Positions 1 through 61,892 of a stretch of DNA of 61,892 bases are shown one piece after another; within the stretch, counting starts at the first letter, position 1, and each line of letters opens with the position of its first letter. Position numbers and translations under genes: made by a program. The notes under the pieces are model-generated. The model saw nothing but the letters and a program-made list of their open reading frames with translations, did not search any database and was not told the origin of the DNA. The stretch covers positions 1-61,892 of the forward strand of contig JACDQK010000078.1 of the NCBI GenBank assembly GCA_015657645.1. Reading direction: 5' to 3'. Origin of the DNA: Novosphingobium sp. (GTDB lineage Bacteria > Pseudomonadota > Alphaproteobacteria > Sphingomonadales > Sphingomonadaceae).

Positions 1-1
1 C

Positions 2-181
2 GCGCGCGGCGTGGGCGTGCCGCCTTTGGCCAGGATCCGGGCGATGCTCGCGGCCAAGGCCAGCGCCAAGCCGACGGGCGAACTGGCCGCGCTGAGCGGT
101 GCCGGGCCGGCTGACTGGAACGGCGTGCCCCCGGCCGTGCAACGGCGCCGGCAGGCCTTGAAGGCGATGAAACCACAATGA
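2..181 (+). CDS. 3' end of an upstream polysaccharide-locus gene (partial, product unknown)
   Basis: Open frame from the window edge (ARGVGVPPLARIRAML...KAMKPQ*). Its TGA overlaps the ATG of the next gene (ATGA at 178-181). Confidence 0.55.
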   Translation, partial: ARGVGVPPLARIRAMLAAKASAKPTGELAALSGAGPADWNGVPPAVQRRRQALKAMKPQ

Positions 182-1431
182 CGGGTTTGGGGCGAGCGCC
201 AATTCTGCTGTTTCATCCGGGCAAGCAACATAGCCCGCAAACAGCGCTAGCTTTGCAGCGTCTGGGCCGCTTGAAAACCTACGCAACATCCATTTTCTAT
301 GATCGTGACCGATTCCCTTACTGGTTAGATCGCATTCCCGGCCACCTTGGGCGGCGACTGCATGCAGAGTTTAGCCGCTTCGCCCACCCTGAGATTGATC
401 CCGCATTGGTGAAAACTTGGGGTATGGCTGAGTGGCTTGAAAGAATTGCTCTAAGACTAGGTGCAATTCACTTATCATATCAGCTCGACAGACTCGGCAA
501 TCGCCTTTTCGCGAAGGGCTTGGTAGAAGAAATATCCTCGGATCAAGAGTTCGCTCTTTGGGGCTATAATGGGTCCTCTGTTGAAGCGTTTCGCATTGCG
601 AAAACCGCTAACCGAGTTTGTATTCTGGATCGAACGATTGGGGACTACAGATACTTCAATGAGGTGATGGCTCAACAGCAGGAATTGTATCCTAGGTATT
701 TTGAGCGTGACGAAAGATTCGTCCCTGAGGACAGGATCGAAATCGACGACCAGGAATACTCAATGGCAGATCATATTGTCGTTGGGTCTGATTACTGCAA
801 GAATACGATCGTAAAATACTCCGGAATTGAAGGCGTCGAAAACAAAATATCGGTATTGCCATATTGCGTTAACAACCATGATTTTATCTCTAGAGCAGAT
901 GGCCAGAGATCGACGCCGCAAGGGCCAATCAAATTCATCTTCGTGGGCCGAATAACCCCGAGAAAGGGGATCCACATATTGCTGGAAGCGTTCTCGAAGT
1001 TGCCTCCGGGGGCTGCTACTTTGACACTGCTGGGCAAAATGCTCATTCCGACCGACGCTTTTGCTCCTTATGCGGATAGGGTCGAGCATATCCCTTCTGT
1101 CGCGCCTGCGATGGTTGCTGAGGTCATGGCCAGGCATCACGTCCTGGTCTTGCCGAGCTTTTTTGAGGGTTCGGCCATTACGTTGCTTGAAGCTCTATCT
1201 TGCGGGCTCGGCATTATCCAATCTCCACAAGCGGGTAATGGGGCTAATCAGGACACTGGCATGGTCCTTAAGCAGAACACCGTCGAAGAGCTCTATGATG
1301 CTTTGCTGTACGCTGTGGACAATCGGGATCTCGTTGGTCGATGGATGAGTGCGGCAATAAGCGATGAAGATCGCTACTGCTTTGAGGGGTATCAGTCACG
1401 GGTCTCAAAGTTCATCGATAAAATTGAATAA
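178..1431 (+). CDS. Glycosyltransferase family 4 (GT-B fold)
   Basis: FIFVGRITPRKG and LPSFFEGSAITLLEALSCG (ExxxxxxxE) motifs; HPGKQHS N-terminus; AT-richer than the flanks. Confidence 0.9.
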   Translation: MTGLGRAPILLFHPGKQHSPQTALALQRLGRLKTYATSIFYDRDRFPYWLDRIPGHLGRRLHAEFSRFAHPEIDPALVKTWGMAEWLERIALRLGAIHLSYQLDRLGNRLFAKGLVEEISSDQEFALWGYNGSSVEAFRIAKTANRVCILDRTIGDYRYFNEVMAQQQELYPRYFERDERFVPEDRIEIDDQEYSMADHIVVGSDYCKNTIVKYSGIEGVENKISVLPYCVNNHDFISRADGQRSTPQGPIKFIFVGRITPRKGIHILLEAFSKLPPGAATLTLLGKMLIPTDAFAPYADRVEHIPSVAPAMVAEVMARHHVLVLPSFFEGSAITLLEALSCGLGIIQSPQAGNGANQDTGMVLKQNTVEELYDALLYAVDNRDLVGRWMSAAISDEDRYCFEGYQSRVSKFIDKIE

Positions 1432-2273
1432 TGATTGAAGCCCTGTTGATCATAACTGCGATTTTTATTTTGGCGGAATTAATTGTTCGCCGAAAGAAAG
1501 CTGCAGACTATATTGTATATAGTTCGAACCAATTTTTCGGATATTGTCCGAAGCCGATGTCATCTGGCTTGATGCGTGGACGCTATGACTGGTATATTAA
1601 TGAAATCGGTCTCCGCACCCATCATCGTTGTACCGAAATAAAAGGCGCTATTGCCTTGGTTGGCGATAGCATTGTCGAGGGTGGTTCTTATGTAAGGCAG
1701 GGTGAGACTTTGTCTTATCTGATCGAGAAGAAATTAGAACGCATTGTACATCCAATCGCAGCGAGTGGTTGGAGTTTATCCAATGAAATTGAATTCATAA
1801 AACAAAACTCCATGTTTCTTGAAGCTAGGCTTATCATCATAGTCGTGAATTCAGACGACTTGTGTGATGTGAACCCATGGTCAAGTGAATTCACACATCC
1901 TACGAAAACCCCGCTTTTCCGGTTGGTCTATTTGGTTAGAAGATTGGGGTGGCCCTATTTTTACAGGCTGAAGCATCGCACTAAGCCAGAAGCGTCGTCT
2001 GACGCCTGGATGACTCGCGTGCGATGGCTTCAAGAGCATGATGGAGCGCAATTGATCTGGGTGCTTTATCCAAATGCGGATGAATTGGTTGAAGGGGCGC
2101 GGCCTTGTGCAGCACTCTATGATGCTTTGGGCGCAGGGGCGGTGATTGTCGATCTTTCGGACCAAGTCGATTGGCAGCCAGATTGTTATGCAGATCGTCT
2201 GCATCCTAACGCTAAGGGCCGGGGCGTCTTGGCAAGCGTGATTGCGTCAGTGGCCGAGCGCGCAAGTTACTGA
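1431..2273 (+). CDS. Membrane-anchored SGNH/GDSL family esterase or O-acyltransferase
   Basis: N-terminal TM helix, block I VGDSIVEG, block III NSDD, block V DRLHPN. Confidence 0.75.
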   Translation: MIEALLIITAIFILAELIVRRKKAADYIVYSSNQFFGYCPKPMSSGLMRGRYDWYINEIGLRTHHRCTEIKGAIALVGDSIVEGGSYVRQGETLSYLIEKKLERIVHPIAASGWSLSNEIEFIKQNSMFLEARLIIIVVNSDDLCDVNPWSSEFTHPTKTPLFRLVYLVRRLGWPYFYRLKHRTKPEASSDAWMTRVRWLQEHDGAQLIWVLYPNADELVEGARPCAALYDALGAGAVIVDLSDQVDWQPDCYADRLHPNAKGRGVLASVIASVAERASY

Positions 2274-2288
2274 GCATAAAGAGGTATT

Positions 2289-3050
2289 ATGGATTTCTAC
2301 GTCAACACGCTCCGAACGCTGGTCAAAGAGGGCAAGATTGATCCGTCTGCGTCGACACTTGTTGTCGCGGGTGGTCCAAAAGATCGCGATGCTCTCATCT
2401 CCGCTGGATTCAGCAACGTGACCATCTCGAATCTGGATGTCCGGATGCGAGGCGATGAGTTCACGCCCTATGGATGGGCATTTGTTGATGCAGAAAACAT
2501 TCCTTTCGAATCTGATAGCTTCGAGAACGTGATCGAGCACATGGGACTTCACCATTGTGGTTCGCCTCACCGAGCTCTACTCGAGATGTACAGGGTGGCG
2601 AAGTCTTCGGTTGTTGTGTTCGAGAACCGCGAATCTTGGACGATGCGGCAGGCGGTCCGATTCGGAGCCGTGCCATCATTCGAACTCGATGCTGTTCGGG
2701 GTAACGATTATAAATTTGGCGGCTTTAGGAATACCAGCACTCCGAATTTCGTTTACCGCTGGACTGAGAGAGAAGTCGAAAAGACTATACTTTCAGCTGA
2801 TCCAAGTTATCTTAGCAAGATAGATTTCTTTTATAATCTTCGATTCCCGGAAGCGAGAATACAGGCGCTGCAAGGGATAAAGAAGTTGATATTTAAGGCT
2901 ATGCGAATGCCTTTTGCGATTTACGCAACGCTGCTTCCTAAGCAGGCTAATGAGTTTGGATTCTTTATCTCCAAGCGGGATAGGAAACTGCAGAGGTGGA
3001 TCGATGTAGAGACGGGCGGCTTATCTCCTGAGTTTATCGGCCAGGGCTGA
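2289..3050 (+). CDS. Class I SAM-dependent methyltransferase
   Basis: LVVAGG motif I variant; DAENIPFESDSFE; GLHHCGSPHRALLEMYRVAK; RBS GAGG upstream. Confidence 0.8.
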   Translation: MDFYVNTLRTLVKEGKIDPSASTLVVAGGPKDRDALISAGFSNVTISNLDVRMRGDEFTPYGWAFVDAENIPFESDSFENVIEHMGLHHCGSPHRALLEMYRVAKSSVVVFENRESWTMRQAVRFGAVPSFELDAVRGNDYKFGGFRNTSTPNFVYRWTEREVEKTILSADPSYLSKIDFFYNLRFPEARIQALQGIKKLIFKAMRMPFAIYATLLPKQANEFGFFISKRDRKLQRWIDVETGGLSPEFIGQG

Positions 3051-3078
3051 GGCGCTCCCAGAATCCATTTTCCTACAC

Positions 3079-3093
3079 TAACCAATATGGTTA
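3079..3093. promoter_or_regulatory. Palindrome TAACCA-ATA-TGGTTA, candidate regulator site (CtrA-like TAACC half-sites)
   Basis: Perfect 6-bp inverted repeat in the intergenic gap before 3128. Confidence 0.4.
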
Positions 3094-3098
3094 TTTGA

Positions 3099-3125
3099 GG
3101 TACTCCCACTCATTTAGGGAGTACC
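3099..3125 (+). promoter_or_regulatory. RBS-sequestering hairpin GGTACTCCC-9nt-GGGAGTACC
   Basis: Perfect 9-bp stem whose 3' arm contains the SD-like GGGAG and ends 2 nt before ATG 3128. Confidence 0.55.
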
Positions 3126-3127
3126 CG

Positions 3128-3550
3128 ATGCCCATTCCGATCATTTCCCCCAGCGGCTATGCCGCGACCCGTGCGGTGGCCTTTGCCGATGCCGATGGCA
3201 ATGCCGTGCTGGCCAGCGGCAGCTTGCCGCTGCCGGTCACGCTTGGTTCCGATCCGACCGTTCCGCTGGCCGGAACGACTGCCGTCAGCGGCACCTTCGG
3301 CCCTTATCTCCCAGCGCTCGGCCGCGAGGCGATGTTGACCCTGACCGGCACCTGGGCCGGCACGGTCCGCGTCCTGCGCTCAACCGACGGCGGCACGACC
3401 AAGCTGCCGCTGACCATCGCCGGAGCTGCCTGGGCCCAGTTCACCGCCAATTGCTGTGAGCCGATCTGGGAAGAAACCGAAGCGGCCGCCCGGCTGTGGC
3501 TGGAAGTCACCCTGTCGAGCGGTTCGCTGACCTACAGGCTCGCCCAATGA
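3128..3550 (+). CDS. Small beta-rich protein, phage/GTA structural adaptor-like (hypothetical)
   Basis: 140 aa from ATG 3128 with RBS; LTLTGTWAGTVRVLRSTDGGTT beta-sandwich pattern; no signal peptide; ATGA-coupled to the next gene. Confidence 0.7.
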   Translation: MPIPIISPSGYAATRAVAFADADGNAVLASGSLPLPVTLGSDPTVPLAGTTAVSGTFGPYLPALGREAMLTLTGTWAGTVRVLRSTDGGTTKLPLTIAGAAWAQFTANCCEPIWEETEAAARLWLEVTLSSGSLTYRLAQ

Positions 3551-5088
3551 GCGCCGATCTGATCGCGCGCGGGCTGGCCAGCCGTGCTGCCGCTTCCGTC
3601 AGGTCGCCCAACACTCAGGCGCTGATCCAGGCGATCCGCAACTGGGGCGCACTCGCCGCGCCGCGGCACCGGTTGATTTCAACGGACCTGCCGACAGTCA
3701 CGGTCGGGGCAGCCGGCGCTGCCTCAACCATCAATGCCCAGGGGGCAGGTGGGGCGACGGTGCCGCGTTTCGACAGCCGGCTGACCTATGTGGCCGGCCC
3801 GACCCGGCTGGCCGGAACGGCATTTCCGCTCAATGGCTATGCCGTCTCGCGCAATGGCTATTACGGGGCGGTCAATGCCCTGGGCGATCCGTTCTTCGGC
3901 ACGCAGTATCATGCCTTCGAATTCATCCACACCGGCACGCAGTTCGAAGTGCCGGTCACCGGGCACGGGGCCAACTCGGTCTACAACCTGCGGCTGCTGG
4001 TCGATGATGCCGTGGCCGCGACGGTGGTGGTGCCATCGGGCAACGGCAACCTCTATTTCGTGAGGTTCGTGTTCGGCGCCAGCCGGGCGCGGCGGATCCG
4101 GATCGAGACGGCCTCGGTCCCCACCAATGGCATCAACGTGGCCAGCGCAAGCGAAGTCAGCTCGGTTGCCCGGGCCTATCCGCTGGTTACCATCATGGGT
4201 GACAGCTTTGTCGAGGCTGCCGGTGCGGACTTCTCCGCCAATGGCGAGGCGGCGCTCGCCGCGCGTCTGCTGGGCCTGCGCGGTGCGATCGCCGGGGTCG
4301 GCGGGACTGGCCTGATCAGCACCGGCGGCAACAACTCGGCCGGCTTTCCCAAGGTCAACTTCTGCGACGCAGTGCGGATGACCGACCTGACCATGGCCGG
4401 CGTGGTCGATGCCCAGACTGGCGGGGCAGTCAGCCCGGCGCTCGGGGTTGTCATGGCCAGCGTCAATGATGGCGCCGCCAACGGCTTTGCCAGCGTTGCG
4501 GGGGCAACCTCGTTCGAAGATGCCATTACCCGGCAGGTCTTCAAGCTGATCGATGCCTGGGGCAGCGCCAATCCGGGCAAGCCGCTGGTGTTCTTCGGCC
4601 CGACCTGGCCCAATGCCAGCCCGACGCTCGACATCTTCCGCCAGCGCGATGCCGTGCAGCGAGCCGTACAGGGCGCGGGCGGGGTCCGCGCGAACGTCTG
4701 GTTTATCGACCGGCTCGGTCCCTCGGCGATCCTGCGTCATGGCGCGGTCGATACCTTGGCCACCACTGGCACTACCACCAGCGGCAGCGCGACGCTCACC
4801 GCGCTGGCCTCTACCGCCGGGGTTGTGGCCCAGTCTGGTATTTCCGGACCCGGCATCCCCGATGGTGCGGTGGTGCTGACGGTCGTGTCTGCGACCTCGG
4901 TCACGATCAGCCACCCCTGCACCGCCACCGGTACCGCTGTCGCCATTCGGTTCCGCAACAACCAGTCGGCGCTCTACACCTCGCTGGTGGCAGGGGACAC
5001 AACCCACCCGTCGCCCGCCGGGCACGAATACGACGCGCTGTGGATCGCTACCGAACTGCGCCGCCTGATCCTCAACGAATTCGCCTGA
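3547..5088 (+). CDS. SGNH/GDSL hydrolase-domain protein, tail/head-fibre-like
   Basis: Start MSADLIARGLA at ATGA overlap; VTIMGDSF (block I), SVND (III), GDTTHPSPAGH (V); N-terminal beta-sandwich region; no signal peptide. Confidence 0.75.
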   Translation: MSADLIARGLASRAAASVRSPNTQALIQAIRNWGALAAPRHRLISTDLPTVTVGAAGAASTINAQGAGGATVPRFDSRLTYVAGPTRLAGTAFPLNGYAVSRNGYYGAVNALGDPFFGTQYHAFEFIHTGTQFEVPVTGHGANSVYNLRLLVDDAVAATVVVPSGNGNLYFVRFVFGASRARRIRIETASVPTNGINVASASEVSSVARAYPLVTIMGDSFVEAAGADFSANGEAALAARLLGLRGAIAGVGGTGLISTGGNNSAGFPKVNFCDAVRMTDLTMAGVVDAQTGGAVSPALGVVMASVNDGAANGFASVAGATSFEDAITRQVFKLIDAWGSANPGKPLVFFGPTWPNASPTLDIFRQRDAVQRAVQGAGGVRANVWFIDRLGPSAILRHGAVDTLATTGTTTSGSATLTALASTAGVVAQSGISGPGIPDGAVVLTVVSATSVTISHPCTATGTAVAIRFRNNQSALYTSLVAGDTTHPSPAGHEYDALWIATELRRLILNEFA

Positions 5089-5105
5089 CGCGGGAGCCTT
5101 GACCC

Positions 5106-7187
5106 ATGCCTGATTTCCTGTTTGCCGAGTTTTCCGGCCAGAACATCAATTCCAGCACCAAGATCGTGCAGACCAATGGCCGCGATGTGGTTGGGCAGGG
5201 GGCGGGGCTTTATGTTGCCGATGCCCAGGCCAATGCCGCACTGATGGCAGCCCATCCGCGGCTGGTCGCGCGATCGAGCAACAACCGCTACTTCCGCGCC
5301 CTGCCCGACGGCGGCCGGATCCCGGTGGAACTGGCCGGGGCCAAGGCCGACGGCGTGACCGACGATGGCCCGGCGATCCGCGCTGCCGCCAACTATGCCC
5401 GGGCGATCGGCGCCCAGGGCATTCGCCTGGCCCCGGTGCGCTACCGGGTGGAAAAGATTCCGCCCAGCGAGCAGGTATTCAGCACCAATCCGCCGATCCA
5501 GCTGATCTCGACCGATGCGGGAATCGACGATTACGGCGGTGCGCAATTCACGCGCCAATCGGGTGGGCGCGGGCTCGTCCACGATCCGGCGACGCCGGGC
5601 ACGATCATCGAACTGCCGCTGGCCGCCAGCGTCACGGCGGGCAGCCGCGAAGTCCAGCTTCAGGCTGGCCTCGGTGCGCAGCTCATCGTCGGCGATTGGG
5701 TGATGTGGCAGCTCGGCGAGTTCCCATATGATCCGGCCGAGACCCCGAACTGGGACTTCGCCAGGGTCGAGGCGGTGACCGGCGACCTGGTCCGGCTCGA
5801 CAAGCCGGTGCCGCTCACGTTCTCACCCGCCAGCGTTGCCGGTGCCAATAAGCGGCTGCGCAAGCTGCGGATCCTGCGCGATCACGTGATCCGTGATCTG
5901 ACGCTCAGCGGCACCGATGTCGAGGATGGCATTTCGCTTTACGCCGCCCAGCGCGTGACGATCGAGCGGGTTGGCGGGGTCAATGTCGGGGCCGGAACCG
6001 TAGTCGCGCAGTATTGCGATGGCTTGACCATCAACGATTGCTGGCAGGACGGTTGGTGGTCGGGCCAGACCAGCTTCGGTGCGGCCTTCGCCTTTGCCGA
6101 AACGCGCAATTGCCTGCTCAACCGGCCGCGCGCGCGCGGCACGATCTCGCTGATCAAGGCCGAGGCCGGGGCTGAAGTGACCGTGATCGATGGCAACTTC
6201 GAGAACACCGCACTCAACGCGAGCGGCCAATCGCGCGGAACCGATGTAGTGGTAATCAACGTGCTGGGCAGTGCCAGCGTGACGGTTCACGATCTGACCG
6301 TCACCGGCTTTGGTGGCTATCGCCTGATCGAAACCAGCAATGGCCAGGCGGGCTATGAGGGGGTTGCGCTGCTTAGTGGGACGACCCGCCTGGAACATCC
6401 CAGCGCGCCGTTTTCGATTCCGCTCAGCGCCATCACCGGCACGCTCGATCTGACAATCGCTGGTACCCGCGAAATCTACAACTTCGCGCGCCTGCGGCAT
6501 TGGCGGCGGCGGTTTGTCCTGCGTGACGGCGAATATCTCTATGCCTACGGCCCGCCGGGGATTCTCGCCAAGGCCCGGGTCTATGCCTCGTCCGGGCTGA
6601 CAATCGGGGCGAGCAGCCAACTCACCGGGTTTTGGCTCGGGCGGCAAAGTGACAACGGCACCAATCTGGCCGATGGTCCCGCGGCCCAGCTACAGCCTGG
6701 CGTCGATGCCCATGTGCCATGCTTCGCAGGCACGGTAGGCGGCGCAAGCTGGACTTACCGCAACGAGCCGCTGGCGATTCTCTGCACTACCGCCGCGGCG
6801 GCAGGGCTCAACACCGCCAACGAATTCGTCGAGTTTGAAGGGTGGTTCGCCCAGCAGCAGGACCTGGATACCGTGATCTCCGAAGCTGCCATGCGCAGCG
6901 GCGGCGACGGACGCGATCCGCTTGAGGCGCTGTTCCCGGCCTATGATCTGCCGGCGATTGGCGCGGGCGCAACGCTGGCCGTGCTGCTGCCGATCCCGGA
7001 CATGGTGGCGGACGACTTCATTGACGCCGTGCGCATCACCGGCGGGCTTGGCGGGCTGGAACTGCGCGGTGCGGAGGCCCAGGTCGGGGCCGCGCGGCTG
7101 ACCTTTGTCAATCCCACAGCCGCTCCGATCGATCGTGCCGCGGCCGATCTGGCGGTCGCTTTCAGCCGCGCCATCGTGGGAAGATAG
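5106..7187 (+). CDS. Phage tailspike-like right-handed beta-helix protein (pectate_lyase_3-like start; putative polysaccharide depolymerase or adhesin)
   Basis: GAKADGVTDDGPAIRAA motif; beta-helix-like repeats (IRDLTLSG..DGISLY..RVTIERV..); C-terminal YDLPAIGAGAT...NPTAAPID domain resembling tailspike C-termini; RBS GGGAG; no signal peptide. Confidence 0.75.
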   Translation: MPDFLFAEFSGQNINSSTKIVQTNGRDVVGQGAGLYVADAQANAALMAAHPRLVARSSNNRYFRALPDGGRIPVELAGAKADGVTDDGPAIRAAANYARAIGAQGIRLAPVRYRVEKIPPSEQVFSTNPPIQLISTDAGIDDYGGAQFTRQSGGRGLVHDPATPGTIIELPLAASVTAGSREVQLQAGLGAQLIVGDWVMWQLGEFPYDPAETPNWDFARVEAVTGDLVRLDKPVPLTFSPASVAGANKRLRKLRILRDHVIRDLTLSGTDVEDGISLYAAQRVTIERVGGVNVGAGTVVAQYCDGLTINDCWQDGWWSGQTSFGAAFAFAETRNCLLNRPRARGTISLIKAEAGAEVTVIDGNFENTALNASGQSRGTDVVVINVLGSASVTVHDLTVTGFGGYRLIETSNGQAGYEGVALLSGTTRLEHPSAPFSIPLSAITGTLDLTIAGTREIYNFARLRHWRRRFVLRDGEYLYAYGPPGILAKARVYASSGLTIGASSQLTGFWLGRQSDNGTNLADGPAAQLQPGVDAHVPCFAGTVGGASWTYRNEPLAILCTTAAAAGLNTANEFVEFEGWFAQQQDLDTVISEAAMRSGGDGRDPLEALFPAYDLPAIGAGATLAVLLPIPDMVADDFIDAVRITGGLGGLELRGAEAQVGAARLTFVNPTAAPIDRAAADLAVAFSRAIVGR

Positions 7188-7259
7188 TCCGCCGCGCTTG
7201 CCAAGCGGCCCTCGTAGGGTATTTCACCTACAGAGCATCGGGGGCTGCGGCGTAAGCGA

Positions 7260-9950
7260 ATGAATCAGAAGACCAAGCCGCGGATTGCGCTACTGTTTGC
7301 CCAGTTTGCCGCCTATCACACCGATCGCTGCGAAGCCGTCGCCCGGCGGCTGGGCGATCGGTGCGAGGTGCTGGCGGTCGAGGTAGCGACCACCTCGGCG
7401 ACCTATGCCTGGGAGCCGTCCGGGCCCACCGCCCATGCCCGCAAGCTGACGCTGTTTCCCGGCCGCTCGTATGACGATGTCCCGCCGCTGCAGCGCTTCT
7501 GGGCTCAGCTCCGCGCCCTGCGGAGCTGCCAGACTGTCTTCATCGGCATCGGCTATAACGAGCCCGATGTGATCCTGCTGTCCTGGACCCTGCGGTTGCT
7601 GGGCGTGCAGGTGATTGCCTTCAACGATTCCAAGTTTGACGACAAGCTTCGGCGGGCTAGTTTCGAGCTGTTCAAGCAGTTCGTGCTGCAGGCCTATTCC
7701 GGCGCGATTGTCGCCGGCCCGCGCCAGCGGGACTATCTCCGGTTTCTGGGCTTCCGGCGCCGCCGCTTGCTGCTGGGCTATGACACGGTCAGCGTTGGCC
7801 GGGTTCAAGGGTTAGCGGAAACGGCGGTGCCTGACTTTGCCGAACGGCCGCTGGTCTTTGTCGGGCGGTTCGTCGCCAAGAAGAACCTGCCGCTGCTGAT
7901 TGATGGCTATGCGGCCTATGCCGCAGCGGCCGGACCCGCTGCGCGCAAGCTCGTCCTGGCCGGTTCCGGTCCGGACGAAGTGAGCCTGCGCGACCAGGTT
8001 GCAGCGCTTGGGCTGACCGAACAGGTCGAGTTCACGGGTTTCCTGAAGGCCGATGATGTAGCCCGCCTGTTGGTCAGGGCCCTCGCCCTGGTCCTGCCCA
8101 GTTCGGAAGAGCAATGGGGCCTGGTGGTAAACGAGGCGCTGGCGGTCGGCGTACCGGTCATCCTCTCGACCCAGGCCGGATCGCGCGAGGCACTGGTCTG
8201 CAATCTGGTGAATGGCTTTCTGGTCGAGCCGAACTCGGCCGAGGGTATTGCCGCCGCCATGGCGGTGCTTGGCCGCGACGAGCAGACTTGGCAGCGCATG
8301 GCCGAGGCTTCGCGGGCACGGGCCTGGTTGGGCGATGCCGATCGCACAGCCGAAGCCGTCGATGCGATGCTGTTCCCGGCCAATCTGGCGGCTAGTGCCG
8401 ATGTCGCCCGGTTCGAGGCGGCCCTGTCGGGCCAGCCGCAGGCTGATCCGGCCCTGGCGGCGAAGGCGGCTGCCCCTGGTTATTGGCAGCAATACTATGC
8501 CGCCGCTGCCGCGCCCGAAGCGCCATCGGACTTTGCCCGCTTCGCCAGCGAACGCCTGGCGAGTTATCCGACCATCATCGAACTGGGCTGCGGCAATGGC
8601 CGGGATTCGCTGCACTTCCTCAAGGAGGGGTGGCAGGTCCGCGCGCTCGATGCTTCGACCGCCGCAGTCGAATCCTGCCGCCGCCGCGCGGCCGAGGCCG
8701 GACATGACCCGGCGCGCGGCCAGTTCACCAGCGGCAGCGTCGCCGATCCGGCGGCCTGGCAAGGGCTGGCAGCGGGGACGGACGGACCCATCGGGATCTA
8801 CGCCCGCTTCCTGTTCCATGCGATCGACGATGCGACCCAAGCGGCATTGCTGGACGAAGCAGCCGGCCTGCTTGCCGCGCGCGACGGGGCATTGGTGGCG
8901 GAATTCCGCACCCCGGCCGATGAACCGCTGCAGAAGGTCGAGGCACCGCATTACCGCCGCTATGTCGATCCGGACCAGTTCTGCGCCGAACTGGAACGGC
9001 GCGGACTGGCCGTAATCTATCGCCGCGAAGGGCAGGGCATGGCCCGCTACCGCGACGAGGATGCCCATGTTGTGCGGATCGTTGCGATACCGGCCGTGAC
9101 CTATGCCAATGGCACACCTTCGCCGGGATTGGAGCGGCTGCACGCGGCCACAAAACGGCTGGCGGCGCAGTTCGTTGATTACTGCCGCGAAGAAGGCCTG
9201 CGCTCGTTCCTGGTGGCCGGTTCGGCGCTGGGGGCGATCCGGCACGGAGATATCATCCCCTGGGACGACGACGTCGACCTTGGCATGCTGCGCGAGGATT
9301 ACGTCGCGCTGCTGGCTGCCTGGGAGCGCCGCCCCCTGCCAGGGCTGACCCTGCAACACCACGGCACCGAGGCCGGCTATCCGCTGGCCTATGCCAAGCT
9401 GCGGATCGACGGGACCCGGGTGCATGAACGGACCTTTGCCGGCACCGGTTTTCACGAGGGGATCGGGCTCGACATCTTCCCCTTCGATGCCCTGCCGCGC
9501 TCTGCCCTGGTGCGGCGGCTGCAGCACTGGGGGCTGCTGGCGGTCAACATCTTCGTCATGTCTTATAGCCCGGAGGTGACGCACAATTCCGGCAAGCCGC
9601 TGCTCAATGCCCTGCGCGGCGCGGCGCTGGCGCTGCGCCCGGTCCTGCCGATCCGGGCGCTGATCGGCCTGCGCGAATGGCTCAGCAACCCGCGCGGGAT
9701 AGCCCGCAGCAGCGAACGGGCCTGCTTCGAGATGTGGGGCATCCGCTTTGCCCGCCGCACCTGGGTGCCGGAGGAGTGGCTCGTTCCGACCCGGCCGGCC
9801 CCATTTGGTGATGGTGAGATGCCGGTGCCGGGCCAGGCCGAGGCCTATCTCAAGGCATCGTTCGGCGATTATCAGGCTTTCCCACCCGAAGATCGCCGCC
9901 ACCCGCTCCACGTCACCGCCGCCGAATTCGGCCGGCCCGACAACGTTTGA
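7260..9950 (+). CDS. Tri-domain fusion: GT4 glycosyltransferase + class I SAM methyltransferase + LicD-family phosphotransferase
   Basis: One 896-aa ORF: FVGRFVAKKN and LPSSEEQWGLVVNEA (GT4); IIELGCGNGRDS and YARFLFHAI (MTase); GSALGAIRHGDIIPWDDDVDLGM and LDIFPFD (LicD). Confidence 0.85.
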   Translation: MNQKTKPRIALLFAQFAAYHTDRCEAVARRLGDRCEVLAVEVATTSATYAWEPSGPTAHARKLTLFPGRSYDDVPPLQRFWAQLRALRSCQTVFIGIGYNEPDVILLSWTLRLLGVQVIAFNDSKFDDKLRRASFELFKQFVLQAYSGAIVAGPRQRDYLRFLGFRRRRLLLGYDTVSVGRVQGLAETAVPDFAERPLVFVGRFVAKKNLPLLIDGYAAYAAAAGPAARKLVLAGSGPDEVSLRDQVAALGLTEQVEFTGFLKADDVARLLVRALALVLPSSEEQWGLVVNEALAVGVPVILSTQAGSREALVCNLVNGFLVEPNSAEGIAAAMAVLGRDEQTWQRMAEASRARAWLGDADRTAEAVDAMLFPANLAASADVARFEAALSGQPQADPALAAKAAAPGYWQQYYAAAAAPEAPSDFARFASERLASYPTIIELGCGNGRDSLHFLKEGWQVRALDASTAAVESCRRRAAEAGHDPARGQFTSGSVADPAAWQGLAAGTDGPIGIYARFLFHAIDDATQAALLDEAAGLLAARDGALVAEFRTPADEPLQKVEAPHYRRYVDPDQFCAELERRGLAVIYRREGQGMARYRDEDAHVVRIVAIPAVTYANGTPSPGLERLHAATKRLAAQFVDYCREEGLRSFLVAGSALGAIRHGDIIPWDDDVDLGMLREDYVALLAAWERRPLPGLTLQHHGTEAGYPLAYAKLRIDGTRVHERTFAGTGFHEGIGLDIFPFDALPRSALVRRLQHWGLLAVNIFVMSYSPEVTHNSGKPLLNALRGAALALRPVLPIRALIGLREWLSNPRGIARSSERACFEMWGIRFARRTWVPEEWLVPTRPAPFGDGEMPVPGQAEAYLKASFGDYQAFPPEDRRHPLHVTAAEFGRPDNV

Positions 9951-9962
9951 CGCGCCGGCGGC

Positions 9963-11115
9963 ATGGCCATGGCACCGCTCCTTTCGGGCAAGCGCATCGG
10001 CCTCCTCACCGCTTCGGCTTCGCGGCTGGGTGGCGGGGTGTTCGAAGCGGTGGTGATCCAGGCTGATCTGATCCGCAGCCTGGGGGGTGAGCCGGTGATT
10101 GTGGCCCTGGCAGACCGGTTCAGCGCCGAAGACCGTCCGCGTTTCGGCGCCAGCGAAGTGATCCATGTGCCGGTCCGCGGCCCGGCGCAGATCGGCTATG
10201 CGCCGCAGCTGATCGAAGCGCTGCTGGCAGCGCGGCTGGATTGCCTGCACCTCCACGGCATCTGGATGTCATCCATCCCACGCCGCGCGGCGCTGGCGTG
10301 AGGCGACCGGGCGGGCCAGCCTGATCTCGCCGCACGGCATGCTCGATCCCTGGATCACGGCGCGGGGGCGCTGGAAAAAGGCGCTGGCGCGGCGCGGCTA
10401 TGAGCGGGCCGGTTGGCGCGCCGCCAGCGCTTTTCACGCCCTGACCCAGCGCGAGGCCGGTGATATCGCGCGCGAGAGCGGCCGGAGCGACAGCCTGGTC
10501 ATTCCCAATGCCGGCCCGCCGGTCAGCGCGCCGGTCACCGCCGCCCGCGCGCCGCACCTGTTGTTCCTCAGCCGGATTCATCCCAAGAAGAACCTGGCGC
10601 CGCTGATCGCCGCCTGGCGTGAACTGGTTGGCGCAGGCGCCTTGCCTGAAGCTGCCCGGCTGACCCTGGCGGGCTGGGGCGAGCCAGGCGATGTCGCCGC
10701 GCTCGAAGCCCTGCTTCGCGATGCCCCGCCATCGCTGCACTTCATCGGGCCGTGCTTCGGTGCGGACAAGGCGCGCGAACTGGCCGAGGCGCGCTTTGTC
10801 GTCCTGCCCTCGCTCAGCGAAGGCCTGCCGATGACCTTGCTTGAGGCCTGGGCCGCGGGCACCCCGACGCTTCAGACCAGCGAGTGCAACCTGCCCGAAG
10901 GGTTTGCGGCCGGCGCCGCGCTCGACTGCGGAATGGACCAGGCCTCGCTCAAAGCTGCGCTGGCCGAGGCCCTGACCATGCCCGATGCGCGCTGGCTGGA
11001 CATGGCCCGCGCTGCGCAGGGCCTTGCCAGCGGGCCCTTTTCGGGCGAACGGGTGGCGCAGCAATGGGGCGAAGCCTATGCCCGCCTGATCGCCGCACCG
11101 GGAGCCGTATCATGA
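9963..11115 (+). CDS. Glycosyltransferase family 4 (apparent +1 frameshift near 10270)
   Basis: Removing one base joins HLHGIWM to YPSHAARRWREATGRASLISPHGMLDPW; FLSRIHPKKN and LPSLSEGLPMTLLEA motifs. Confidence 0.85.
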
Positions 11116-11678
11116 CCCCGCTCGATGCCCGCCAGACCAAGCCGCTCGAAGGTGGCGCCAGCTTCTCGCTGGGCAACCGGCTGCTGCGGGTCTGCTGGGG
11201 CCTGACCTGGTTGCTGCTGGCGCGCTTCACCCCGCCTCCGTTGCACGCCTGGCGGCGGCTGGTGCTGCGGGCCTTCGGGGCCAAGGTCGGCAGCGGCGCG
11301 CGGGTCCATGGCAGCGTGCGGATCTGGCTGCCAGCCAATCTGGAGCTGGGCGAGCACTGCCTGATCGGCCCCGGCGCGCAGCTTTATAACCAGGGTAGGA
11401 TCACGATCGGCGCGCGCAGCGTGGTCTCGCAGGGCGCGCATATTTGCGCCAGCACCCACGACATTGCCGATCCGCAATTCCAGCTGCTGCTTCGCCCGGT
11501 GACCATCGGCGCGCAGGCCTGGGTCGCGGCCGAGGCCTTTGTCGGGCCGGGCGTGAGCGTGGGTGACCGCGCTGTAGTCGGCGCGCGAGCCGCCCTGTTC
11601 GAAGATGCCGCGCCCGACGGGGTCTATTCAGGCAATCCCGCGCGGTTGATCAAGCAGCGCCAGCTCCGCGCGCCATGA
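11112..11678 (+). CDS. WcaF-like hexapeptide-repeat polysaccharide O-acetyltransferase
   Basis: FSLGNRLLR...WRRLVLRAFGAKVG, SQGAHICASTHD, GNPARLIK; ATGA overlap with the upstream gene. Confidence 0.85.
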   Translation: MTPLDARQTKPLEGGASFSLGNRLLRVCWGLTWLLLARFTPPPLHAWRRLVLRAFGAKVGSGARVHGSVRIWLPANLELGEHCLIGPGAQLYNQGRITIGARSVVSQGAHICASTHDIADPQFQLLLRPVTIGAQAWVAAEAFVGPGVSVGDRAVVGARAALFEDAAPDGVYSGNPARLIKQRQLRAP

Positions 11679-12853
11679 GCCCGGCAGCGCTGCGCCGCCG
11701 CCTGCTTGATCTGGTCGGGACGCGCCGCCTGGCTGAATTTGCCGACCTGTCTGCGGAGAATCTCGTCGCACTGGAGCGGATGGCCGTGCAGCACCGTCTG
11801 CAACCCTTGCTCCATCACCAGCACCGCACCCATCCGGACTTACCGCCAGTCCTTGCCGAAGCCTGGAGCGCGGCCTTTCGCAGCCAGGCGCTGCTGGCGC
11901 TGAGCCAGCGGGCCGAGCTGGACCGGACCGTGGCCCTGCTGCGCGCGGGCGGTTTTGCGCCGTTGGCGCTCAAGGGCGCCTGGCTCAGCCGTTATGCCTA
12001 TCCGCACCCAGCGCTGCGGCCACTGCGCGATATCGACCTGCTGCTTGATCCCGATAGCGTGATCCCGGCCTTCGCGCGGCTGGAGGCCGAAGGCTGCCGC
12101 CAGATCGAGCCCTCCGAACTGCCGCTGGCTGACCTCATCCGCACCGACAAGCACCTGCCGCCGCTGCTCTCGCCAGGCGGCACGGTGGTCGAACTGCACC
12201 ACCACCTGTGGGAGCCTGATGGCCGGCTTGATCACGCCAGTCCGGCGGCAATCGATGCGGCGGTGCGGGCTGCGGCCGTGACCGAGGTGGACGGTCTCGC
12301 ATACCCCGCACCAATCGACATGCTGGCGCACCTGATTGCCCACGCGGTCTACAGCCACCGGCTTGATTGCGGACCACTGTTGCTCGCGGATATCGACTTC
12401 CTGCTGCGAGTCCGCCCGATCGATTGGGTGCAGTTCTGGGACCGCGCTGCGGCGGAGGGCTGGGCCAACGGTGCGCGCCTGGTCCTAGCCCTCGTTGAGC
12501 GACACCGCACTGGGGCTACGATCGACTGGGGCGATCAGGCACCGGTTCCCGCTGCGCTGCTTGACGATGCGGCTGACCTGCTGCTGCAGGAACTGGACCG
12601 GCGGCAGAGTGCCGGGGTCTTGGCCAGCCTCCAGCGCCGCGGCTGGCAGGGGCTGCTCGACCGCGTGACGGGTCGCCGCCGGGTCGCGGCCGGGCCCGCG
12701 GTGCAGCGCGACATGGCAGCGGCGGGGGGCTTCCTTAGCTGGGCCGGCTCGCGCTGGCGGCGTACGGCCGGCGATCTGGCGCACCGCGACACCCGCCAGC
12801 AGGCACGGTCACTAGCGCGGCTAAGCACCTGGCTTGATCGCCCAGCGGACTAG
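11675..12853 (+). CDS. Nucleotidyltransferase family protein (NTP_transf_5-like)
   Basis: LKGAWLSRYAYPHPALRPLRDIDLL and VELHHHL motifs. Confidence 0.8.
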   Translation: MSPAALRRRLLDLVGTRRLAEFADLSAENLVALERMAVQHRLQPLLHHQHRTHPDLPPVLAEAWSAAFRSQALLALSQRAELDRTVALLRAGGFAPLALKGAWLSRYAYPHPALRPLRDIDLLLDPDSVIPAFARLEAEGCRQIEPSELPLADLIRTDKHLPPLLSPGGTVVELHHHLWEPDGRLDHASPAAIDAAVRAAAVTEVDGLAYPAPIDMLAHLIAHAVYSHRLDCGPLLLADIDFLLRVRPIDWVQFWDRAAAEGWANGARLVLALVERHRTGATIDWGDQAPVPAALLDDAADLLLQELDRRQSAGVLASLQRRGWQGLLDRVTGRRRVAAGPAVQRDMAAAGGFLSWAGSRWRRTAGDLAHRDTRQQARSLARLSTWLDRPAD

Positions 12854-14043
12854 CGTCGCGTCAGGGCAATCTCGTCGATGCTGACTTCGCCTGCGCCAGG
12901 GGCGAGCCACAATTGCAGCAGGGGCGCTTCGCAGGCGCCGCCATGGGTCAGGTCGGCAATGCCGCGTCCGCCATCGACCGCGCCGTTTAGCGGGTTGGCC
13001 AGGACTCGTTCAGGCCGGCAGCTCAGGCTGGCCGCAATCCGCGATGGCCGTGCGGGGCCGGTCGCAGCCTCGCGCCAGGTCAGGCGGTAAGTGCCGGGTG
13101 CCAGGACAATCCGCTGCATCGTGAGGGGCACCAGTGTCGCCGCCGTGCTGCTGGCGCGCAGGACGTGCTGGCCGAAGCTGGCGCTGACCACGTCGGCCAG
13201 CAGCGCGCCATTGCCGGGGAACTGCCAGTCAAACGGCGTCTTGCCGCCCGCTTCGCCGGTCTGCTCGAAACTGGCATCGTTGACCAGGCCAGGCGCAGCG
13301 GCGCGCGGGCACTGGCTGGACCAGAGCTGGCTGGCCAGTGCGGCCTGCGTCTGGGCCAGGCTGACCACCATCGGCGCGATCGCATCGCAGCCCAGCTTGC
13401 TGCCCAGACCTGCCGCGGCAATCAGCACCGTGGCGCGCCCGGCCAGGCGATCGAGCGGTTGGCCCGGCTGCGGCTGGGCATAGGCGCGAGCCCAGTTGGC
13501 GCCGCTGGCAATCTGCTGGGCGATCAGCATCTGCCCGCGCGGATCGCCTTCGAACCGGGCGGAGAGCTGGTCGATCGCCGGGGCTTCGGGCCACTGGCGA
13601 GCAATCGCGCCAAAGCGGGTGCCGGCCCGGTTCAGGTCACCAGCCGCCAGCGCGATCTGCAGCCAGTAGACCTGCGTTGCAGCATCGCGCCAGCCGAGCT
13701 TGGCCGAAGCGCGAAAGGCATTGGCCGCCCCGCCCGCATCGCCCTGGGCCAGCCGCGCCGTGCCGAGCAGGCCGGCGGCCTGCGGACCAAGCGGATCACG
13801 GCGGACCAGCGCTTCGGCGAGCGGGCCGATCTGCCCAGCCTTGCCAGCCAGCAGCAGCGCCTTGCTCTCGCTGGCCAGTGCCTGTTGGCGGAAAGGTTCG
13901 GGGACGCGGGCCGCAGCGCCGGGATCATTCGTCGTCGCCCGATCGAAGGCCAGTGCCGCACTCAGCCCGGCATAGCCTAGCGCCGCGACGCCAACTGCGG
14001 CGAGGACCGCCTTCCGCCTGTCAGCGGTGCGCGGTCCGGCCAT
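12850..14043 (-). CDS. Membrane-anchored periplasmic protein with TPR-like helices and a C-terminal carbohydrate-binding-like beta-sandwich (EPS-locus associated)
   Basis: N-terminal TM, Ala-rich helical repeats, LVNDASFE...PFDW...LAPGTYRL pattern; last gene of the export arm. Confidence 0.6.
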   Translation of the reverse strand: MAGPRTADRRKAVLAAVGVAALGYAGLSAALAFDRATTNDPGAAARVPEPFRQQALASESKALLLAGKAGQIGPLAEALVRRDPLGPQAAGLLGTARLAQGDAGGAANAFRASAKLGWRDAATQVYWLQIALAAGDLNRAGTRFGAIARQWPEAPAIDQLSARFEGDPRGQMLIAQQIASGANWARAYAQPQPGQPLDRLAGRATVLIAAAGLGSKLGCDAIAPMVVSLAQTQAALASQLWSSQCPRAAAPGLVNDASFEQTGEAGGKTPFDWQFPGNGALLADVVSASFGQHVLRASSTAATLVPLTMQRIVLAPGTYRLTWREAATGPARPSRIAASLSCRPERVLANPLNGAVDGGRGIADLTHGGACEAPLLQLWLAPGAGEVSIDEIALTRR

Positions 14044-14044
14044 A

Positions 14045-16253
14045 CTAGTCGCGCTCCCGGTCGTTGTGTTCGTAGGTGTAGTACTGGTAGCCGTAGTATT
14101 CGGAGTAGCGGTTGCCCGAGCGGGTCGGGTCGAACTTGGTCAGCACCGCACCCAGCAGGATCGGCCGCATCGCGCGCAGGCGGCGCAGCGCGGTCTTGAG
14201 CGAGCCGCGGCGGCTGCGGTCGCTTTCGACCACGAAGATCACCCCGTCGGCCAGCGCCGACAGCGCCGGAGCATCGGCCAGGCCGAGGATCGGCGGGCTG
14301 TCGATCACCACAACGTCGAAAGTGCGGGCCAGCTCCTGGACGACATGCTCCATCCGCGGCGAGGAGACCAGTTCGGTCGGGCTGGGCGGGATCGGGCCCG
14401 AGGCGATGACGAACAGGTTTTCCTGCGGGGTCGCCTGGATCGCGCTTTCCACGGGATCGCCCGAGGTCAAAAGGTCGGTCAGGCCGCGGTCGTTGGCCAG
14501 GCCGAAGCGGCGGTGGATTGACGGGCGGCGCAAGTCGGCATCGATCAGCGCAACCTTGCGGCCCATCCGCGCCAGGCTGGCGGCGGTTGCAAAGCTGGTC
14601 GTGGTCTTGCCTTCGGCCGACTGGGCCGAGGTGACCAGCATGACTTGCGGCAGGCCAGCCGAAGTCGAATAGAGCAGCGCGGCGCGCAGCGAGTTGTAGG
14701 CTTCGGAAACCGGCGACTTGGGATCGCCCATCTCGCTGTCGGGATCGCGGCCCGTGGCCTTGGGAACCACGCCCAGCAGCGGCAGGCGCAGCTTGGATTC
14801 GACGTCTTCCGGCACGCGGATCGCGTCGTCCAGCTGGTCCTTGATGAACAGGGTCAGCGCTGCCAGACCGACGCCGATCAGCAGCGCCAGCAGCAGGTTC
14901 TTGAACATGTTGGGCGAGGTCGGGACGCTCGGCCGCTCGGCGCTATCGATGATCGACACGTTGCTCGAGCTGATGCCGGCCGTGGCGTTGAGCTCGTTGT
15001 AGCGCTTCAGCAGCCCGTCATAGAGCGTGCGGTTGGTATCGGCCTCGCGCTTGAGCAGGCCGTACTGCACATTCTTGTCCTGCTCGCGCAGGTTCTCACC
15101 CTTGATGCTTTCAAGCTTGGCCAGCAGCGCCTGCTCGGTACCCTGCGCGGCCAGCATTTCGGCCCGGATCGAATTGCGGACCGACTGCGCGGCGGATTGC
15201 AGTTCGGAATCGAGCCTGGCCAGCTGGGCGCGCTTTTCGCGCACGGTCGGATAGTCTTCCAGGTGCTTGGACAGTTCCCGCTGCAACTCGGCCTGGGTGG
15301 TGGCGCGGTTGGTCATCAGGCTGGAGACAGTCGAATTGCCCAGCACTTCGCGGCTCGACAGCAGCGGAACCGACGAGATAGCGCGCCAGCGCCCTTCCGC
15401 GGCCACCCGGTCGGCCGTGGCCTGGTTGGCCGCGAGATTGAGCTGGAGCAGGCTGGCGGAAGTGACCGATCCGCCGGTGGCGGCTTCGCCGTTTTCGCCG
15501 GCGGCATCGCCCGTGCGGATCAGGCCGGTGCTGCGCGCATAGTCATTGAGATTGCGTTCGGCCTGCTCGACCCGCTGCTTGGCTTCGGTCATCTGGTTGG
15601 AGACGAATTCGCGGGCGTAGGACGAGCTGTCGAACTTGCGCTGCAGGTTCGACTGAATGAACTCGCCGGCAAAGGCATTGGCAATTTCGGCCGACATGGC
15701 GGGATCGGCACTTTCGAACGAGATCGTGACGATGCGCGAATCGCGCGGCAGGGTGACCTTGAGGTTGCCTGCAGCAGGCCAACCACCTGGTTGCGCATCC
15801 CTTCGGCCGTGGCACCAGCGCCGGCGCTTTCGATTCCATCGCCGTGTAGAATTCAGGCCGTGTCTGCAGCTTCAGCTTCTGCGCGACCCGCTGGGCGAGG
15901 CCGCGGCTGCGCAGGATATCGGTCTGCGTCTTGAGGAAGCGATCAACGTCGTAAAGGTTCGATTCCTGCGCGGTCTGGTCATCGTTATCGCCGATCACAC
16001 GGTCGCTGCTGTCGTTGATCTGGATCGTCGTATTGGCCGTGTAGCGCGGCGTGTCGAGCAGGGTGATCACCAGTGCCGCACCCAGCGCGACGAGGATGAT
16101 TGCACTGATCAGCAGCAGGTTGCTGCGGATCGCGGCGGCGATGTAGCGCAGATCGAATGTGCCGCGCGTCATCGCCTGGAAGACTTCCGGCTCGTCGTGC
16201 AGGTCAACCGAATTGGTCGGCTGGATATCGCGCAGGATCGGGTGATCGTTCAT
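14045..16253 (-). CDS. wzc: Polysaccharide co-polymerase / tyrosine autokinase (Wzc/GumC family); two apparent 1-bp deletions near 15770-15825
   Basis: N-terminal TM and PRYTANTTIQI; second TM; Walker A VTSAQSAEGKTTT; DADLRRP; DSPPILGLAD; Tyr-rich tail YSEYYGYQYYTY. Confidence 0.9.
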
Positions 16254-16285
16254 GACTAGTTCGAGGCTCCGCCAAGGCTGCGCAT

Positions 16286-16996
16286 TCAGCGAACCACGTA
16301 GAAGAGGTTAAGCAAGGGGGCGGTCTCGCGCACGTCGCGCCAGAAGCCCTTGGAGCCCGAATAGCCGACCACGACCGTGTCGCCGCCGATGATCTGCGGA
16401 TCGTCGGCCCGGCCACTGCGGATCTGGTCGAGGTCGAATCGGGCACCCAGGCGGCGCCCGTCGATCACCCGGAAAACCATCACTTCGCTGTTCTTGGCGA
16501 CGCGATTGGGGCTGCCGGCCTGAGCAATCGCGGCGAGCAAGGTGGTGGTGACATCGGCCTCGTAAACGCCGGGATCCTCGACCTGGCCTTCCACCGCGAA
16601 GCGCGCCTTGGCCCGCTCGGTAATGCTGACTGAAACCTGCGGATCGCGGATGAAGCGCGCACCCAGCCGCCGCGCAATCTCGGCCCGCAGCTCTTCCGGG
16701 CTGACCCCGGCGGCAATCACTTGCCCGATCAGCGGAACCTGCACAAAGCCAGTGCTATCGACGACATAGTCGGTGCGCGAAAGCTCGCTCTCACCAAACA
16801 CGCTGATTGCCAGCTTGTCACCGGCGCGGATGCGCTGGGCGACCAGATCATCCATCGCCTTGACGGGGATCACGTCATAGGCTGCCTGCCCGGCCGGCAA
16901 GGGATTGTCGCGCGCTGCCAAGGGCGCGGTGCCGACTACCGTAAGGCTAAATGCGCACAGCGCCACGGACAGATCGCGATAGCGCCTGCGTGTCAT
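16286..16996 (-). CDS. Polysaccharide export OPX protein (Wza/GumB-like, short form)
   Basis: IRAGDKLAISVFGE...VPLIGQVIAAG...DPQVSV (Poly_export) plus SLBB region VEGQVEDPGVY. Confidence 0.85.
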   Translation of the reverse strand: MTRRRYRDLSVALCAFSLTVVGTAPLAARDNPLPAGQAAYDVIPVKAMDDLVAQRIRAGDKLAISVFGESELSRTDYVVDSTGFVQVPLIGQVIAAGVSPEELRAEIARRLGARFIRDPQVSVSITERAKARFAVEGQVEDPGVYEADVTTTLLAAIAQAGSPNRVAKNSEVMVFRVIDGRRLGARFDLDQIRSGRADDPQIIGGDTVVVGYSGSKGFWRDVRETAPLLNLFYVVR

Positions 16997-18360
16997 GACT
17001 TCAGATTCCCTGACCTAGCGGGCGGCACCAGCACAAATGCCACCGCCACCCCGACCAGCCCCGCCAATGCCATGGAACGGAATGGGTAATCAACAAGCGA
17101 ATGAAGGGTTACGATAGTTAACGTGCCGGCGCTGAATACGGCCTGGGCCCGCGGGACCCCGCTTGTCCCCCGCAGCGCGCGCAGCAGGGCCAGCAGTACC
17201 AGCACGGCCATCGCGGCCCAGGTCAGCGCCAACGGAAGGCCGCCTTCGAGCAGCAGTTCGAGGTATTCGTTATGGGCGCGGTTGGGCAGTACCGGGCCGA
17301 TTGCTTCCAGCCGCTCGGCCGGGCCGATCACGCGGGTGAAGGTCCCCAGGCCGCTGCCGAGCGGCCAATACTGGTCAATCGCAAAGAGGGTGTCGCGCCA
17401 GATGTCGGGGCGATATTCGCCGCTGAAGCCGAAGCGCAGCAGCACTTGCTGGATCGGGCGGGTTTGCCAGGCCGCGGCGGCCAGGCCTATCCCGATTCCC
17501 CCGGCCAGCGCGAGGTTGCGCACCCGGAACAGCGAGGTCTGGCTGAACAGTTCGCCGCGCACCAGATACAGGCACCAGGCCAGCGCTAGCGGAGCAAGGG
17601 CGATGCCAGTGCGCGAGCCGGTCAGAAATGCCCCCAACAGCAGGAGCAGCGCCAGCGCCCCCACGGCCGCCAGCACGGCGCGGCTGCGGCCCGCCCGCTC
17701 GTGCCAGGCGGCGACCAGCGCGATCAGACCGATCAGCAGCACATCGACCTGGGCGTTGCGGTTAGCCTGGAACCCGCCGAGCACCCCGGCATCGTTGCCG
17801 ACATAGAATTGCAGCGGCCCATGGCCGGCCGAGGCCAGCTGGCCCGCGCCGACAGCGACCGAGACCAGCGCGAAAATGGCCATGGCCTTGAGCAGCATCT
17901 GCCGTCCGCTCTCGGATAGGCTTGCGGCCATGGCCAGCGCCAGCAGCGGCGGCAGCAGGGCCAGCAGCCCGTCCAGCGTGCGCTGCGGCGCGACCGAGAG
18001 CGGCCACCAGGACTGATCTGTCCCGACCAGCGCCAGGCTCTCGCGCAGCAGGTCACGACCGGGCAGGGCCTGCCACAGGGCGGGCGGGAGCGGGATCAGC
18101 TGAACCGCTGGCACCAGAACGGTCAGCCCGATAACCCACCACAGCGGCTTGCCGTGCTGCAGCTGGTCGGGACCGCGCAAGGCGACCCAGCCCAACAATG
18201 CCAGCGCCGCGAGGACCTGGCAGGCCAGTTCAGAGATCGGCGCTGGGGTGCCGCCGCCGCCAAAAACCAGCAGCAGCGGAATATAAGCCAGCGCCAGCCA
18301 GGTGAGCGCGCGATCCTGCCCTGGCGCGTCTGCGTGGTTCATCGCCCGGTCGTGCATCAT
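16993..18360 (-). CDS. O-antigen ligase / Wzy_C family integral membrane protein (polymerase, ligase or O-oligosaccharyltransferase)
   Basis: About 12 TM segments; GFQANRN, LTGSRTG, GSGLGTF, RAHNEYLELLLEGG, LHSLVDYPFR motifs. Confidence 0.85.
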   Translation of the reverse strand: MMHDRAMNHADAPGQDRALTWLALAYIPLLLVFGGGGTPAPISELACQVLAALALLGWVALRGPDQLQHGKPLWWVIGLTVLVPAVQLIPLPPALWQALPGRDLLRESLALVGTDQSWWPLSVAPQRTLDGLLALLPPLLALAMAASLSESGRQMLLKAMAIFALVSVAVGAGQLASAGHGPLQFYVGNDAGVLGGFQANRNAQVDVLLIGLIALVAAWHERAGRSRAVLAAVGALALLLLLGAFLTGSRTGIALAPLALAWCLYLVRGELFSQTSLFRVRNLALAGGIGIGLAAAAWQTRPIQQVLLRFGFSGEYRPDIWRDTLFAIDQYWPLGSGLGTFTRVIGPAERLEAIGPVLPNRAHNEYLELLLEGGLPLALTWAAMAVLVLLALLRALRGTSGVPRAQAVFSAGTLTIVTLHSLVDYPFRSMALAGLVGVAVAFVLVPPARSGNLKS

Positions 18361-18363
18361 AGC

Positions 18364-18396
18364 AAAAGGGCCCCGGCCTTGCGGCGAGGGCCCTTT
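18364..18396 (-). terminator. Rho-independent terminator after the small exported protein gene
   Basis: Minus strand AAAGGGCCC-TCGCCGCAAGGCCG-GGGCCCTTTT, a GC stem followed by a U run. Confidence 0.75.
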
Positions 18397-18425
18397 GGGA
18401 AAAGTGGCTTGCGACGCAGCGTCAC

Positions 18426-18899
18426 TCAGCCGTTGCTGGCATTCCCGAGGGCAGCTGCCAGCCCGCCGGCCGCAACCGCGCCGAGCAGGACCGGGAGCAC
18501 TGCACCGGCACCGCCGCCACCAGCGCCCGCACCGGCAACCTGGCTGCCGACATTGTTGGCGGCATTGGATGCCGGGGCCGTGCTGCAGTCACGGCTGCTG
18601 AGCAGGTTGTTGACGACGCCTTCAGCCGAGCCATTGTTCGAGGCCGGACCCGTGGTCACCGTGCAAACGCAGCCGCCACCGGGAAGCTGGTCACGCACAA
18701 TGTCCGCTGCGCCGGGGGTACCGGTGCGGACAACCTTGACCGAACACTGGCCCGCAGCGCCAGCACCCTGGGCGAGAGCTACAACCGGGAGCGCATCAAC
18801 CGAGCGCAGGCCGGCTGCCGCGGTGACCCCTGCGGTCATCAGGCCAGCTGCTGCCAGTGCACTGAAAACGTAACCTGCCACGCGAAAACTCCGGACCAA
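18426..18899 (-). CDS. Small exported protein with 4 Cys, low-complexity linker and Gly-rich C-terminal hydrophobic tail
   Basis: Signal-peptide-like N-terminus; C..CVC..C; STAPASNAANNVGSQVAGAGAGGGGAG then VLPVLLGAVAAGGLAAAL; own terminator. Confidence 0.7.
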   Translation of the reverse strand: MVRSFRVAGYVFSALAAAGLMTAGVTAAAGLRSVDALPVVALAQGAGAAGQCSVKVVRTGTPGAADIVRDQLPGGGCVCTVTTGPASNNGSAEGVVNNLLSSRDCSTAPASNAANNVGSQVAGAGAGGGGAGAVLPVLLGAVAAGGLAAALGNASNG

Positions 18900-18984
18900 C
18901 CCCTATTGGGCAGGCGCCTAACATACGTACAAATTCTTAGTAAAGTGGAAAAGTCATGCAAAGCTGGGCAATTGGACGGTTTTG

Positions 18985-18992
18985 TTAACCAT
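18985..18992. promoter_or_regulatory. TTAACCAT CtrA-type half-site upstream of the EPS export arm
   Basis: Exact TTAACCAT in the AT-rich gap upstream of 18899. Confidence 0.35.
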
Positions 18993-19010
18993 GATGCTGC
19001 TTTGCAACAA

Positions 19011-20380
19011 TCAGTAGGCCCGGTCATGGACCACCACCCGCAGGGTCCGCAGGATGATCACGACATCGCGCCACAGGGTCCAGCCCGCCTGGTATTCCAG
19101 ATCGGCCTGGAGCCGCTGCGAAAGATCTGATTCTTCGCGGGTTTCGCCGCGAAAGCCGCGGATTTGGGCCAGCCCGCTCATGCCCGGCTTGAGCGCATGG
19201 CGTTGCCAGTAACGGTCATCGACTTCCCAAAACAGCTTGTCTCCGGCCTGCGAGGCGAGAGCATGGGGGCGCGGCCCGACCAGGCTCATTTCGCCCTTCA
19301 CGACGTAAGCAGTTGCGGCAACTCGTCGACCGAGGTCCGGCGCAACCACCGTCCGACCCGCGTCACCCGGTCATCGTCGCGGCTGGCCGAGCGGGACCCG
19401 GCCTGGTCGGTCTGGGCGACGCGCATGGTCCGGAACTTGTAGATATCGAAGAACTGGTTGTTGCGGCCAACCCGGCGCTGCAGGAACAGCGCCGGCCCGC
19501 CATCCTCCAGCCGGATCGCCAGAGCCACCAGCAGCATTGGCAGCGCCAGCACCAGCAGCATCGGCAGCGTCATCGCCAAATCGAACCCGCGCTTGAGTAG
19601 CCGTGAGCGCAGGCCAAGCGGACCCGCCGCGACCACCAGCGTGCCGACCCCCTCGCTGCGGCTGGTGCCGAGGATGCCAAGATCGATCACTTCGGTATCG
19701 ACAATCTCGCCGCGCATGTGCCCGCCCTTCAGCACCATCGCCCACAAGCGGCGGCGTTCGGGTGGGCAGGTGACGATCACCCGGTCCATCGGCCCGATCA
19801 GCTTGGCCATCCGGTCAAGCCCGTGGGGATCGTCCAGTTGCGGAGGAAGGCCTAGTCGGCTTGCGTCGATCCGGTGACAGTCCGCCAGATCAAGCGCCGG
19901 CCCGCCATCGTCGATCACCAGCAGATTGATCGCGCGCGCACCAACCCAGCGCCGCACCAGCGGTTCCATGTTGTAGCGCGCCCAGACCATCATGAAGAGC
20001 GCGGTAAGGCACCCGAGGCCAAAGCCGAAACGCGAAAGATTGAGGCTGCTGCGGGCCAGGAACAGCGCCAGCAGCACCAGCAGGCTGGCCAACAGCAGGG
20101 CCAGAGCAGCGCGCTGCACGCCGAACTCCGGGGCGATCAGGGCCTGAACGCTGTAAGTCCGGTTAAGCAGCGCCACGGTCCAGAACAGCGGCAGGGCAAG
20201 CTGAGCCGAACCCCAGACGGTATCCTCGGTCGGGCTGCCAAGATAGAGCCAGGTCGAGAGGGCAAAGCCGGCTAGCAGCATGATCCCGTCGAGCAGGAGC
20301 TGGATCGCGTAGATCCGCAGCCGCGTGCGCTCAAGCGAGGCCGGAACCGTAAACGATTGCGCCGTCATGTCATCGAGCAC
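19011..20380 (-). CDS. Priming undecaprenyl-phosphate glycosyl-1-phosphate transferase (WcaJ/GumD-like); 1-bp deletion near 19305
   Basis: KRGFDL, YKFRTM, RVTRVGRWLRRTSVDELPQLL, then (N)VVKGEMSLVGPRPHA and KPGMSGLAQI in the next frame. Confidence 0.9.
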
Positions 20381-20456
20381 TTGGATGGCATGGTTGCGGT
20401 GCGACCCCTAAGTGAAAGCACGCGTTCCCTAGCAGGATCATCGCCTTGGCCAAGGG

Positions 20457-21488
20457 CTATTTGCGCGGGGCGGCGACCCGGGCGATTTCGGTCAACCCCT
20501 GGGCCAGCAGCAGCTCGGCCTGCTGGCTGTTGGCCAGCAGCGCGCGGTGCAGGCCGATCAGCTTGTCGACCAGCCGCGCCAGCCGGGGCCCGCGCCATTT
20601 CCTGAGCTGGCGCAGGATATCGCCCTTGTCCTTGAAGAAGATCCGGCGTGCAGCCGTTTCCGCTTCGACGAACCGCTCGATATCGCCGCTGTTGCCGATC
20701 TTGCCGGACAACTGGGCCAATTGCGCCGCCCGCCGCTCCACCGCCAGTAGCAGACCGACCGGGTTGAGCCCAAGCTCGCGCATCCGCCGCAGCTCGCCCG
20801 GCAGCCGCTGCACCTCGCCAGAGAGCACCGCGTTGACCAGCGGCATCAGCCCGTCATCCTCGGTCCGCGCGCCAATCGCTTCCAGCGCGTCTGCGTCGGC
20901 GCGGCGCGGAGCCTGAGGCGTGGCATCAAGATAGAGCGCCAGCTTGGTTACTTCGCTGGCCGCGATCCGGGTATCGAGCGCCGCGGCGCGGGCAATCCGC
21001 TCGGCCAGATCGCCGCCCAGCGTGACGCCAGCCGCGTCGGCCATGTCGCGCACAGCCCGGGTTACGCTGCCCAGATCCGGCGGGTAGAACATCGCCACCA
21101 GCGCATCGGGCCGGCCAGCCAGCAGCTTGGCGGTGCGCGACTTGTCAGTGGCGCTGCTGGCCATGACGATCACCGGGCAGGGCTCACTTTCGCCCGACAG
21201 CATGGTTTCCACCGCATCATGAGCCTCATCGCCGCTGGCGCGGATCAGGATATGGCGGTTGCCCCCGAACAGCGAGTTGGAACGGGCCTCATCGCCCAGT
21301 CGAACGGGATCCTTGCGCAGTTCGGAACCGGCCAGCTCGATCCGCTCGCCTGGATCGGGCAGCAGGGTGACCAAGTGCTGCGCCGCGTCCTGGATCCCGG
21401 CATCGTCTGGCCCGCACAGAAAGAACACCTTTGCCTCGCGCATGGCGCGCGGGGCGATCGATTTGAAGTCCTTCTGGGTGGCTTTCAC
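20457..21488 (-). CDS. holA: DNA polymerase III subunit delta
   Basis: FFLCGPDD, DPVRLGDEARSNSLFGG, SEVTKLALY; leuS-lptE-holA synteny. Confidence 0.9.
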   Translation of the reverse strand: MKATQKDFKSIAPRAMREAKVFFLCGPDDAGIQDAAQHLVTLLPDPGERIELAGSELRKDPVRLGDEARSNSLFGGNRHILIRASGDEAHDAVETMLSGESEPCPVIVMASSATDKSRTAKLLAGRPDALVAMFYPPDLGSVTRAVRDMADAAGVTLGGDLAERIARAAALDTRIAASEVTKLALYLDATPQAPRRADADALEAIGARTEDDGLMPLVNAVLSGEVQRLPGELRRMRELGLNPVGLLLAVERRAAQLAQLSGKIGNSGDIERFVEAETAARRIFFKDKGDILRQLRKWRGPRLARLVDKLIGLHRALLANSQQAELLLAQGLTEIARVAAPRK

Positions 21489-21981
21489 TGCCCGCCCGCT
21501 TCGCCTTCGCGCAGCTGCAGCGCCAGGCGCGCGACGATCTTGTCCGCCACGACCCTGGCCAGGTTCTCCAGCGCGGTCTGTTCGGCGGCAATGGTGGCAT
21601 ATTCGCTGGAGACCACGTCGATCCCCGCGTCAGAGCCGGCCGTGGCATCCAGCACGATCGCGCCGCTGACGGTATCAACCAGCTGATAGCGCGCGCGCAG
21701 GGTGCGGCGTTCGCGGCCGATCGTATCGTCGGACAGCAGGCCGAGGCCTTCGAGCTTGTCATCGAGCCGCACGTCGAGCCGGTAGCGCGGCGTCACGCGG
21801 CCAGCCGCGCCCAGCCGGTCGACCAGGGCGTTGCGGACCAGCCAGCCCGCCTTGCCCTCGATCGCTGGGACCTCGACCGCAGCCAGCCCTTGGGCGACCT
21901 GGCCGCTGGCCCCGCCAGCATACATCGGCTGCAGCCCGCAGGCTGACAGCAGCAGCGCGCCAGCGAGGATCGCCAGATGCT

Positions 21982-21985
<4 letters not shown>
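21485..21985 (-). CDS. lptE: LptE-family outer-membrane lipoprotein
   Basis: Lipobox LSACGLQPMY; lies between leuS and holA. Confidence 0.85.
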
Positions 21986-24571
<2,586 letters not shown>

Positions 24572-25039
24572 TTAGTCGGCGACCGCGCCGCGGCGCAGGT
24601 CACGGGCCTTGGTCAGGATGATGTCTTCCAGCTTCTGCACGGTCGCAGCCTGGACCGGAGCATCGACCCAGACGCCGTTCTGGGCAACCTGGCGGCTCGC
24701 GGCAACGCGCAGCGCATCGGCGCGCAGGTCCTGATCGAGGATGGTGACAGTCACCTTCATCCGCTCACCCACGTTGTTCGGGTTGGCGTACCAGTCGGTC
24801 ACGATCACGCCGCCATTGCTGTCAGTCTGGACCAGCGGCATGAAGCTCAGTGCATCGAGGCTGGCGCGCCACAGGTAGCTGTTGACGCCGATCGTGGTGA
24901 TCTTCGAGGCGGCGAGGTCAGCCTTGGGGCGGTCCTTGCCGCCGCAGCTGGCCAGGGCCAGCGCAGCCATGGCGACCAGGCCCAGACGGCCGATCCGGGA
25001 AAAGGTGCTGTGGCCGGAAGTGACGGTCATCATGGTCAA
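24572..25039 (-). CDS. DUF3576-family lipoprotein
   Basis: Lipobox LASCGG; GVNSYLWRASLDALSFMPLVQTDSNGGVIVTDWY; adjacent to leuS. Confidence 0.85.
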   Translation of the reverse strand: MTMMTVTSGHSTFSRIGRLGLVAMAALALASCGGKDRPKADLAASKITTIGVNSYLWRASLDALSFMPLVQTDSNGGVIVTDWYANPNNVGERMKVTVTILDQDLRADALRVAASRQVAQNGVWVDAPVQAATVQKLEDIILTKARDLRRGAVAD

Positions 25040-25145
25040 GCTACGATCCTGTCTTGGCGGCGAGGGTCAGCCCCCGCACGAAACCTGCGCAGCCTCTATA
25101 GCCAAGGCGGCCAAGGCGGCAAGTGCGCATTGGCCGACTGGGCCG

Positions 25146-25194
25146 TGAACCCCCGCTGAATGCACGGCGGCCGTCCCGGTTAAGCTGCAATTCA
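25146..25194. promoter_or_regulatory. Paired 11-bp-period direct repeats (TGAA-N7-TGAA and TTAA-N7-TTCA), candidate OmpR-family sites (CenR/CtrA-like)
   Basis: Seen in the divergent intergenic region between two envelope genes. Confidence 0.35.
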
Positions 25195-25283
25195 GCGTGG
25201 CAGCGCCAGATAAAGCTTGGCTTCGGGGGCCATCCGGGCGACACTCCGCGAGTCTTCCACTGGACAGCAAAAGAGCGTTGGAC

Positions 25284-26036
25284 ATGACCGCGATCACCAC
25301 CGTCAGCAAGGGCAAGGGGCGCAATAGCGCGGCCTCGGCGCTGCTGATTGCGGCGGCGGTCACGGTGCTGGCCCTGCCAAGCGCCGTCCTGGCCTTGTCG
25401 ATCGGAATCGGGCCGCGCCTGATCGCCCGGACCGAGGCGAGCGTTGATAACGGGTTCCAACCAGCACGGGTCGATCCGCGTCTGGCCCGCTCGATTTCGG
25501 TCCGCGCGCTGGGTGCCGGGCAGACCTTCCGTTTCACTCCGGGTGCCTCGCCCAACCGGCTCGACCGCTCGGTCACGGTCGCGGTCCGCGTTGACAGCAA
25601 CACCGCTCGCCCGGTCCGCACCGCACTTACCGCTGCCGATAGCAGCGGCTTTGGCATTGCTCCCACGGCCTACAGCCTTGGCGTTTCGCGCGGCTACAAG
25701 GGCTTTGCCCAGAACGGCGCTGCCGGATCGGAACTGCGCCGGGTGGAAATTCCTGATCTGGCGAGTTTCAAGCCTTCTCCGGGGGCCAAGGAAGATTCAT
25801 CACGCTTCAGTCCGCGCATCGCGCTGGATGGACGCGAACCGGCTGGCCGTTCGCCGCGTACCTTGCAAGGCCAGCCCGAGGAAATGGTCGATCTTGGCGG
25901 CTCCTATCGCCTGACCCGCAATATCAACGTTACTGCCGGGGTGCGCAGCACCTCGGATCGTGATCGCCTTGCCCCGCTCAGCGATGGGCGCAAGGACAAC
26001 CAGTCGGTCTACGTCGGAACCCAGTTCAAGTTCTGA
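25284..26036 (+). CDS. Exported protein with outer-membrane beta-signal-like C-terminus (hypothetical)
   Basis: Signal peptide; C-terminal beta-strands VDLGGSYRLTRNINVTAGVR...VYVGTQFKF ending in Phe. Confidence 0.7.
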   Translation: MTAITTVSKGKGRNSAASALLIAAAVTVLALPSAVLALSIGIGPRLIARTEASVDNGFQPARVDPRLARSISVRALGAGQTFRFTPGASPNRLDRSVTVAVRVDSNTARPVRTALTAADSSGFGIAPTAYSLGVSRGYKGFAQNGAAGSELRRVEIPDLASFKPSPGAKEDSSRFSPRIALDGREPAGRSPRTLQGQPEEMVDLGGSYRLTRNINVTAGVRSTSDRDRLAPLSDGRKDNQSVYVGTQFKF

Positions 26037-26125
26037 CCTGACTCCACGAATAGCTATTCGCCGAACTTGCCCGCTCCCCGCTGCGGCCTTACCGTGACGC
26101 TACGGATTGGCCGTGTGGGAGATGT

Positions 26126-26851
26126 GTGATGGCAAGAGTGGCAGTGGTTACCGGCGGTACGCGCGGGATTGGCGAGGCGATCTGCCAGCGGCTCAAGCGC
26201 CAGGGCCACCAGGTCATCGCCAACTATGCCGGCAATGAGGAAAAGGCCCAGGCCTTCACCGCCGCCACCGGCATTCCCGCCTATCGCTGGGACGTGGGCG
26301 ATCACGAAGCCACGCTGGAAGGCTGCGCCCGGGTCGAGGCCGACTATGGCCCGATCGATATCGTCATCAACAACGCCGGGATCACCCGCGATGGCACCTT
26401 GCACCGCATGAGCTTCGACGACTGGAACGAAGTGATGCGGATCAATCTGGGCGGCTGCTTCAACATGGCCAAGGCGGCCTTCCCGGGCATGCGTGAGCGC
26501 GGCTGGGGCCGGATCGTCAACATCGGCTCGATCAATGGCCAGGCCGGACAATATGGCCAGGTCAACTATGCCGCCGCCAAGTCCGGCATCCACGGCTTTA
26601 CCAAGGCGCTGGCTCAAGAGGGCGCGAAGTTCGGCGTCACCGTCAACGCGATCGCGCCGGGCTATATCGATACCGACATGGTGGCTGCCGTGCCGGCCCC
26701 GGTGCTCGAGAAGATCGTCGCCAAGATCCCGGTCGGCCGCCTTGGCATGGCTGAGGAAATCGCCCGCGGCGTGGCCTTTCTGACCAGCGACAACGGCGGT
26801 TTCGTGACCGGCTCGACCATGTCTATCAATGGCGGCCAGCATATGTATTAA
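26126..26851 (+). CDS. phbB: Acetoacetyl-CoA reductase
   Basis: VTGGTRGIG, NNAGITRD, GQYGQVNYAAAKSG, INGGQHMY. Confidence 0.95.
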   Translation: MMARVAVVTGGTRGIGEAICQRLKRQGHQVIANYAGNEEKAQAFTAATGIPAYRWDVGDHEATLEGCARVEADYGPIDIVINNAGITRDGTLHRMSFDDWNEVMRINLGGCFNMAKAAFPGMRERGWGRIVNIGSINGQAGQYGQVNYAAAKSGIHGFTKALAQEGAKFGVTVNAIAPGYIDTDMVAAVPAPVLEKIVAKIPVGRLGMAEEIARGVAFLTSDNGGFVTGSTMSINGGQHMY

Positions 26852-26887
26852 TCGACGAAACAAGGATTTCGTCGGAGTGTGGCGGCC

Positions 26888-27436
26888 ATGAACAAGACTG
26901 CGGCTCAGGCTGATCTGCGCCAGGCTCACATCAACGGGGCGCCGGGGGTGCTGGTTTCCGGACTGATCTGGTTGGCAACCGGATTGCTATGGTACCTGGG
27001 CGGCCCGCGCGAAGCTTTCATTTTCCTGTTCTTCGGCGGAATGGCGATCGCCCCGCTCGCCGCACTGCTGACCCGGTTCGGGTTCAAAGCGCCTGCCGCC
27101 ACAATCGGCAAGCCGCTCGAAAAGATTGCCCTGGTGACAGTGCCGATCATTCTCGCCGGTTTCTTCATCGCCTGGCGCTGGTTCGGCATGGCATCGGCCC
27201 AGGCAATCCCGATCGTCGCCATTGCCATCGGCCTCCGGTACCTAACCTTCAAGGCGATGTTCGAGACTGGCGCCTTTTTGCTGCTTGGCGCTGCCTTCAT
27301 CCTGATCGGTGGAGCAGCATTCATTTCCAGCATCAACCTGGCTGGCCCAGCAGCGCTGCTGCTGGGCCTAATAGAACTGGCGTTTTTTGCTGCCCTCTAT
27401 CGGACCTGGCGCCGACCCGTTGAGGCCGGCGCCTGA
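26888..27436 (+). CDS. Multi-pass inner-membrane protein (DUF7010-like, hypothetical)
   Basis: About 6 TM segments; GAPGVLVSGLIW and IGLRYLTFKAMF patterns. Confidence 0.65.
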   Translation: MNKTAAQADLRQAHINGAPGVLVSGLIWLATGLLWYLGGPREAFIFLFFGGMAIAPLAALLTRFGFKAPAATIGKPLEKIALVTVPIILAGFFIAWRWFGMASAQAIPIVAIAIGLRYLTFKAMFETGAFLLLGAAFILIGGAAFISSINLAGPAALLLGLIELAFFAALYRTWRRPVEAGA

Positions 27437-27442
27437 CGGCGT

Positions 27443-27877
27443 CTAGTCCACGCTGATCCCGGTCATCTTCCAGCTACCGTTCTCCCATGCCATCTGGAGC
27501 GTTTCGACTGCTTCGCCCTTCTTGCTGTAATTCGCCTTGAACGCGATGATCCAGTAGCCGTTCGGCGGGGCCGGGATGAAATTTACCGTCGCAAGCTCGC
27601 GTGATGAGGCCGTGCCCACCTCGTCGCGCACCTTCTTTGAGGCGTCAGCCCACCATTCAACCGTGTTGTGCAGCTTGAACGATTGATGGGCCGCCTGCCA
27701 GCACGCCGCCCAGTCGTTGCGGTCGAGCTGCGCCAGGAACTGCCGGGCAGCATCCACGGCCGCAGCTTCGCTGGCTGGAGTCGCGCTAACCTTGGGCGGG
27801 GCGGCGACAGGCATGACGGGGGTCTGGCTGGTTCCGGACAGAGCGGACAGGGCGAGTAGAGCGAGCGTTGCAGACAT
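27443..27877 (-). CDS. Putative nested in-frame isoform: exported DUF4019-like domain alone (144 aa)
   Basis: GGAGGT-ttgacc-ATG inside the LuxR gene; product begins MSATLALLALSALSGTSQ (signal-peptide-like). Confidence 0.5.
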   Translation of the reverse strand: MSATLALLALSALSGTSQTPVMPVAAPPKVSATPASEAAAVDAARQFLAQLDRNDWAACWQAAHQSFKLHNTVEWWADASKKVRDEVGTASSRELATVNFIPAPPNGYWIIAFKANYSKKGEAVETLQMAWENGSWKMTGISVD

Positions 27878-28210
27878 GGTCAAACCTCCGAAGATCCAGC
27901 CGGTGCGGCGCGAAATGCCGCGACCTTGGGCTGGCTGAGGTGACATCTGCTGCGCTTGGTCCTGCGGGGCATCCCCCAAATCCTTGTCCCCCAGCAATTC
28001 GGGGGTCTTTCCCTCAGCCTCGCGCAGCAGCCGCGCCGCCTCGCGGCTGGAGGATGTGCCAAGCTTGCGCCGCGCATCGCGCAGCCGCTCATTGACCGTG
28101 TGGACCGACAAGCCAAGGCGCCGCGCCATCGATTTGGCGTCATAACCCTGCACCAGCAGGCGCAGCGTTTCTTTCTCCTTGTCGGTCAGGGACAGATGGC
28201 GCTGGGTCAT
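27443..28210 (-). CDS. One-component regulator: LuxR-type HTH + TM + periplasmic DUF4019-like domain
   Basis: LTDKEKETLRLLVQGYDAKSMARRLGLSVHTVNERLRDARRKLG; TM; AARQFLAQLD...W..A...ETL...WKMTG. Confidence 0.85.
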   Translation of the reverse strand: MTQRHLSLTDKEKETLRLLVQGYDAKSMARRLGLSVHTVNERLRDARRKLGTSSSREAARLLREAEGKTPELLGDKDLGDAPQDQAQQMSPQPAQGRGISRRTGWIFGGLTMSATLALLALSALSGTSQTPVMPVAAPPKVSATPASEAAAVDAARQFLAQLDRNDWAACWQAAHQSFKLHNTVEWWADASKKVRDEVGTASSRELATVNFIPAPPNGYWIIAFKANYSKKGEAVETLQMAWENGSWKMTGISVD

Positions 28211-28295
28211 GGCCGGGATGTAGGGGGCAGCCCAACCAGCGGCCACCCCAAATTTTTCGTAGGTGCCCGGACCAGCCTCGCGCTAAATCACCGCC

Positions 28296-28553
28296 ATGAC
28301 CACGCCGTTCCACCCCCCGATCAAGCGCTCGGTCGAGATTGCCGGGCACAAGACCTCGATCAGCCTTGAGCCGCTGTTCTGGGAACTGCTCAAGCAGGCC
28401 GCAGTGGCCGAAGGGCTGCCGATCAGTGCGCTGGTCGCGCGGATCGATTCCGAACGGATTGTCGCACCCACTCCGCCGGGGCTGGCGGGGGCGGTGCGGG
28501 TCTGGCTGGTCGGCTGGCTGGCGTCAAAGCTGGCTCAAGGCCAGACCGCCTAG
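28296..28553 (+). CDS. Ribbon-helix-helix domain protein (RHH_4-like)
   Basis: KRSVEIAGHKTSISLEPLFWELL...LVARID...LAGAVRVW. Confidence 0.85.
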   Translation: MTTPFHPPIKRSVEIAGHKTSISLEPLFWELLKQAAVAEGLPISALVARIDSERIVAPTPPGLAGAVRVWLVGWLASKLAQGQTA

Positions 28554-29800
28554 CGCCGCTGCACCCAGCACCGGCAGCACGCCCCACTTGAGCCGGAACA
28601 GCAGTGCAGCGCAGACCAGACTGAGCAGCGCTGCCCGCCAGTCCAGGCTGGACCAGACCGGCAGGCCGCCATCATAGCTGCGGAACAGCACATGGCCGCC
28701 GAACCACAGCGCCAGGCTGGCGATCACTCCGACGATCGCGGCGGTGACGGCGGCCAGCGCGCCTTTGAGCCGCACGGCGCGTTCCATCCGTTCGATCCAC
28801 GGCGCGAAAGCGAAGATCCACAGGAAGCAGGGCGCAAAGGTCACCCAGGTGGTCAGCGCCGCGCCGAGCACTCCGGCGACCAGCGGCGTAAATGGCTCCG
28901 GCGCGCGGAAGGCGGCCAGGTAGCCGACGAACTGAGTGACCATGATCAGCGGTCCTGGGGTGCTTTCGGCCAGGCCCAAGCCGTCGGCCATCTCCCCGGC
29001 GGACAGCCAACCGAAGCCATTTACGGCCTCCTGCGCCATATAGGCCAGCACCGCGTAGGCCCCGCCGAAGGTGACCACCGCAAGCTGCGAGAAGAAGCTG
29101 CCGATCTGCCACAGCACGTGATCGCGTCCGAGAAGAGCCAGCACCAGCACCATCGGCAGCGCCCAGATCGCGCCCCAGAGCAGGATGGTTCGTACAGTCG
29201 ACCCCCACGGGCGCGGTGGCAGCGCGGCGGATTCAGGAACCGGCTTCAGCGCCAGCAGGTCAGGCCGCAGCGCCGCAATTGCAAAGCCGATCAGGCCCGA
29301 GCCAAGCACTACGACCGGGAAAGGCAGGGCGAACAGGGCCAGCGACAGGAAGGCTAGCAAGGCCAGCCCGCGCTTGAGCGTGGTATCGAGCGCGCGCCCG
29401 GCAATCCGCAGCAGCGCCTGGACCACCAGCGCCAGCACCGCCGCCTTGATCCCCAGGAACAGTGCGGAAAACCAGCCAAGGTTCGCGGCCACGGCATAGA
29501 GCATCGACAGCGCCAGGATCACCAGCGCGCCCGGAATGACGAACAGCAGCCCCGCCGCCAATCCGCCGCGCCAGCCGTGCAGCTTCCAGCCGATCCAGGT
29601 GGCCAACTGCTGCGCCTCGGGCCCGGGCAGGAAGTGGCAGAAGTTCAGCGCGTGGAGGTATTGGTCCTCGCTAACCCAGCCGCGCTCTTCCACCACCTCG
29701 CGGTGCATCAGCGCGATCTGCCCGGCCGGCCGCCAAAGCTGAGGCAACCGATCCGGGCGAAGGTCCGCAGCAGATCAACGAAGCTGGGGCCGTTATGCAT
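28524..29800 (-). CDS. chrA: Chromate efflux transporter (1-bp deletion near 29730)
   Basis: Restored N-terminus MHNGPSFVDLLRTFARIGCLSFGGPAGQIALM; LPGPEAQQLA; TFGGAYAVL; AESTPGP. Confidence 0.9.
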
Positions 29801-29845
29801 CGCTCTTGGCTAATGATGCTCCCGGCCTAAGTCCAGCAGCCTGCC

Positions 29846-30091
29846 TCAGGTGAACTTGCCAGCGGCAGGTGGATCGCTGGCCGGGAAGCTCTCGTCACTG
29901 GCTTCGTCGACCTTGTCCCAGTGCGGCGGATCGCTCTTCATGGCCTCCGGGCCGGCATTACGGACCGGGGCAAACCCCTCGGTCGCTTCGCCGGTTGCAA
30001 AGGCCACTGGCGCGGCCTGCTCGGCGTGGCGGGTGGCGTAGCGGTAAAGCGCGTAACCGGCAGCGCCGGCAGTAATGAGTTTGAGCAGCAT
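29846..30091 (-). CDS. Small membrane-anchored protein with DEASDESFPASDPP motif (stress-associated hypothetical)
   Basis: RBS GAAGGAG; N-terminal hydrophobic segment; conserved ESFPASDPP motif. Confidence 0.75.
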   Translation of the reverse strand: MLLKLITAGAAGYALYRYATRHAEQAAPVAFATGEATEGFAPVRNAGPEAMKSDPPHWDKVDEASDESFPASDPPAAGKFT

Positions 30092-30126
30092 GGCGTGGGC
30101 TCCTTCGTTAGCGAGTGCCCCTCTTC

Positions 30127-30151
30127 AAGCTCTATGGGCGCGCCTTGTTCC
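30127..30151 (-). promoter_or_regulatory. Candidate EcfG/SigT-type promoter GGAAC-N16-GCTT
   Basis: Near-match to the alphaproteobacterial general stress promoter GGAAC-N16/17-CGTT, upstream of 30091. Confidence 0.4.
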
Positions 30152-30161
30152 CGCCGGCAAG

Positions 30162-31445
30162 TCAGTCTCCGCCGACCCGTTCGATTGCCGCGCCGACCAG
30201 CGCCAGTTTCTCTTCCAGCCGCTCATAACCGCGGTCGAGGTGGTAGAGCCGGTGGACCTGGGTTTCGCCTTCGGCGGCGAGTCCGGCGATCACCAGGCTC
30301 ATCGACGCGCGCAGGTCGGTTGCCATGACTTCGGCCCCGGTCATCTTCGCAACCCCGTGGACCACGGCGGTGCGGCCCTTGGTTTCGATGTACGCGCCCA
30401 TGCGGTTGAGTTCAGGGACGTGCATGTAGCGGTTCTCGAAGATCGTTTCGGTCAGCACCGATGAACCTTCGGCCAGGCACAGCATCGCCATCAGCTGGGC
30501 CTGCATGTCGGTTGCAAAGCCCGGGTAAGGCGCGGTCGAGAGCGTTACTGCCTTCATTGGCCCGTCACGCCAGACCTTGATCCCGTCGCTCCGCGGCTCG
30601 ACCCCGACCCCGGCATCGCGCAGCGCCTGGAGCGTCGCGTCCATCTCGTCGGCGACGGCGTGCTTCAGGAACACTTCGCCCCCGGTGATCGCCGCTGCGC
30701 AGGCATAGGAGCCCGCCTCGATCCGGTCACTCATCACGCGGTATGTGGCACCGTGGAGCCGCGGCACGCCGTGGATCGTCAGGTCGCTCGTCCCGATCCC
30801 CTCGATCTGCGCGCCCATCGCGACGAGCAGCTTGCACAGGTCGACAATCTCCGGCTCGCGCGCCGCGTTGTGCAGCACGGTCTTGCCGGTGCACAGCACG
30901 GCCGCCATCACCGCGTTCTCTGTCGCGCCGACCGAGACTACCGGGAAGGCATAGCGCCCGCCGGGCAGGCCGCCATCCGGCGCCACCGCGCGGACATAGC
31001 CCGCCGCCAGCTCGATCGTCGCCCCCATGGCTTCCAGCGCCTTGAGGTGCAGGTCGATCGGGCGGTTGCCGATCGCGCAGCCGCCGGGCAGCGAAACGGT
31101 TGCCTCACCCATCCGCGCCAGCATCGGGCCGAGCACCAGGATCGAGGCGCGCATCTTGCGGACCAGCTCGTAAGGCGCGACCGATGAGGTGATCCGCGGC
31201 GCTTCCAGCGTCATCACCCGGCCAAAATCCTCCGGCCGGCTGCCGGCGATGGTGGTCGAGATCCCGAACTGGTTCAGCAGGTGCTGGAACCCGTCGATAT
31301 CCGCCAGCCGCGGCAGGTTGCGCAGCGTCAGCGGCTCATCCGTCAGCAGCGCGCAAGGCAGCAGCGTCAGCGCAGAGTTCTTGGCGCCCGAGATCGGGAT
31401 GGTGCCGGACAGCCGCTTGCCGCCCTGAATGATGATCTTGTCCAT
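30162..31445 (-). CDS. murA: UDP-N-acetylglucosamine 1-carboxyvinyltransferase
   Basis: [43 protein letters not shown]. Confidence 0.97.
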
Positions 31446-31594
31446 GACCGCCTGATTTAGCGGGATTGCGGCAAGCGGCAAGCGCCGTGCAATGCTATGC
31501 ACAGGCTGGGGCACGCCTGGGGCACAAGCGCCTTGCCAAGCGCCCCGCGCGCGCCTTAACCCCGCTGCAACATCAAGATGGTAAACGCGCCGCC

Positions 31595-32488
31595 ATGACC
31601 AGCACTTCGCCCCGCAAGCCGATCAAGAAAGCCGTCTTCCCAGTGGCCGGTCTCGGCACCCGGTTCTTGCCCGCGACCAAGGCGATTCCGAAGGAAATGT
31701 TGCCGATCATCGATCGCCCGCTGATCCAGTATGCGGTGGACGAAGCGCGCGAGGCCGGGATCGAGCAACTGATCTTCGTGACCGGCCGCGGCAAGACCGC
31801 GATCGTCGAACATTTCGACATGGCCTTCGAGCTGGAAACGACCATGGCCGGGCGCGAGAAGTCCCTGGAAGTGCTCGAGCCGACCCGGATCCAGCCCGGC
31901 AACCTCGTCGCCGTGCGCCAGCAGGTCCCGCTGGGCCTCGGCCACGCAATCTGGTGCGCCCGCGCGATCGTCGGCGATGAACCCTTCGCGATCTTCCTGC
32001 CGGACGAACTGATGATCGCCAACCAGGGCTCCACCGGCTGCATGAAGCAGATGGTCGAGGCCTACAACGAATACGGCGGCAACCTGATCTCGGTGCTCGA
32101 AGTGCCAGAGGAAGAAGTCTCCTCCTACGGCGTGATCGCGCCGGGGGCCAAGGTCAGCGCGCAAGTCACCGAAGTGACCGGCCTGGTCGAGAAGCCCCGC
32201 CGCGAGGATGCGCCCAGCAACCTGATCATCTCGGGCCGCTACATCCTCCAGCCCGAAGTGATGCGCGTGCTCGAAGGGCAGGAGGCCGGCGCCGGCGGGG
32301 AAATCCAGCTGACCGATGCCATGGCCCGGATGATCGGCCACCAGCCGTTCCACGCCGTGACCTTTGCCGGCCGCCGGTTCGACTGCGGCAGCAAGATCGG
32401 CTTCCTCGAAGCGACCCTGGCCCTGGCGCTGGAGCGCGAGGATCTGGGCGAGGAAGTGCGCAAGATGGCGCACCGGCTGCTGGGCTGA
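31595..32488 (+). CDS. galU: UTP--glucose-1-phosphate uridylyltransferase
   Basis: [38 protein letters not shown]. Confidence 0.95.
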
Positions 32489-32707
32489 ACTTTCGCCCCA
32501 CTGATTTCAAACGCTTTTCCCGAGTTAGTTGATAAAACACGTCCGCACGGCCTTATACCGGGCGGGCGCACACCCCTGCACAAACGCATGCACAAACCCC
32601 GGCCCGGCGCGCGGCCGGGCGGATGGACTAGAACCGGCGATTAGAAAGAGCCCTCCGGAGTGTGACGGCTTGGCGGCCTGTAGGAAAATGGTTTCGCGCG
32701 GGCGGCT

Positions 32708-33187
32708 TCAGCCAATTTCGAACAGGTCATAGACCGGGCCGGCGGCGGTCTGGGTGCCCGTGCCGACGCAGACCACATCGTTGAGCCACGCATGGCGCTG
32801 ATCGCCGCATTCCAGCCGCGCGGTCATGGCCAGCGAGTAGTCGCCAGGTTCCAGCAACGCGCCGCGCCCGAACCGCTCCATCGCCTCTGGCGCGGCCAGG
32901 AAGCGACCCTGGTAGGTCAGATAGACCGGCACCCCGTCATCAGTCCGCAGCACCAGCCTGACGTCGATCAGCATCACCCCGTCGGGCCGGTTGATTACCC
33001 AGTCCGCCCCGGGCAGGACCGTGCCGCGCAGGCGTTCTCCGGCGAAGGTCCCGCCGGTCACCGGCGCAATCCGGCGGCGTCCGGCCGGAACCTTGCCAAT
33101 GCTGGTCATCCCGGCAAAATCGACGTCCAGCGCCAGGTTGAACAGGTGGCGGTGACGCAGTGCGGGCTGGGGCGGATTTTCGGCCAT
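32708..33187 (-). CDS. DUF3237 (UPF0311) beta-barrel protein
   Basis: GRRRIAPVTGGTFAGERLRGTVLPGADW...DVRLVLRTDDG...WLN. Confidence 0.85.
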   Translation of the reverse strand: MAENPPQPALRHRHLFNLALDVDFAGMTSIGKVPAGRRRIAPVTGGTFAGERLRGTVLPGADWVINRPDGVMLIDVRLVLRTDDGVPVYLTYQGRFLAAPEAMERFGRGALLEPGDYSLAMTARLECGDQRHAWLNDVVCVGTGTQTAAGPVYDLFEIG

Positions 33188-33236
33188 GGACAACGGCCTA
33201 TCAGCCGGGCCATGCTGGCGCAAAGGGAGATTCTCG

Positions 33237-34604
33237 ATGGATATCATTGCCCGCCGGCCCCGTCCTTCGGTTCAGGAAGTCCTGGCTGGCGATACCAATC
33301 CTGCACCGGCCATCATGCGCGAGGAATCGCCGGCCCAGGGACTGGGTGACGAAGACGTTTCGGCCGAGCGCTATTTCGACAAGGGCTGGCACGACCGCGA
33401 GGTGGAGCAGGTCTGGCGCAAGTGCTGGCAGATGGCTTGCCGGGTCGAACATATCCCCAATGTCGGGGATCATGTGGTTTACGAGATCGTCCACGATTCC
33501 CTGATCGTGATCCGCACCGCGCCGGATGAGATCCGCGCCTATGTGAATTCCTGCCTGCATCGCGGCACCTTGCTGCGGACCGAAGGCGGCTGCGTGAAGC
33601 AGCTGCGCTGTCCGTTCCACGGCTGGACCTGGAAGCTGGACGGCACATTGGCCGTGCTGCCGGGGCAGTGGGATTTCCCCCAGGTCGACAAGGCGAAGAT
33701 GAACCTGCCCGAAGCCAAGGTCGGACTGTGGGGCGGCTTCGTCTTCGTCAATTTCGATCCCGCTTGCGAGCCGCTGGAAAGCTATCTGGAAAACCTTCCG
33801 GAACACTTCGCCGCGTTCAATCTGGAAGACCGCTATGTCGCGGCCCATGTGGCCAAGATCATGCCGTGCAACTGGAAACTGGCGATGGAAGCCTTTGTCG
33901 AGGCTTACCACGTCAGCATCGCGCACCCGCAGGTGATGAGCTATTACGGCGATAGCAACACCCAGTACGATGTCTGGCCCGGCGTGCGCCATGTCAGCCG
34001 CATGCTCAGCGTCCAGGGCGTGCCTTCACCGTCCACCAAAGGCATTTCAGCCGAACGCACGATCGAGGAAATGCGCCGCGACGTGCCCTTCTTTGCGGGC
34101 AAGCCGATCACCGTGGGTGAAGGGGAAAGCGCGCGTCAGAAGCTGGCCGAACGGGCGCGCGAACGGATCGCTCGCAGCATCGGGCGCGATATGTCAGACC
34201 TGTCGGATACGGAATCGCTCGACCTGATCGAATACATGCTGTTCCCCAACATGGTGCCGTGGGGCGGCCAGGCCCTGCCGATCACCTATCGTTTCCGCCC
34301 CAATGGCGATGATCCGGAAAGCTCGATCATGGAGATCATGTTCCTGTTCTCGAAGGCTGCCGATGGCACCCATCCGCCGCCCGCGACGATGACCATGCTC
34401 GGCCCCGATCAGAACTGGAGCGATGCCCCCGAACTGGGTTCGGCGGCGATGGTGGCTGACCAGGATACCGACAACCTCATGCGCATTCAAAAGGGCCTGC
34501 GCGCCTCGAAGAAGCCCGGGGTAACCCTGGCGCGCTATCAGGAAAGCCGGATTCGCCATTATCACGCCACGCTCGACGCCTATATGAACAAGGCTTCGGA
34601 TTGA
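33237..34604 (+). CDS. Rieske non-heme iron ring-hydroxylating oxygenase alpha subunit
   Basis: CLHRG...CPFHGW Rieske motif; NWKLAMEAFVEAYHVSIAHP mononuclear iron site; RBS GGGAGA. Confidence 0.92.
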   Translation: MDIIARRPRPSVQEVLAGDTNPAPAIMREESPAQGLGDEDVSAERYFDKGWHDREVEQVWRKCWQMACRVEHIPNVGDHVVYEIVHDSLIVIRTAPDEIRAYVNSCLHRGTLLRTEGGCVKQLRCPFHGWTWKLDGTLAVLPGQWDFPQVDKAKMNLPEAKVGLWGGFVFVNFDPACEPLESYLENLPEHFAAFNLEDRYVAAHVAKIMPCNWKLAMEAFVEAYHVSIAHPQVMSYYGDSNTQYDVWPGVRHVSRMLSVQGVPSPSTKGISAERTIEEMRRDVPFFAGKPITVGEGESARQKLAERARERIARSIGRDMSDLSDTESLDLIEYMLFPNMVPWGGQALPITYRFRPNGDDPESSIMEIMFLFSKAADGTHPPPATMTMLGPDQNWSDAPELGSAAMVADQDTDNLMRIQKGLRASKKPGVTLARYQESRIRHYHATLDAYMNKASD

Positions 34605-34618
34605 CCGCCACAAACGCG

Positions 34619-35069
34619 ATGCGGATTGCCTGTTCGAACCTGAGATTGCCGGCAACGTCGGCGCGGTTATGCGGCTGGGGGGCGTGCCTGGGCGCAGCCA
34701 TCGATCTGATCGAGCCAATGGGCTTCCCCTGGGATGACCGCCGCGTGCGCGCGCGGCGATGGACTATATCGATCATGTGGAGGTGAACCGGCACGCCAGC
34801 TTCGCCGCCTTTGCCAGACGCTGGGGGAGAGCCGCCTGGTCCTCTTCACCACCAAGACCACCCAAAGTGCCTATGCCTTCGCCTACCACGCCGACGACGT
34901 ATTGCTGTTCGGCAAGGAAAGCGCCGGGGTCACCGCTGAAGTCCTCGCCGCCGCCCACGAACGCGTCCGCCTGCCCATGCGCGCCGAGGTGCGCTCGCTA
35001 AACCTGGCGACCTCGGCGGCCCTCGCGCTGGGGGAGGCACTGCGGCAGACGGGTGGGTTGCCGGGGTAG
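34619..35069 (+). CDS. trmL: tRNA (cytidine34-2'-O)-methyltransferase, SPOUT family (several apparent indels)
   Basis: Pieces across frames rebuild MRIALFEPEIAGNVGAVMRLGACLG..LIEPMGF..MDY..LLFGKESAG..RSLNLA. Confidence 0.85.
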
Positions 35070-35077
35070 GGGTCTGC

Positions 35078-35890
35078 CTAACGCCCTCCGCCCATCGCCC
35101 TAACCGCCGCCCGCAACACCCCATCCTCACGGCACAGCGCGGTCAGGATCGAGAAGTGGTCGGCCTCCGGCACCGTCACTTCGCTGACCGCATTGCCCGC
35201 CTCCGCCCAGGCCTGTGCCATGGCGGCGGTCTGGGCCTGGAAGGCCGGCGTCTCCAGTGCGCCGACGGCGAACAGGGCGGGCGGGGCGCCGGTGCGGACG
35301 CGGTGGAGGGGTGAGGCGGCGCGGGCGCTGGCGGGGCCCAGCGCCAGCTTGGCGTTGACCGTGGTGCCCAGCAGCGGCTCCAGATCGAACACGCCGCTGA
35401 TCGCGAGGATACCGGCGATCGGCACCGCTGGTCCCGCCATGGCCAGTTCGATCGCCATCTGCGCGCCCGCCGAGTGGCCGGCCAGGATCAGCGGGGCCTC
35501 CCCGGTCAGCGCGGCGAGCGCGGGCAGGGCGGGCTGGGCGGCGGCGACGATCTCCATGACGCTCAGCTCGGGGCTGAGTGGGTAATTGATCACCGCCACA
35601 TCAAAGCCATCGGCCACCAGCGGCGGGGCGAGGAAGCGGAAGCCGCTCTTGTCGCGCGATTGCCAGTAGCCGGCGTGGAAATAGGCCACGACCCCGCGCC
35701 GCGGCTGGCCGGTGCGGAACAGGTCCAGCGTCTGGCGCGGGTGCGGGCCATAGGCGAGGTCCAGCTCGGGCTGGCACACACTGACGGCTCGCTCGTTATC
35801 GGCCGCGAACTGCTCGAACAGCGCGGGGTGCGACGGGCGGAGTTGCCCGTCGATATATTCGAACTGGTTGGCCGTGGCGACGTCAGTCAT
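35078..35890 (-). CDS. Alpha/beta hydrolase (arylformamidase-like)
   Basis: YGPHPRQTLD, HAGYW oxyanion region, GHSAG nucleophile elbow, DHFS. Confidence 0.85.
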   Translation of the reverse strand: MTDVATANQFEYIDGQLRPSHPALFEQFAADNERAVSVCQPELDLAYGPHPRQTLDLFRTGQPRRGVVAYFHAGYWQSRDKSGFRFLAPPLVADGFDVAVINYPLSPELSVMEIVAAAQPALPALAALTGEAPLILAGHSAGAQMAIELAMAGPAVPIAGILAISGVFDLEPLLGTTVNAKLALGPASARAASPLHRVRTGAPPALFAVGALETPAFQAQTAAMAQAWAEAGNAVSEVTVPEADHFSILTALCREDGVLRAAVRAMGGGR

Positions 35891-35902
35891 GGGGACTGTG
35901 CG

Positions 35903-37731
35903 TCACCCCGCCGCCTTCGCGATCCATTCATCCACGCGCCGCTCCAGGATCGACAGCGGCTGCGAGCCCGAGGCGATCAGCAGATCGTGGAAGCCCTTGA
36001 GGTCGAACTTGGCGCCCAGCTTCGCCTCGGCGCGGGCGCGCAGTTCCATGATCTTGATCATGCCGATCTTGTAGCCGGTCGCCTGGCCCGGCAGCGTGAG
36101 GTAGCGGCGCACTTCGGAGCGTGAGCGTTCGATCGGCTGGCGGCCGGTGGTGTTCATGTAGGTAACCGCCTGATCCTCGGCCCAGCCCTTGGCGTGGAGG
36201 CCGGTATCGACCACCAGCCGCGCGCGCGGAACAGTTCGGCATCCAGCCGCATGAAATCGGCCGCCACGTCCGGGAAGGCTCCCATTTCCTTGCAGACCGC
36301 CTCGGCATAGAGCGCCCAGCCTTCGCCAAAGGCGACATAGCCGGTGACCGAGCGGAACTTCGGCCCGCCCTGCTGGCGGACCTGGATATCGCCCTGCGTG
36401 TTATGGCCGGGCACCGCCTCGTGGCACATCAGCGTGTACATCGCCGCCGGATCGGGGCGCATGCCGACAAGGTGCACATAGGTGCGCGCCGGGCGCTTGC
36501 CGTCGGGGCTGGGCTGGCTGGCGTGGGCCGCACCGCCGGGGACCTCGGAGAAAGCCGGTTCGCGCACCACCTCGATCCCATAGACCGGCAGCTGGCCGAA
36601 ATAGCCGGGCAGCAGCTTGCGGGTCCTGGCGACGAACTCGTTCGCGTTCTTGAGGTATTCGGCGCGGGTTTCGTCGGTGAAGGGCTGCGGCGGGTAAAGC
36701 CGCTTGCGCTCGGCATAGAAGGCGTGGCGATCGGCGAACCCGGCCTGGCGGGCGAGGGCATCCTGCTCCGCCTCGATCCGGGCAACTTCCTTGAGGCCGA
36801 TCTGGTGGATCTGCTCGGCGGTCAGGTCGGTCGTGGTGACCAGCTTCAATTCGTTGGCGTAGTAGGCCAGCCCGCCCGGCAAGGTCAGCGCGCCGACCTT
36901 GCCGCTGGGCGCAGTCGGCAGGCTGGCCTTGGCCCAGGCAATGATCCGGCCGTAAGCGGGCTTGAGGTTGAGGATCGCGGTGCGGGCCTGGGCCAGCAGG
37001 GCGTCGGCCTCGGCCTGGGGCAGCTTGCCAGTGGTAACCAGCGCGGCGGTCTTGGCCTTGACGTCGGCCCACAGCGCCGCATCGGGTCCCGCGCCATAGG
37101 GCGCGCCGCTGGTCAGCTTTTCGCTGCTCGAGATGATCGTTTCGATCTGGAACTTCGGCGCGCGGATCCCGGCCTGGGCGCTCGCCTTGGTCCGCGCCAG
37201 CGCCAGATCGAGCACGGCGGGCATGCCTTGCAGGCGGGCAATGTAGTTCTTGAGGTCCTGGGCGTCGGCCACGCTGTGGGTGTTGATCAGGAAGTCCGGC
37301 AGCTGGCTGTGAGCCGAATAGAGCCGCGAATAGAACGGCGGGCGGTACTTGCGGTTGCTGTTGGACAGGACCGCGCGCTCAGCCTCCAGCGCCCAGATAT
37401 CGTAATTGACCTGGCCTTCGGCGGAGAGCTTGGCCCGGTCGAACCGCGCCTTCATCCGCGCGGCGCTGGCCTTGCGCCAGGCGACCTGGGCATCGGCGGC
37501 CTTGTCGCTGATGTCGTTCCACTTGGCCCCGCCGGCCTTGATGCCAAGCCGGGTGGCGAGCTGCGGCTGGGTCTTCACATATTCGGCAAATTCGGCGTCG
37601 AGGAACCGGGTGAGGCGCGCGTCCTCGCTCTCGGCCGTGGCGGCAACCGGCGCGGCGGTCTGGGCGGAGAGGCCGGTCGAGGAAAGCAGCGCGAGCGTTG
37701 CGGCCATCAGGCCGGCGGAAAGCTTGGTCAT
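35903..37731 (-). CDS. DUF885-family exported metallopeptidase-like protein (1-bp deletion near 36222)
   Basis: Signal peptide; [34 protein letters not shown]. Confidence 0.9.
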
Positions 37732-37872
37732 GTCGGTTCAGTCCCCTTTGTGCGACGCGCGCTGAATGGAGCGCCACTCCATTTCAGTGAAGCCGGTATT
37801 GAGGCTAGCCTGCACCCGCGATCCTGCCAATCGCCCTTTCGCTTCGACCAATGGCGCACTAAGCCTCAGGCG

Positions 37873-38418
37873 ATGACGCTGATCGCAATCAACAAGCCGA
37901 TGAACGTGCTTTCGCAGTTCACCGATGCCAGCACGGCGGGCAGCCCGCGTGCGACGCTGTCGGACTATATCGACTGCCCCGGCGTCTATCCGGCCGGGCG
38001 GCTTGACCGGGATAGCGAGGGCCTGCTGCTGCTGACCGATGATGGGCGCCTGCAGGCGCGGATCGCCGATCCGCAGTTCAAGCTGCCCAAGACCTATCTG
38101 GTCCAGGTTGAGGGCGCGGTGAGCGAGGAAGCACTCGCCGCGCTGCGCCGGGGCGTGAAGCTGAACGATGGCCTGACTCGCCCCGCCCAGGCCGAGGCGA
38201 TCGCTCCGCCGCAGCTCTGGCCGCGCGATCCGCCGGTGCGGTTCCGCAAGACCGTGCCCGACGCCTGGCTGCGCCTGACCATTAGCGAAGGCCGCAACCG
38301 CCAGGTCCGGCGGATGACCGCCGCGGTCGGCCTGCCCACGCTGCGGCTGGTGCGCTGGGCGGTGGGGGACTGGACGCTGGACGGGCTGGCGCCGGGGGAA
38401 TGGCGCGCAGTCGATTGA
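37873..38418 (+). CDS. rluE: rRNA pseudouridine synthase (RluE-like)
   Basis: [35 protein letters not shown]. Confidence 0.85.
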
Positions 38419-38512
38419 TCCGCGCGCGGGGCAATTCCTTCACACCTTGGCCCTAGCAGGGGTGGCCGCCCGGCGACCGGCCCTATTTCCTTCGCCCGAT
38501 CAAAGGAATGCC

Positions 38513-38911
38513 GTGCCCCAGGCCCGCTTCGCGCAGCAATGCGACCGTCTCTCCCAAGCCGTTGACAAGACTACGCATGAACGCCTCGTCTGGGAACGGA
38601 CCGAGGCGCCGATCCTGGCCGGGCTGGTTGCCCTGGCGCAGGCCGCGCTGGAAGACCGCGAGGAGTTCGAACTGACCGAGGAAGGCGCGACCAGCGCGGT
38701 CAAGCGCTTCGTGCTCAAGGTCCACGGCAACCGCGTTGCGGCGCTGACGCTGCAACTGGGCGATGGCCAGGCCAAGCTGGCTATCCAGGCGATCGAGCGC
38801 AGTGCCTTTCAGGTCGCGCCCGGCTCAGTCCTGTCGATCCCTTACGAGGGGATCGATGCGGCGTGGATGGCAGGCACCCTCGACGCGCTGTTCGGCCGCA
38901 TTTCGCGCTGA
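38513..38911 (+). CDS. Hypothetical protein
   Basis: RBS AAAGGA before GTG; host-like codon usage; globular sequence. Confidence 0.6.
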   Translation: MPQARFAQQCDRLSQAVDKTTHERLVWERTEAPILAGLVALAQAALEDREEFELTEEGATSAVKRFVLKVHGNRVAALTLQLGDGQAKLAIQAIERSAFQVAPGSVLSIPYEGIDAAWMAGTLDALFGRISR

Positions 38912-38961
38912 GGCGTCCGGCCCGTCACGAAGCTGCAACACGGCCATGAGACCTTGCGCTC

Positions 38962-39096
38962 ATGGACCAGACAGACACCCGCTTCGACTGGATCAGCTGG
39001 CTTGCCAGCATCCCCGGCATCCCCGCCGATTGGGGTAACACCGCTGCGCAGGCAACCGTGCCGGAAGAAGCAGAGCCGCTACCGCTGGCCGCCTAA
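38962..39096 (+). CDS. Small ORF, 44 aa, ending in PLAA
   Basis: MDQTDTRFDWISWLASIPGIPADWGNTAAQATVPEEAEPLPLAA*; stop overlaps the converging P450 stop; below the ORF-track cutoff. Confidence 0.5.
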   Translation: MDQTDTRFDWISWLASIPGIPADWGNTAAQATVPEEAEPLPLAA

Positions 39097-40394
39097 CTCG
39101 CGGTAAAGCGCAGCGGCAGGGTCTTCAGCCCGCCGACGAAGGTGCTCTTGGCGCGGCGGGGTTCGCCGGCCAGTTCGACCGTCTCGATCCGGTCGAGCAG
39201 GGCTTCGAACAGCAGCCGCATTTCCAGCCGGGCGAGGTGCAGGCCGAGGCACTGGTGCGCCCCCGCGCCGAAGGCCAGGTGGCGGTTGGCTTCGCGCGTT
39301 GCATCGAACCGGCGCGGCTCGGGGAACTGGGCCGGATCGTGGTTGGCGGCGACATAGTTGATCATCAGCCAGTCACCGGCCTTGACCGTGACATCGCCGA
39401 ACTGGGTGTCTTCAGTGGCGGTGCGCATGAAGTGCTGGACCGGGCTGGTCCAGCGGATCGCTTCCTCGACGATGCCGGGCACCAGGCTGCGGTCAGCCTT
39501 GACCCGGGCGAACTGCTCGGGATCGCGGGCCAGGGCGAGCATGGCCCCGGCGGTGCTGGCGCTGGTCGTGTCATGCCCGGCAGCGGCGACGATGATGTAA
39601 TAGCCGGCCCGGTCGCGCGCCGAGATCGGCTCGCCATCGATCATCGCCGTCGCCAGGATCGTTGCGACATCGCTGGTCGGGTTGGCCCGACGCTGGTCGG
39701 CCAGACCTTCGAAATAGGCCTCGAAATCCTTCACCGCGCCCGAGACGATCTGGAGGATCTGTTCGGGCGAGAGGTTGGCGAGGCCGCTCTTGTTGAGGTC
39801 CTCGTCCTGCCCGCCGAACATCTGCTGGGTCAGGAACAGCATCCGCGGCTCGTCTTCCTCGGGCACGCCGAGGATCTGCATGACGACGTGGAGCGGATAG
39901 GGCGCCGCGACATGAGTAACGAAATCGGCTTCCGGGCCAGCCGCCACAAAATTGTCGGCGGTCTTGGCCGCCAGTTCGCGAATCTGTGCTTCGATCGTGC
40001 GCAGGTTCTTGGGCATGAACCAGTCCTGCGTCAGCCGCCGCAGCTTGGTGTGCTTGGGCGCATCGAGCTGGACCAGCGAGGAAACCAGGTTGGGGCTTTC
40101 CTCACCCTGGGCGGCGGTGATCTGCCGGGCAAAGGCTTCGCCGGTCTTGTTGGTGAAGACCGTGGCGCGCGGGGCGTTGAGGAAATGCTGGTTGTCCTTC
40201 GACACCCGCATCGCGTCCTCATAACGGGTCAGCAGCCAGAACGGATCGAAATCGCCATCGGGGCTTTCGATCCGCACCACCGGGCTTTCGCTGCGCAGCC
40301 GGTCGAACACGTCCAGCACCGCATTCCAGTCGGCGTAGGAGGCGGGATCGATTACCGCGATCGCATCGGCGGGGCTGGCGACGGGTCCGGTCAT
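39093..40394 (-). CDS. Cytochrome P450
   Basis: AAGHDTT I-helix, EEAIR ExxR, HLAFGAGAHQCLG heme motif. Confidence 0.95.
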   Translation of the reverse strand: MTGPVASPADAIAVIDPASYADWNAVLDVFDRLRSESPVVRIESPDGDFDPFWLLTRYEDAMRVSKDNQHFLNAPRATVFTNKTGEAFARQITAAQGEESPNLVSSLVQLDAPKHTKLRRLTQDWFMPKNLRTIEAQIRELAAKTADNFVAAGPEADFVTHVAAPYPLHVVMQILGVPEEDEPRMLFLTQQMFGGQDEDLNKSGLANLSPEQILQIVSGAVKDFEAYFEGLADQRRANPTSDVATILATAMIDGEPISARDRAGYYIIVAAAGHDTTSASTAGAMLALARDPEQFARVKADRSLVPGIVEEAIRWTSPVQHFMRTATEDTQFGDVTVKAGDWLMINYVAANHDPAQFPEPRRFDATREANRHLAFGAGAHQCLGLHLARLEMRLLFEALLDRIETVELAGEPRRAKSTFVGGLKTLPLRFTAS

Positions 40395-40398
40395 CGGC

Positions 40399-41949
40399 TT
40401 ACCCTTGCGCCTGGGCAGCTTCATAGGCGGCCTTGTATTCATCGCGCAGCAGCCGCTTGTAGAGCTTGCCGGTAAGTTCGCGCGGGAGCTGTTCGCGGAA
40501 ATCGATCTGGCGCGGCATCTTCACGCGGCTGAGCTGGCCCGAAAGGTACTCGCGGATCTCGTCCGCCAGCGCTTCCCCGGCCTGGCTCATGTCGAGCGGC
40601 TGGATCACCGCGACGACCTTTTCGCCCATTTCCGGATCGGGCGCGCCGATCACGGCGGCATCGGCCACCTTGGGGTGGGTAACCAGCAGGTTCTCGATCT
40701 CCTGCGGGTAGATGTTGACCCCGCCCGAAATGATCATGAAGCTCTTGCGGTCGGTCAGGAACAGGTAGCCGTCCTCATCCTGATAACCGACATCGCCCAG
40801 GCTCGACCAACCGTGCTTGTTGCGCGCGTCGGCGGTTTTGGCAGGATCGTTGTGGTATTCGAATGGGACCATGCCTTCGGTTGGCTCGAAGAAGATCTGG
40901 CCTTCGGTGCCGCGCGGCAGTTCATTGCCGTCCTCGTCGCAAACGCGGATGATTCCGGTCAGCGCCTTGCCAACCGTGCCGGGCTTGGTCAGCCATTCCG
41001 GGCTGGCGACGAAGGTAAAGCCGTTGCCTTCGGTCCCGGCGTAATATTCGTAGATCACCGGGCCCCACCAGTCGATCATCGCCTGTTTGACCGGCACCGG
41101 GCAGGGCGCCGCAGCGTGGATCGCGCACTTCATGGTCGAGGTATCGTACTTCTTGCGGACTTCCTCGGGCAGCTTGAGCATGCGCACGAAATGCGTCGGC
41201 ACGAACTGGCTGTCGGTGATCTTGTACTTCTCGATCGCCGCCAGCGCGGCTTCGGGATCGAACTTTTCCATCACCACCACGGTGCCGCCGACCTTCTGTA
41301 CGGTCATCGACCAGCGCAGCGGGGCGGCGTGATAGAGCGGCGCCGGGGTCAGGTAGACGGCATCGGGCTTGATCCCGAAGGCCATCAGGATCAGCCCGAC
41401 CAGGGCATTGGCCTGATCGATCGCCGGGTCCTCGGGCAGCGGGATCTTCACCCCCTTGGGGCGGCCGGTGGTGCCGGAGGAATAGAGCATGTCGACCCCG
41501 GCGCGCTCGTCGGCGATCGGGGTATCGGGCATGGCCGCCAGGGCATCCTCGGCCGACATCGCGCCGGGCGTGTCGAAGCGCAGCTGCTCCACGCCGGGGG
41601 CCAGCTTGGCCACTTCATCCAGCGTCGGGGCGAGATAGGCCGAACCGAACAGGATCTTCGCGCCGCTGTCTTCCAGGATATAGGCAATCTCGGGCGGGGT
41701 CAGGCGGCTGGAAATGCCGACATAGTGCACGCCCGAACGCTGGAAACCCCAGGTCAGGCAGAAGAACCACGGGTGGTTCTCCATGCAGATCGCGACCGTA
41801 TCGCCGATCTTGATTCCGCGCGTGCGCAGCAGCTGGGCAACCTGATTGGACCGGCGGTCAAGCTCGGCAAAAGTGACCGTCTCGCCGCTGCCGGCCATGA
41901 TGATCGCGGGGCGGTCGGGATTGGTCTTGGCGTGGATCGACGGGTGCAT
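40399..41949 (-). CDS. Acyl-CoA synthetase (AMP-forming)
   Basis: YSSGTTGRPKG, YYAGTE, GDVGY, TGKLYKR. Confidence 0.93.
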   Translation of the reverse strand: MHPSIHAKTNPDRPAIIMAGSGETVTFAELDRRSNQVAQLLRTRGIKIGDTVAICMENHPWFFCLTWGFQRSGVHYVGISSRLTPPEIAYILEDSGAKILFGSAYLAPTLDEVAKLAPGVEQLRFDTPGAMSAEDALAAMPDTPIADERAGVDMLYSSGTTGRPKGVKIPLPEDPAIDQANALVGLILMAFGIKPDAVYLTPAPLYHAAPLRWSMTVQKVGGTVVVMEKFDPEAALAAIEKYKITDSQFVPTHFVRMLKLPEEVRKKYDTSTMKCAIHAAAPCPVPVKQAMIDWWGPVIYEYYAGTEGNGFTFVASPEWLTKPGTVGKALTGIIRVCDEDGNELPRGTEGQIFFEPTEGMVPFEYHNDPAKTADARNKHGWSSLGDVGYQDEDGYLFLTDRKSFMIISGGVNIYPQEIENLLVTHPKVADAAVIGAPDPEMGEKVVAVIQPLDMSQAGEALADEIREYLSGQLSRVKMPRQIDFREQLPRELTGKLYKRLLRDEYKAAYEAAQAQG

Positions 41950-41994
41950 CGGGAATCACTCTCCAGTGGTGGCGGTTACCATCCGGGAGAGACT

Positions 41995-42012
41995 TTTAAC
42001 CGGCCGATTAAA
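41995..42012. promoter_or_regulatory. Operator-like palindrome TTTAACCGG/CCGATTAAA
   Basis: 18-bp inverted repeat with one mismatch, about 45 bp upstream of the acyl-CoA ligase-P450 operon. Confidence 0.45.
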
Positions 42013-42050
42013 CCCGGCAAGCGCAAAAGGACGTTGCGCGGCCTTAAGAC

Positions 42051-42082
42051 AAAGAAAAAGGGCGGCGGTTGCCCGTCGCCCT
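42051..42082 (-). terminator. Rho-independent terminator of the M23 gene
   Basis: Minus strand AGGGCGACGG-GCAA-CCGCCGCCCT-TTTTCTTT. Confidence 0.75.
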
Positions 42083-42107
42083 GCTTCTTAGCGTCTGAAA
42101 GCGCTGC

Positions 42108-42782
42108 TTACTTGCTGCCGCCCTTGGCGGTTTCGCCGTCCGCGTCATTGGCGGCCAGGGTGCCGGTCCAGGCATCGCCCTGCATGTAGGGCACCGGGTT
42201 CACGGCAGTGCCGGCGATGCGGACTTCATAGTGCAGGTGCGGGCCGGTCGAGCGGCCGGTCGAACCGACGTAGCCGATCAGGTCACCCTTCTTGACGACC
42301 TGACCTTCGGCAACGTTGAGGCGCGAAAGGTGGCCATAGCGGGTTTCGAGCTGCGCGCCGTGATCGAGCGAGATGAACAGGCCGTAGCTGGAGAACCAGT
42401 CAGCGCGGGTCACCACGGCATCGGCGGTGGCATAGATCGGGGTGCCGACCGGGCTGGCCAGGTCAATGCCCTTGTGGCCGCGGCGGCCGCCGAGCACCGG
42501 GTGGGTGCGCATGCCAAAACCGCTGGTCAGCGCGGCGCCTTCCAGCGGCATGCGTGACGGGATCGAAACGGTGCGGGGACGGGCGATCGGGGCCGAAGCG
42601 ACCGAGGTGCCATTCCACGAAGCGAACAGGCGGCGGAATTCCTCATCACCACCACGCACGCCGGACTTGGCGGCCTGGGCTTCACGCAGCGGAGCAGCAA
42701 TATCGGCTGCAGTCGCGCTGGCATTGGCGAGAGCCGGAGTGGCAAGTCCAAGGCTGGCAAGCGCGGCGAGAGCGCCGATCAT
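42108..42782 (-). CDS. M23-family peptidoglycan metalloendopeptidase (start uncertain)
   Basis: HKGIDL, YGHL, STGPHLHYE; signal-peptide-like N-terminus. Confidence 0.9.
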   Translation of the reverse strand: MIGALAALASLGLATPALANASATAADIAAPLREAQAAKSGVRGGDEEFRRLFASWNGTSVASAPIARPRTVSIPSRMPLEGAALTSGFGMRTHPVLGGRRGHKGIDLASPVGTPIYATADAVVTRADWFSSYGLFISLDHGAQLETRYGHLSRLNVAEGQVVKKGDLIGYVGSTGRSTGPHLHYEVRIAGTAVNPVPYMQGDAWTGTLAANDADGETAKGGSK

Positions 42783-42964
42783 GCTGCGAACCTTGGCAAA
42801 AATCGAAAAAAACGACCACTTAAAAACCTTACAGTTAAGCGGGCCAATCGTTACCGATCGGTCCACCCGGACCCTGTTTGCATTGCCTGCCACAAAGGCC
42901 CGCAACCCGTTTATATGAGATGGTCGGAACCCCCCGCCGTCTCGTTGATTTGGTTAAAGCCGCG

Positions 42965-43762
42965 TCACGGCGATGTCGCAACCCCTGCGTAGAAAGAGCG
43001 CGATAAACCGGCAGCGAGACGCGCTGAGTCGTTGAACGGCGGCTTAACGGACCCCCTGAAATGAGTCGCCACCAAGGTTTTCCATAGGATTTCTGCGGAT
43101 TCGCCGCGAGATTCGCAAACTGCGGCGAAATGCTTTGTGCCGAATCGAACGTGGGCGATTTCATCGTCAAGGATTCGTTCGAGGATTCGCGCGCCGGTCT
43201 CGTCGCCAAAGCCGCGGATCCGCTCGAGCGTGGCCGGTGTCACATCCAGCCCGCGCGCCTCGAGCACCATCGGCACCACGGCGAGCCGGGCGGCAACATC
43301 GTGGCGCGTTTCGAAGGCGGCATCCCATAGCCCGTCGTGCGCGGGCAGCGCGCCGTAATGCGATCCCAGGCTGCGCAGCCGCCGCGCCAGCAGGGCGAAA
43401 TGCATCGCCTCGTCCGCCGCGACCGAAAGGAAGTCAGAGACGAAGTCCGGCCCCATCTCCGCCCCGAACCGCCCGGCCATATCGAGCGCCAGGTCGATCG
43501 CGACGAATTCAATGTGGGCCAGCGAATGCCACAGGGCGATCCGCCCGCGTTCCGACCCGGCCTTGTTGCGCTTGGGCATCTGATTGGGCGGCAGCAATTC
43601 CGGCCGCGCGGGGCGCGCCGGCCGATCCGGCATCGCGCAGTCGAACACGAAGGCCAGTCGGCCCGCCGCCCAGTCCCGCGCCACGGCGCGGGCGGCAAAG
43701 GCCTTGTCGCTCGGCTCCGCCGTCAGCAGCGCAGCGCGGATCGCGGCGGAGACGGAGTTCAC
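42965..43762 (-). CDS. Ferritin-like DUF455 protein
   Basis: HSLAHIEFVAIDLA, DEAMHF, VLEARGLD, DEIAHV; GTGA overlap with bcp. Confidence 0.88.
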   Translation of the reverse strand: MNSVSAAIRAALLTAEPSDKAFAARAVARDWAAGRLAFVFDCAMPDRPARPARPELLPPNQMPKRNKAGSERGRIALWHSLAHIEFVAIDLALDMAGRFGAEMGPDFVSDFLSVAADEAMHFALLARRLRSLGSHYGALPAHDGLWDAAFETRHDVAARLAVVPMVLEARGLDVTPATLERIRGFGDETGARILERILDDEIAHVRFGTKHFAAVCESRGESAEILWKTLVATHFRGSVKPPFNDSARLAAGLSRSFYAGVATSP

Positions 43763-44229
43763 AGCGCTTTGGCGGCTTCCAGCACTTCGGCGGCGTGGCC
43801 CTTGACCTTCACCGGGCTCCAGACCTGCGCCACCTTGCCATCGGCGCCGACCAGCACGGTCGAGCGGACCATGCCCATGTAGGACCGGCCATACATCGAC
43901 TTTTCGGTCCAGAAGCCGAGCGCGTCGGATAGGCCGCCTTCTTCGGGATCGCTGGCCAATGGCGCGGTCAGACCATGCTTGGCGATGAACTTTTCGTGCT
44001 TCTTGGGCGGATCCTTGCTGATCCCCAGCAGCGCCGTGTCGGCCTTGGCGAAATCGGCCGAAAGCGCCGAGAAATCGAGGTTTTCCGTAGTGCAACCGGG
44101 AGTATCGTCCTTGGGATAGAAGAACAGCACCAGCTTCTGTCCGGCAAAATCGGCCGGGCGGACGGTGCTGCCGTCCGGGCTGGTCAGGGCGACGTCGGGC
44201 AGGCTGTCACCGGGGGCAATGGTCATCAT
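43759..44229 (-). CDS. bcp: Peroxiredoxin, BCP/PrxQ family
   Basis: FFYPKDDTPGCTTE motif. Confidence 0.92.
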   Translation of the reverse strand: MMTIAPGDSLPDVALTSPDGSTVRPADFAGQKLVLFFYPKDDTPGCTTENLDFSALSADFAKADTALLGISKDPPKKHEKFIAKHGLTAPLASDPEEGGLSDALGFWTEKSMYGRSYMGMVRSTVLVGADGKVAQVWSPVKVKGHAAEVLEAAKAL

Positions 44230-46940
44230 TCGATCTCCAGCGGTTCACCGAATGTCGCGGCCCAGGCATCAGCCACGGTGCGGCGCGATTCGGTCAGTTT
44301 TTCGGTCAGACAGCGCCAATCGTCGCATTCGCAGGCGCTGGCAAGTACGGCCCTTGCGCCGGGGTCGGGCTCCGTCCCGTCAGGCGCAAGCAGGCGCGAG
44401 GCGATCAGGAAGCGGGCGAGCGTGCGGTGTGCCGAACGGATCGCCGGATCGAGTTTGCCCGCATCGACCAGCCCCGCCAGCGCCGCTGGGATCGACGGCT
44501 CCAACGCGACGTGATCGCGCAGCTGCAGGAAGTGGACGATGAACTCCGCATCGACCAGCCCGCCGCGCGCCAGCTTGACGTCGAGCGGACCCTTGGCGGG
44601 CTTGTGCTGGGCCATGGTGGTGCGCATTTCCAGCACTTCGGTGCGCAGCTTGGCGGGATCGCGGTCCAGCTCGAGTACGCCGCGAATGATCCCGTCCAGT
44701 TCGGTCCGCGCGCCGTCCGAGCCATAGAGCACCCGCGCCCGGGCCAGGGCCATATGCTCCCAGGTCCAGGCCGACTCGCGCTGGTAGCGTTCGAAGGCCT
44801 CAAGGCTGACCGAGATCGGCCCCTGCGCGCCCGAGGGTCGCAACCGGGTGTCGACCTCATAGAGCGCGCCCTCGGCCGTCGGCACTGACAGCGCGACGAT
44901 CACCCGCTGGGCCAGCCGGTTGAAATAGAGCGTCGCGCCCAGCGGCCGCCCGCCATCGCTTTCCGCCGCGTGATCGCCGGTGAACAGGAAGACCACGTCG
45001 AGGTCAGAGGCATGGGTGAGCACTCCGCCGCCCAGCCGGCCATAGCCAACGATCAACAGCTCGCCGCCCGGAACCCGGCCATGGACGCGCTCGAACTCGG
45101 CCGTGGCGGCGCGGGTCAGGACCTGCATCGCCGCCTCGGCCACCCGGCAGAGCGCCTGGCCGATCTCCATGGGATCGCGTGTGCCCTCGATCAATTGGAC
45201 GCCGAGGGCAAAGCGGATCTCGCCGACCTTGCGGCGAACCCGGCCGAGCAGAGCTTCGTAATCGTCACCCACTTCGCTGCGCGCCATGACCTCGGCCAGC
45301 TCCTCGACGGTGCCGGGCAGGTCGAAAGCGCTGGCATCGATCAGCGCGTCAAGCAGGTCTGCCCGCCGCGCCAGGGCATCGGCCAACGGCGGGGCCAGGC
45401 ACAGCACCCGCGCAACCAGATCGGCGAGGCCCGGCCGCGCTTCAAGCAAGCGGAACAGGTTGACCGCGCTCGGCAGGTTGGTGAGCAATTGCTCCCACCT
45501 AAGCAGCGCATGGAGCGGTTCCGGCGCGGCCGCGAAGGCCGCGAGCAGGCGCGGCTGGACCGCATCGAAGGCGGCCCGCGCCGCCTCGCTGCGCAGCACC
45601 CGCAATTTGCCGCCGCGCCAACCTTCGATCCGGGCAGCCAGTGCCTCGGGTTCGGGAAAGCCCAGCCGCTCGATCTCTGCGGCCAGCGCCGCGCCGCTGC
45701 GCGGGGCGGAGACGGCGACGCTGGTCTGTTCGCCGGCATGTTCGGCCACCAGCCGGTCATAGCGCTGGCCGACCGCTTCGGTGATCTCGGCCAGTTCGGC
45801 GACCAGCGCGCCGCCGTCGGTCAGGCCATCGAGCTGCGCGACATTGTCGAGCGCGGCCTGGTCCAGCGGCAGGCTATGGGTCTGCTGATCGGCCACCATC
45901 TGCAGCCGGTGCTCTAGCACCCGCAGCCGGTCATAGCTCTGCCCCAGCAGCGCGGCATCGCTGGCCTCGATAATCCCCGCTTCGGCCAGGGCATCGAGGC
46001 TGGCGCGGGTGCCGCGCAGGCGCAGCGACGGGTTGCGCCCGCCGTGGATCAGCTGGTGGATCTGGGCGAAGAATTCCACCTCGCGAATGCCGCCGCGTCC
46101 TTTCTTGAGGTCAAACCCGGGGCCAGGAGCCTTGGCTCCGTGATGGTTGGCGCGGATACGCCCGGTCAGTCGCCCGACCTCGGCAATCGCCCCGAAATCC
46201 AGGCTTTTCCGCCACACGAACGGCCGGATCGCGGCGAGGAAGGCTTCGCCCGCCGCAATATCCCCGGCGCAGGCCCGCGCCCGGATGAAGGCTGCGCGCT
46301 CCCAGGCCAGCGCAGAGCTCTCGTAATGGCTCAGCGCCCCGCCGATCGGGATCGCCAAGGGGCTGACCTCGCTGGCGGGCCGGAGGCGCAGATCGACGCG
46401 GAAGACATAGCCTTCGGCGTCGACATGGCTCATCAGTTCCATCAGGCTGCGCGCCACCCGCTGCGCCGCTTCGCCGGGCTCATCCCGCTCGCGCCGGGGC
46501 AGCAGGGCGGGATCGTACAGCAGGATCGGATCGATGTCGGAGCTGTAGTTCAGCTCCTGCGCGCCGTGCTTGCCCAGCGCGAGCGCAAGGAACCCGGCTG
46601 GCTCGGCATCGGGCACGCGCTGGCGGATCGCTTCGGCAATCGCGGCATCGAGCGCGCGGTCGGCAAAGGCGGACAGTTCACCCGTCACCCGCAGCAGCGG
46701 GAAGGCCCCGGCGAGATCGCCCACGGCCAGCGCGACGGCCAGCGCCAGCTTCTCGCGCCGCAACGCCGAGCCAACCGACGGCGCGCCTTCGCCCGCAGCC
46801 TTGGCCCAGGCCAGCGCGCCTTCGCTGTCGCCTGCCGCCAGCAAGGCCGCCAGTTCAGGCAGCCGCGCCAGCCCGCGCTCCAGAAAGGGTGCGTGGGCCT
46901 GGGCGCGGGCCAGGGCATGAGTCCAGTCGCCGTTCATCAT
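44226..46940 (-). CDS. glnE: Bifunctional glutamine synthetase adenylyltransferase / adenylyl-removing enzyme
   Basis: GKHGAQELNYSSDID, RVDLRLRP, GRGGIREVEF; second NT domain GRLGGGVLTHASDLD. Confidence 0.93.
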   Translation of the reverse strand: MMNGDWTHALARAQAHAPFLERGLARLPELAALLAAGDSEGALAWAKAAGEGAPSVGSALRREKLALAVALAVGDLAGAFPLLRVTGELSAFADRALDAAIAEAIRQRVPDAEPAGFLALALGKHGAQELNYSSDIDPILLYDPALLPRRERDEPGEAAQRVARSLMELMSHVDAEGYVFRVDLRLRPASEVSPLAIPIGGALSHYESSALAWERAAFIRARACAGDIAAGEAFLAAIRPFVWRKSLDFGAIAEVGRLTGRIRANHHGAKAPGPGFDLKKGRGGIREVEFFAQIHQLIHGGRNPSLRLRGTRASLDALAEAGIIEASDAALLGQSYDRLRVLEHRLQMVADQQTHSLPLDQAALDNVAQLDGLTDGGALVAELAEITEAVGQRYDRLVAEHAGEQTSVAVSAPRSGAALAAEIERLGFPEPEALAARIEGWRGGKLRVLRSEAARAAFDAVQPRLLAAFAAAPEPLHALLRWEQLLTNLPSAVNLFRLLEARPGLADLVARVLCLAPPLADALARRADLLDALIDASAFDLPGTVEELAEVMARSEVGDDYEALLGRVRRKVGEIRFALGVQLIEGTRDPMEIGQALCRVAEAAMQVLTRAATAEFERVHGRVPGGELLIVGYGRLGGGVLTHASDLDVVFLFTGDHAAESDGGRPLGATLYFNRLAQRVIVALSVPTAEGALYEVDTRLRPSGAQGPISVSLEAFERYQRESAWTWEHMALARARVLYGSDGARTELDGIIRGVLELDRDPAKLRTEVLEMRTTMAQHKPAKGPLDVKLARGGLVDAEFIVHFLQLRDHVALEPSIPAALAGLVDAGKLDPAIRSAHRTLARFLIASRLLAPDGTEPDPGARAVLASACECDDWRCLTEKLTESRRTVADAWAATFGEPLEIE

Positions 46941-47014
46941 CCCCGTGCTTGCGAAGGGGGCGGCGCTCTGTCAATCGGCGGAGCATTGACCAGCCCCGAA
47001 AGGTTATCTCGCAG

Positions 47015-48685
47015 ATGAAGCTTCGCGCACTCCTGCTCGCCTCGCTTGCCTTGCCCGCCGCCGTCCAGGCCAAGCCCGCGCCGGTCCCGGCGGTCCCGCC
47101 GGTGGCGCTCAACCAGCCCGCGCTGGTCGAGATGGTGAAGACGCTGTCTTCGGACGAATTCGAAGGCCGCTCCCCCGGAACGGCGGGTGAGGAAAAGACC
47201 GTTGCCTACCTGATCGAGCGGTTCAAGGCGGCGGGGCTGCAACCCGGCAACAAGGGGTCGTGGACCCAGGACGTGCCAACCGTCGAGATCACCGCCAGCA
47301 ACATGGCGGGCCTGGCCATCACCGGCGGGCCGAGCACCATGCTGTTCGCGCCGGGCAAGGATTTCGTCGCCGGCTCCTATCGCGCGGTCGACCGCACCGT
47401 GATTGCCGATGCCGAGCTGGTCTTCGTCGGCTACGGGATCAACGCTCCCGAACTCGGCTGGAACGACTATGCCGGGGTCGACATGAAGGGCAAGGTCGCG
47501 GTGATCCTGGTCAATGATCCGGACTATGAAACCGCCACCGAAGACGGCCCGTTCAAGGGTCGCCGGATGACCTATTATGGCCGCTGGACCTACAAGTTCG
47601 AGGAAGCCGCAAGGCAGGGCGCGCGGGCCGCGCTGATCGTCCACGATACCTTCCCGGCGGCCTATGGCTGGAACGTGGTCGAAAGCTCGTGGACCGGGGC
47701 GCAGTACTTTGTTCAGAAGGCCAACAAGGGCATGGACCAGACCGAGGCCAACGGCTGGATCCAGAAGGGCGTGGCCGAGCAGGTGCTCAAAGCAGCCGGG
47801 CAGGACCTGACCCAGCTGACCGCCGCGGCCAAGCAGAAGGCGTTCAAGGCCGTGCCGCTGGGCCTCAAGGCCAGCCTGAACTTCGACAACACCCAGCGCA
47901 CCGCCATGTCGAAGAACGTGATCGGGATTTTGCCCGGCAAGAAGCGGCCCGACGAATATGTGCTCTACACCGGCCACTGGGATCACCTTGGCCGCTGCAA
48001 GGCCAACGCCAGGGGTGACGACATCTGCAACGGCGCGGTCGACAATGCTACCGGCACGGCCATGCTCGCCGCGATTGCCGAAGCCAACGTCAAGGCTGGC
48101 CCGGCCGATCGCAGTCAGGTGTTCCTGGCGGTCACGCTGGAGGAATCGGGTCTGCTCGGCAGTGAATACTATGCCGCCAACCCGGTCTATCCGCTGGCCA
48201 GGACCGTCGGCGGGGTCAACATGGACGCGCTTTCGCCCGGTTCGCCCTCGCGCGATTACCAGGTGGTCGGCGGGGACAAGAGCGAGCTGACCCGCTACGT
48301 CGCCGCCGTGACCAAGGCGATGGGGCTGGCCCAGTCGCCCGAAAGCGACATCGAGCGCGGGTACTATTACCGTTCGGATCACTTCAGCTTTGCCAAGCGC
48401 GGCGTGCCGATGTTCAACCTGGGCCGCGGCAACGACTGGGTGAACGGCGGCAAGGCGGCGGGCGAAGCGGCGGCCAAGCGCTATAACGCCGAAGCCTATC
48501 ACGGGCCGGAGGACGAGTTCGATCCGGCCTGGGACTGGTCGGGCATGCTGCAGGATGGCGAACTGTTCTATCGCCTCGGCCGCAGTCTGGCGATGAGCGC
48601 TGACTGGCCCAACTGGCACCCGACCGATGAGTTCCGCAGCATTCGCGACAAGAGTCTGGCGACTGGCCGAAAGGGCGCCAAGTAA
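47015..48685 (+). CDS. Exported M28-family aminopeptidase with PA domain
   Basis: Signal peptide; GHWDHLG, NGAVDNATG, EESGLLGS, RSDH. Confidence 0.9.
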   Translation: MKLRALLLASLALPAAVQAKPAPVPAVPPVALNQPALVEMVKTLSSDEFEGRSPGTAGEEKTVAYLIERFKAAGLQPGNKGSWTQDVPTVEITASNMAGLAITGGPSTMLFAPGKDFVAGSYRAVDRTVIADAELVFVGYGINAPELGWNDYAGVDMKGKVAVILVNDPDYETATEDGPFKGRRMTYYGRWTYKFEEAARQGARAALIVHDTFPAAYGWNVVESSWTGAQYFVQKANKGMDQTEANGWIQKGVAEQVLKAAGQDLTQLTAAAKQKAFKAVPLGLKASLNFDNTQRTAMSKNVIGILPGKKRPDEYVLYTGHWDHLGRCKANARGDDICNGAVDNATGTAMLAAIAEANVKAGPADRSQVFLAVTLEESGLLGSEYYAANPVYPLARTVGGVNMDALSPGSPSRDYQVVGGDKSELTRYVAAVTKAMGLAQSPESDIERGYYYRSDHFSFAKRGVPMFNLGRGNDWVNGGKAAGEAAAKRYNAEAYHGPEDEFDPAWDWSGMLQDGELFYRLGRSLAMSADWPNWHPTDEFRSIRDKSLATGRKGAK

Positions 48686-49674
48686 TGGCGGACTGTGCTG
48701 TCTGGATGCCGCCCGAATGGCATCCGCAGGACTGGATCTGGATCGGCTTTCCGCACGATCCGGTCGAGTGGCCGGGCTTCCTGAGCCGCGCGCAGGAGCA
48801 GATCGCCGCCTTTGCCAATGCCGTCGCGGAGAGCGGGCAACAGGTGCGGCTGATCGTGCGCGATGAGGCCAACCGGGCGCGGGCCGCAGCGCTGTGCAGC
48901 GCGGCGGTGCAGCTGGAAGTGCGGCGCTATGGCGATGTCTGGCTGCGCGATACCGGTCCGCTGGTGGTGCAGCGGGACGGCGCGCCGCTGGGTCAGCGCT
49001 TCGGCTTCAATGGCTGGGGCGGGAAGTACCTGATGGACGGCGATCAGGAGATCGGGGCTGAACTGGCGGAAAGCGCCGGGCTGCCGGTTGCGACGGCCGA
49101 CTGGATCCTCGAAGGCGGCGCGCTTGATTGCGACGGCACTGGGCTGGTGGCGACGACCGAGCAATGCCTGCTCAACCCCAATCGCAACCCCGCCTTGTCG
49201 CGGGCCGATCTGGAAGGACGGCTGGCGCGCGATCTTGGTTTCGACAAGGTGCTTTGGCTGGGCGAAGGCTTGATCAACGATCACACCGATGGCCATGTCG
49301 ACAACCTCGCCCGCTTCGTCGCGCCGGGGGTGCTGGCCGTGCCGCGTGCCAGCGGGTCGGACGATGCCAACGCCGCGATCTATGCCGATGCCAGGTCGCG
49401 CGCCGAAGCGTTCGGGCTCAAGGTGGCGGAAGTCCCGTCGCCCGGGCGAGTGGAAAGCGAAGGCGGGCGGATCGAACCGGCGAGCTACATGAACTTTGCC
49501 GTGACCAGCAAGGTGGTGGTCGTCCCGACCTATGGCTCGAAGCATGACGAGGACGGCGTGGCGGCAGTCGAGGCGCTATTCCCGGACCGCGCGGTGGTGG
49601 GCGTGCTGGCCGATGCGGTGCTGGCCGGCGGCGGCTCGTTCCACTGCGCCAGCCAGCAGATGCCGCGGTTTTGA
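48685..49674 (+). CDS. Agmatine deiminase / peptidylarginine deiminase family protein
   Basis: MPPEW, WLRDTGP, EGG, HTDGHVD, SYMNF, GGGSFHCASQQ. Confidence 0.9.
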   Translation: MADCAVWMPPEWHPQDWIWIGFPHDPVEWPGFLSRAQEQIAAFANAVAESGQQVRLIVRDEANRARAAALCSAAVQLEVRRYGDVWLRDTGPLVVQRDGAPLGQRFGFNGWGGKYLMDGDQEIGAELAESAGLPVATADWILEGGALDCDGTGLVATTEQCLLNPNRNPALSRADLEGRLARDLGFDKVLWLGEGLINDHTDGHVDNLARFVAPGVLAVPRASGSDDANAAIYADARSRAEAFGLKVAEVPSPGRVESEGGRIEPASYMNFAVTSKVVVVPTYGSKHDEDGVAAVEALFPDRAVVGVLADAVLAGGGSFHCASQQMPRF

Positions 49675-49698
49675 CAGCACCTCAGGCGTGACGAATCC

Positions 49699-49737
49699 TT
49701 GACTCCGCACCCTCGCGCATTTAGTTTCAACTGAAAC
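49699..49737 (+). promoter_or_regulatory. sigma70-like promoter TTGACT-N17-TAGTTT overlapped by palindromic operator GTTTCA-AC-TGAAAC
   Basis: Read directly upstream of the hppD RBS (AGGAG). Confidence 0.65.
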
Positions 49738-49765
49738 CGAAATCCGCGACAGGAGCACATGCGCC

Positions 49766-50853
49766 ATGGCCGACCTTTTCGAAAACCCGCTGGGCCTCGA
49801 CGGGTTCGAATTCGTCGAATTCTGCGCGCCGGAAAAGGGCGTGCTGGAGCCGGTCTTTGCTGCGATGGGCTTTACCGAGATTGCCCGTCACCGCGCCAAG
49901 ACGTCCAGCTGTGGCGCCAGGGCGATATCAACCTGATCGCCAATTACGAACCGAAGAGCCCGGCCTGGTACTTCGCACAGGAACACGGTCCTTCGGCCTG
50001 CGGGATGGGCTGGCGGGTGCGCGATGCCGCCAAGGCCTATGCCGAAGCGATCGAGCGCGGGGCCGAGCCGGTCGAAAGCCGCACCGGAGTGATGGAACTG
50101 CGCCTGCCGGCCTTCCGCGGCATCGGCGGTTCGATGATCTATCTGATCGACCGCTACGGCGCTGACCTGTCGATCTATGACATCGACTTCGTCTACCATG
50201 CCGGCGTCGATCGCCACCCGGTCGGCACGGGCCTTCACCTGATCGATCACCTGACCCACAACGTCTATGGCGGACGCATGGCCCACTGGGCCGCCTTCTA
50301 TGAGCGGATCGCCGGTTTCCGCGAGATCCGCTATTTCGACATCAAAGGCGAATACACGGGCCTCACCAGCAAGGCGATGACCGCGCCCGACGGCAAGATC
50401 CGCATTCCCCTGAACGAGGAAGGCGCCGGTGGCGGCGGCCAGATCGAGGAGTACCTGCGCGCCTATAACGGCGAGGGGATCCAGCACATCGCCTTTGCCT
50501 GCGACGATCTCTACGCTGTCTGGGATCGACTCGCCGCACTCGGCACGCCCTTTGCCCCCGCACCGCCGGCCACATATTACGAAATGCTGGGCGAGCGCCT
50601 GCCCGGCCACGGCGAACCCGTCGGTGAGCTCCAGAAGCGCGGCATCCTGCTCGATGGCTCGACCGAAAACGATGATCCGCGCCTGCTGCTGCAGATCTTC
50701 AGCCAGACCATGATCGGCCCGGTGTTCTTCGAATTCATCCAGCGTAAGAAGGACGAGGGCTTTGGCGAGGGCAACTTCACCGCCCTGTTCAAGTCGATTG
50801 AGGCCGACCAGATCCGCCGCGGCGCGCTGCAGGTCGAAGGGGCTGACCAGTGA
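49766..50853 (+). CDS. hppD: 4-hydroxyphenylpyruvate dioxygenase (1-bp deletion near 49900)
   Basis: [19 protein letters not shown]; [29 protein letters not shown]. Confidence 0.95.
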
Positions 50854-51410
50854 CCGCCGTCCCCGCGCTCGAGCGCATCCACCACGTCGCCTACCGCTGC
50901 CGCGACGCCAAGGAGACGGTGGACTGGTACACGCGGATGCTCGGCATGCGCTACACCACCGCCTTTGCCGAGGATCACGTCCCCTCAACCGGGGAATTCG
51001 ATCCCTACATGCACGTCTTCCTCGATTGCGGCGGCGGCAATGTGCTGGCCTTCTTCGAGCTGCCCAACCAGCCGGAAATGGGCAAGGACCCCAATACCCC
51101 GGCCTGGGTCCAGCACCTGGCCTTCAAGGTCGCCGATCTCGACGCGCTGCTCGCCGCCAAGGCCCACCTTGAGGCGCAGGGTGTGGACGTGCTGGGGCCG
51201 ACCTATCACGGCGTGTTCCGCTCGATCTATTTCTTCGATCCCAACGGCCACCGGCTGGAACTGGCCTGCGATATCGGCACGCCCGATCAGTACGCCGAAC
51301 TGGCGGCCGTCGCTCCGGCGATGCTGCACGAGTGGAACGAGACCAGGCGCGCCCCGCGCCATGCCTCGTGGCTGCACGAGGACCCGGCCGAGCGCGGCGA
51401 TCCGGCCTAG
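50850..51410 (+). CDS. VOC/glyoxalase-family protein
   Basis: [31 protein letters not shown]; GTGA-coupled to hppD. Confidence 0.88.
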
Positions 51411-52880
51411 GCCGATCCTTCCAGCGGTCCGGTGCCGACCAGCGCCGCCAGGAAGATCGCGCCCATGATCGCGCCGACGGCCAGGCTGCGCCGGTCGCGG
51501 ATCGCGAACGCGACCGGATCGCCCTCGACCTCGCGCGCGAGCCATGATCCAGATCCGGTTGAGCCAGTAGAGCAGCGGCAGGCACAGCAGCAAAAGCAGG
51601 TCCGGCTGGGCATAGGCGGCAATCGCCTCGGGCTCGTGGGCAAACAGCGCCAGGACCAGGATCGCCACCATGCCGGCTGCCACGCCCGAGATCATCACCA
51701 GGTCGGCGTCGCCGCCGACATAACCGCGGCCCTTGACCAGTTGTCGCTGGTCGGTGCTGCCCTGAATTTCGATGTAGCGCTTGAGATAGGCCAGGCTGAG
51801 AAACAGGAAGACCGAGAACAGCAGCAGCCAATAGCTGATCGCGACCCCGATCGCGGCGCCGCCGATCCAGATCCGGATCGTGTACAGCATGGCGAGGGCC
51901 AGGGCATCGGCCACCATCGCCGCCTTGAGCCGGAGCGAATAGGCCAGCGACAGCGCGACATAGGCGGACAGCCAGAAGGCCAGGGCGATGCCGCCGGTCA
52001 GCCAGCCGACCGTCAGCCCGCCCAGGCCGAGCAGCACGGCCCAGCCCAGTGCGGCCGGGATGGTCAGATCGCCGTGAGCGAGCGGGCGCTGCCACTTGGT
52101 CCGGTGCGCCCGGTCAGCATCGATATCGAGCAGGTCGTTGACGAGGTAGATCGCCGAGGCGATCGCCGACATGGCCAGTGCCGCGACCACGGCCTTGGCC
52201 ACCAGCAGCGGTTCGATGAAACTGCCCGACATCAGCAGCGGCACCAGCACCAGTGCGTTCTTGGCCCATTGGTGCGGGCGCAGCGCCTTGAGCAGGGTGA
52301 CAGGGTGGCGCGGCGGGGGCGGCCCGAGCCGCTCGGCCGAGCCGTCGGCCGGCAGCAGCCCGAGCGTCCAGCCGCGGCGCGCGGCGCGCCACAGCGGCCG
52401 GTCGGCGGCACTGTCACCAGCGTAGTCGAACTGCCCGTCCGGTCCAATCCGGGCGCGGATCGCAGTGAGCTTCGCCTGACCCTTGAGGTTGCGGCGGCGC
52501 GTGCTGGCCAGCACCGGTTCGGCCAGGCCCAGGTGGCGGGCGATCGCTGCCACCGGGCGCCAGTGGCTGGCGCTGGCGAGGATCACCGGGCGGCCTTCGG
52601 CGCGGGCGGCGGCGATCAGGTCCAGCACTTCACGCCGATAGGGCAGCAGCGCCGGGTCGATCCGGTCGTGCCGGGCGGCAAAGGTCTTGGCGGCGGCACG
52701 GCCCCGCAGCAGTGCCAGCACCATCCGCAGCGCCAGCAGCAGGCCCGAGCGCATCACCCGGACGAAGCTTTCGAGCGACAGATCGGCGCGCAGCAGCGTT
52801 CCATCAACATCGATGCACAGCGGCACGGGGGGCTCGGCCGCGACGGCGGCAGGTGCCGCGATTGGCTGGTGCAGCGTCAT
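51407..52880 (-). CDS. HAD-phosphatase + UbiA-family prenyltransferase fusion (polyprenyl-phosphate phosphoribosyltransferase-like); indels near 51535
   Basis: CIDVDGTL and YAGDS (HAD); LRPHQWAKN, YLVNDLLDIDADRAH, YSLRLK (UbiA); C-terminal DPVAFAIRD in the next frame. Confidence 0.88.
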
Positions 52881-52884
52881 CGCC

Positions 52885-53247
52885 TCAGGCCGACCGGGCC
52901 ACCAGCACGCAGCCGGCCGCGATCAGCAGGGTGCCGGCAATCCGCCCGGCGGTCACCTGTTCGCCAAGGACCAGCGCACCGGCCAGCATGGTGAAGATGA
53001 AGCCCAGTCCGACAAAGGGATAGGCCAGCGAGAGCGGCGCGCGCGCCAGGACGAACAGCCACAGCACTGCGCCCAGCCCGTAGAGCGCGAGACCGCCGAG
53101 GATGTAAGGCGATTGGGCCATGGCCAGCAGCTCGCTGCCGGCCCCGCGACTGCGGGCCGCGGCGCCCGTGCCGGTCTTGAGCGCAAGCTGCGCCAGCGCC
53201 GACAGCGCGACCGAAGCCAGAATCAGCAGGAGCAGGCGCAAAGACAT
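52885..53247 (-). CDS. SMR/EamA-like small transporter (ArnE/F-type flippase candidate)
   Basis: 4 TM segments; AQLALK, LSLAYP, LGEQVT...GTLLI. Confidence 0.8.
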   Translation of the reverse strand: MSLRLLLLILASVALSALAQLALKTGTGAAARSRGAGSELLAMAQSPYILGGLALYGLGAVLWLFVLARAPLSLAYPFVGLGFIFTMLAGALVLGEQVTAGRIAGTLLIAAGCVLVARSA

Positions 53248-53284
53248 GGCGCAAGGCCATAGCCCGGCACCGGTCAAGACCTCG

Positions 53285-54721
53285 TTAACGCTGGTTTTTC
53301 CGGGTGAGCCAGGCGATCCAGCCGCCCGCCGCGATCAGCAGCAGGAACGGCGTCAGGATCAGGCGGTGCCGCTCGCCGAACTCGAACCAGACGTTGGTGA
53401 GGCCGATCGCGGCAAACAGCGCAAGGGTATAGAGCGCCACCGGATCGCTCCAGCCGCGCCGCAACCGGGCCCAGGTCGCCAGGGTGGCCGAGGCCAGCAG
53501 CGCAGTCCAGGAGCCCTGCAGCAGCACCTCCAGCCGGGCGTGGTTTTCGGCGCTGATCGGCGGCACGGTGTGGCGATAGCGCGCCAGCGAAGCTTCCTCG
53601 AAGGCAAAGCCCCAGGCCAGCGAGCGGGCATATTCGCGCGCCGCCCCCAGCGGGTTATCGAACAGGATGTCGCGCGCCAGCCCGCCCATGATTTGCGCGC
53701 GCTCCGGCTCGGGCAGGTCGAAGATTCCTGGCGGAAAGGGCGCGCGGATATGGACCAGCGCCGAATTGGCCATGAAGCCCGAGGCCGTGGTCAAGGGCAC
53801 GAAGGCGCCGAATACCAGCCAGTTGCGAACCCACCAGGGCAGCAGCACGGCGAGCAGCGCCGGGAGCGCCGTCAGCCCCAGTCGCAGCGTCGGCCAAAAG
53901 CCGCGTTGCCAGACCAGCACCAGCGCAACAAAGGCCGGGGCAATCGCCAGGCTGGCCTGGACCAGCGCCAGCAGGCCCCACCACAGCCCCAGCCACAGCC
54001 CGTGCCGCCAGCGGTGCGCCCCGGTGGTGTCGTTCAGCCAGATCACCACCCCGCGCAGCAGCAGCACGCCGAGCAAGACAGTCAGCGATTCCTTCTGTGG
54101 CAGCCCGGCCCCCAGGGCGAAGGCCGGCCAGGCGAAGCAGGCCAGGCCCGCCAGCTTGCCAGCCGCAGCCATGCCCAGCCGCCGCCCGCTGTCGGCCAGC
54201 GCCCAGGCCGCGATGGCATCGGTCACGGTCGCCAGGGCCAGGGTCGACCAGGCGGAGATCCCGAACAGCGCCCACCAGCCGGCCAGGACAAGCGGATAGA
54301 GCGGCGGGAAGTAGGCCCTCAGGTCGCGGCCGTACTGGACGTCGTCGGTAATCAGCCCGCGTCCCTCCAGCACGGCAGTCGCGAGGTTGGTATAGTTCAT
54401 CGGGTCGACCCGCAGCGCGACGCCCTGGGTCAGCTCGACCGACCACCAGCGCATCAGTAGCGAGAAGGCCACGATCCCTAAAATTGCTCGCCAGTCGATC
54501 CGCCCGGTTACCGCCTGGGTCGCGGCCAGCGCCATGCTGCCAAGCCACAGTCCAAGCGCGGCCAGGGCAAAGGGATTGAAGCGCTCGTAAAGGGAAACCA
54601 CCAGGACGGCGGCGGCGGCCACCGTGATCAGCGCCAGTCCGCCCAGCAGGATCGAATCCGGCCAGCGGGAAGACTGGCCCGCAGTGGTGAAGGTCCTTTG
54701 CACCAACCAAGTCTCCGGCAT
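53285..54721 (-). CDS. GT-C fold (ArnT/PMT-like) membrane glycosyltransferase
   Basis: Multi-TM; DPMNY, AYFPPLYPLVLA, ESL, LPWWVRNWLVFG, ERHR. Confidence 0.75.
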   Translation of the reverse strand: MPETWLVQRTFTTAGQSSRWPDSILLGGLALITVAAAAVLVVSLYERFNPFALAALGLWLGSMALAATQAVTGRIDWRAILGIVAFSLLMRWWSVELTQGVALRVDPMNYTNLATAVLEGRGLITDDVQYGRDLRAYFPPLYPLVLAGWWALFGISAWSTLALATVTDAIAAWALADSGRRLGMAAAGKLAGLACFAWPAFALGAGLPQKESLTVLLGVLLLRGVVIWLNDTTGAHRWRHGLWLGLWWGLLALVQASLAIAPAFVALVLVWQRGFWPTLRLGLTALPALLAVLLPWWVRNWLVFGAFVPLTTASGFMANSALVHIRAPFPPGIFDLPEPERAQIMGGLARDILFDNPLGAAREYARSLAWGFAFEEASLARYRHTVPPISAENHARLEVLLQGSWTALLASATLATWARLRRGWSDPVALYTLALFAAIGLTNVWFEFGERHRLILTPFLLLIAAGGWIAWLTRKNQR

Positions 54722-54818
54722 TCAGCGACTTGGATTGGCAAGCTGGCGTGAATCAGGCAAGCGCAATCAGCTCGGCGTCATCCGCTCTTTCGCGCGCCGC
54801 CATTTTGGGTAAAGGCCC

Positions 54819-56752
54819 TTGCCAGTGCGCTTTCCGGTTCTTCCTTGCCTCGGCCTGGCAATGCTTGCCACTCCCGCGCTGGCCCAGCGCGCCGGGGAGA
54901 ATGCCGCGACCCAGTCAAGCGATGCCTTCGGCCGCTCGGTCGGGAGCGAGCGGACCGGGCTTTACAACAACGAGGACGTGCGCGGGTTCAATCCGGTCGA
55001 TGCCGGCAACGTGCGGCTGGAAGGGCTGTACTTCGATCAGGTCGAACGGATCTCCTCGCGGATCATCGATGGCAATACGATCCGGGTCGGCGCGGCGGCG
55101 CTGCGCTATCCCTTCCCGGCACCGACGGGCCTGGTCGATTACAACCTGACCCAACCGGGCAAGGACGCCAGCTACAGCTTCAACGCCGAGTACAGCTCAA
55201 CCTCGTCGATTGGGCCGGGCGGATCGTTCGAATTCAAGCAGCCGCTCAGCGATACTTTCGGCATTTCGGGCGGCGTCGGCTTTCGCAATGCGACCCGCTA
55301 TGAAGGCGGGCACAGCCGCTTTCGCCCGCTGGGGCTGACCGCTGCCTGGCGGCCGCAGCAAGGCACTGAAGTGCTGCTGTTCGGTGGGCTGTTCATTTAC
55401 CGCACCGATGAATTGCGGCCTTTCTACTACCCCGTCGGCACCGAGCCGCCGCCCAAGGCCGAGCGCGGGCTTGACCTCAGCCAGCCCTGGGCCAGCCGCA
55501 GCCAGGACCTGTGGACCAGCGGGGCGATCGTCAAGACGCCGCTGCTGGGGGCAAAGCTCGAAGCCGGGCTGTTCTATTCCGCCAAGGATCAGCACAGCGT
55601 CTATGCCGATCTGATGCGCGGGGTTGCCGCCGATGGCTCGGTCGCCAACCGCCGGATTATAGCCGAACGTGACAACTACGATGGTTCGTGGTCGGGCGAG
55701 GTGCGGCTGGTCAAGGAATGGATCGGCAGCACGGTCAATCACCGCCTGATCGCCTCGGTGCGCGGCCGTTCGCGCAATCGCGACTTCGGCGGCGGCAGCG
55801 TGCTGGCGCTGGGCCCCTCGACGATCCTTGCCCGCGATCTGCGCGCCGAGCCGGTCTGGACCCAAGGCGCCAAGAACCGCGACGAAGTGCGTCAGATCAC
55901 GGGCGGCGTTTCCTGGTCGATGGTATCGCCGCAGCGCTTCAGCCTCGATGTTGGCGTGTCCAAGAGCCGCTACCGCAAGGCGCTCGACTTTGCCGATCCG
56001 GCGCTCGCCGATCCGATCACGCGCGACAATCCGCTGCTGCTAAACGTGGCCGGCTCGGTTCATGTGGCGCGCGGGCTGTCAGTCTATGCCGGCTACACGC
56101 GGGGGCAGGAGGAAGCCCTGGTAGCGCCCGATATCGCCACCAACCGCTCCGAAGCCCCGCCGGCGCTGCGCACCAGCCAGGTCGAGGCCGGCGCGCGCTG
56201 GGCGGTGACGCCACGGCTGACCTTCATCGCCGGGGCCTTCTCGATCAAGAAGCCCTACTACAATCTCGATCCGGCGCTGCGCTATCGCCAGCTGGGTGAG
56301 CTGCCAACCGGGGCATCGAAGTGTCGCTGACCGGCCAGCTGATGCCGGGGCTGACGATTGTCGGCGGCTCGCTGTTCCTTGATCCGAAGATCTCGGGCGA
56401 GGCGGTCGACACCCGCCTGATCGGCCCGCGCCCGGTCGGCCAGATCCGCCGCCGCTCGGTCGCGACGATTGACTGGCGGATGGACGAAGGGAAGGGGCCG
56501 CTCTCGATCGATGCGAGCGTGGAGAGCCTCTCAAGCCGCATGGGTAATGCTGCCAACACGCTGATTGCTCCGGCCCGCACCACGTTCAACCTCGGCGCGC
56601 GCTATCGCTTCAAGGCGGCCGGCGGCACCTGGCTGCTGCGGCCCATGGTGCTCAACCTGTTCGACGAATACGGCTGGAACGTGAACGGATCGGGCGGGTT
56701 CACCTATTCGAACCGGCGCCAGATCACGTTGCAGCTCGTCGCCGATTTCTAG
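54819..56752 (+). CDS. TonB-dependent receptor (1-bp deletion near 56304)
   Basis: Signal peptide; VRGFNP..GNVRLEGLY plug-like region; barrel strands; NLFDEY; C-terminal LVADF. Confidence 0.8.
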
Positions 56753-56768
56753 TAGTCCTGTCGGGTGC

Positions 56769-56892
56769 GCCGATGGCATCCGCCATCGGCTTGCAACACC
56801 GGCCCGCTCCCCCGGCCCAACCACCCATTGATGGTACCCTCGGGGTGGTTGGCCGGGGGAGCGGGCCGGTGTTGCTTCCACGGCTAGTGGAA
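56769..56892. repeat. Three tandem hairpins including a 33-bp inverted repeat (REP/MITE-like element and/or bidirectional terminator)
   Basis: GCCGATGGC/GCCATCGGC; arms 56793-56826 and 56843-56875 complementary except one bulged C; TTCCAC/GTGGAA. Confidence 0.75.
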
Positions 56893-56897
56893 AATGG

Positions 56898-58391
56898 CTA
56901 TTCCCCCGGCACCTTGACCCGCAGCATCGCGCCCGCGGCCAGGACCAGCGTCACCGCCGCAAAGGCCATGGTCCAGATCGGCTGATCGGGGAAGAAGGCC
57001 TTCATGATCGAGCCCATCACGGTGGCGACCAGCAGCTGCGGGATCACCACGAAGACGTTGAACAGCCCCATGAAGATGCCCAATTTGGCCTGCGGCAGGC
57101 TGCTCGCCAGGATGGCATAGGGCATGGCCAGGATCGAGGCCCAAGCGATGCCGATGCCGATCTCGCTGACGATCAGCCACTGGGCATCGGGCATGACGAA
57201 GAAGCTGGCATAGCCCGCCGCGCCGCAGAGCAGGCCGAAGACGTGGGTCTTCACCTTGCCGAACCGGCTGGAGAGGAACGGCAGCAGCGTCAGCGCGGCC
57301 ACGGCCGCAACGCCGTTATAAACCGCGAAGAGTACGCCCACCCAGTTGCCGCCTTCCTGGTAAGCGGCGCTGGCCGGATCGGCCGAACCGAAGAAGTTCT
57401 GCGCCACCACCGGCGTGGTGTTGATCCACATGATGAACAGCGCCGACCAGCTGAAGAACTGCACCAGCGCCAGGCGTTGCATGATCTCCGGCATGCCCGA
57501 AAAGTCCCCGACGATCGCCGCCAGCATGTTGTTATCCTTGCCGGCGCGGGCCAGGCGGATCGCGATGTGGCTGATCACGCCGTAGCTGATCAGCAGCATG
57601 GCCAGCAGATAGACTTCCTTTTCCAGCCCCCATTGCTCGGTCGCCAGCGCCAGCATACCGCCCGCCACGATCCACCAGAACGGGCCGCTGTTGCTGCGGC
57701 TGGCCAGCGCGCGCACGGGTTGGCCCTCAGCCTCATGGCCTTCGCCAAAGGTACGCATTTCCTCAGGCGAGTATTCTTTCGTCGTAACAACGGTCCACAG
57801 CACGGCGGCGAACAGCGCCAGCCCGCCGGCCCAGAACGAGTAGCGCACCGTATCGGGGATCTGCCCGAGCGCCGCCTCGTTTGACACGCCCCAGTGTTCG
57901 AGCAAGTAGGGGAAGATCGACCCCACCACTGCGCCCGCGCCGATAAAGGCGGTCTGCACGGCATAGCCCGCCGTATGCTGGTCCTTGCGCAGCATATCGC
58001 CAACAAAGGCGCGGAACGGCTCCATCGAAATATTGAGGCTGGCATCAAGCACCCACAGCAGCACCGCCGCCATCAGCAGCACGTTCGATTCCGGCATGGC
58101 CAGCAGCGACAGTGCGGCCAGGACCGCGCCGAGCAGGAAGAACGGGCGGCGGCGGCCCAGGCGGCCGAGCCAGGTCTTGTCAGAGAGGTGGCCGATGATC
58201 GGCTGGACCAGCAGGCCGGTGAGCGGGGCGGCGACCCACAGCGCAGGCAGGTCATCGATCGACGAGCCGAGCGACTGGAAAACGCGGCTCATGTTGGCGT
58301 TCTGCAGCGCGAAGCCGATCTGGATGCCGAAGAAGCCGAAGCTGATGTTGAACAGCCCGGCCCAGTTCTGCCGCGGTTTTTCCGTAGCCAT
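56898..58391 (-). CDS. MFS sugar transporter (maltose/sucrose, SLC45/MalT-like)
   Basis: NISFGFFGIQIGFALQ, GRRRPF, ISMEPFRA, LVQFFSW, AWASILAMPY. Confidence 0.9.
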   Translation of the reverse strand: MATEKPRQNWAGLFNISFGFFGIQIGFALQNANMSRVFQSLGSSIDDLPALWVAAPLTGLLVQPIIGHLSDKTWLGRLGRRRPFFLLGAVLAALSLLAMPESNVLLMAAVLLWVLDASLNISMEPFRAFVGDMLRKDQHTAGYAVQTAFIGAGAVVGSIFPYLLEHWGVSNEAALGQIPDTVRYSFWAGGLALFAAVLWTVVTTKEYSPEEMRTFGEGHEAEGQPVRALASRSNSGPFWWIVAGGMLALATEQWGLEKEVYLLAMLLISYGVISHIAIRLARAGKDNNMLAAIVGDFSGMPEIMQRLALVQFFSWSALFIMWINTTPVVAQNFFGSADPASAAYQEGGNWVGVLFAVYNGVAAVAALTLLPFLSSRFGKVKTHVFGLLCGAAGYASFFVMPDAQWLIVSEIGIGIAWASILAMPYAILASSLPQAKLGIFMGLFNVFVVIPQLLVATVMGSIMKAFFPDQPIWTMAFAAVTLVLAAGAMLRVKVPGE

Positions 58392-58446
58392 GTCTCTCCC
58401 CTTTATGGGCAGCAGGGCTGGCACGGCCTGACGGGGCAGGCAAGTG

Positions 58447-58463
58447 GCATACGAATACGTAAG
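58447..58463. promoter_or_regulatory. Candidate LacI-family operator GCATACGAATACGTAAG
   Basis: Overlapping ATACG half-sites with central CG, between the LacI gene and the MFS gene. Confidence 0.45.
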
Positions 58464-58467
58464 AGGT

Positions 58468-59502
58468 TCAGCCCGTCGTGCTGGCCCGCACGATCAGCCG
58501 CGGCGGCAGGCTGCGGTTGTCCTGGGCGCGGTCCTCGATCTGCTCAGCCAGGGTTTCGACCAGCAGCTCGCCCGCGGCGATCAGGTCCTGCTGCACGGTG
58601 GTCAGCGGCGGGCTGGTCAGGCTGGCGGCGGGGATATCGTCAAAGCCGACCACGGCGACATCGCCCGGCACCGTCCGCCCGGCCTCGGCCAGTGCGCGCA
58701 TCGCCCCGATCGCGATCAGGTCACTGGCGGCGAAGACTGCATCGAACTCGGCGCCCCGGTCCAGCAAGGCGCGGATCGCCGCGCGGCCATCGCCTTCGCT
58801 GGAGAGGGCCGGGACCTGCAGCGCCGGATCGGCGATCAGGCCGGCCGCGCCCATCGCTTCGGTCAGCCCGCGATAGCGGTCGGCGAATTCGGGGTAATGC
58901 TCGTCAGCATGGCCCAGGAAGGCGATCCGGCGCCGCCCCAGCTCAAGCAGGTGTTCGCCTGCCAGCCGCCCGGCGGCGACATTGTCGGTGCCGACGGTGG
59001 CCCCGATCGTATCCTCACGCACCGAGCCCCAGCGCACGAAGCGGGTGTCATGCTCGACCAGCTCGTTCAGCCGCTGGGTGTAGAGCGTATAGTCCCCATA
59101 GCCGAGCAGGATCAGCCCGTCGGCGCGGTGGCTGTCCTGGTAACGGGTGTGCCAATCGTCCTCCAGCTTCTGGAACGAGATGAGGAGGTCCAGCCCGCGA
59201 TTGGCGGTCGCGCGGGTGATCGCGCCGAGCATGGCCAGGAAGAAGGGGTTGATGTTCGCCCCGTCCGGCGTCGGGTCTTCGAAGAACAGCAGCGCGATCG
59301 TGTGCGAGCGCTGCGAACGCAGCGAAGAGGCGTTCTTGTCGACCGAGTAATTGAGCTCCCGCGCAATCTCCTGGATTCGCTGGCGGGTGGCGAGGCTGAC
59401 CGATTTTGACCCGCGCAGCGCGCGGCTGACCGTCGGCTGCGAGACCCCCGCCAGATAGGCGATGTCAAAGCTCGTCGGCTTGGTTGAGGGCTTGCGGCCC
59501 AT
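58468..59502 (-). CDS. LacI-family transcriptional regulator (MalR-like)
   Basis: TSFDIAYLAGVSQPTVSRAL HTH; VVGFDDI; PPLTTV; RBS GAGAGGA. Confidence 0.92.
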   Translation of the reverse strand: MGRKPSTKPTSFDIAYLAGVSQPTVSRALRGSKSVSLATRQRIQEIARELNYSVDKNASSLRSQRSHTIALLFFEDPTPDGANINPFFLAMLGAITRATANRGLDLLISFQKLEDDWHTRYQDSHRADGLILLGYGDYTLYTQRLNELVEHDTRFVRWGSVREDTIGATVGTDNVAAGRLAGEHLLELGRRRIAFLGHADEHYPEFADRYRGLTEAMGAAGLIADPALQVPALSSEGDGRAAIRALLDRGAEFDAVFAASDLIAIGAMRALAEAGRTVPGDVAVVGFDDIPAASLTSPPLTTVQQDLIAAGELLVETLAEQIEDRAQDNRSLPPRLIVRASTTG

Positions 59503-59721
59503 TTCCTCTCCTGCCCCGCCGGTCTTGGTGCCGGCACCGGTGCGAGGATAGCGCTTCAGCCGCCCAGCGCAATTGCCAAGTCCACCGATTCTGGCCCTTT
59601 GCGCTGCCAAACTAGCAAATTGGCGAATGGGCAGGACCCGCCCCTCACCGCATGACGACAAGCTGAGGAAGAGGCCTGCTTTGGCGGGCCCCGACCGAGC
59701 GAGCAAACCCGAGAGAACACC

Positions 59722-60692
59722 ATGCAACTCAGTCGCGAGCAAATGCTGCAGGCCTATCGCCGGATGAAGATCATCCGCGAGTTCGAAGAGCGTCTGCATA
59801 TCGACATCGCCACCGGCGCGATTGCCGGCTTCACGCACCTTTACTGCGGCCAGGAAGCCGTCGCGGTCGGGTCTGCGAGCATCTCGATACCGCGGACAAG
59901 ATCGTCTCGACCCACCGCGGCCACGGCCACTGCCTGGCCAAGGGCTGCGATGTCGACGGGATGATGAAGGAAATCTGGGGCAGCCGCGAAGGCCTGTGCA
60001 AGGGCAAGGGCGGCTCGATGCATATCGCCGATGTCGATGTCGGCATGCTCGGTGCCAATGGCATCGTTGGTGCCGGTGCCCCGATTGCGGTTGGGGCGGC
60101 GCTGGCCGCCAAGCTCGACGGCAAAGGCAAGGTCGCGATTACCTTCTCGGGCGACGGGGCCTGCAACCAGGGCACCACGTTTGAAGCGATGAACATGGCA
60201 GTGGTGACCAAGGCGCCCTGCATCTTCGTGTTCGAAAACAACCACTATTCCGAACACACCGGCTTCGAATATGCCGTCGGCACCCAGCTGGACATCGCCA
60301 GCCGCGCCGAAGCCTTTGGCATGAAGGTCTGGCGCGCCGACGGGACCGATTTCTTCGCGGTCCACGAAACCATGCGCGAACTGCTCGACTATGTCCGTGC
60401 CGGCAATGGCCCGGCGGCGGTCGAGTTTGATACCGAACGGTTCTTCGGCCACTTCGAAGGCGATCCTCAGCGCTACCGCGGTGAGGGTGAGCTCGACCGG
60501 ATCCGCGAGACCCGCGATTGCCTCAAGAAGTTCCGGGCCAGCGTCGTATCGGCCAAGGTGCTGACCGACGCCGATCTCGACACCATCGATGCCGAGGTGC
60601 TGGACCAGATCGAGGCGGCAGTCGTTGCCGCCCGCGCCGCGCCGCGCCCCACTGCCGAAGACGTCCTGGCCGACGTCTACGTCGCCTACTGA
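59722..60692 (+). CDS. acoA: TPP-dependent dehydrogenase E1 alpha (acetoin dehydrogenase AcoA-like); 1-bp deletion near 59870
   Basis: GFTHLYCGQEA, STHRGHGH, GKGGSMH, GDGACNQG..N, GHFEGD. Confidence 0.8.
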
Positions 60693-60708
60693 GCCGGAGA
60701 CCTTCGCA

Positions 60709-61719
60709 ATGGCCAAGATGATGTACCGCGATGCCGTCCGCTCGACGATTTTCGAAGCGATGGAAGGCGATGACCGGGTGGTGGTCCTGGGTGAGGACGT
60801 GGTCGGCGGCATGGGCACGGCCGGCGGCCCCGAAGCGATCGGCGGGATCTGGTCGACCTCGACCGGCCTTTATGACCGCTTCGGCGCGGATCGGGTGATC
60901 GACACCCCGATTTCCGAAAGCGCGATCGTCGGCGCTGCCGGCGGCCTCGCGCTCGCCGGCAAGAAGCCGATCGCCGAGCTGATGTTTGCCGACTTCATCG
61001 GCGTGTCGCTTGACCAGATCTGGAACCAGATCGCCAAGTTCCGCTACATGTTCGGCGGCAAGTCGACCTGCCCGGCGATCATCCGCATGGCCTATGGTGG
61101 CGGCTTCAACGCGGCGGCCCAGCACAGCCAGTCGGTCCATCATTTCCTCACCGCCATGCCCGGCCTCAAGGTCGTCATGCCCTCGACCCCCGAAGACGTG
61201 CGCGGCCTGCTGCGCGAGGCGCTGCGCGGGGACGATCCGGTGATCTTCCTGGAGCACAAGGCGCTGTACGGCGTGACTGGCGAAGTGCCGGATGGTGACT
61301 GGACCATTCCCTTCGGCCACGCCCGTCTGACCCGCGCCGGCCAGGACCTGACCATGGTCGCGACCGGGCTGATGGTTGGCCGCTGCGAAGCGGCTGCCGA
61401 TGCTCTCGCCAAGGACGGGATCGGCTGCGACGTGATCGACCTGCGCACCACCAGCCCGATGGATGAGGAAGCGATCCTCGATTCGGTCGAAGTGACCGGG
61501 CGGTTGGTGGTGGTCGATGAAGCGCCGCAGCGCTGCAGCCTGGCGACCGACATTTCCGCGCTGGTTGCGCAAAAGGCCTTTGCCAGCCTCAAGGCGCCGA
61601 TCGAAATGGTCTGCGCGCCGCATTCGCCGGTGCCTTTCGCGCTCGAGCTGGAGCAGGCCTACCTGCCATCGGCGGCCAAGATCGAAGCGGCGGCCCGCAA
61701 GGTCCTCGGGTACCGCTAG
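60709..61719 (+). CDS. acoB: TPP-dependent dehydrogenase E1 beta (AcoB-like)
   Basis: GEDV, DTPISE, AAQHSQ, DPVIFLEHK. Confidence 0.8.
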   Translation: MAKMMYRDAVRSTIFEAMEGDDRVVVLGEDVVGGMGTAGGPEAIGGIWSTSTGLYDRFGADRVIDTPISESAIVGAAGGLALAGKKPIAELMFADFIGVSLDQIWNQIAKFRYMFGGKSTCPAIIRMAYGGGFNAAAQHSQSVHHFLTAMPGLKVVMPSTPEDVRGLLREALRGDDPVIFLEHKALYGVTGEVPDGDWTIPFGHARLTRAGQDLTMVATGLMVGRCEAAADALAKDGIGCDVIDLRTTSPMDEEAILDSVEVTGRLVVVDEAPQRCSLATDISALVAQKAFASLKAPIEMVCAPHSPVPFALELEQAYLPSAAKIEAAARKVLGYR

Positions 61720-61729
61720 GAGGCGAGAG

Positions 61730-61892
61730 ATGAGCAAGCTCCGCCCCTTCTGCATGCCCAAGTGGGGCATCGAAATGACCGAGGCACGATTGCCGAATGG
61801 ATGGTCGGCGAAGGTGACCGGGTGAAGCGTGGCGACACGATCTGCCTGATCGAAACCGCCAAGATCACCAACGAGGTCGAGGCCGAGAATGA
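61730..61892 (+). CDS. acoC: Dihydrolipoamide acyltransferase E2 lipoyl domain (AcoC-like), partial; deletion near 61784
   Basis: MPKWGIEMTEG, WMVGEGD, IETAKITNEVEA; RBS GGAGG. Confidence 0.75.

What the first reader, a model, noticed from the sequence alone, without database searches (positions are those of the whole stretch)
3128..7187. Phage/GTA receptor-binding-like trio (adaptor + SGNH fibre + beta-helix tailspike) inside a capsule locus
Seen: three adjacent co-oriented genes (the first two ATGA-coupled) sit between polysaccharide-modifying genes. They encode a 140-aa beta-rich protein, an SGNH esterase starting with a short MSADLIARGLA peptide, and a 693-aa protein with GAKADGVTDD, beta-helix repeats and a tailspike-type C-domain. 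None has a Sec/Tat signal, codon style is host-like, and the window has no capsid, terminase, portal or integrase. Established: beta-helix depolymerases and SGNH deacetylases are common enzyme types on phage tailspikes. In Rhodobacter capsulatus the GTA head spike genes (ghsA/ghsB) lie outside the main GTA cluster and bind the recipient capsule, and many Sphingomonadales carry RcGTA-like clusters. Inference: these may be domesticated particle fibres co-inherited with the capsule genes, so that GTA or tailocin particles always match the cell's own acetylated capsule (a linked lock-and-key for kin-directed gene transfer). An alternative is a lysis-released capsule-shedding module.
Basis: partly seen in the sequence, partly recalled or inferred. 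Interest (0 to 1): 0.82.

Follow-up and report, generated by a model that had tools for sequence, protein, structure and literature searches.

The report
GTA spike genes inside capsule locus
Three genes parked in a sphingomonad's capsule gene cluster share an upstream DNA signal with its gene-transfer-agent (GTA) lysis gene, and likely build sugar-cutting spikes for the virus-like particles that ferry DNA between cells, so the particle's predicted capsule key would be inherited together with the capsule itself.

Summary
The trio is real. Gene A (140 aa) is a predicted jelly-roll protein, closest in fold to the pentameric prophage proteins XepA/YomS. In all 74 loci examined the next gene begins with a short conserved peptide or a Leu-rich variant, while its body differs (SGNH esterases, pectate-lyase-like or unrelated proteins). 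The strongest new evidence is upstream: TTTCCTAC precedes A in 69 of 70 loci versus 1 of 913 neighbouring genes. It also precedes GTA holins (26/30), the gafA-like activator (32/32) and stand-alone ghsA spike-base genes. In this genome the full signal occurs twice: before the trio and before the GTA holin. An RcGTA-like head-tail cluster lies on another contig. A is not a GhsA-family protein, but shares its N-terminal arm with GhsA-like proteins, rarely co-occurs with ghsA (3/42), and its phage relatives sit in virion modules. Best reading: a second type of GTA spike module lodged in capsule loci. Against: 7 of 42 carriers lack the GTA hub gene, attachment to particles is untested, and capsule matching is suggested, not shown.

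The parts
3069..3076 (+). TTTCCTAC element, likely the -35-region signal of GTA late/accessory promoters
   Evidence: 69/70 A loci vs 1/913 control genes; 65/73 metagenome loci; 26/30 holins, 32/32 DUF6456 genes
3079..3093 (.). TAACC-N5-GGTTA inverted repeat, likely a regulator site (CtrA-half-site-like or XRE repressor; unassigned)
   Evidence: 56/70 A loci vs 36/913 controls; also before the GTA small terminase gene and the gafA-like gene of this genome; 11/25 small-terminase, 19/30 holin, 28/32 DUF6456 upstream regions
3128..3550 (+). Gene A, 140 aa: N-terminal arm (about residues 1-42) plus jelly-roll domain (38-140); predicted spike base/adaptor
   Evidence: AlphaFold pLDDT 90; XepA Z 10.4 rmsd 3.4 over 99, YomS Z 10.2 rmsd 3.8 over 103; arm matches arm of GhsA-like proteins, hhalign 88%, E 2.8e-6
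3547..3579 (+). N-terminal peptide of B (MSADLIARGLA); predicted docking tag for A
   Evidence: DxxARG-type start in 62/74 loci and a Leu-rich variant in 12/74 while the rest of the protein differs
3547..5088 (+). Gene B, 513 aa: peptide + head-decoration-like region + SGNH esterase (Ser220, Asp484, His487); likely polysaccharide O-acetyl esterase fibre
   Evidence: phrog_9703 'head decoration' E 9.4e-11 at 103-260; Lipase_GDSL_2 E 7.4e-5, below cut-off; motifs
5106..7187 (+). Gene C, 693 aa: likely beta-helix tailspike-like glycanase without the docking peptide
   Evidence: weak PHROG tailspike/depolymerase hits at the N-terminus; beta-helix look-alikes 0.92-0.95; residues 5-119 match residues 22-136 of single-cargo proteins that carry the peptide themselves
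178..3050 (+). Low-GC capsule cassette upstream (GT4, SGNH, methyltransferase); context
7260..20380 (.). Polysaccharide modification and export genes downstream; context

Best explanation
The trio is likely an accessory spike operon of the host's RcGTA-like gene transfer agent: it carries the same upstream signal as the GTA holin, so it would be switched on only in cells that make particles and lyse, with A predicted to form a ring-shaped base on the particle and B and C predicted to hang from it as capsule-binding, capsule-trimming fibres. Shown: gene order, conserved base with exchangeable cargo, shared upstream signal, GTA cluster in the genome, jelly-roll model, intact esterase motifs. Inferred: the signal is read by the GafA-like activator or CtrA; A oligomerises and anchors by its N-terminal arm (capsid vertex most likely); B docks by its N-terminal peptide; C rides on B; B removes O-acetyl groups and C binds or cuts the backbone so that particles adsorb to and cross the capsule of kin cells. 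Release needs no signal peptide because holin and lysozyme of the same regulon lyse the producer.
For: Composite TTTCCTAC-N12-GGTT occurs twice in the 3.0-Mb genome: before the trio and before GTA_holin_3TM. TTTCCTAC also precedes the lysozyme and DUF6456 (gafA-like) genes here, and in relatives 26/30 holins, 32/32 DUF6456 genes, 15/30 ghsA-family genes, while 12 of the 15 without it lie inside the GTA cluster, and 9/9 close arm-bearing GhsA-like genes. In R. capsulatus head spike, tail fibre and lysis genes are co-triggered late genes (PMC9638019, passages). Head-tail cluster on contig C154. Arm of A shared with proteins that hit the Rcc01079 spike-base model weakly (E 2.8e-5, 24.3 bits, cut-off 28) and are followed by related SGNH proteins in glycosyltransferase loci. 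A-type and NF048002-type bases co-occur in 3/42 genomes vs 61/259. Phage relatives of the A domain lie between major head and tail genes and in two viral contigs directly precede SGNH proteins, one with the same peptide.
Against: 7 of 42 A-positive genomes have no TIGR02218 match; 4 of 5 tested have no match to the GTA capsid protein and 5 of 5 no TIGR02217, yet keep an intact A, a downstream gene and the signal. Enrichment with the GTA hub is modest: 35/42 vs 175/259, Fisher p 0.046 without kinship correction. A has no NF048002 match and B lacks the GhsB (I/L-G)n peptide. The best fold match, XepA, is reported absent from mature PBSX particles (PMC6834076, passages). The head-tail promoter itself lacks TTTCCTAC (0/25). 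No expression or particle data.
Confidence: 0.68

Rival explanations
1. The operon belongs to the GTA regulon but works off the particle: lysing cells release A-B-C as a free enzyme complex that strips capsule or biofilm matrix, helping dispersal or clearing a path for particles.
For: Genomes without detectable capsid or tail genes keep A, cargo, the signal, the DUF6456 activator (5/5) and the holin (7/7). RcGTA TspA is a detachable, biofilm-degrading tailspike encoded outside the cluster (bioRxiv 10.64898/2026.07.19.739414, abstract and Results parts 1 and 3). XepA is exported and not in mature particles.
Against: A free enzyme needs no conserved base or docking peptide; near-exclusion with ghsA and the arm shared with GhsA-like proteins suggest the same slot on the particle; retention of holin and activator shows the whole scattered regulon lingers after cluster loss.
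Confidence: 0.2
2. The genes are ordinary capsule-modifying enzymes or a cell-surface appendage (self-polymerising jelly-roll with tip enzymes) expressed with the capsule locus, the phage-like ancestry being incidental.
For: 58/74 loci have a GT4/GT2-cluster gene within 6 kb; Ena pilus subunits are among the fold matches (Z 8.3 and 7.8); B-type SGNH and beta-helix folds are common in polysaccharide loci (established knowledge).
Against: No export signal; the upstream signal is absent from 912/913 neighbouring genes and shared with GTA lysis genes; 16/74 loci lie away from such glycosyltransferases but 69/70 keep the signal.
Confidence: 0.07
3. A decaying prophage remnant with no current function.
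For: Phage relatives exist; a few loci have short, probably truncated cargo (132-260 aa).
Against: Single copy, intact in 42/301 family genomes, host-like codon use, no phage genes around it, esterase motifs kept in 29/30 complete SGNH cargoes, conserved upstream signal.
Confidence: 0.05

Closest known systems
RcGTA head spike GhsA/GhsB (Rcc01079/Rcc01080) of Rhodobacter capsulatus
   Same: Small jelly-roll base gene followed by a fibre gene with a short N-terminal peptide; outside the head-tail cluster; co-regulated with lysis genes; fibre aimed at capsule (PMC7296036 and PMC9638019 passages; PMC10218006 abstract).
   Different: A is 140 aa with an arm and no NF048002 match; the peptide is DxxARGLA rather than IALGLGLGL; cargo are enzyme-like (SGNH, beta-helix), sometimes two; the operon lies inside the capsule locus.
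Bacillus prophage proteins XepA and YomS
   Same: Best fold matches (Z 10.4 and 10.2) and language-model look-alike (PF27453, 0.91, 165 features); pentameric, proposed to bind capsid vertices (PMC6834076 passages).
   Different: 9-12% identity; XepA lies in a lytic cassette and is absent from mature particles; no coupled fibre gene described in the passages read.
HFTV1 capsid turret (base hexamer + deacetylase-bearing head trimer)
   Same: Base matches A's fold weakly (Z 7.6, rmsd 4.0, 94 aligned); base carries a glycan deacetylase-like head (PMC12494034 passages).
   Different: Archaeal virus; Z is in the range of common jelly rolls; head is a polysaccharide-deacetylase type, not SGNH.
RcGTA TspA detachable tailspike
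   Same: GafA-controlled accessory gene outside the cluster acting on the host's own polysaccharide.
   Different: Binds the baseplate, single gene, reported confined to Rhodobacterales; homology to C not tested.

Membership tests
RcGTA head spike (GhsA/GhsB) | Base protein with jelly-roll fold | tested here: met
   Model pLDDT 90, all-beta; top matches are jelly rolls
RcGTA head spike (GhsA/GhsB) | Base belongs to the Rcc01079 family (NF048002) | tested here: not met
   No NCBIfam match for A; no NF048002 match in G000
RcGTA head spike (GhsA/GhsB) | Structural match to the solved GhsA chain | tested here: inconclusive
   Not among the 50 rows shown; unlisted is not excluded
RcGTA head spike (GhsA/GhsB) | Fibre starts with alternating (I/L)-G peptide | tested here: not met
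   B and relatives start DxxARGLA; ghsA-family loci show G-F/G-L starts
RcGTA head spike (GhsA/GhsB) | Base gene directly followed by fibre gene, outside the head-tail cluster, in a genome with that cluster | tested here: met
   54/74 ATGA overlaps; cluster on C154
RcGTA head spike (GhsA/GhsB) | Co-regulated with GTA lysis genes | tested here: met
   At sequence level only: shared upstream signal; expression not measured
RcGTA head spike (GhsA/GhsB) | Pentamer on capsid vertices holding one fibre; fibre binds capsule | not testable with these tools
   Needs cryo-EM and binding assays
XepA/YomS | Shared jelly-roll fold | tested here: met
   Z 10.4/10.2, 2 units above the next unrelated rows
XepA/YomS | Location in a prophage lytic cassette | tested here: not met
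   Neighbours are polysaccharide genes
SGNH/GDSL hydrolase (gene B) | Blocks GDS, G, N and DxxH | tested here: met
   Pfam score below the curated cut-off
Beta-helix tailspike depolymerase (gene C) | Right-handed beta-helix, trimer, glycanase activity | tested here: inconclusive
   Look-alikes only; fold without alignment failed

The most novel reading that the evidence does not exclude
Sphingomonadaceae GTAs use interchangeable spike platforms (GhsA, arm-GhsA, and this XepA-like base) whose enzyme-tipped cargo is stored inside the capsule locus under its own GTA promoter, so that capsule type and particle specificity are inherited as one block and restrict gene transfer to same-capsule kin; in lineages that lost the capsid genes the activator, holin and spike operon persist as a capsid-free lysis-and-shedding programme.
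Probability: 0.3. Interest if true: 0.86.

Novelty: new variant of a known kind. Interest (0 to 1): 0.72.

Why it matters
What sets the recipient range of GTAs, and how selection could keep a costly, lytic gene-donation system, are open questions. A receptor-binding module physically linked to the capsule genes offers a testable mechanism for kin-restricted transfer. The TTTCCTAC signal gives a simple way to list scattered GTA accessory genes in Sphingomonadaceae, an order in which GTA genes are under strong translational selection (PMC9765227 passages) but for which my searches found no head-spike study. The cargo set is also a source of candidate capsule esterases and depolymerases.

Tried and rejected
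Complex prediction of 3 x A with 3 x the first 36 residues of B gave no verdict (score 0.01); it counts neither way. PF13547 (GTA TIM barrel) has no match in this genome, although TIGR02217/02218/02215 do. Annotated phage genomes gave one weak A relative (a Microcystis phage gene near terminase and portal) and none for B. A DNA pattern for the A-B junction found nothing in viral contigs. The 13 viral loci found with P0260 are marginal (E 4e-7 to 1e-3) and were not used. Sigma-70 and terminator scans show nothing at the trio's start. A first composite-motif count used the wrong spacer and returned 0; corrected. The GGAA-N4-TTCC RogA site and ACTATG GafY element of Caulobacter do not resemble either signal, so the reader protein is unassigned. 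Tailocin origin: nothing found pointing to it. Literature: eight searches found no paper on this family, signal or location; the library lacks most subscription papers, and Supplementary Table 4 of PMC7296036 and Fig. S7 of PMC9638019, which may bear on fold relatives and promoter motifs, were not seen. Earlier scan notes: none. Sequencing-run tools were not used.
Full report
Observation. The three ORFs are as described: A 3128-3550, B 3547-5088, C 5106-7187, host-like in composition and set among polysaccharide genes. A has no family match; B matches PHROG 9703 'head decoration' (E 9.4e-11) and weakly GDSL; C has only weak N-terminal tailspike hits. Close relatives of A that carry a name are from Novosphingobium and other Sphingomonadaceae.

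Conserved base, exchangeable cargo. A has 192 relatives in the 90% database and 500 representatives at E<=0.001; many share only the domain from about residue 40. From 74 genome loci I dropped L074 (broken match) and added the window: 74 loci. The gene after A overlaps it by ATGA in 54 and starts with DxxARG-type peptide in 62 (one counted by hand) or a looser Leu-rich variant in 12; 58 of 78 scorable metagenome loci show such a start. Behind the peptide the proteins split into two SGNH groups (19 and 12 loci), a large tailspike-like group (18), a pectate-lyase-like group (5), smaller groups and singletons. C lacks the peptide, but its first 115 residues match the region that directly follows the peptide in single-cargo loci, so two-cargo loci look like an esterase inserted between base and spike; that C rides on B is inference.

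Fold. With a 141-row alignment A folds at pLDDT 90 into an arm plus jelly roll. Best matches: XepA (Z 10.4, rmsd 3.4, 99 aligned), YomS (10.2, 3.8, 103), KHP40 cement (8.6), Ena3A (8.3), HFTV1 turret (7.6); Foldseek gave nothing under E 0.001 in the PDB and only uncharacterised or unnamed viral proteins in BFVD; the Atlas also lists XepA (0.91). XepA and YomS are pentamers proposed to bind capsid vertices, but XepA is absent from mature particles (PMC6834076, passages). In viral contigs the A domain lies between the major head gene and tail genes (L079; similar order by inspection in many of the 39 loci), and in L177 and L182 it directly precedes SGNH proteins, L177 with an ATGA overlap and the same peptide. 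L076 also has the pair but at a contig end.

GTA cluster and spike bases. Contig C154 carries terminase, portal, protease, capsid, connector, tail tube, TIGR02217 and TIGR02218 genes in RcGTA order. Among 301 family genomes, 42 have a strong A match (E<1e-30; 13 further genomes with weak matches counted as negative), 210 have TIGR02218 and 64 NF048002. A-positive genomes have the hub in 35/42 vs 175/259, and NF048002 in 3/42 vs 61/259 (p 0.046 and 0.014, not corrected for kinship). Weak A matches revealed 116-aa proteins sharing A's arm (hhalign 88%, E 2.8e-6) but ending in a GhsA-like domain (NF048002 E 2.8e-5, below cut-off), followed by SGNH proteins 27-30% identical to A-locus cargo, flanked by glycosyltransferase-like genes in the two loci I read. 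At locus L017 the third gene resembles fibres that follow ghsA inside GTA clusters (39-47% over about 100 aa).

The upstream signal. TTTCCTAC lies within 130 nt of A's start in 69 of 70 loci with enough sequence, against 1 of 913 other called genes in the same loci (my ORF caller is crude), and in 65 of 73 metagenome loci. An inverted repeat TAACC-N5-GGTT follows in 56 of 70 (controls 36/913). In this genome TTTCCTAC occurs 41 times, including before the lysozyme, GTA_holin_3TM, DUF6456 and two small-terminase-like genes; DUF6456 is the annotation of gafA in PMC9765227 (passages). The composite with GGTT 11-13 nt later occurs twice: holin and trio. In relatives: 26/30 holins, 32/32 DUF6456 genes, 0/25 small-terminase genes of head-tail clusters, of which 11 have the inverted repeat. 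Of the best 30 ghsA-family loci 15 have it; 12 of the other 15 sit inside the GTA cluster after the capsid gene, where no promoter is needed. Of 14 arm-bearing loci the 9 closest have both elements, 4 have neither, 1 has TTTCCTAC. In R. capsulatus, head spike, tail fibre and lysis genes are late genes triggered by CtrA and GafA (PMC9638019, passages). Which protein reads each element here is unknown; likeness of TAACCAT to CtrA half-sites is recalled, not tested.

Results against. Seven A-positive genomes lack the hub gene; 4 of 5 tested lack the GTA capsid match and 5 of 5 TIGR02217 (99-100% complete), yet A, a downstream gene (one only 215 aa) and the signal are intact. They also keep DUF6456 (5/5) and the holin (7/7). 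This fits either lingering of a scattered regulon or a particle-free role, as for detachable TspA. A fails two GhsA/GhsB membership features, so it works like a head spike but is not filed as one.

Capsule linkage. 58 of 74 loci have a GT4/GT2-cluster gene within 6 kb; 16 do not (no genome-wide baseline). In 47 loci with enough flank, neighbour-gene overlap is about twice as high for same-cargo pairs at equal A identity (0.19 vs 0.09 at 50-60%; partial r 0.31, 0/2000 permutations). But cargo types cluster on the A tree (8 changes, minimum 6; quick tree, 72 rows, many open forks), A identity is a poor control for kinship, and neighbours include non-capsule genes, so co-inheritance alone may explain it. 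The closest relative (A 93%, B 85%, C 86%) shares the downstream genes but not the low-GC upstream cassette: capsule genes can change without a cargo swap. Lock-and-key is therefore plausible, not shown.

Verdict. A real, conserved operon, most likely a second type of GTA spike module (0.68), with a particle-free shedding role as main rival (0.2). New variant of a known kind; no description found in eight literature searches. Papers seen as passages: PMC7296036 (plus a supplement search that did not reach Table 4), PMC12494034, PMC6834076, PMC5721377, PMC11150451, PMC9632790, PMC9765227, PMC9638019; abstract only: PMC10218006; abstract and two of three Results parts: the TspA preprint.

Noticed in passing
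G000 C11:866-1764 (L282): DUF6456 (gafA-like) gene divergent from an XRE helix-turn-helix gene, recalling Caulobacter rogA-gafYZ; both upstream elements lie between them and are conserved in 28-32 of 32 relatives.
   Followed up: partly
G000, e.g. C29, C53, C97, C164, C181, C187, C294; window 32687 (-): About a dozen intergenic copies of a TTTTCCTACA...GCCGCCTG element, and several TTGACA + TAACC-N5-GGTT sites with no clear gene (C40, C90, C200, C205, C215, C244): a repeat family or non-coding RNAs possibly tied to the GTA regulon.
   Followed up: no
G000 C149:11399-12088 and C22:643-1320: Stand-alone proteins resembling the GTA small terminase (by inspection) with the TTTCCTAC signal upstream.
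   Followed up: no
L097, L101, L103-L113: Third spike-base type: shared arm plus GhsA-like domain, followed by SGNH cargo starting M.ALH.PRP, in glycosyltransferase loci.
   Followed up: partly
L124, L128, L139-L141, L143, L148, L149: ghsA-family gene and a fibre gene sit inside the GTA cluster directly after the major capsid gene.
   Followed up: partly
G127, G155, G259, G071, G165, G279, G100: Near-complete genomes without the GTA hub gene that keep holin, activator (5 tested) and spike operon; in four of them holin and DUF6456 lie about 6-7 kb apart.
   Followed up: partly
window 9963-11115, 14045-16259, 21982-24526: A GT4 gene, wzc and leuS each appear split into two ORFs; since leuS is essential these may be assembly errors.
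   Followed up: no
window 178-3050 and 7260-9950: Low-GC three-gene capsule cassette absent at this position in the closest relative; an 896-aa GT4-methyltransferase-LicD fusion shared with it.
   Followed up: no
L075: Listed as viral but looks chromosomal: base and peptide-tagged cargo near rhamnose-pathway-like genes and an XRE-DUF6456 pair.
   Followed up: no

Follow-up and report, generated by a model that had tools for sequence, protein, structure and literature searches.

How might one gene supply both a membrane-bound transcription factor and a free copy of that factor's outer domain? The question is raised by a minus-strand gene in the window, our name for the whole 61,892-nucleotide stretch of Novosphingobium sp. 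DNA that was analysed. The original prediction read this gene as encoding a LuxR-type helix-turn-helix (HTH) domain, a transmembrane (TM) helix and a DUF4019 sensor domain, with an internal Shine-Dalgarno (SD) sequence for an exported, sensor-only isoform and an operator within the coding sequence that the regulator itself would bind. From comparison with relatives of the gene, we assign a probability of roughly 0.6 to a one-gene circuit in which an anchored GerE-type regulator would switch on a promoter lying within the gene, from which its outer domain would be made as a free copy.

The gene joins a LuxR-type HTH to DUF4019

The presence of a LuxR-type HTH and DUF4019 in a single gene was confirmed by Pfam matches to the two ends of the protein (Table 1). 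Eight families matched the full-length protein at E ≤ 0.1, GerE among them and the MerR model absent. The HTH begins at residue 7, and no autoinducer-binding family preceding it was found among the Pfam matches. The predicted structure of the full-length protein consists of the HTH, a linker of low confidence and an NTF2-like domain. Folds were assigned by use of Foldseek and re-alignment of its matches. The HTH model matched SdiA, VraR and GerE (Z about 11-12.6), and these matches are NarL/LuxR C-terminal domains. The DUF4019 model matched 4hyz (Z 13.3, rmsd 2.3, 107 aligned) and the N-terminal domains of PBP5 and PBP2a (Z about 11.5), a likeness of fold that by itself is no proof of function. 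In 80 relatives the TM region, as judged from the hydropathy profile only, is a run of ~20 uncharged hydrophobic residues downstream of an Arg-rich patch.

Table 1 Predicted features of the gene and its upstream flank, in window positions
Feature	Position	Strand	Basis
Full-length ORF, 255 aa: GerE HTH, linker, TM helix, DUF4019	27443..28210	minus	
GerE/LuxR-type HTH, aa 7-61	28028..28192	minus	Pfam E 3e-10, above curated cut-off
DUF4019 domain, NTF2-like fold, aa 154-251	27458..27751	minus	Pfam E 6.5e-21
Hydrophobic segment W105-L124 after Arg-rich patch; predicted long-form anchor and short-form signal-peptide core	27839..27898	minus	Hydropathy and K/R profile
Internal SD GGAGGT, codons G108-G109	27884..27889	minus	GGAG at codon -4/-5 in 80/81 relatives
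Predicted short product, 144 aa: M112, ~12 hydrophobic residues, Pro/Ala stalk, DUF4019	27443..27877	minus	
Upstream box, core C-R-A-N5-T-Y-G then GGG; predicted operator centred near -44	28246..28261	minus	Genome scan and family logo
Intragenic box unit 1, codons P70-D75	27988..28004	minus	Fixed synonymous sites
Second intragenic unit (unit 2), codons D75-D80, 15 bp past unit 1, register as upstream box	27972..27988	minus	
Predicted main -35, TGGCCG	28240..28245	minus	Family logo T-R-G-C at +4..+7
Predicted main -10, TACATC, 6 nt before ATG	28217..28222	minus	T 50/56, A 51/56 at +27/+28
Predicted internal promoter, -35 ATGCCC, weak -10 at 27950-27944	27944..27972	minus	G +6 71/79, A +28 47/79

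Elsewhere in the window, a gene at 21982-24526 (minus strand) that we take, from its sequence, to be leucyl-tRNA synthetase-like is split into two ORFs by a break near 23856-23888, which is probably an assembly frameshift. Positions 1-3050 are low in GC (50% in the first 2 kb vs about 67%) and contain ORFs that look by eye glycosyltransferase-, SGNH- and methyltransferase-like.

The internal start site is conserved among relatives

Two sets of relatives were compared. The first comprised 112 DUF4019-type loci, reduced to 81 representatives less than 70% identical (median identity 45%), and the second 89 loci with non-DUF4019 cargoes, reduced to 54 representatives. The second set forms a separate HTH clade with support of 99/100 in a tree of 35 of the 81 and all 54 representatives (68 columns), and the sets are called clade 1 and clade 2 below. 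The relatives are not independent of one another, and binomial P values over them are therefore overstated.

The proposed GGAGGT is present at 27889-27884, six nucleotides ahead of an in-frame ATG at 27877 that would open a 144-residue product. The full-length start has no comparable SD, as had also been claimed: calculated pairing with the anti-SD is +2.2 kcal/mol at ATG 28210 vs -10.2 kcal/mol at 27877. Among the long, likely coding ORFs of this genome, GGAGGT stands at a spacer of 4-9 before 2 of 8204 internal Met codons. Across clade 1 the internal start recurs, with GGAG plus an in-frame ATG in 110/112 loci and 80/81 representatives, compared with 4/218 for the other Met codons of the same genes. 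When the site was set by protein alignment alone, Met was found in 81/81 and GGAG starting at codon -4 or -5 in 80/81. Of the synonymous conservation expected for the internal SD, the GGAG part is invariant in the family and the full GGAGGT is not. The Gly codon at -4 is GGA in 75/80 genes, the figure for other Gly codons being 185/1229 (15%). The segment around the internal ATG was the least structured of those tested, partly through T-rich codons. In clade 2, an SD-led start falls within codons 80-105 in 54/54 representatives (53 ATG, 1 GTG), compared with 13/348 control segments. The SD is read in three reading frames (34/3/1), and loci L132 and L148 have GTG in place of ATG. Two other Met codons, M89 and M133, were ruled out as alternative starts by weak or no SD pairing and lack of conservation.

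It could be argued that the SD is incidental to Gly-Gly codons in the TM helix and that conservation within the gene reflects peptide constraint or, in the linker, an RNA hairpin. Peptide constraint gives no explanation for the choice of GGA, the frame changes of the SD or the GTG starts; the hairpin is considered with the linker. Given that the internal start is conserved, the gene very probably yields two products.

The upstream box recurs in the linker codons

The strings compared in the original prediction were found at 27972-28004 (linker) and 28243-28262 (upstream). Alignment of the family defined the upstream motif as a near-palindrome, C-R-A-N5-T-Y-G, followed by GGG-T-R-G. Synonymous conservation of the linker motif had been anticipated and was found: P70 is CCC in 73/79 genes (33% background), G79 of unit 2 is GGG in 71/71 (19% background) and G74 of unit 1 is GGG in 42/49. 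Position 17 is C in 77/79 and codon 75 has C as its third base, with six different amino acids encoded. Unit 1 reads PxxLGD in clade 1 and AQENRD in clade 2, where it lies one base nearer unit 2 and in a different frame. The near-fixed synonymous sites and the frame difference between clades argue that the DNA is conserved and not the peptide.

A search matrix trained only on 64 clade-1 upstream sites placed its best coding-sequence site in the linker in 69/79 clade-1 and 49/52 clade-2 genes (chance about 10%). In the Novosphingobium genome, the upstream box scored 29.3 bits, linker unit 2 scored 4.7 and unit 1 scored -5.4; hence the claimed resemblance of the linker to the upstream DNA holds in the family alignment but is modest in this genome alone. 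Scored with the clade-1 matrix, the upstream box was undetected in 16/81 clade-1 and 26/54 clade-2 genes, and such genes often have another ORF ending just upstream. The internal boxes could be anchored in 79/81 and 52/54 genes and persist where the upstream box is lost. In the clade-2 model the peptide over the box prolongs the last helix of the HTH, and in that clade some protein constraint may add to the box signal.

An RNA hairpin draws some support from clade 1, in which the linker RNA folds beyond shuffled sequences (mean z -2.3; 41/70 below -2) and there is slight covariation at one pair (60/2000 permutations). However, the clade-2 linker has no fold over shuffles (z -0.4, 4/52), Rfam returned no match at threshold and the upstream copy of the box precedes the predicted transcription start. 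Taken with the codon and frame data for the SD, these results leave a hairpin or peptide constraint strongly disfavoured and very improbable as the source of the conservation.

The box is probably read by the HTH of the same gene

In a genome scan the gene's own upstream box was the sole strong site, the next scoring 16.7 bits, and all 15 of 15 stand-alone cargo genes scored below 5 bits. The box could nonetheless have another reader, whether a global regulator, some alternative sigma factor or the product of the divergent RHH_4 gene at window 28296-28553 (plus strand), and the HTH would then act elsewhere. The RHH gene adjoins 35/81 clade-1 genes, 34 of these with the upstream box, and a paralogue in the same genome has an upstream box of just 12.4 bits, rank 12 of 41 sites above 9 bits. 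Another reader is hard to reconcile with a box that is the only strong site in the genome, is present without an RHH neighbour in 59 genes (31 + 28) and accompanies the gene to plasmids in acetic acid bacteria, or with a recognition-helix motif, NERL-R, that is nearly invariant in both clades. We consider it quite improbable. Because the genome has a sole strong site, the cargo genes score below 5 bits and the box occurs without RHH, the HTH likely recognises the box of its own gene, and direct binding by the HTH itself is probable.

In the sub-clade of the paralogue (L002; 10 genes), the upstream and internal flanks both depart from GGGG, which is one clade-level event. Covariation of the upstream and internal boxes was seen between clades only and was not convincing within clades. 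Concerning neighbours, phbB (window 26126-26851, minus strand) lies beside 33/81 clade-1 genes. Some 35 nt separate the RHH start from the upstream box, which might govern the RHH gene as well.

Promoters are predicted ahead of the gene and within it

Activators of the NarL/LuxR type bind at about -44. The layout upstream of the gene likely fits an activator site at that position, a sigma-70 promoter and a leaderless mRNA: the box is upstream of the predicted -35, and the predicted spacer is 17 nt with unconserved positions. A leaderless message is made likely by the short distance from the predicted -10 to the ATG. From the anchor G of the upstream box to ATG 28210 is 39 nt, the distance seen in most relatives; where a box was detected, the first start codon in frame falls at +39 to +42 in 41/58 and 30/33 genes. 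An SD precedes just 6/76 main starts. GTG 28246 was excluded as the gene start, as it lies inside the upstream box. There is a good likelihood, from this arrangement, that the long form is leaderless and weakly translated.

Downstream of unit 2, G is found at +6 in 71/79 genes and A at +28 in 47/79, spaced as in the upstream promoter. Of 40 offsets, those with the highest internal -10 score were +26 and +27/28 in the two clades, and the transcript start is predicted near 27937. The internal -10 is weak (9/79 above 2 bits at the peak, means negative), a consensus promoter scan gave 0 sites and, at the place of the T in the upstream -35, unit 2 of the window has A. Unit 2 and the internal start are always at least 63 nt apart.

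The main rival to the circuit is that both products are translated from one leaderless mRNA via the internal SD, the intragenic boxes being operators for auto-repression or a roadblock. Conservation of the SD, the start and the boxes would then be covered without recourse to the weak internal -10, and TipA is known to make two in-frame translation products (PMC6078987). On the other hand, a single mRNA does not call for unit 2 to keep the G at +6 and the A peak at +28 with upstream-promoter spacing, for the -10 score to peak at +26 to +28 in both clades, for room for a promoter plus leader always to be retained, or for the internal boxes to remain where the upstream box is gone. We regard the one-mRNA reading as unlikely and an internal promoter activated by the HTH as moderately likely.

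The predicted short product resembles signal-peptide proteins

In clade 1, the residues before the internal Met are conserved as an Arg-rich and then a hydrophobic stretch. The hydrophobic run is ~20 residues in the long form and about 12-15 after the Met in the short form. It is fairly likely that the short form is exported and that one hydrophobic stretch serves both products, as an anchor of 20 residues in the long form and a signal core of 12 in the short. Stand-alone DUF4019 genes encode proteins of 130-185 aa with signal-peptide-like ends, which the short form resembles, and stand-alone genes for the L002 cargo also encode such ends.

The same circuit could operate with a short product that is left uncleaved in the inner membrane, where it would pair with the regulator and so inhibit it. 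The short form is without the Lys/Arg n-region, a feature of 94/105 comparable N-termini in its own genome (crude filter), and no conserved cleavage motif is obvious in its residue profile; moreover, the unrelated folds of the cargoes suit a mechanism independent of one ligand. However, the post-Met hydrophobic stretch is short, the stand-alone homologues look like ordinary signal-peptide proteins although one (L125) is likewise without Lys/Arg, and L144 has no hydrophobic stretch ahead of its internal Met. Hence, we view an uncleaved, pairing inhibitor as improbable and return to export.

Queries with the HTH only recovered 160 loci, of which 151 were fused in frame to a cargo and 4 were cut by contig ends; the others comprised 4 with a break after the internal start and 1 with a linker frameshift. 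On the THN1 plasmid (L154, NZ_CP028348.1 1154300-1157200), insertion of a toxin-antitoxin-like pair splits the gene in the linker, and in this one case the HTH half has drifted with the boxes, SD, ATG and cargo intact. Both long and short products appear to be under selection. In ES2-1, a truncated copy beside phbB (L150) is without the HTH, the boxes and the internal start.

The cassette is found with several cargoes

Matches at E ≤ 1e-15 were present in 47/151 Sphingomonadaceae genomes. A class-wide draw gave 3/401 matched genomes, all Sphingomonadaceae, and the named matches were mostly sphingomonads plus a few Caulobacteraceae and acetic acid bacteria. In phage collections there was either no match or a single weak one. 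At E ≤ 1e-8, 2654 proteins match the first 90 residues, and some of them may be other LuxR-type proteins.

The internal-start design reaches past the scope of the original prediction to at least four other cargo types. In clade 2 these are a beta-rich domain, a two-cysteine alpha/beta domain and an Ig-like Big_5 domain, and a clade-2 cargo structure gave ribosomal S6-like matches (Z about 9, few comparisons). L177 joins a clade-1-like HTH to a cargo that is EF-hand-like by eye. The paralogue L002 in the same genome (G000:C82:7814-8650, minus strand) has a beta-rich cargo with no Pfam match in a cassette with an upstream box, a start at +39, linker boxes and an SD read as Lys-Gly.

Variants of the arrangement were also seen. 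In clade 2, P0169, P0170 and P0257 have doubled or mixed cargoes, the two-cysteine domain occurring twice or being followed by the Ig-like domain. L003:1468-1980, and also L151 and L153, encode a different, cargo-free GerE-HTH type with a TM helix at the C-terminal end; within the L003 linker (CDESAYQFSY) is a box-like dyad whose spacer is shorter, and the gene that comes next is small and on the same strand. This type may serve to drive a separate gene downstream. In G782 (L268, L287, L289, L290), five DUF4019 matches lie within 53 kb, four of them near-identical stand-alone signal-peptide genes, and the region, with its short unrelated low-GC ORFs, looks like an integron cassette array. Near-identical copies of the cassette occur on small contigs and plasmids of Acetobacter, Komagataeibacter and Gluconobacter (L107, L113, L114, L116, L117 and plasmid matches H5-H9), and the L148 copy, on S. 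granuli pRW412b, overlaps a resolvase gene beside a Tn3 transposase. These copies indicate that the cassette is mobile.

Discussion

The circuit that we propose would run as follows. The leaderless promoter would give little of the long form, a membrane-anchored GerE-type regulator that would sustain its own promoter via the upstream box. The regulator would also bind the tandem linker boxes and so switch on the internal promoter, and the SD-led short message would then yield abundant free cargo outside the membrane. The free cargo would probably remove the signal sensed by the anchored copy. Our suggestion as to purpose is more tentative: the circuit may serve negative feedback, in which the induced free copy soaks up an envelope ligand or partner sensed by the anchored domain, much as TipAS acts in the cytoplasm.

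A wider class of one-gene envelope homeostats, widespread in sphingomonads and accepting any exported protein as cargo, seems possible, at a little short of even odds. The cassette would consist of a leaderless promoter, a GerE HTH, a tandem operator in the linker, an intragenic promoter and an SD in the TM codons. Its hydrophobic helix would double as anchor and signal peptide, and the cargo would be both the sensor of a membrane transcription factor and that factor's own induced, freely exported effector.

If this is correct, a predicted operator, promoter and ribosome-binding site are kept within coding sequence to an extent that dictates the linker peptide, and a large group of genes would have a second, unannotated protein. 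In the literature searched, DUF4019 was named in one paper, which lists it as unknown. A reporter of the internal promoter would reveal the inducing signal and thereby help to find what DUF4019 and the other unnamed cargoes do. The cassette would also be a natural design for a plug-in biosensor.

Comparison with known systems

TipAL/TipAS of Streptomyces lividans and AlbAL/AlbAS of Klebsiella oxytoca each come from a single gene whose HTH is N-terminal and whose sensor is C-terminal, and are described as a long, self-upregulating regulator plus a short in-frame sensor-only product that sequesters the ligand (PMC6078987; bioRxiv 10.64898/2026.09.21.753095). The ligand in that group is an antibiotic. 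In the case of AlbA the two forms were assumed, and the 2018 paper gives their in vivo identification as still to come (PMC6078987). The present gene likewise encodes an HTH and a sensor, and is predicted to give a short, in-frame, sensor-only product. However, TipA and AlbA are soluble MerR-family proteins and the AlbA operator spans the -35 and a 19-bp spacer. The present protein has a GerE-type HTH set apart from its sensor by a TM helix, and its short form is predicted to be exported; the gene carries the box ahead of the predicted -35 and again, as a tandem pair, within the ORF, with a cargo that can be exchanged. Neither a MerR HTH with a coiled coil (no MerR Pfam model; NarL/LuxR structural matches) nor an operator overlapping the -35 and a 19-bp spacer (predicted spacer 17 nt) was found in this gene. 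Its HTH family and operator position thus put it outside the TipA/AlbA/NolA MerR group.

The nolA gene of Bradyrhizobium has a second, NolA1-dependent promoter. Its in-frame ATGs give NolA1, NolA2 and NolA3, of which NolA1 controls the other two (PMC5596368). The present gene would be like nolA in giving more than one in-frame product, and control of the short form by the long one is predicted here from the placement of the box. NolA differs in being of the MerR family, and no membrane anchor or exported product is described for it in the passage of that review consulted (PMC5596368).

LuxR quorum-sensing receptors have an N-terminal autoinducer-binding domain that is absent here. HigX, a LytTR protein, was ruled out as a relative. 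The periplasmic partners of ToxR/CadC-type regulators, ToxS, TcpH and VtrC, are encoded by separate genes, whereas here a copy of the sensor is nested within the regulator gene. A transmembrane transcription regulator consists of a DNA-binding domain and a TM region (PMC10269533), both of which are predicted here, and the main text of that survey makes no mention of GerE, LuxR or DUF. Internal in-frame initiation gives a differently targeted isoform for E. coli speA, bamA and ivy (bioRxiv 10.1101/520783); those short forms lose a signal sequence, whereas here the short form is predicted to gain one from the middle of a TM helix.

In the literature searched, largely main texts outside the subscription journals, we found no description of a GerE-DUF4019 dual-product system. 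To that extent the original prediction's statement that none was known for the family stands, and its one-gene circuit gains from the synonymous conservation, the internal start and the likeness of the linker to the upstream DNA; the general long/short design, however, is not unprecedented, being known from TipA, AlbA and NolA. If true, the present circuit would carry the idea of those three systems across the membrane and into a new HTH family.
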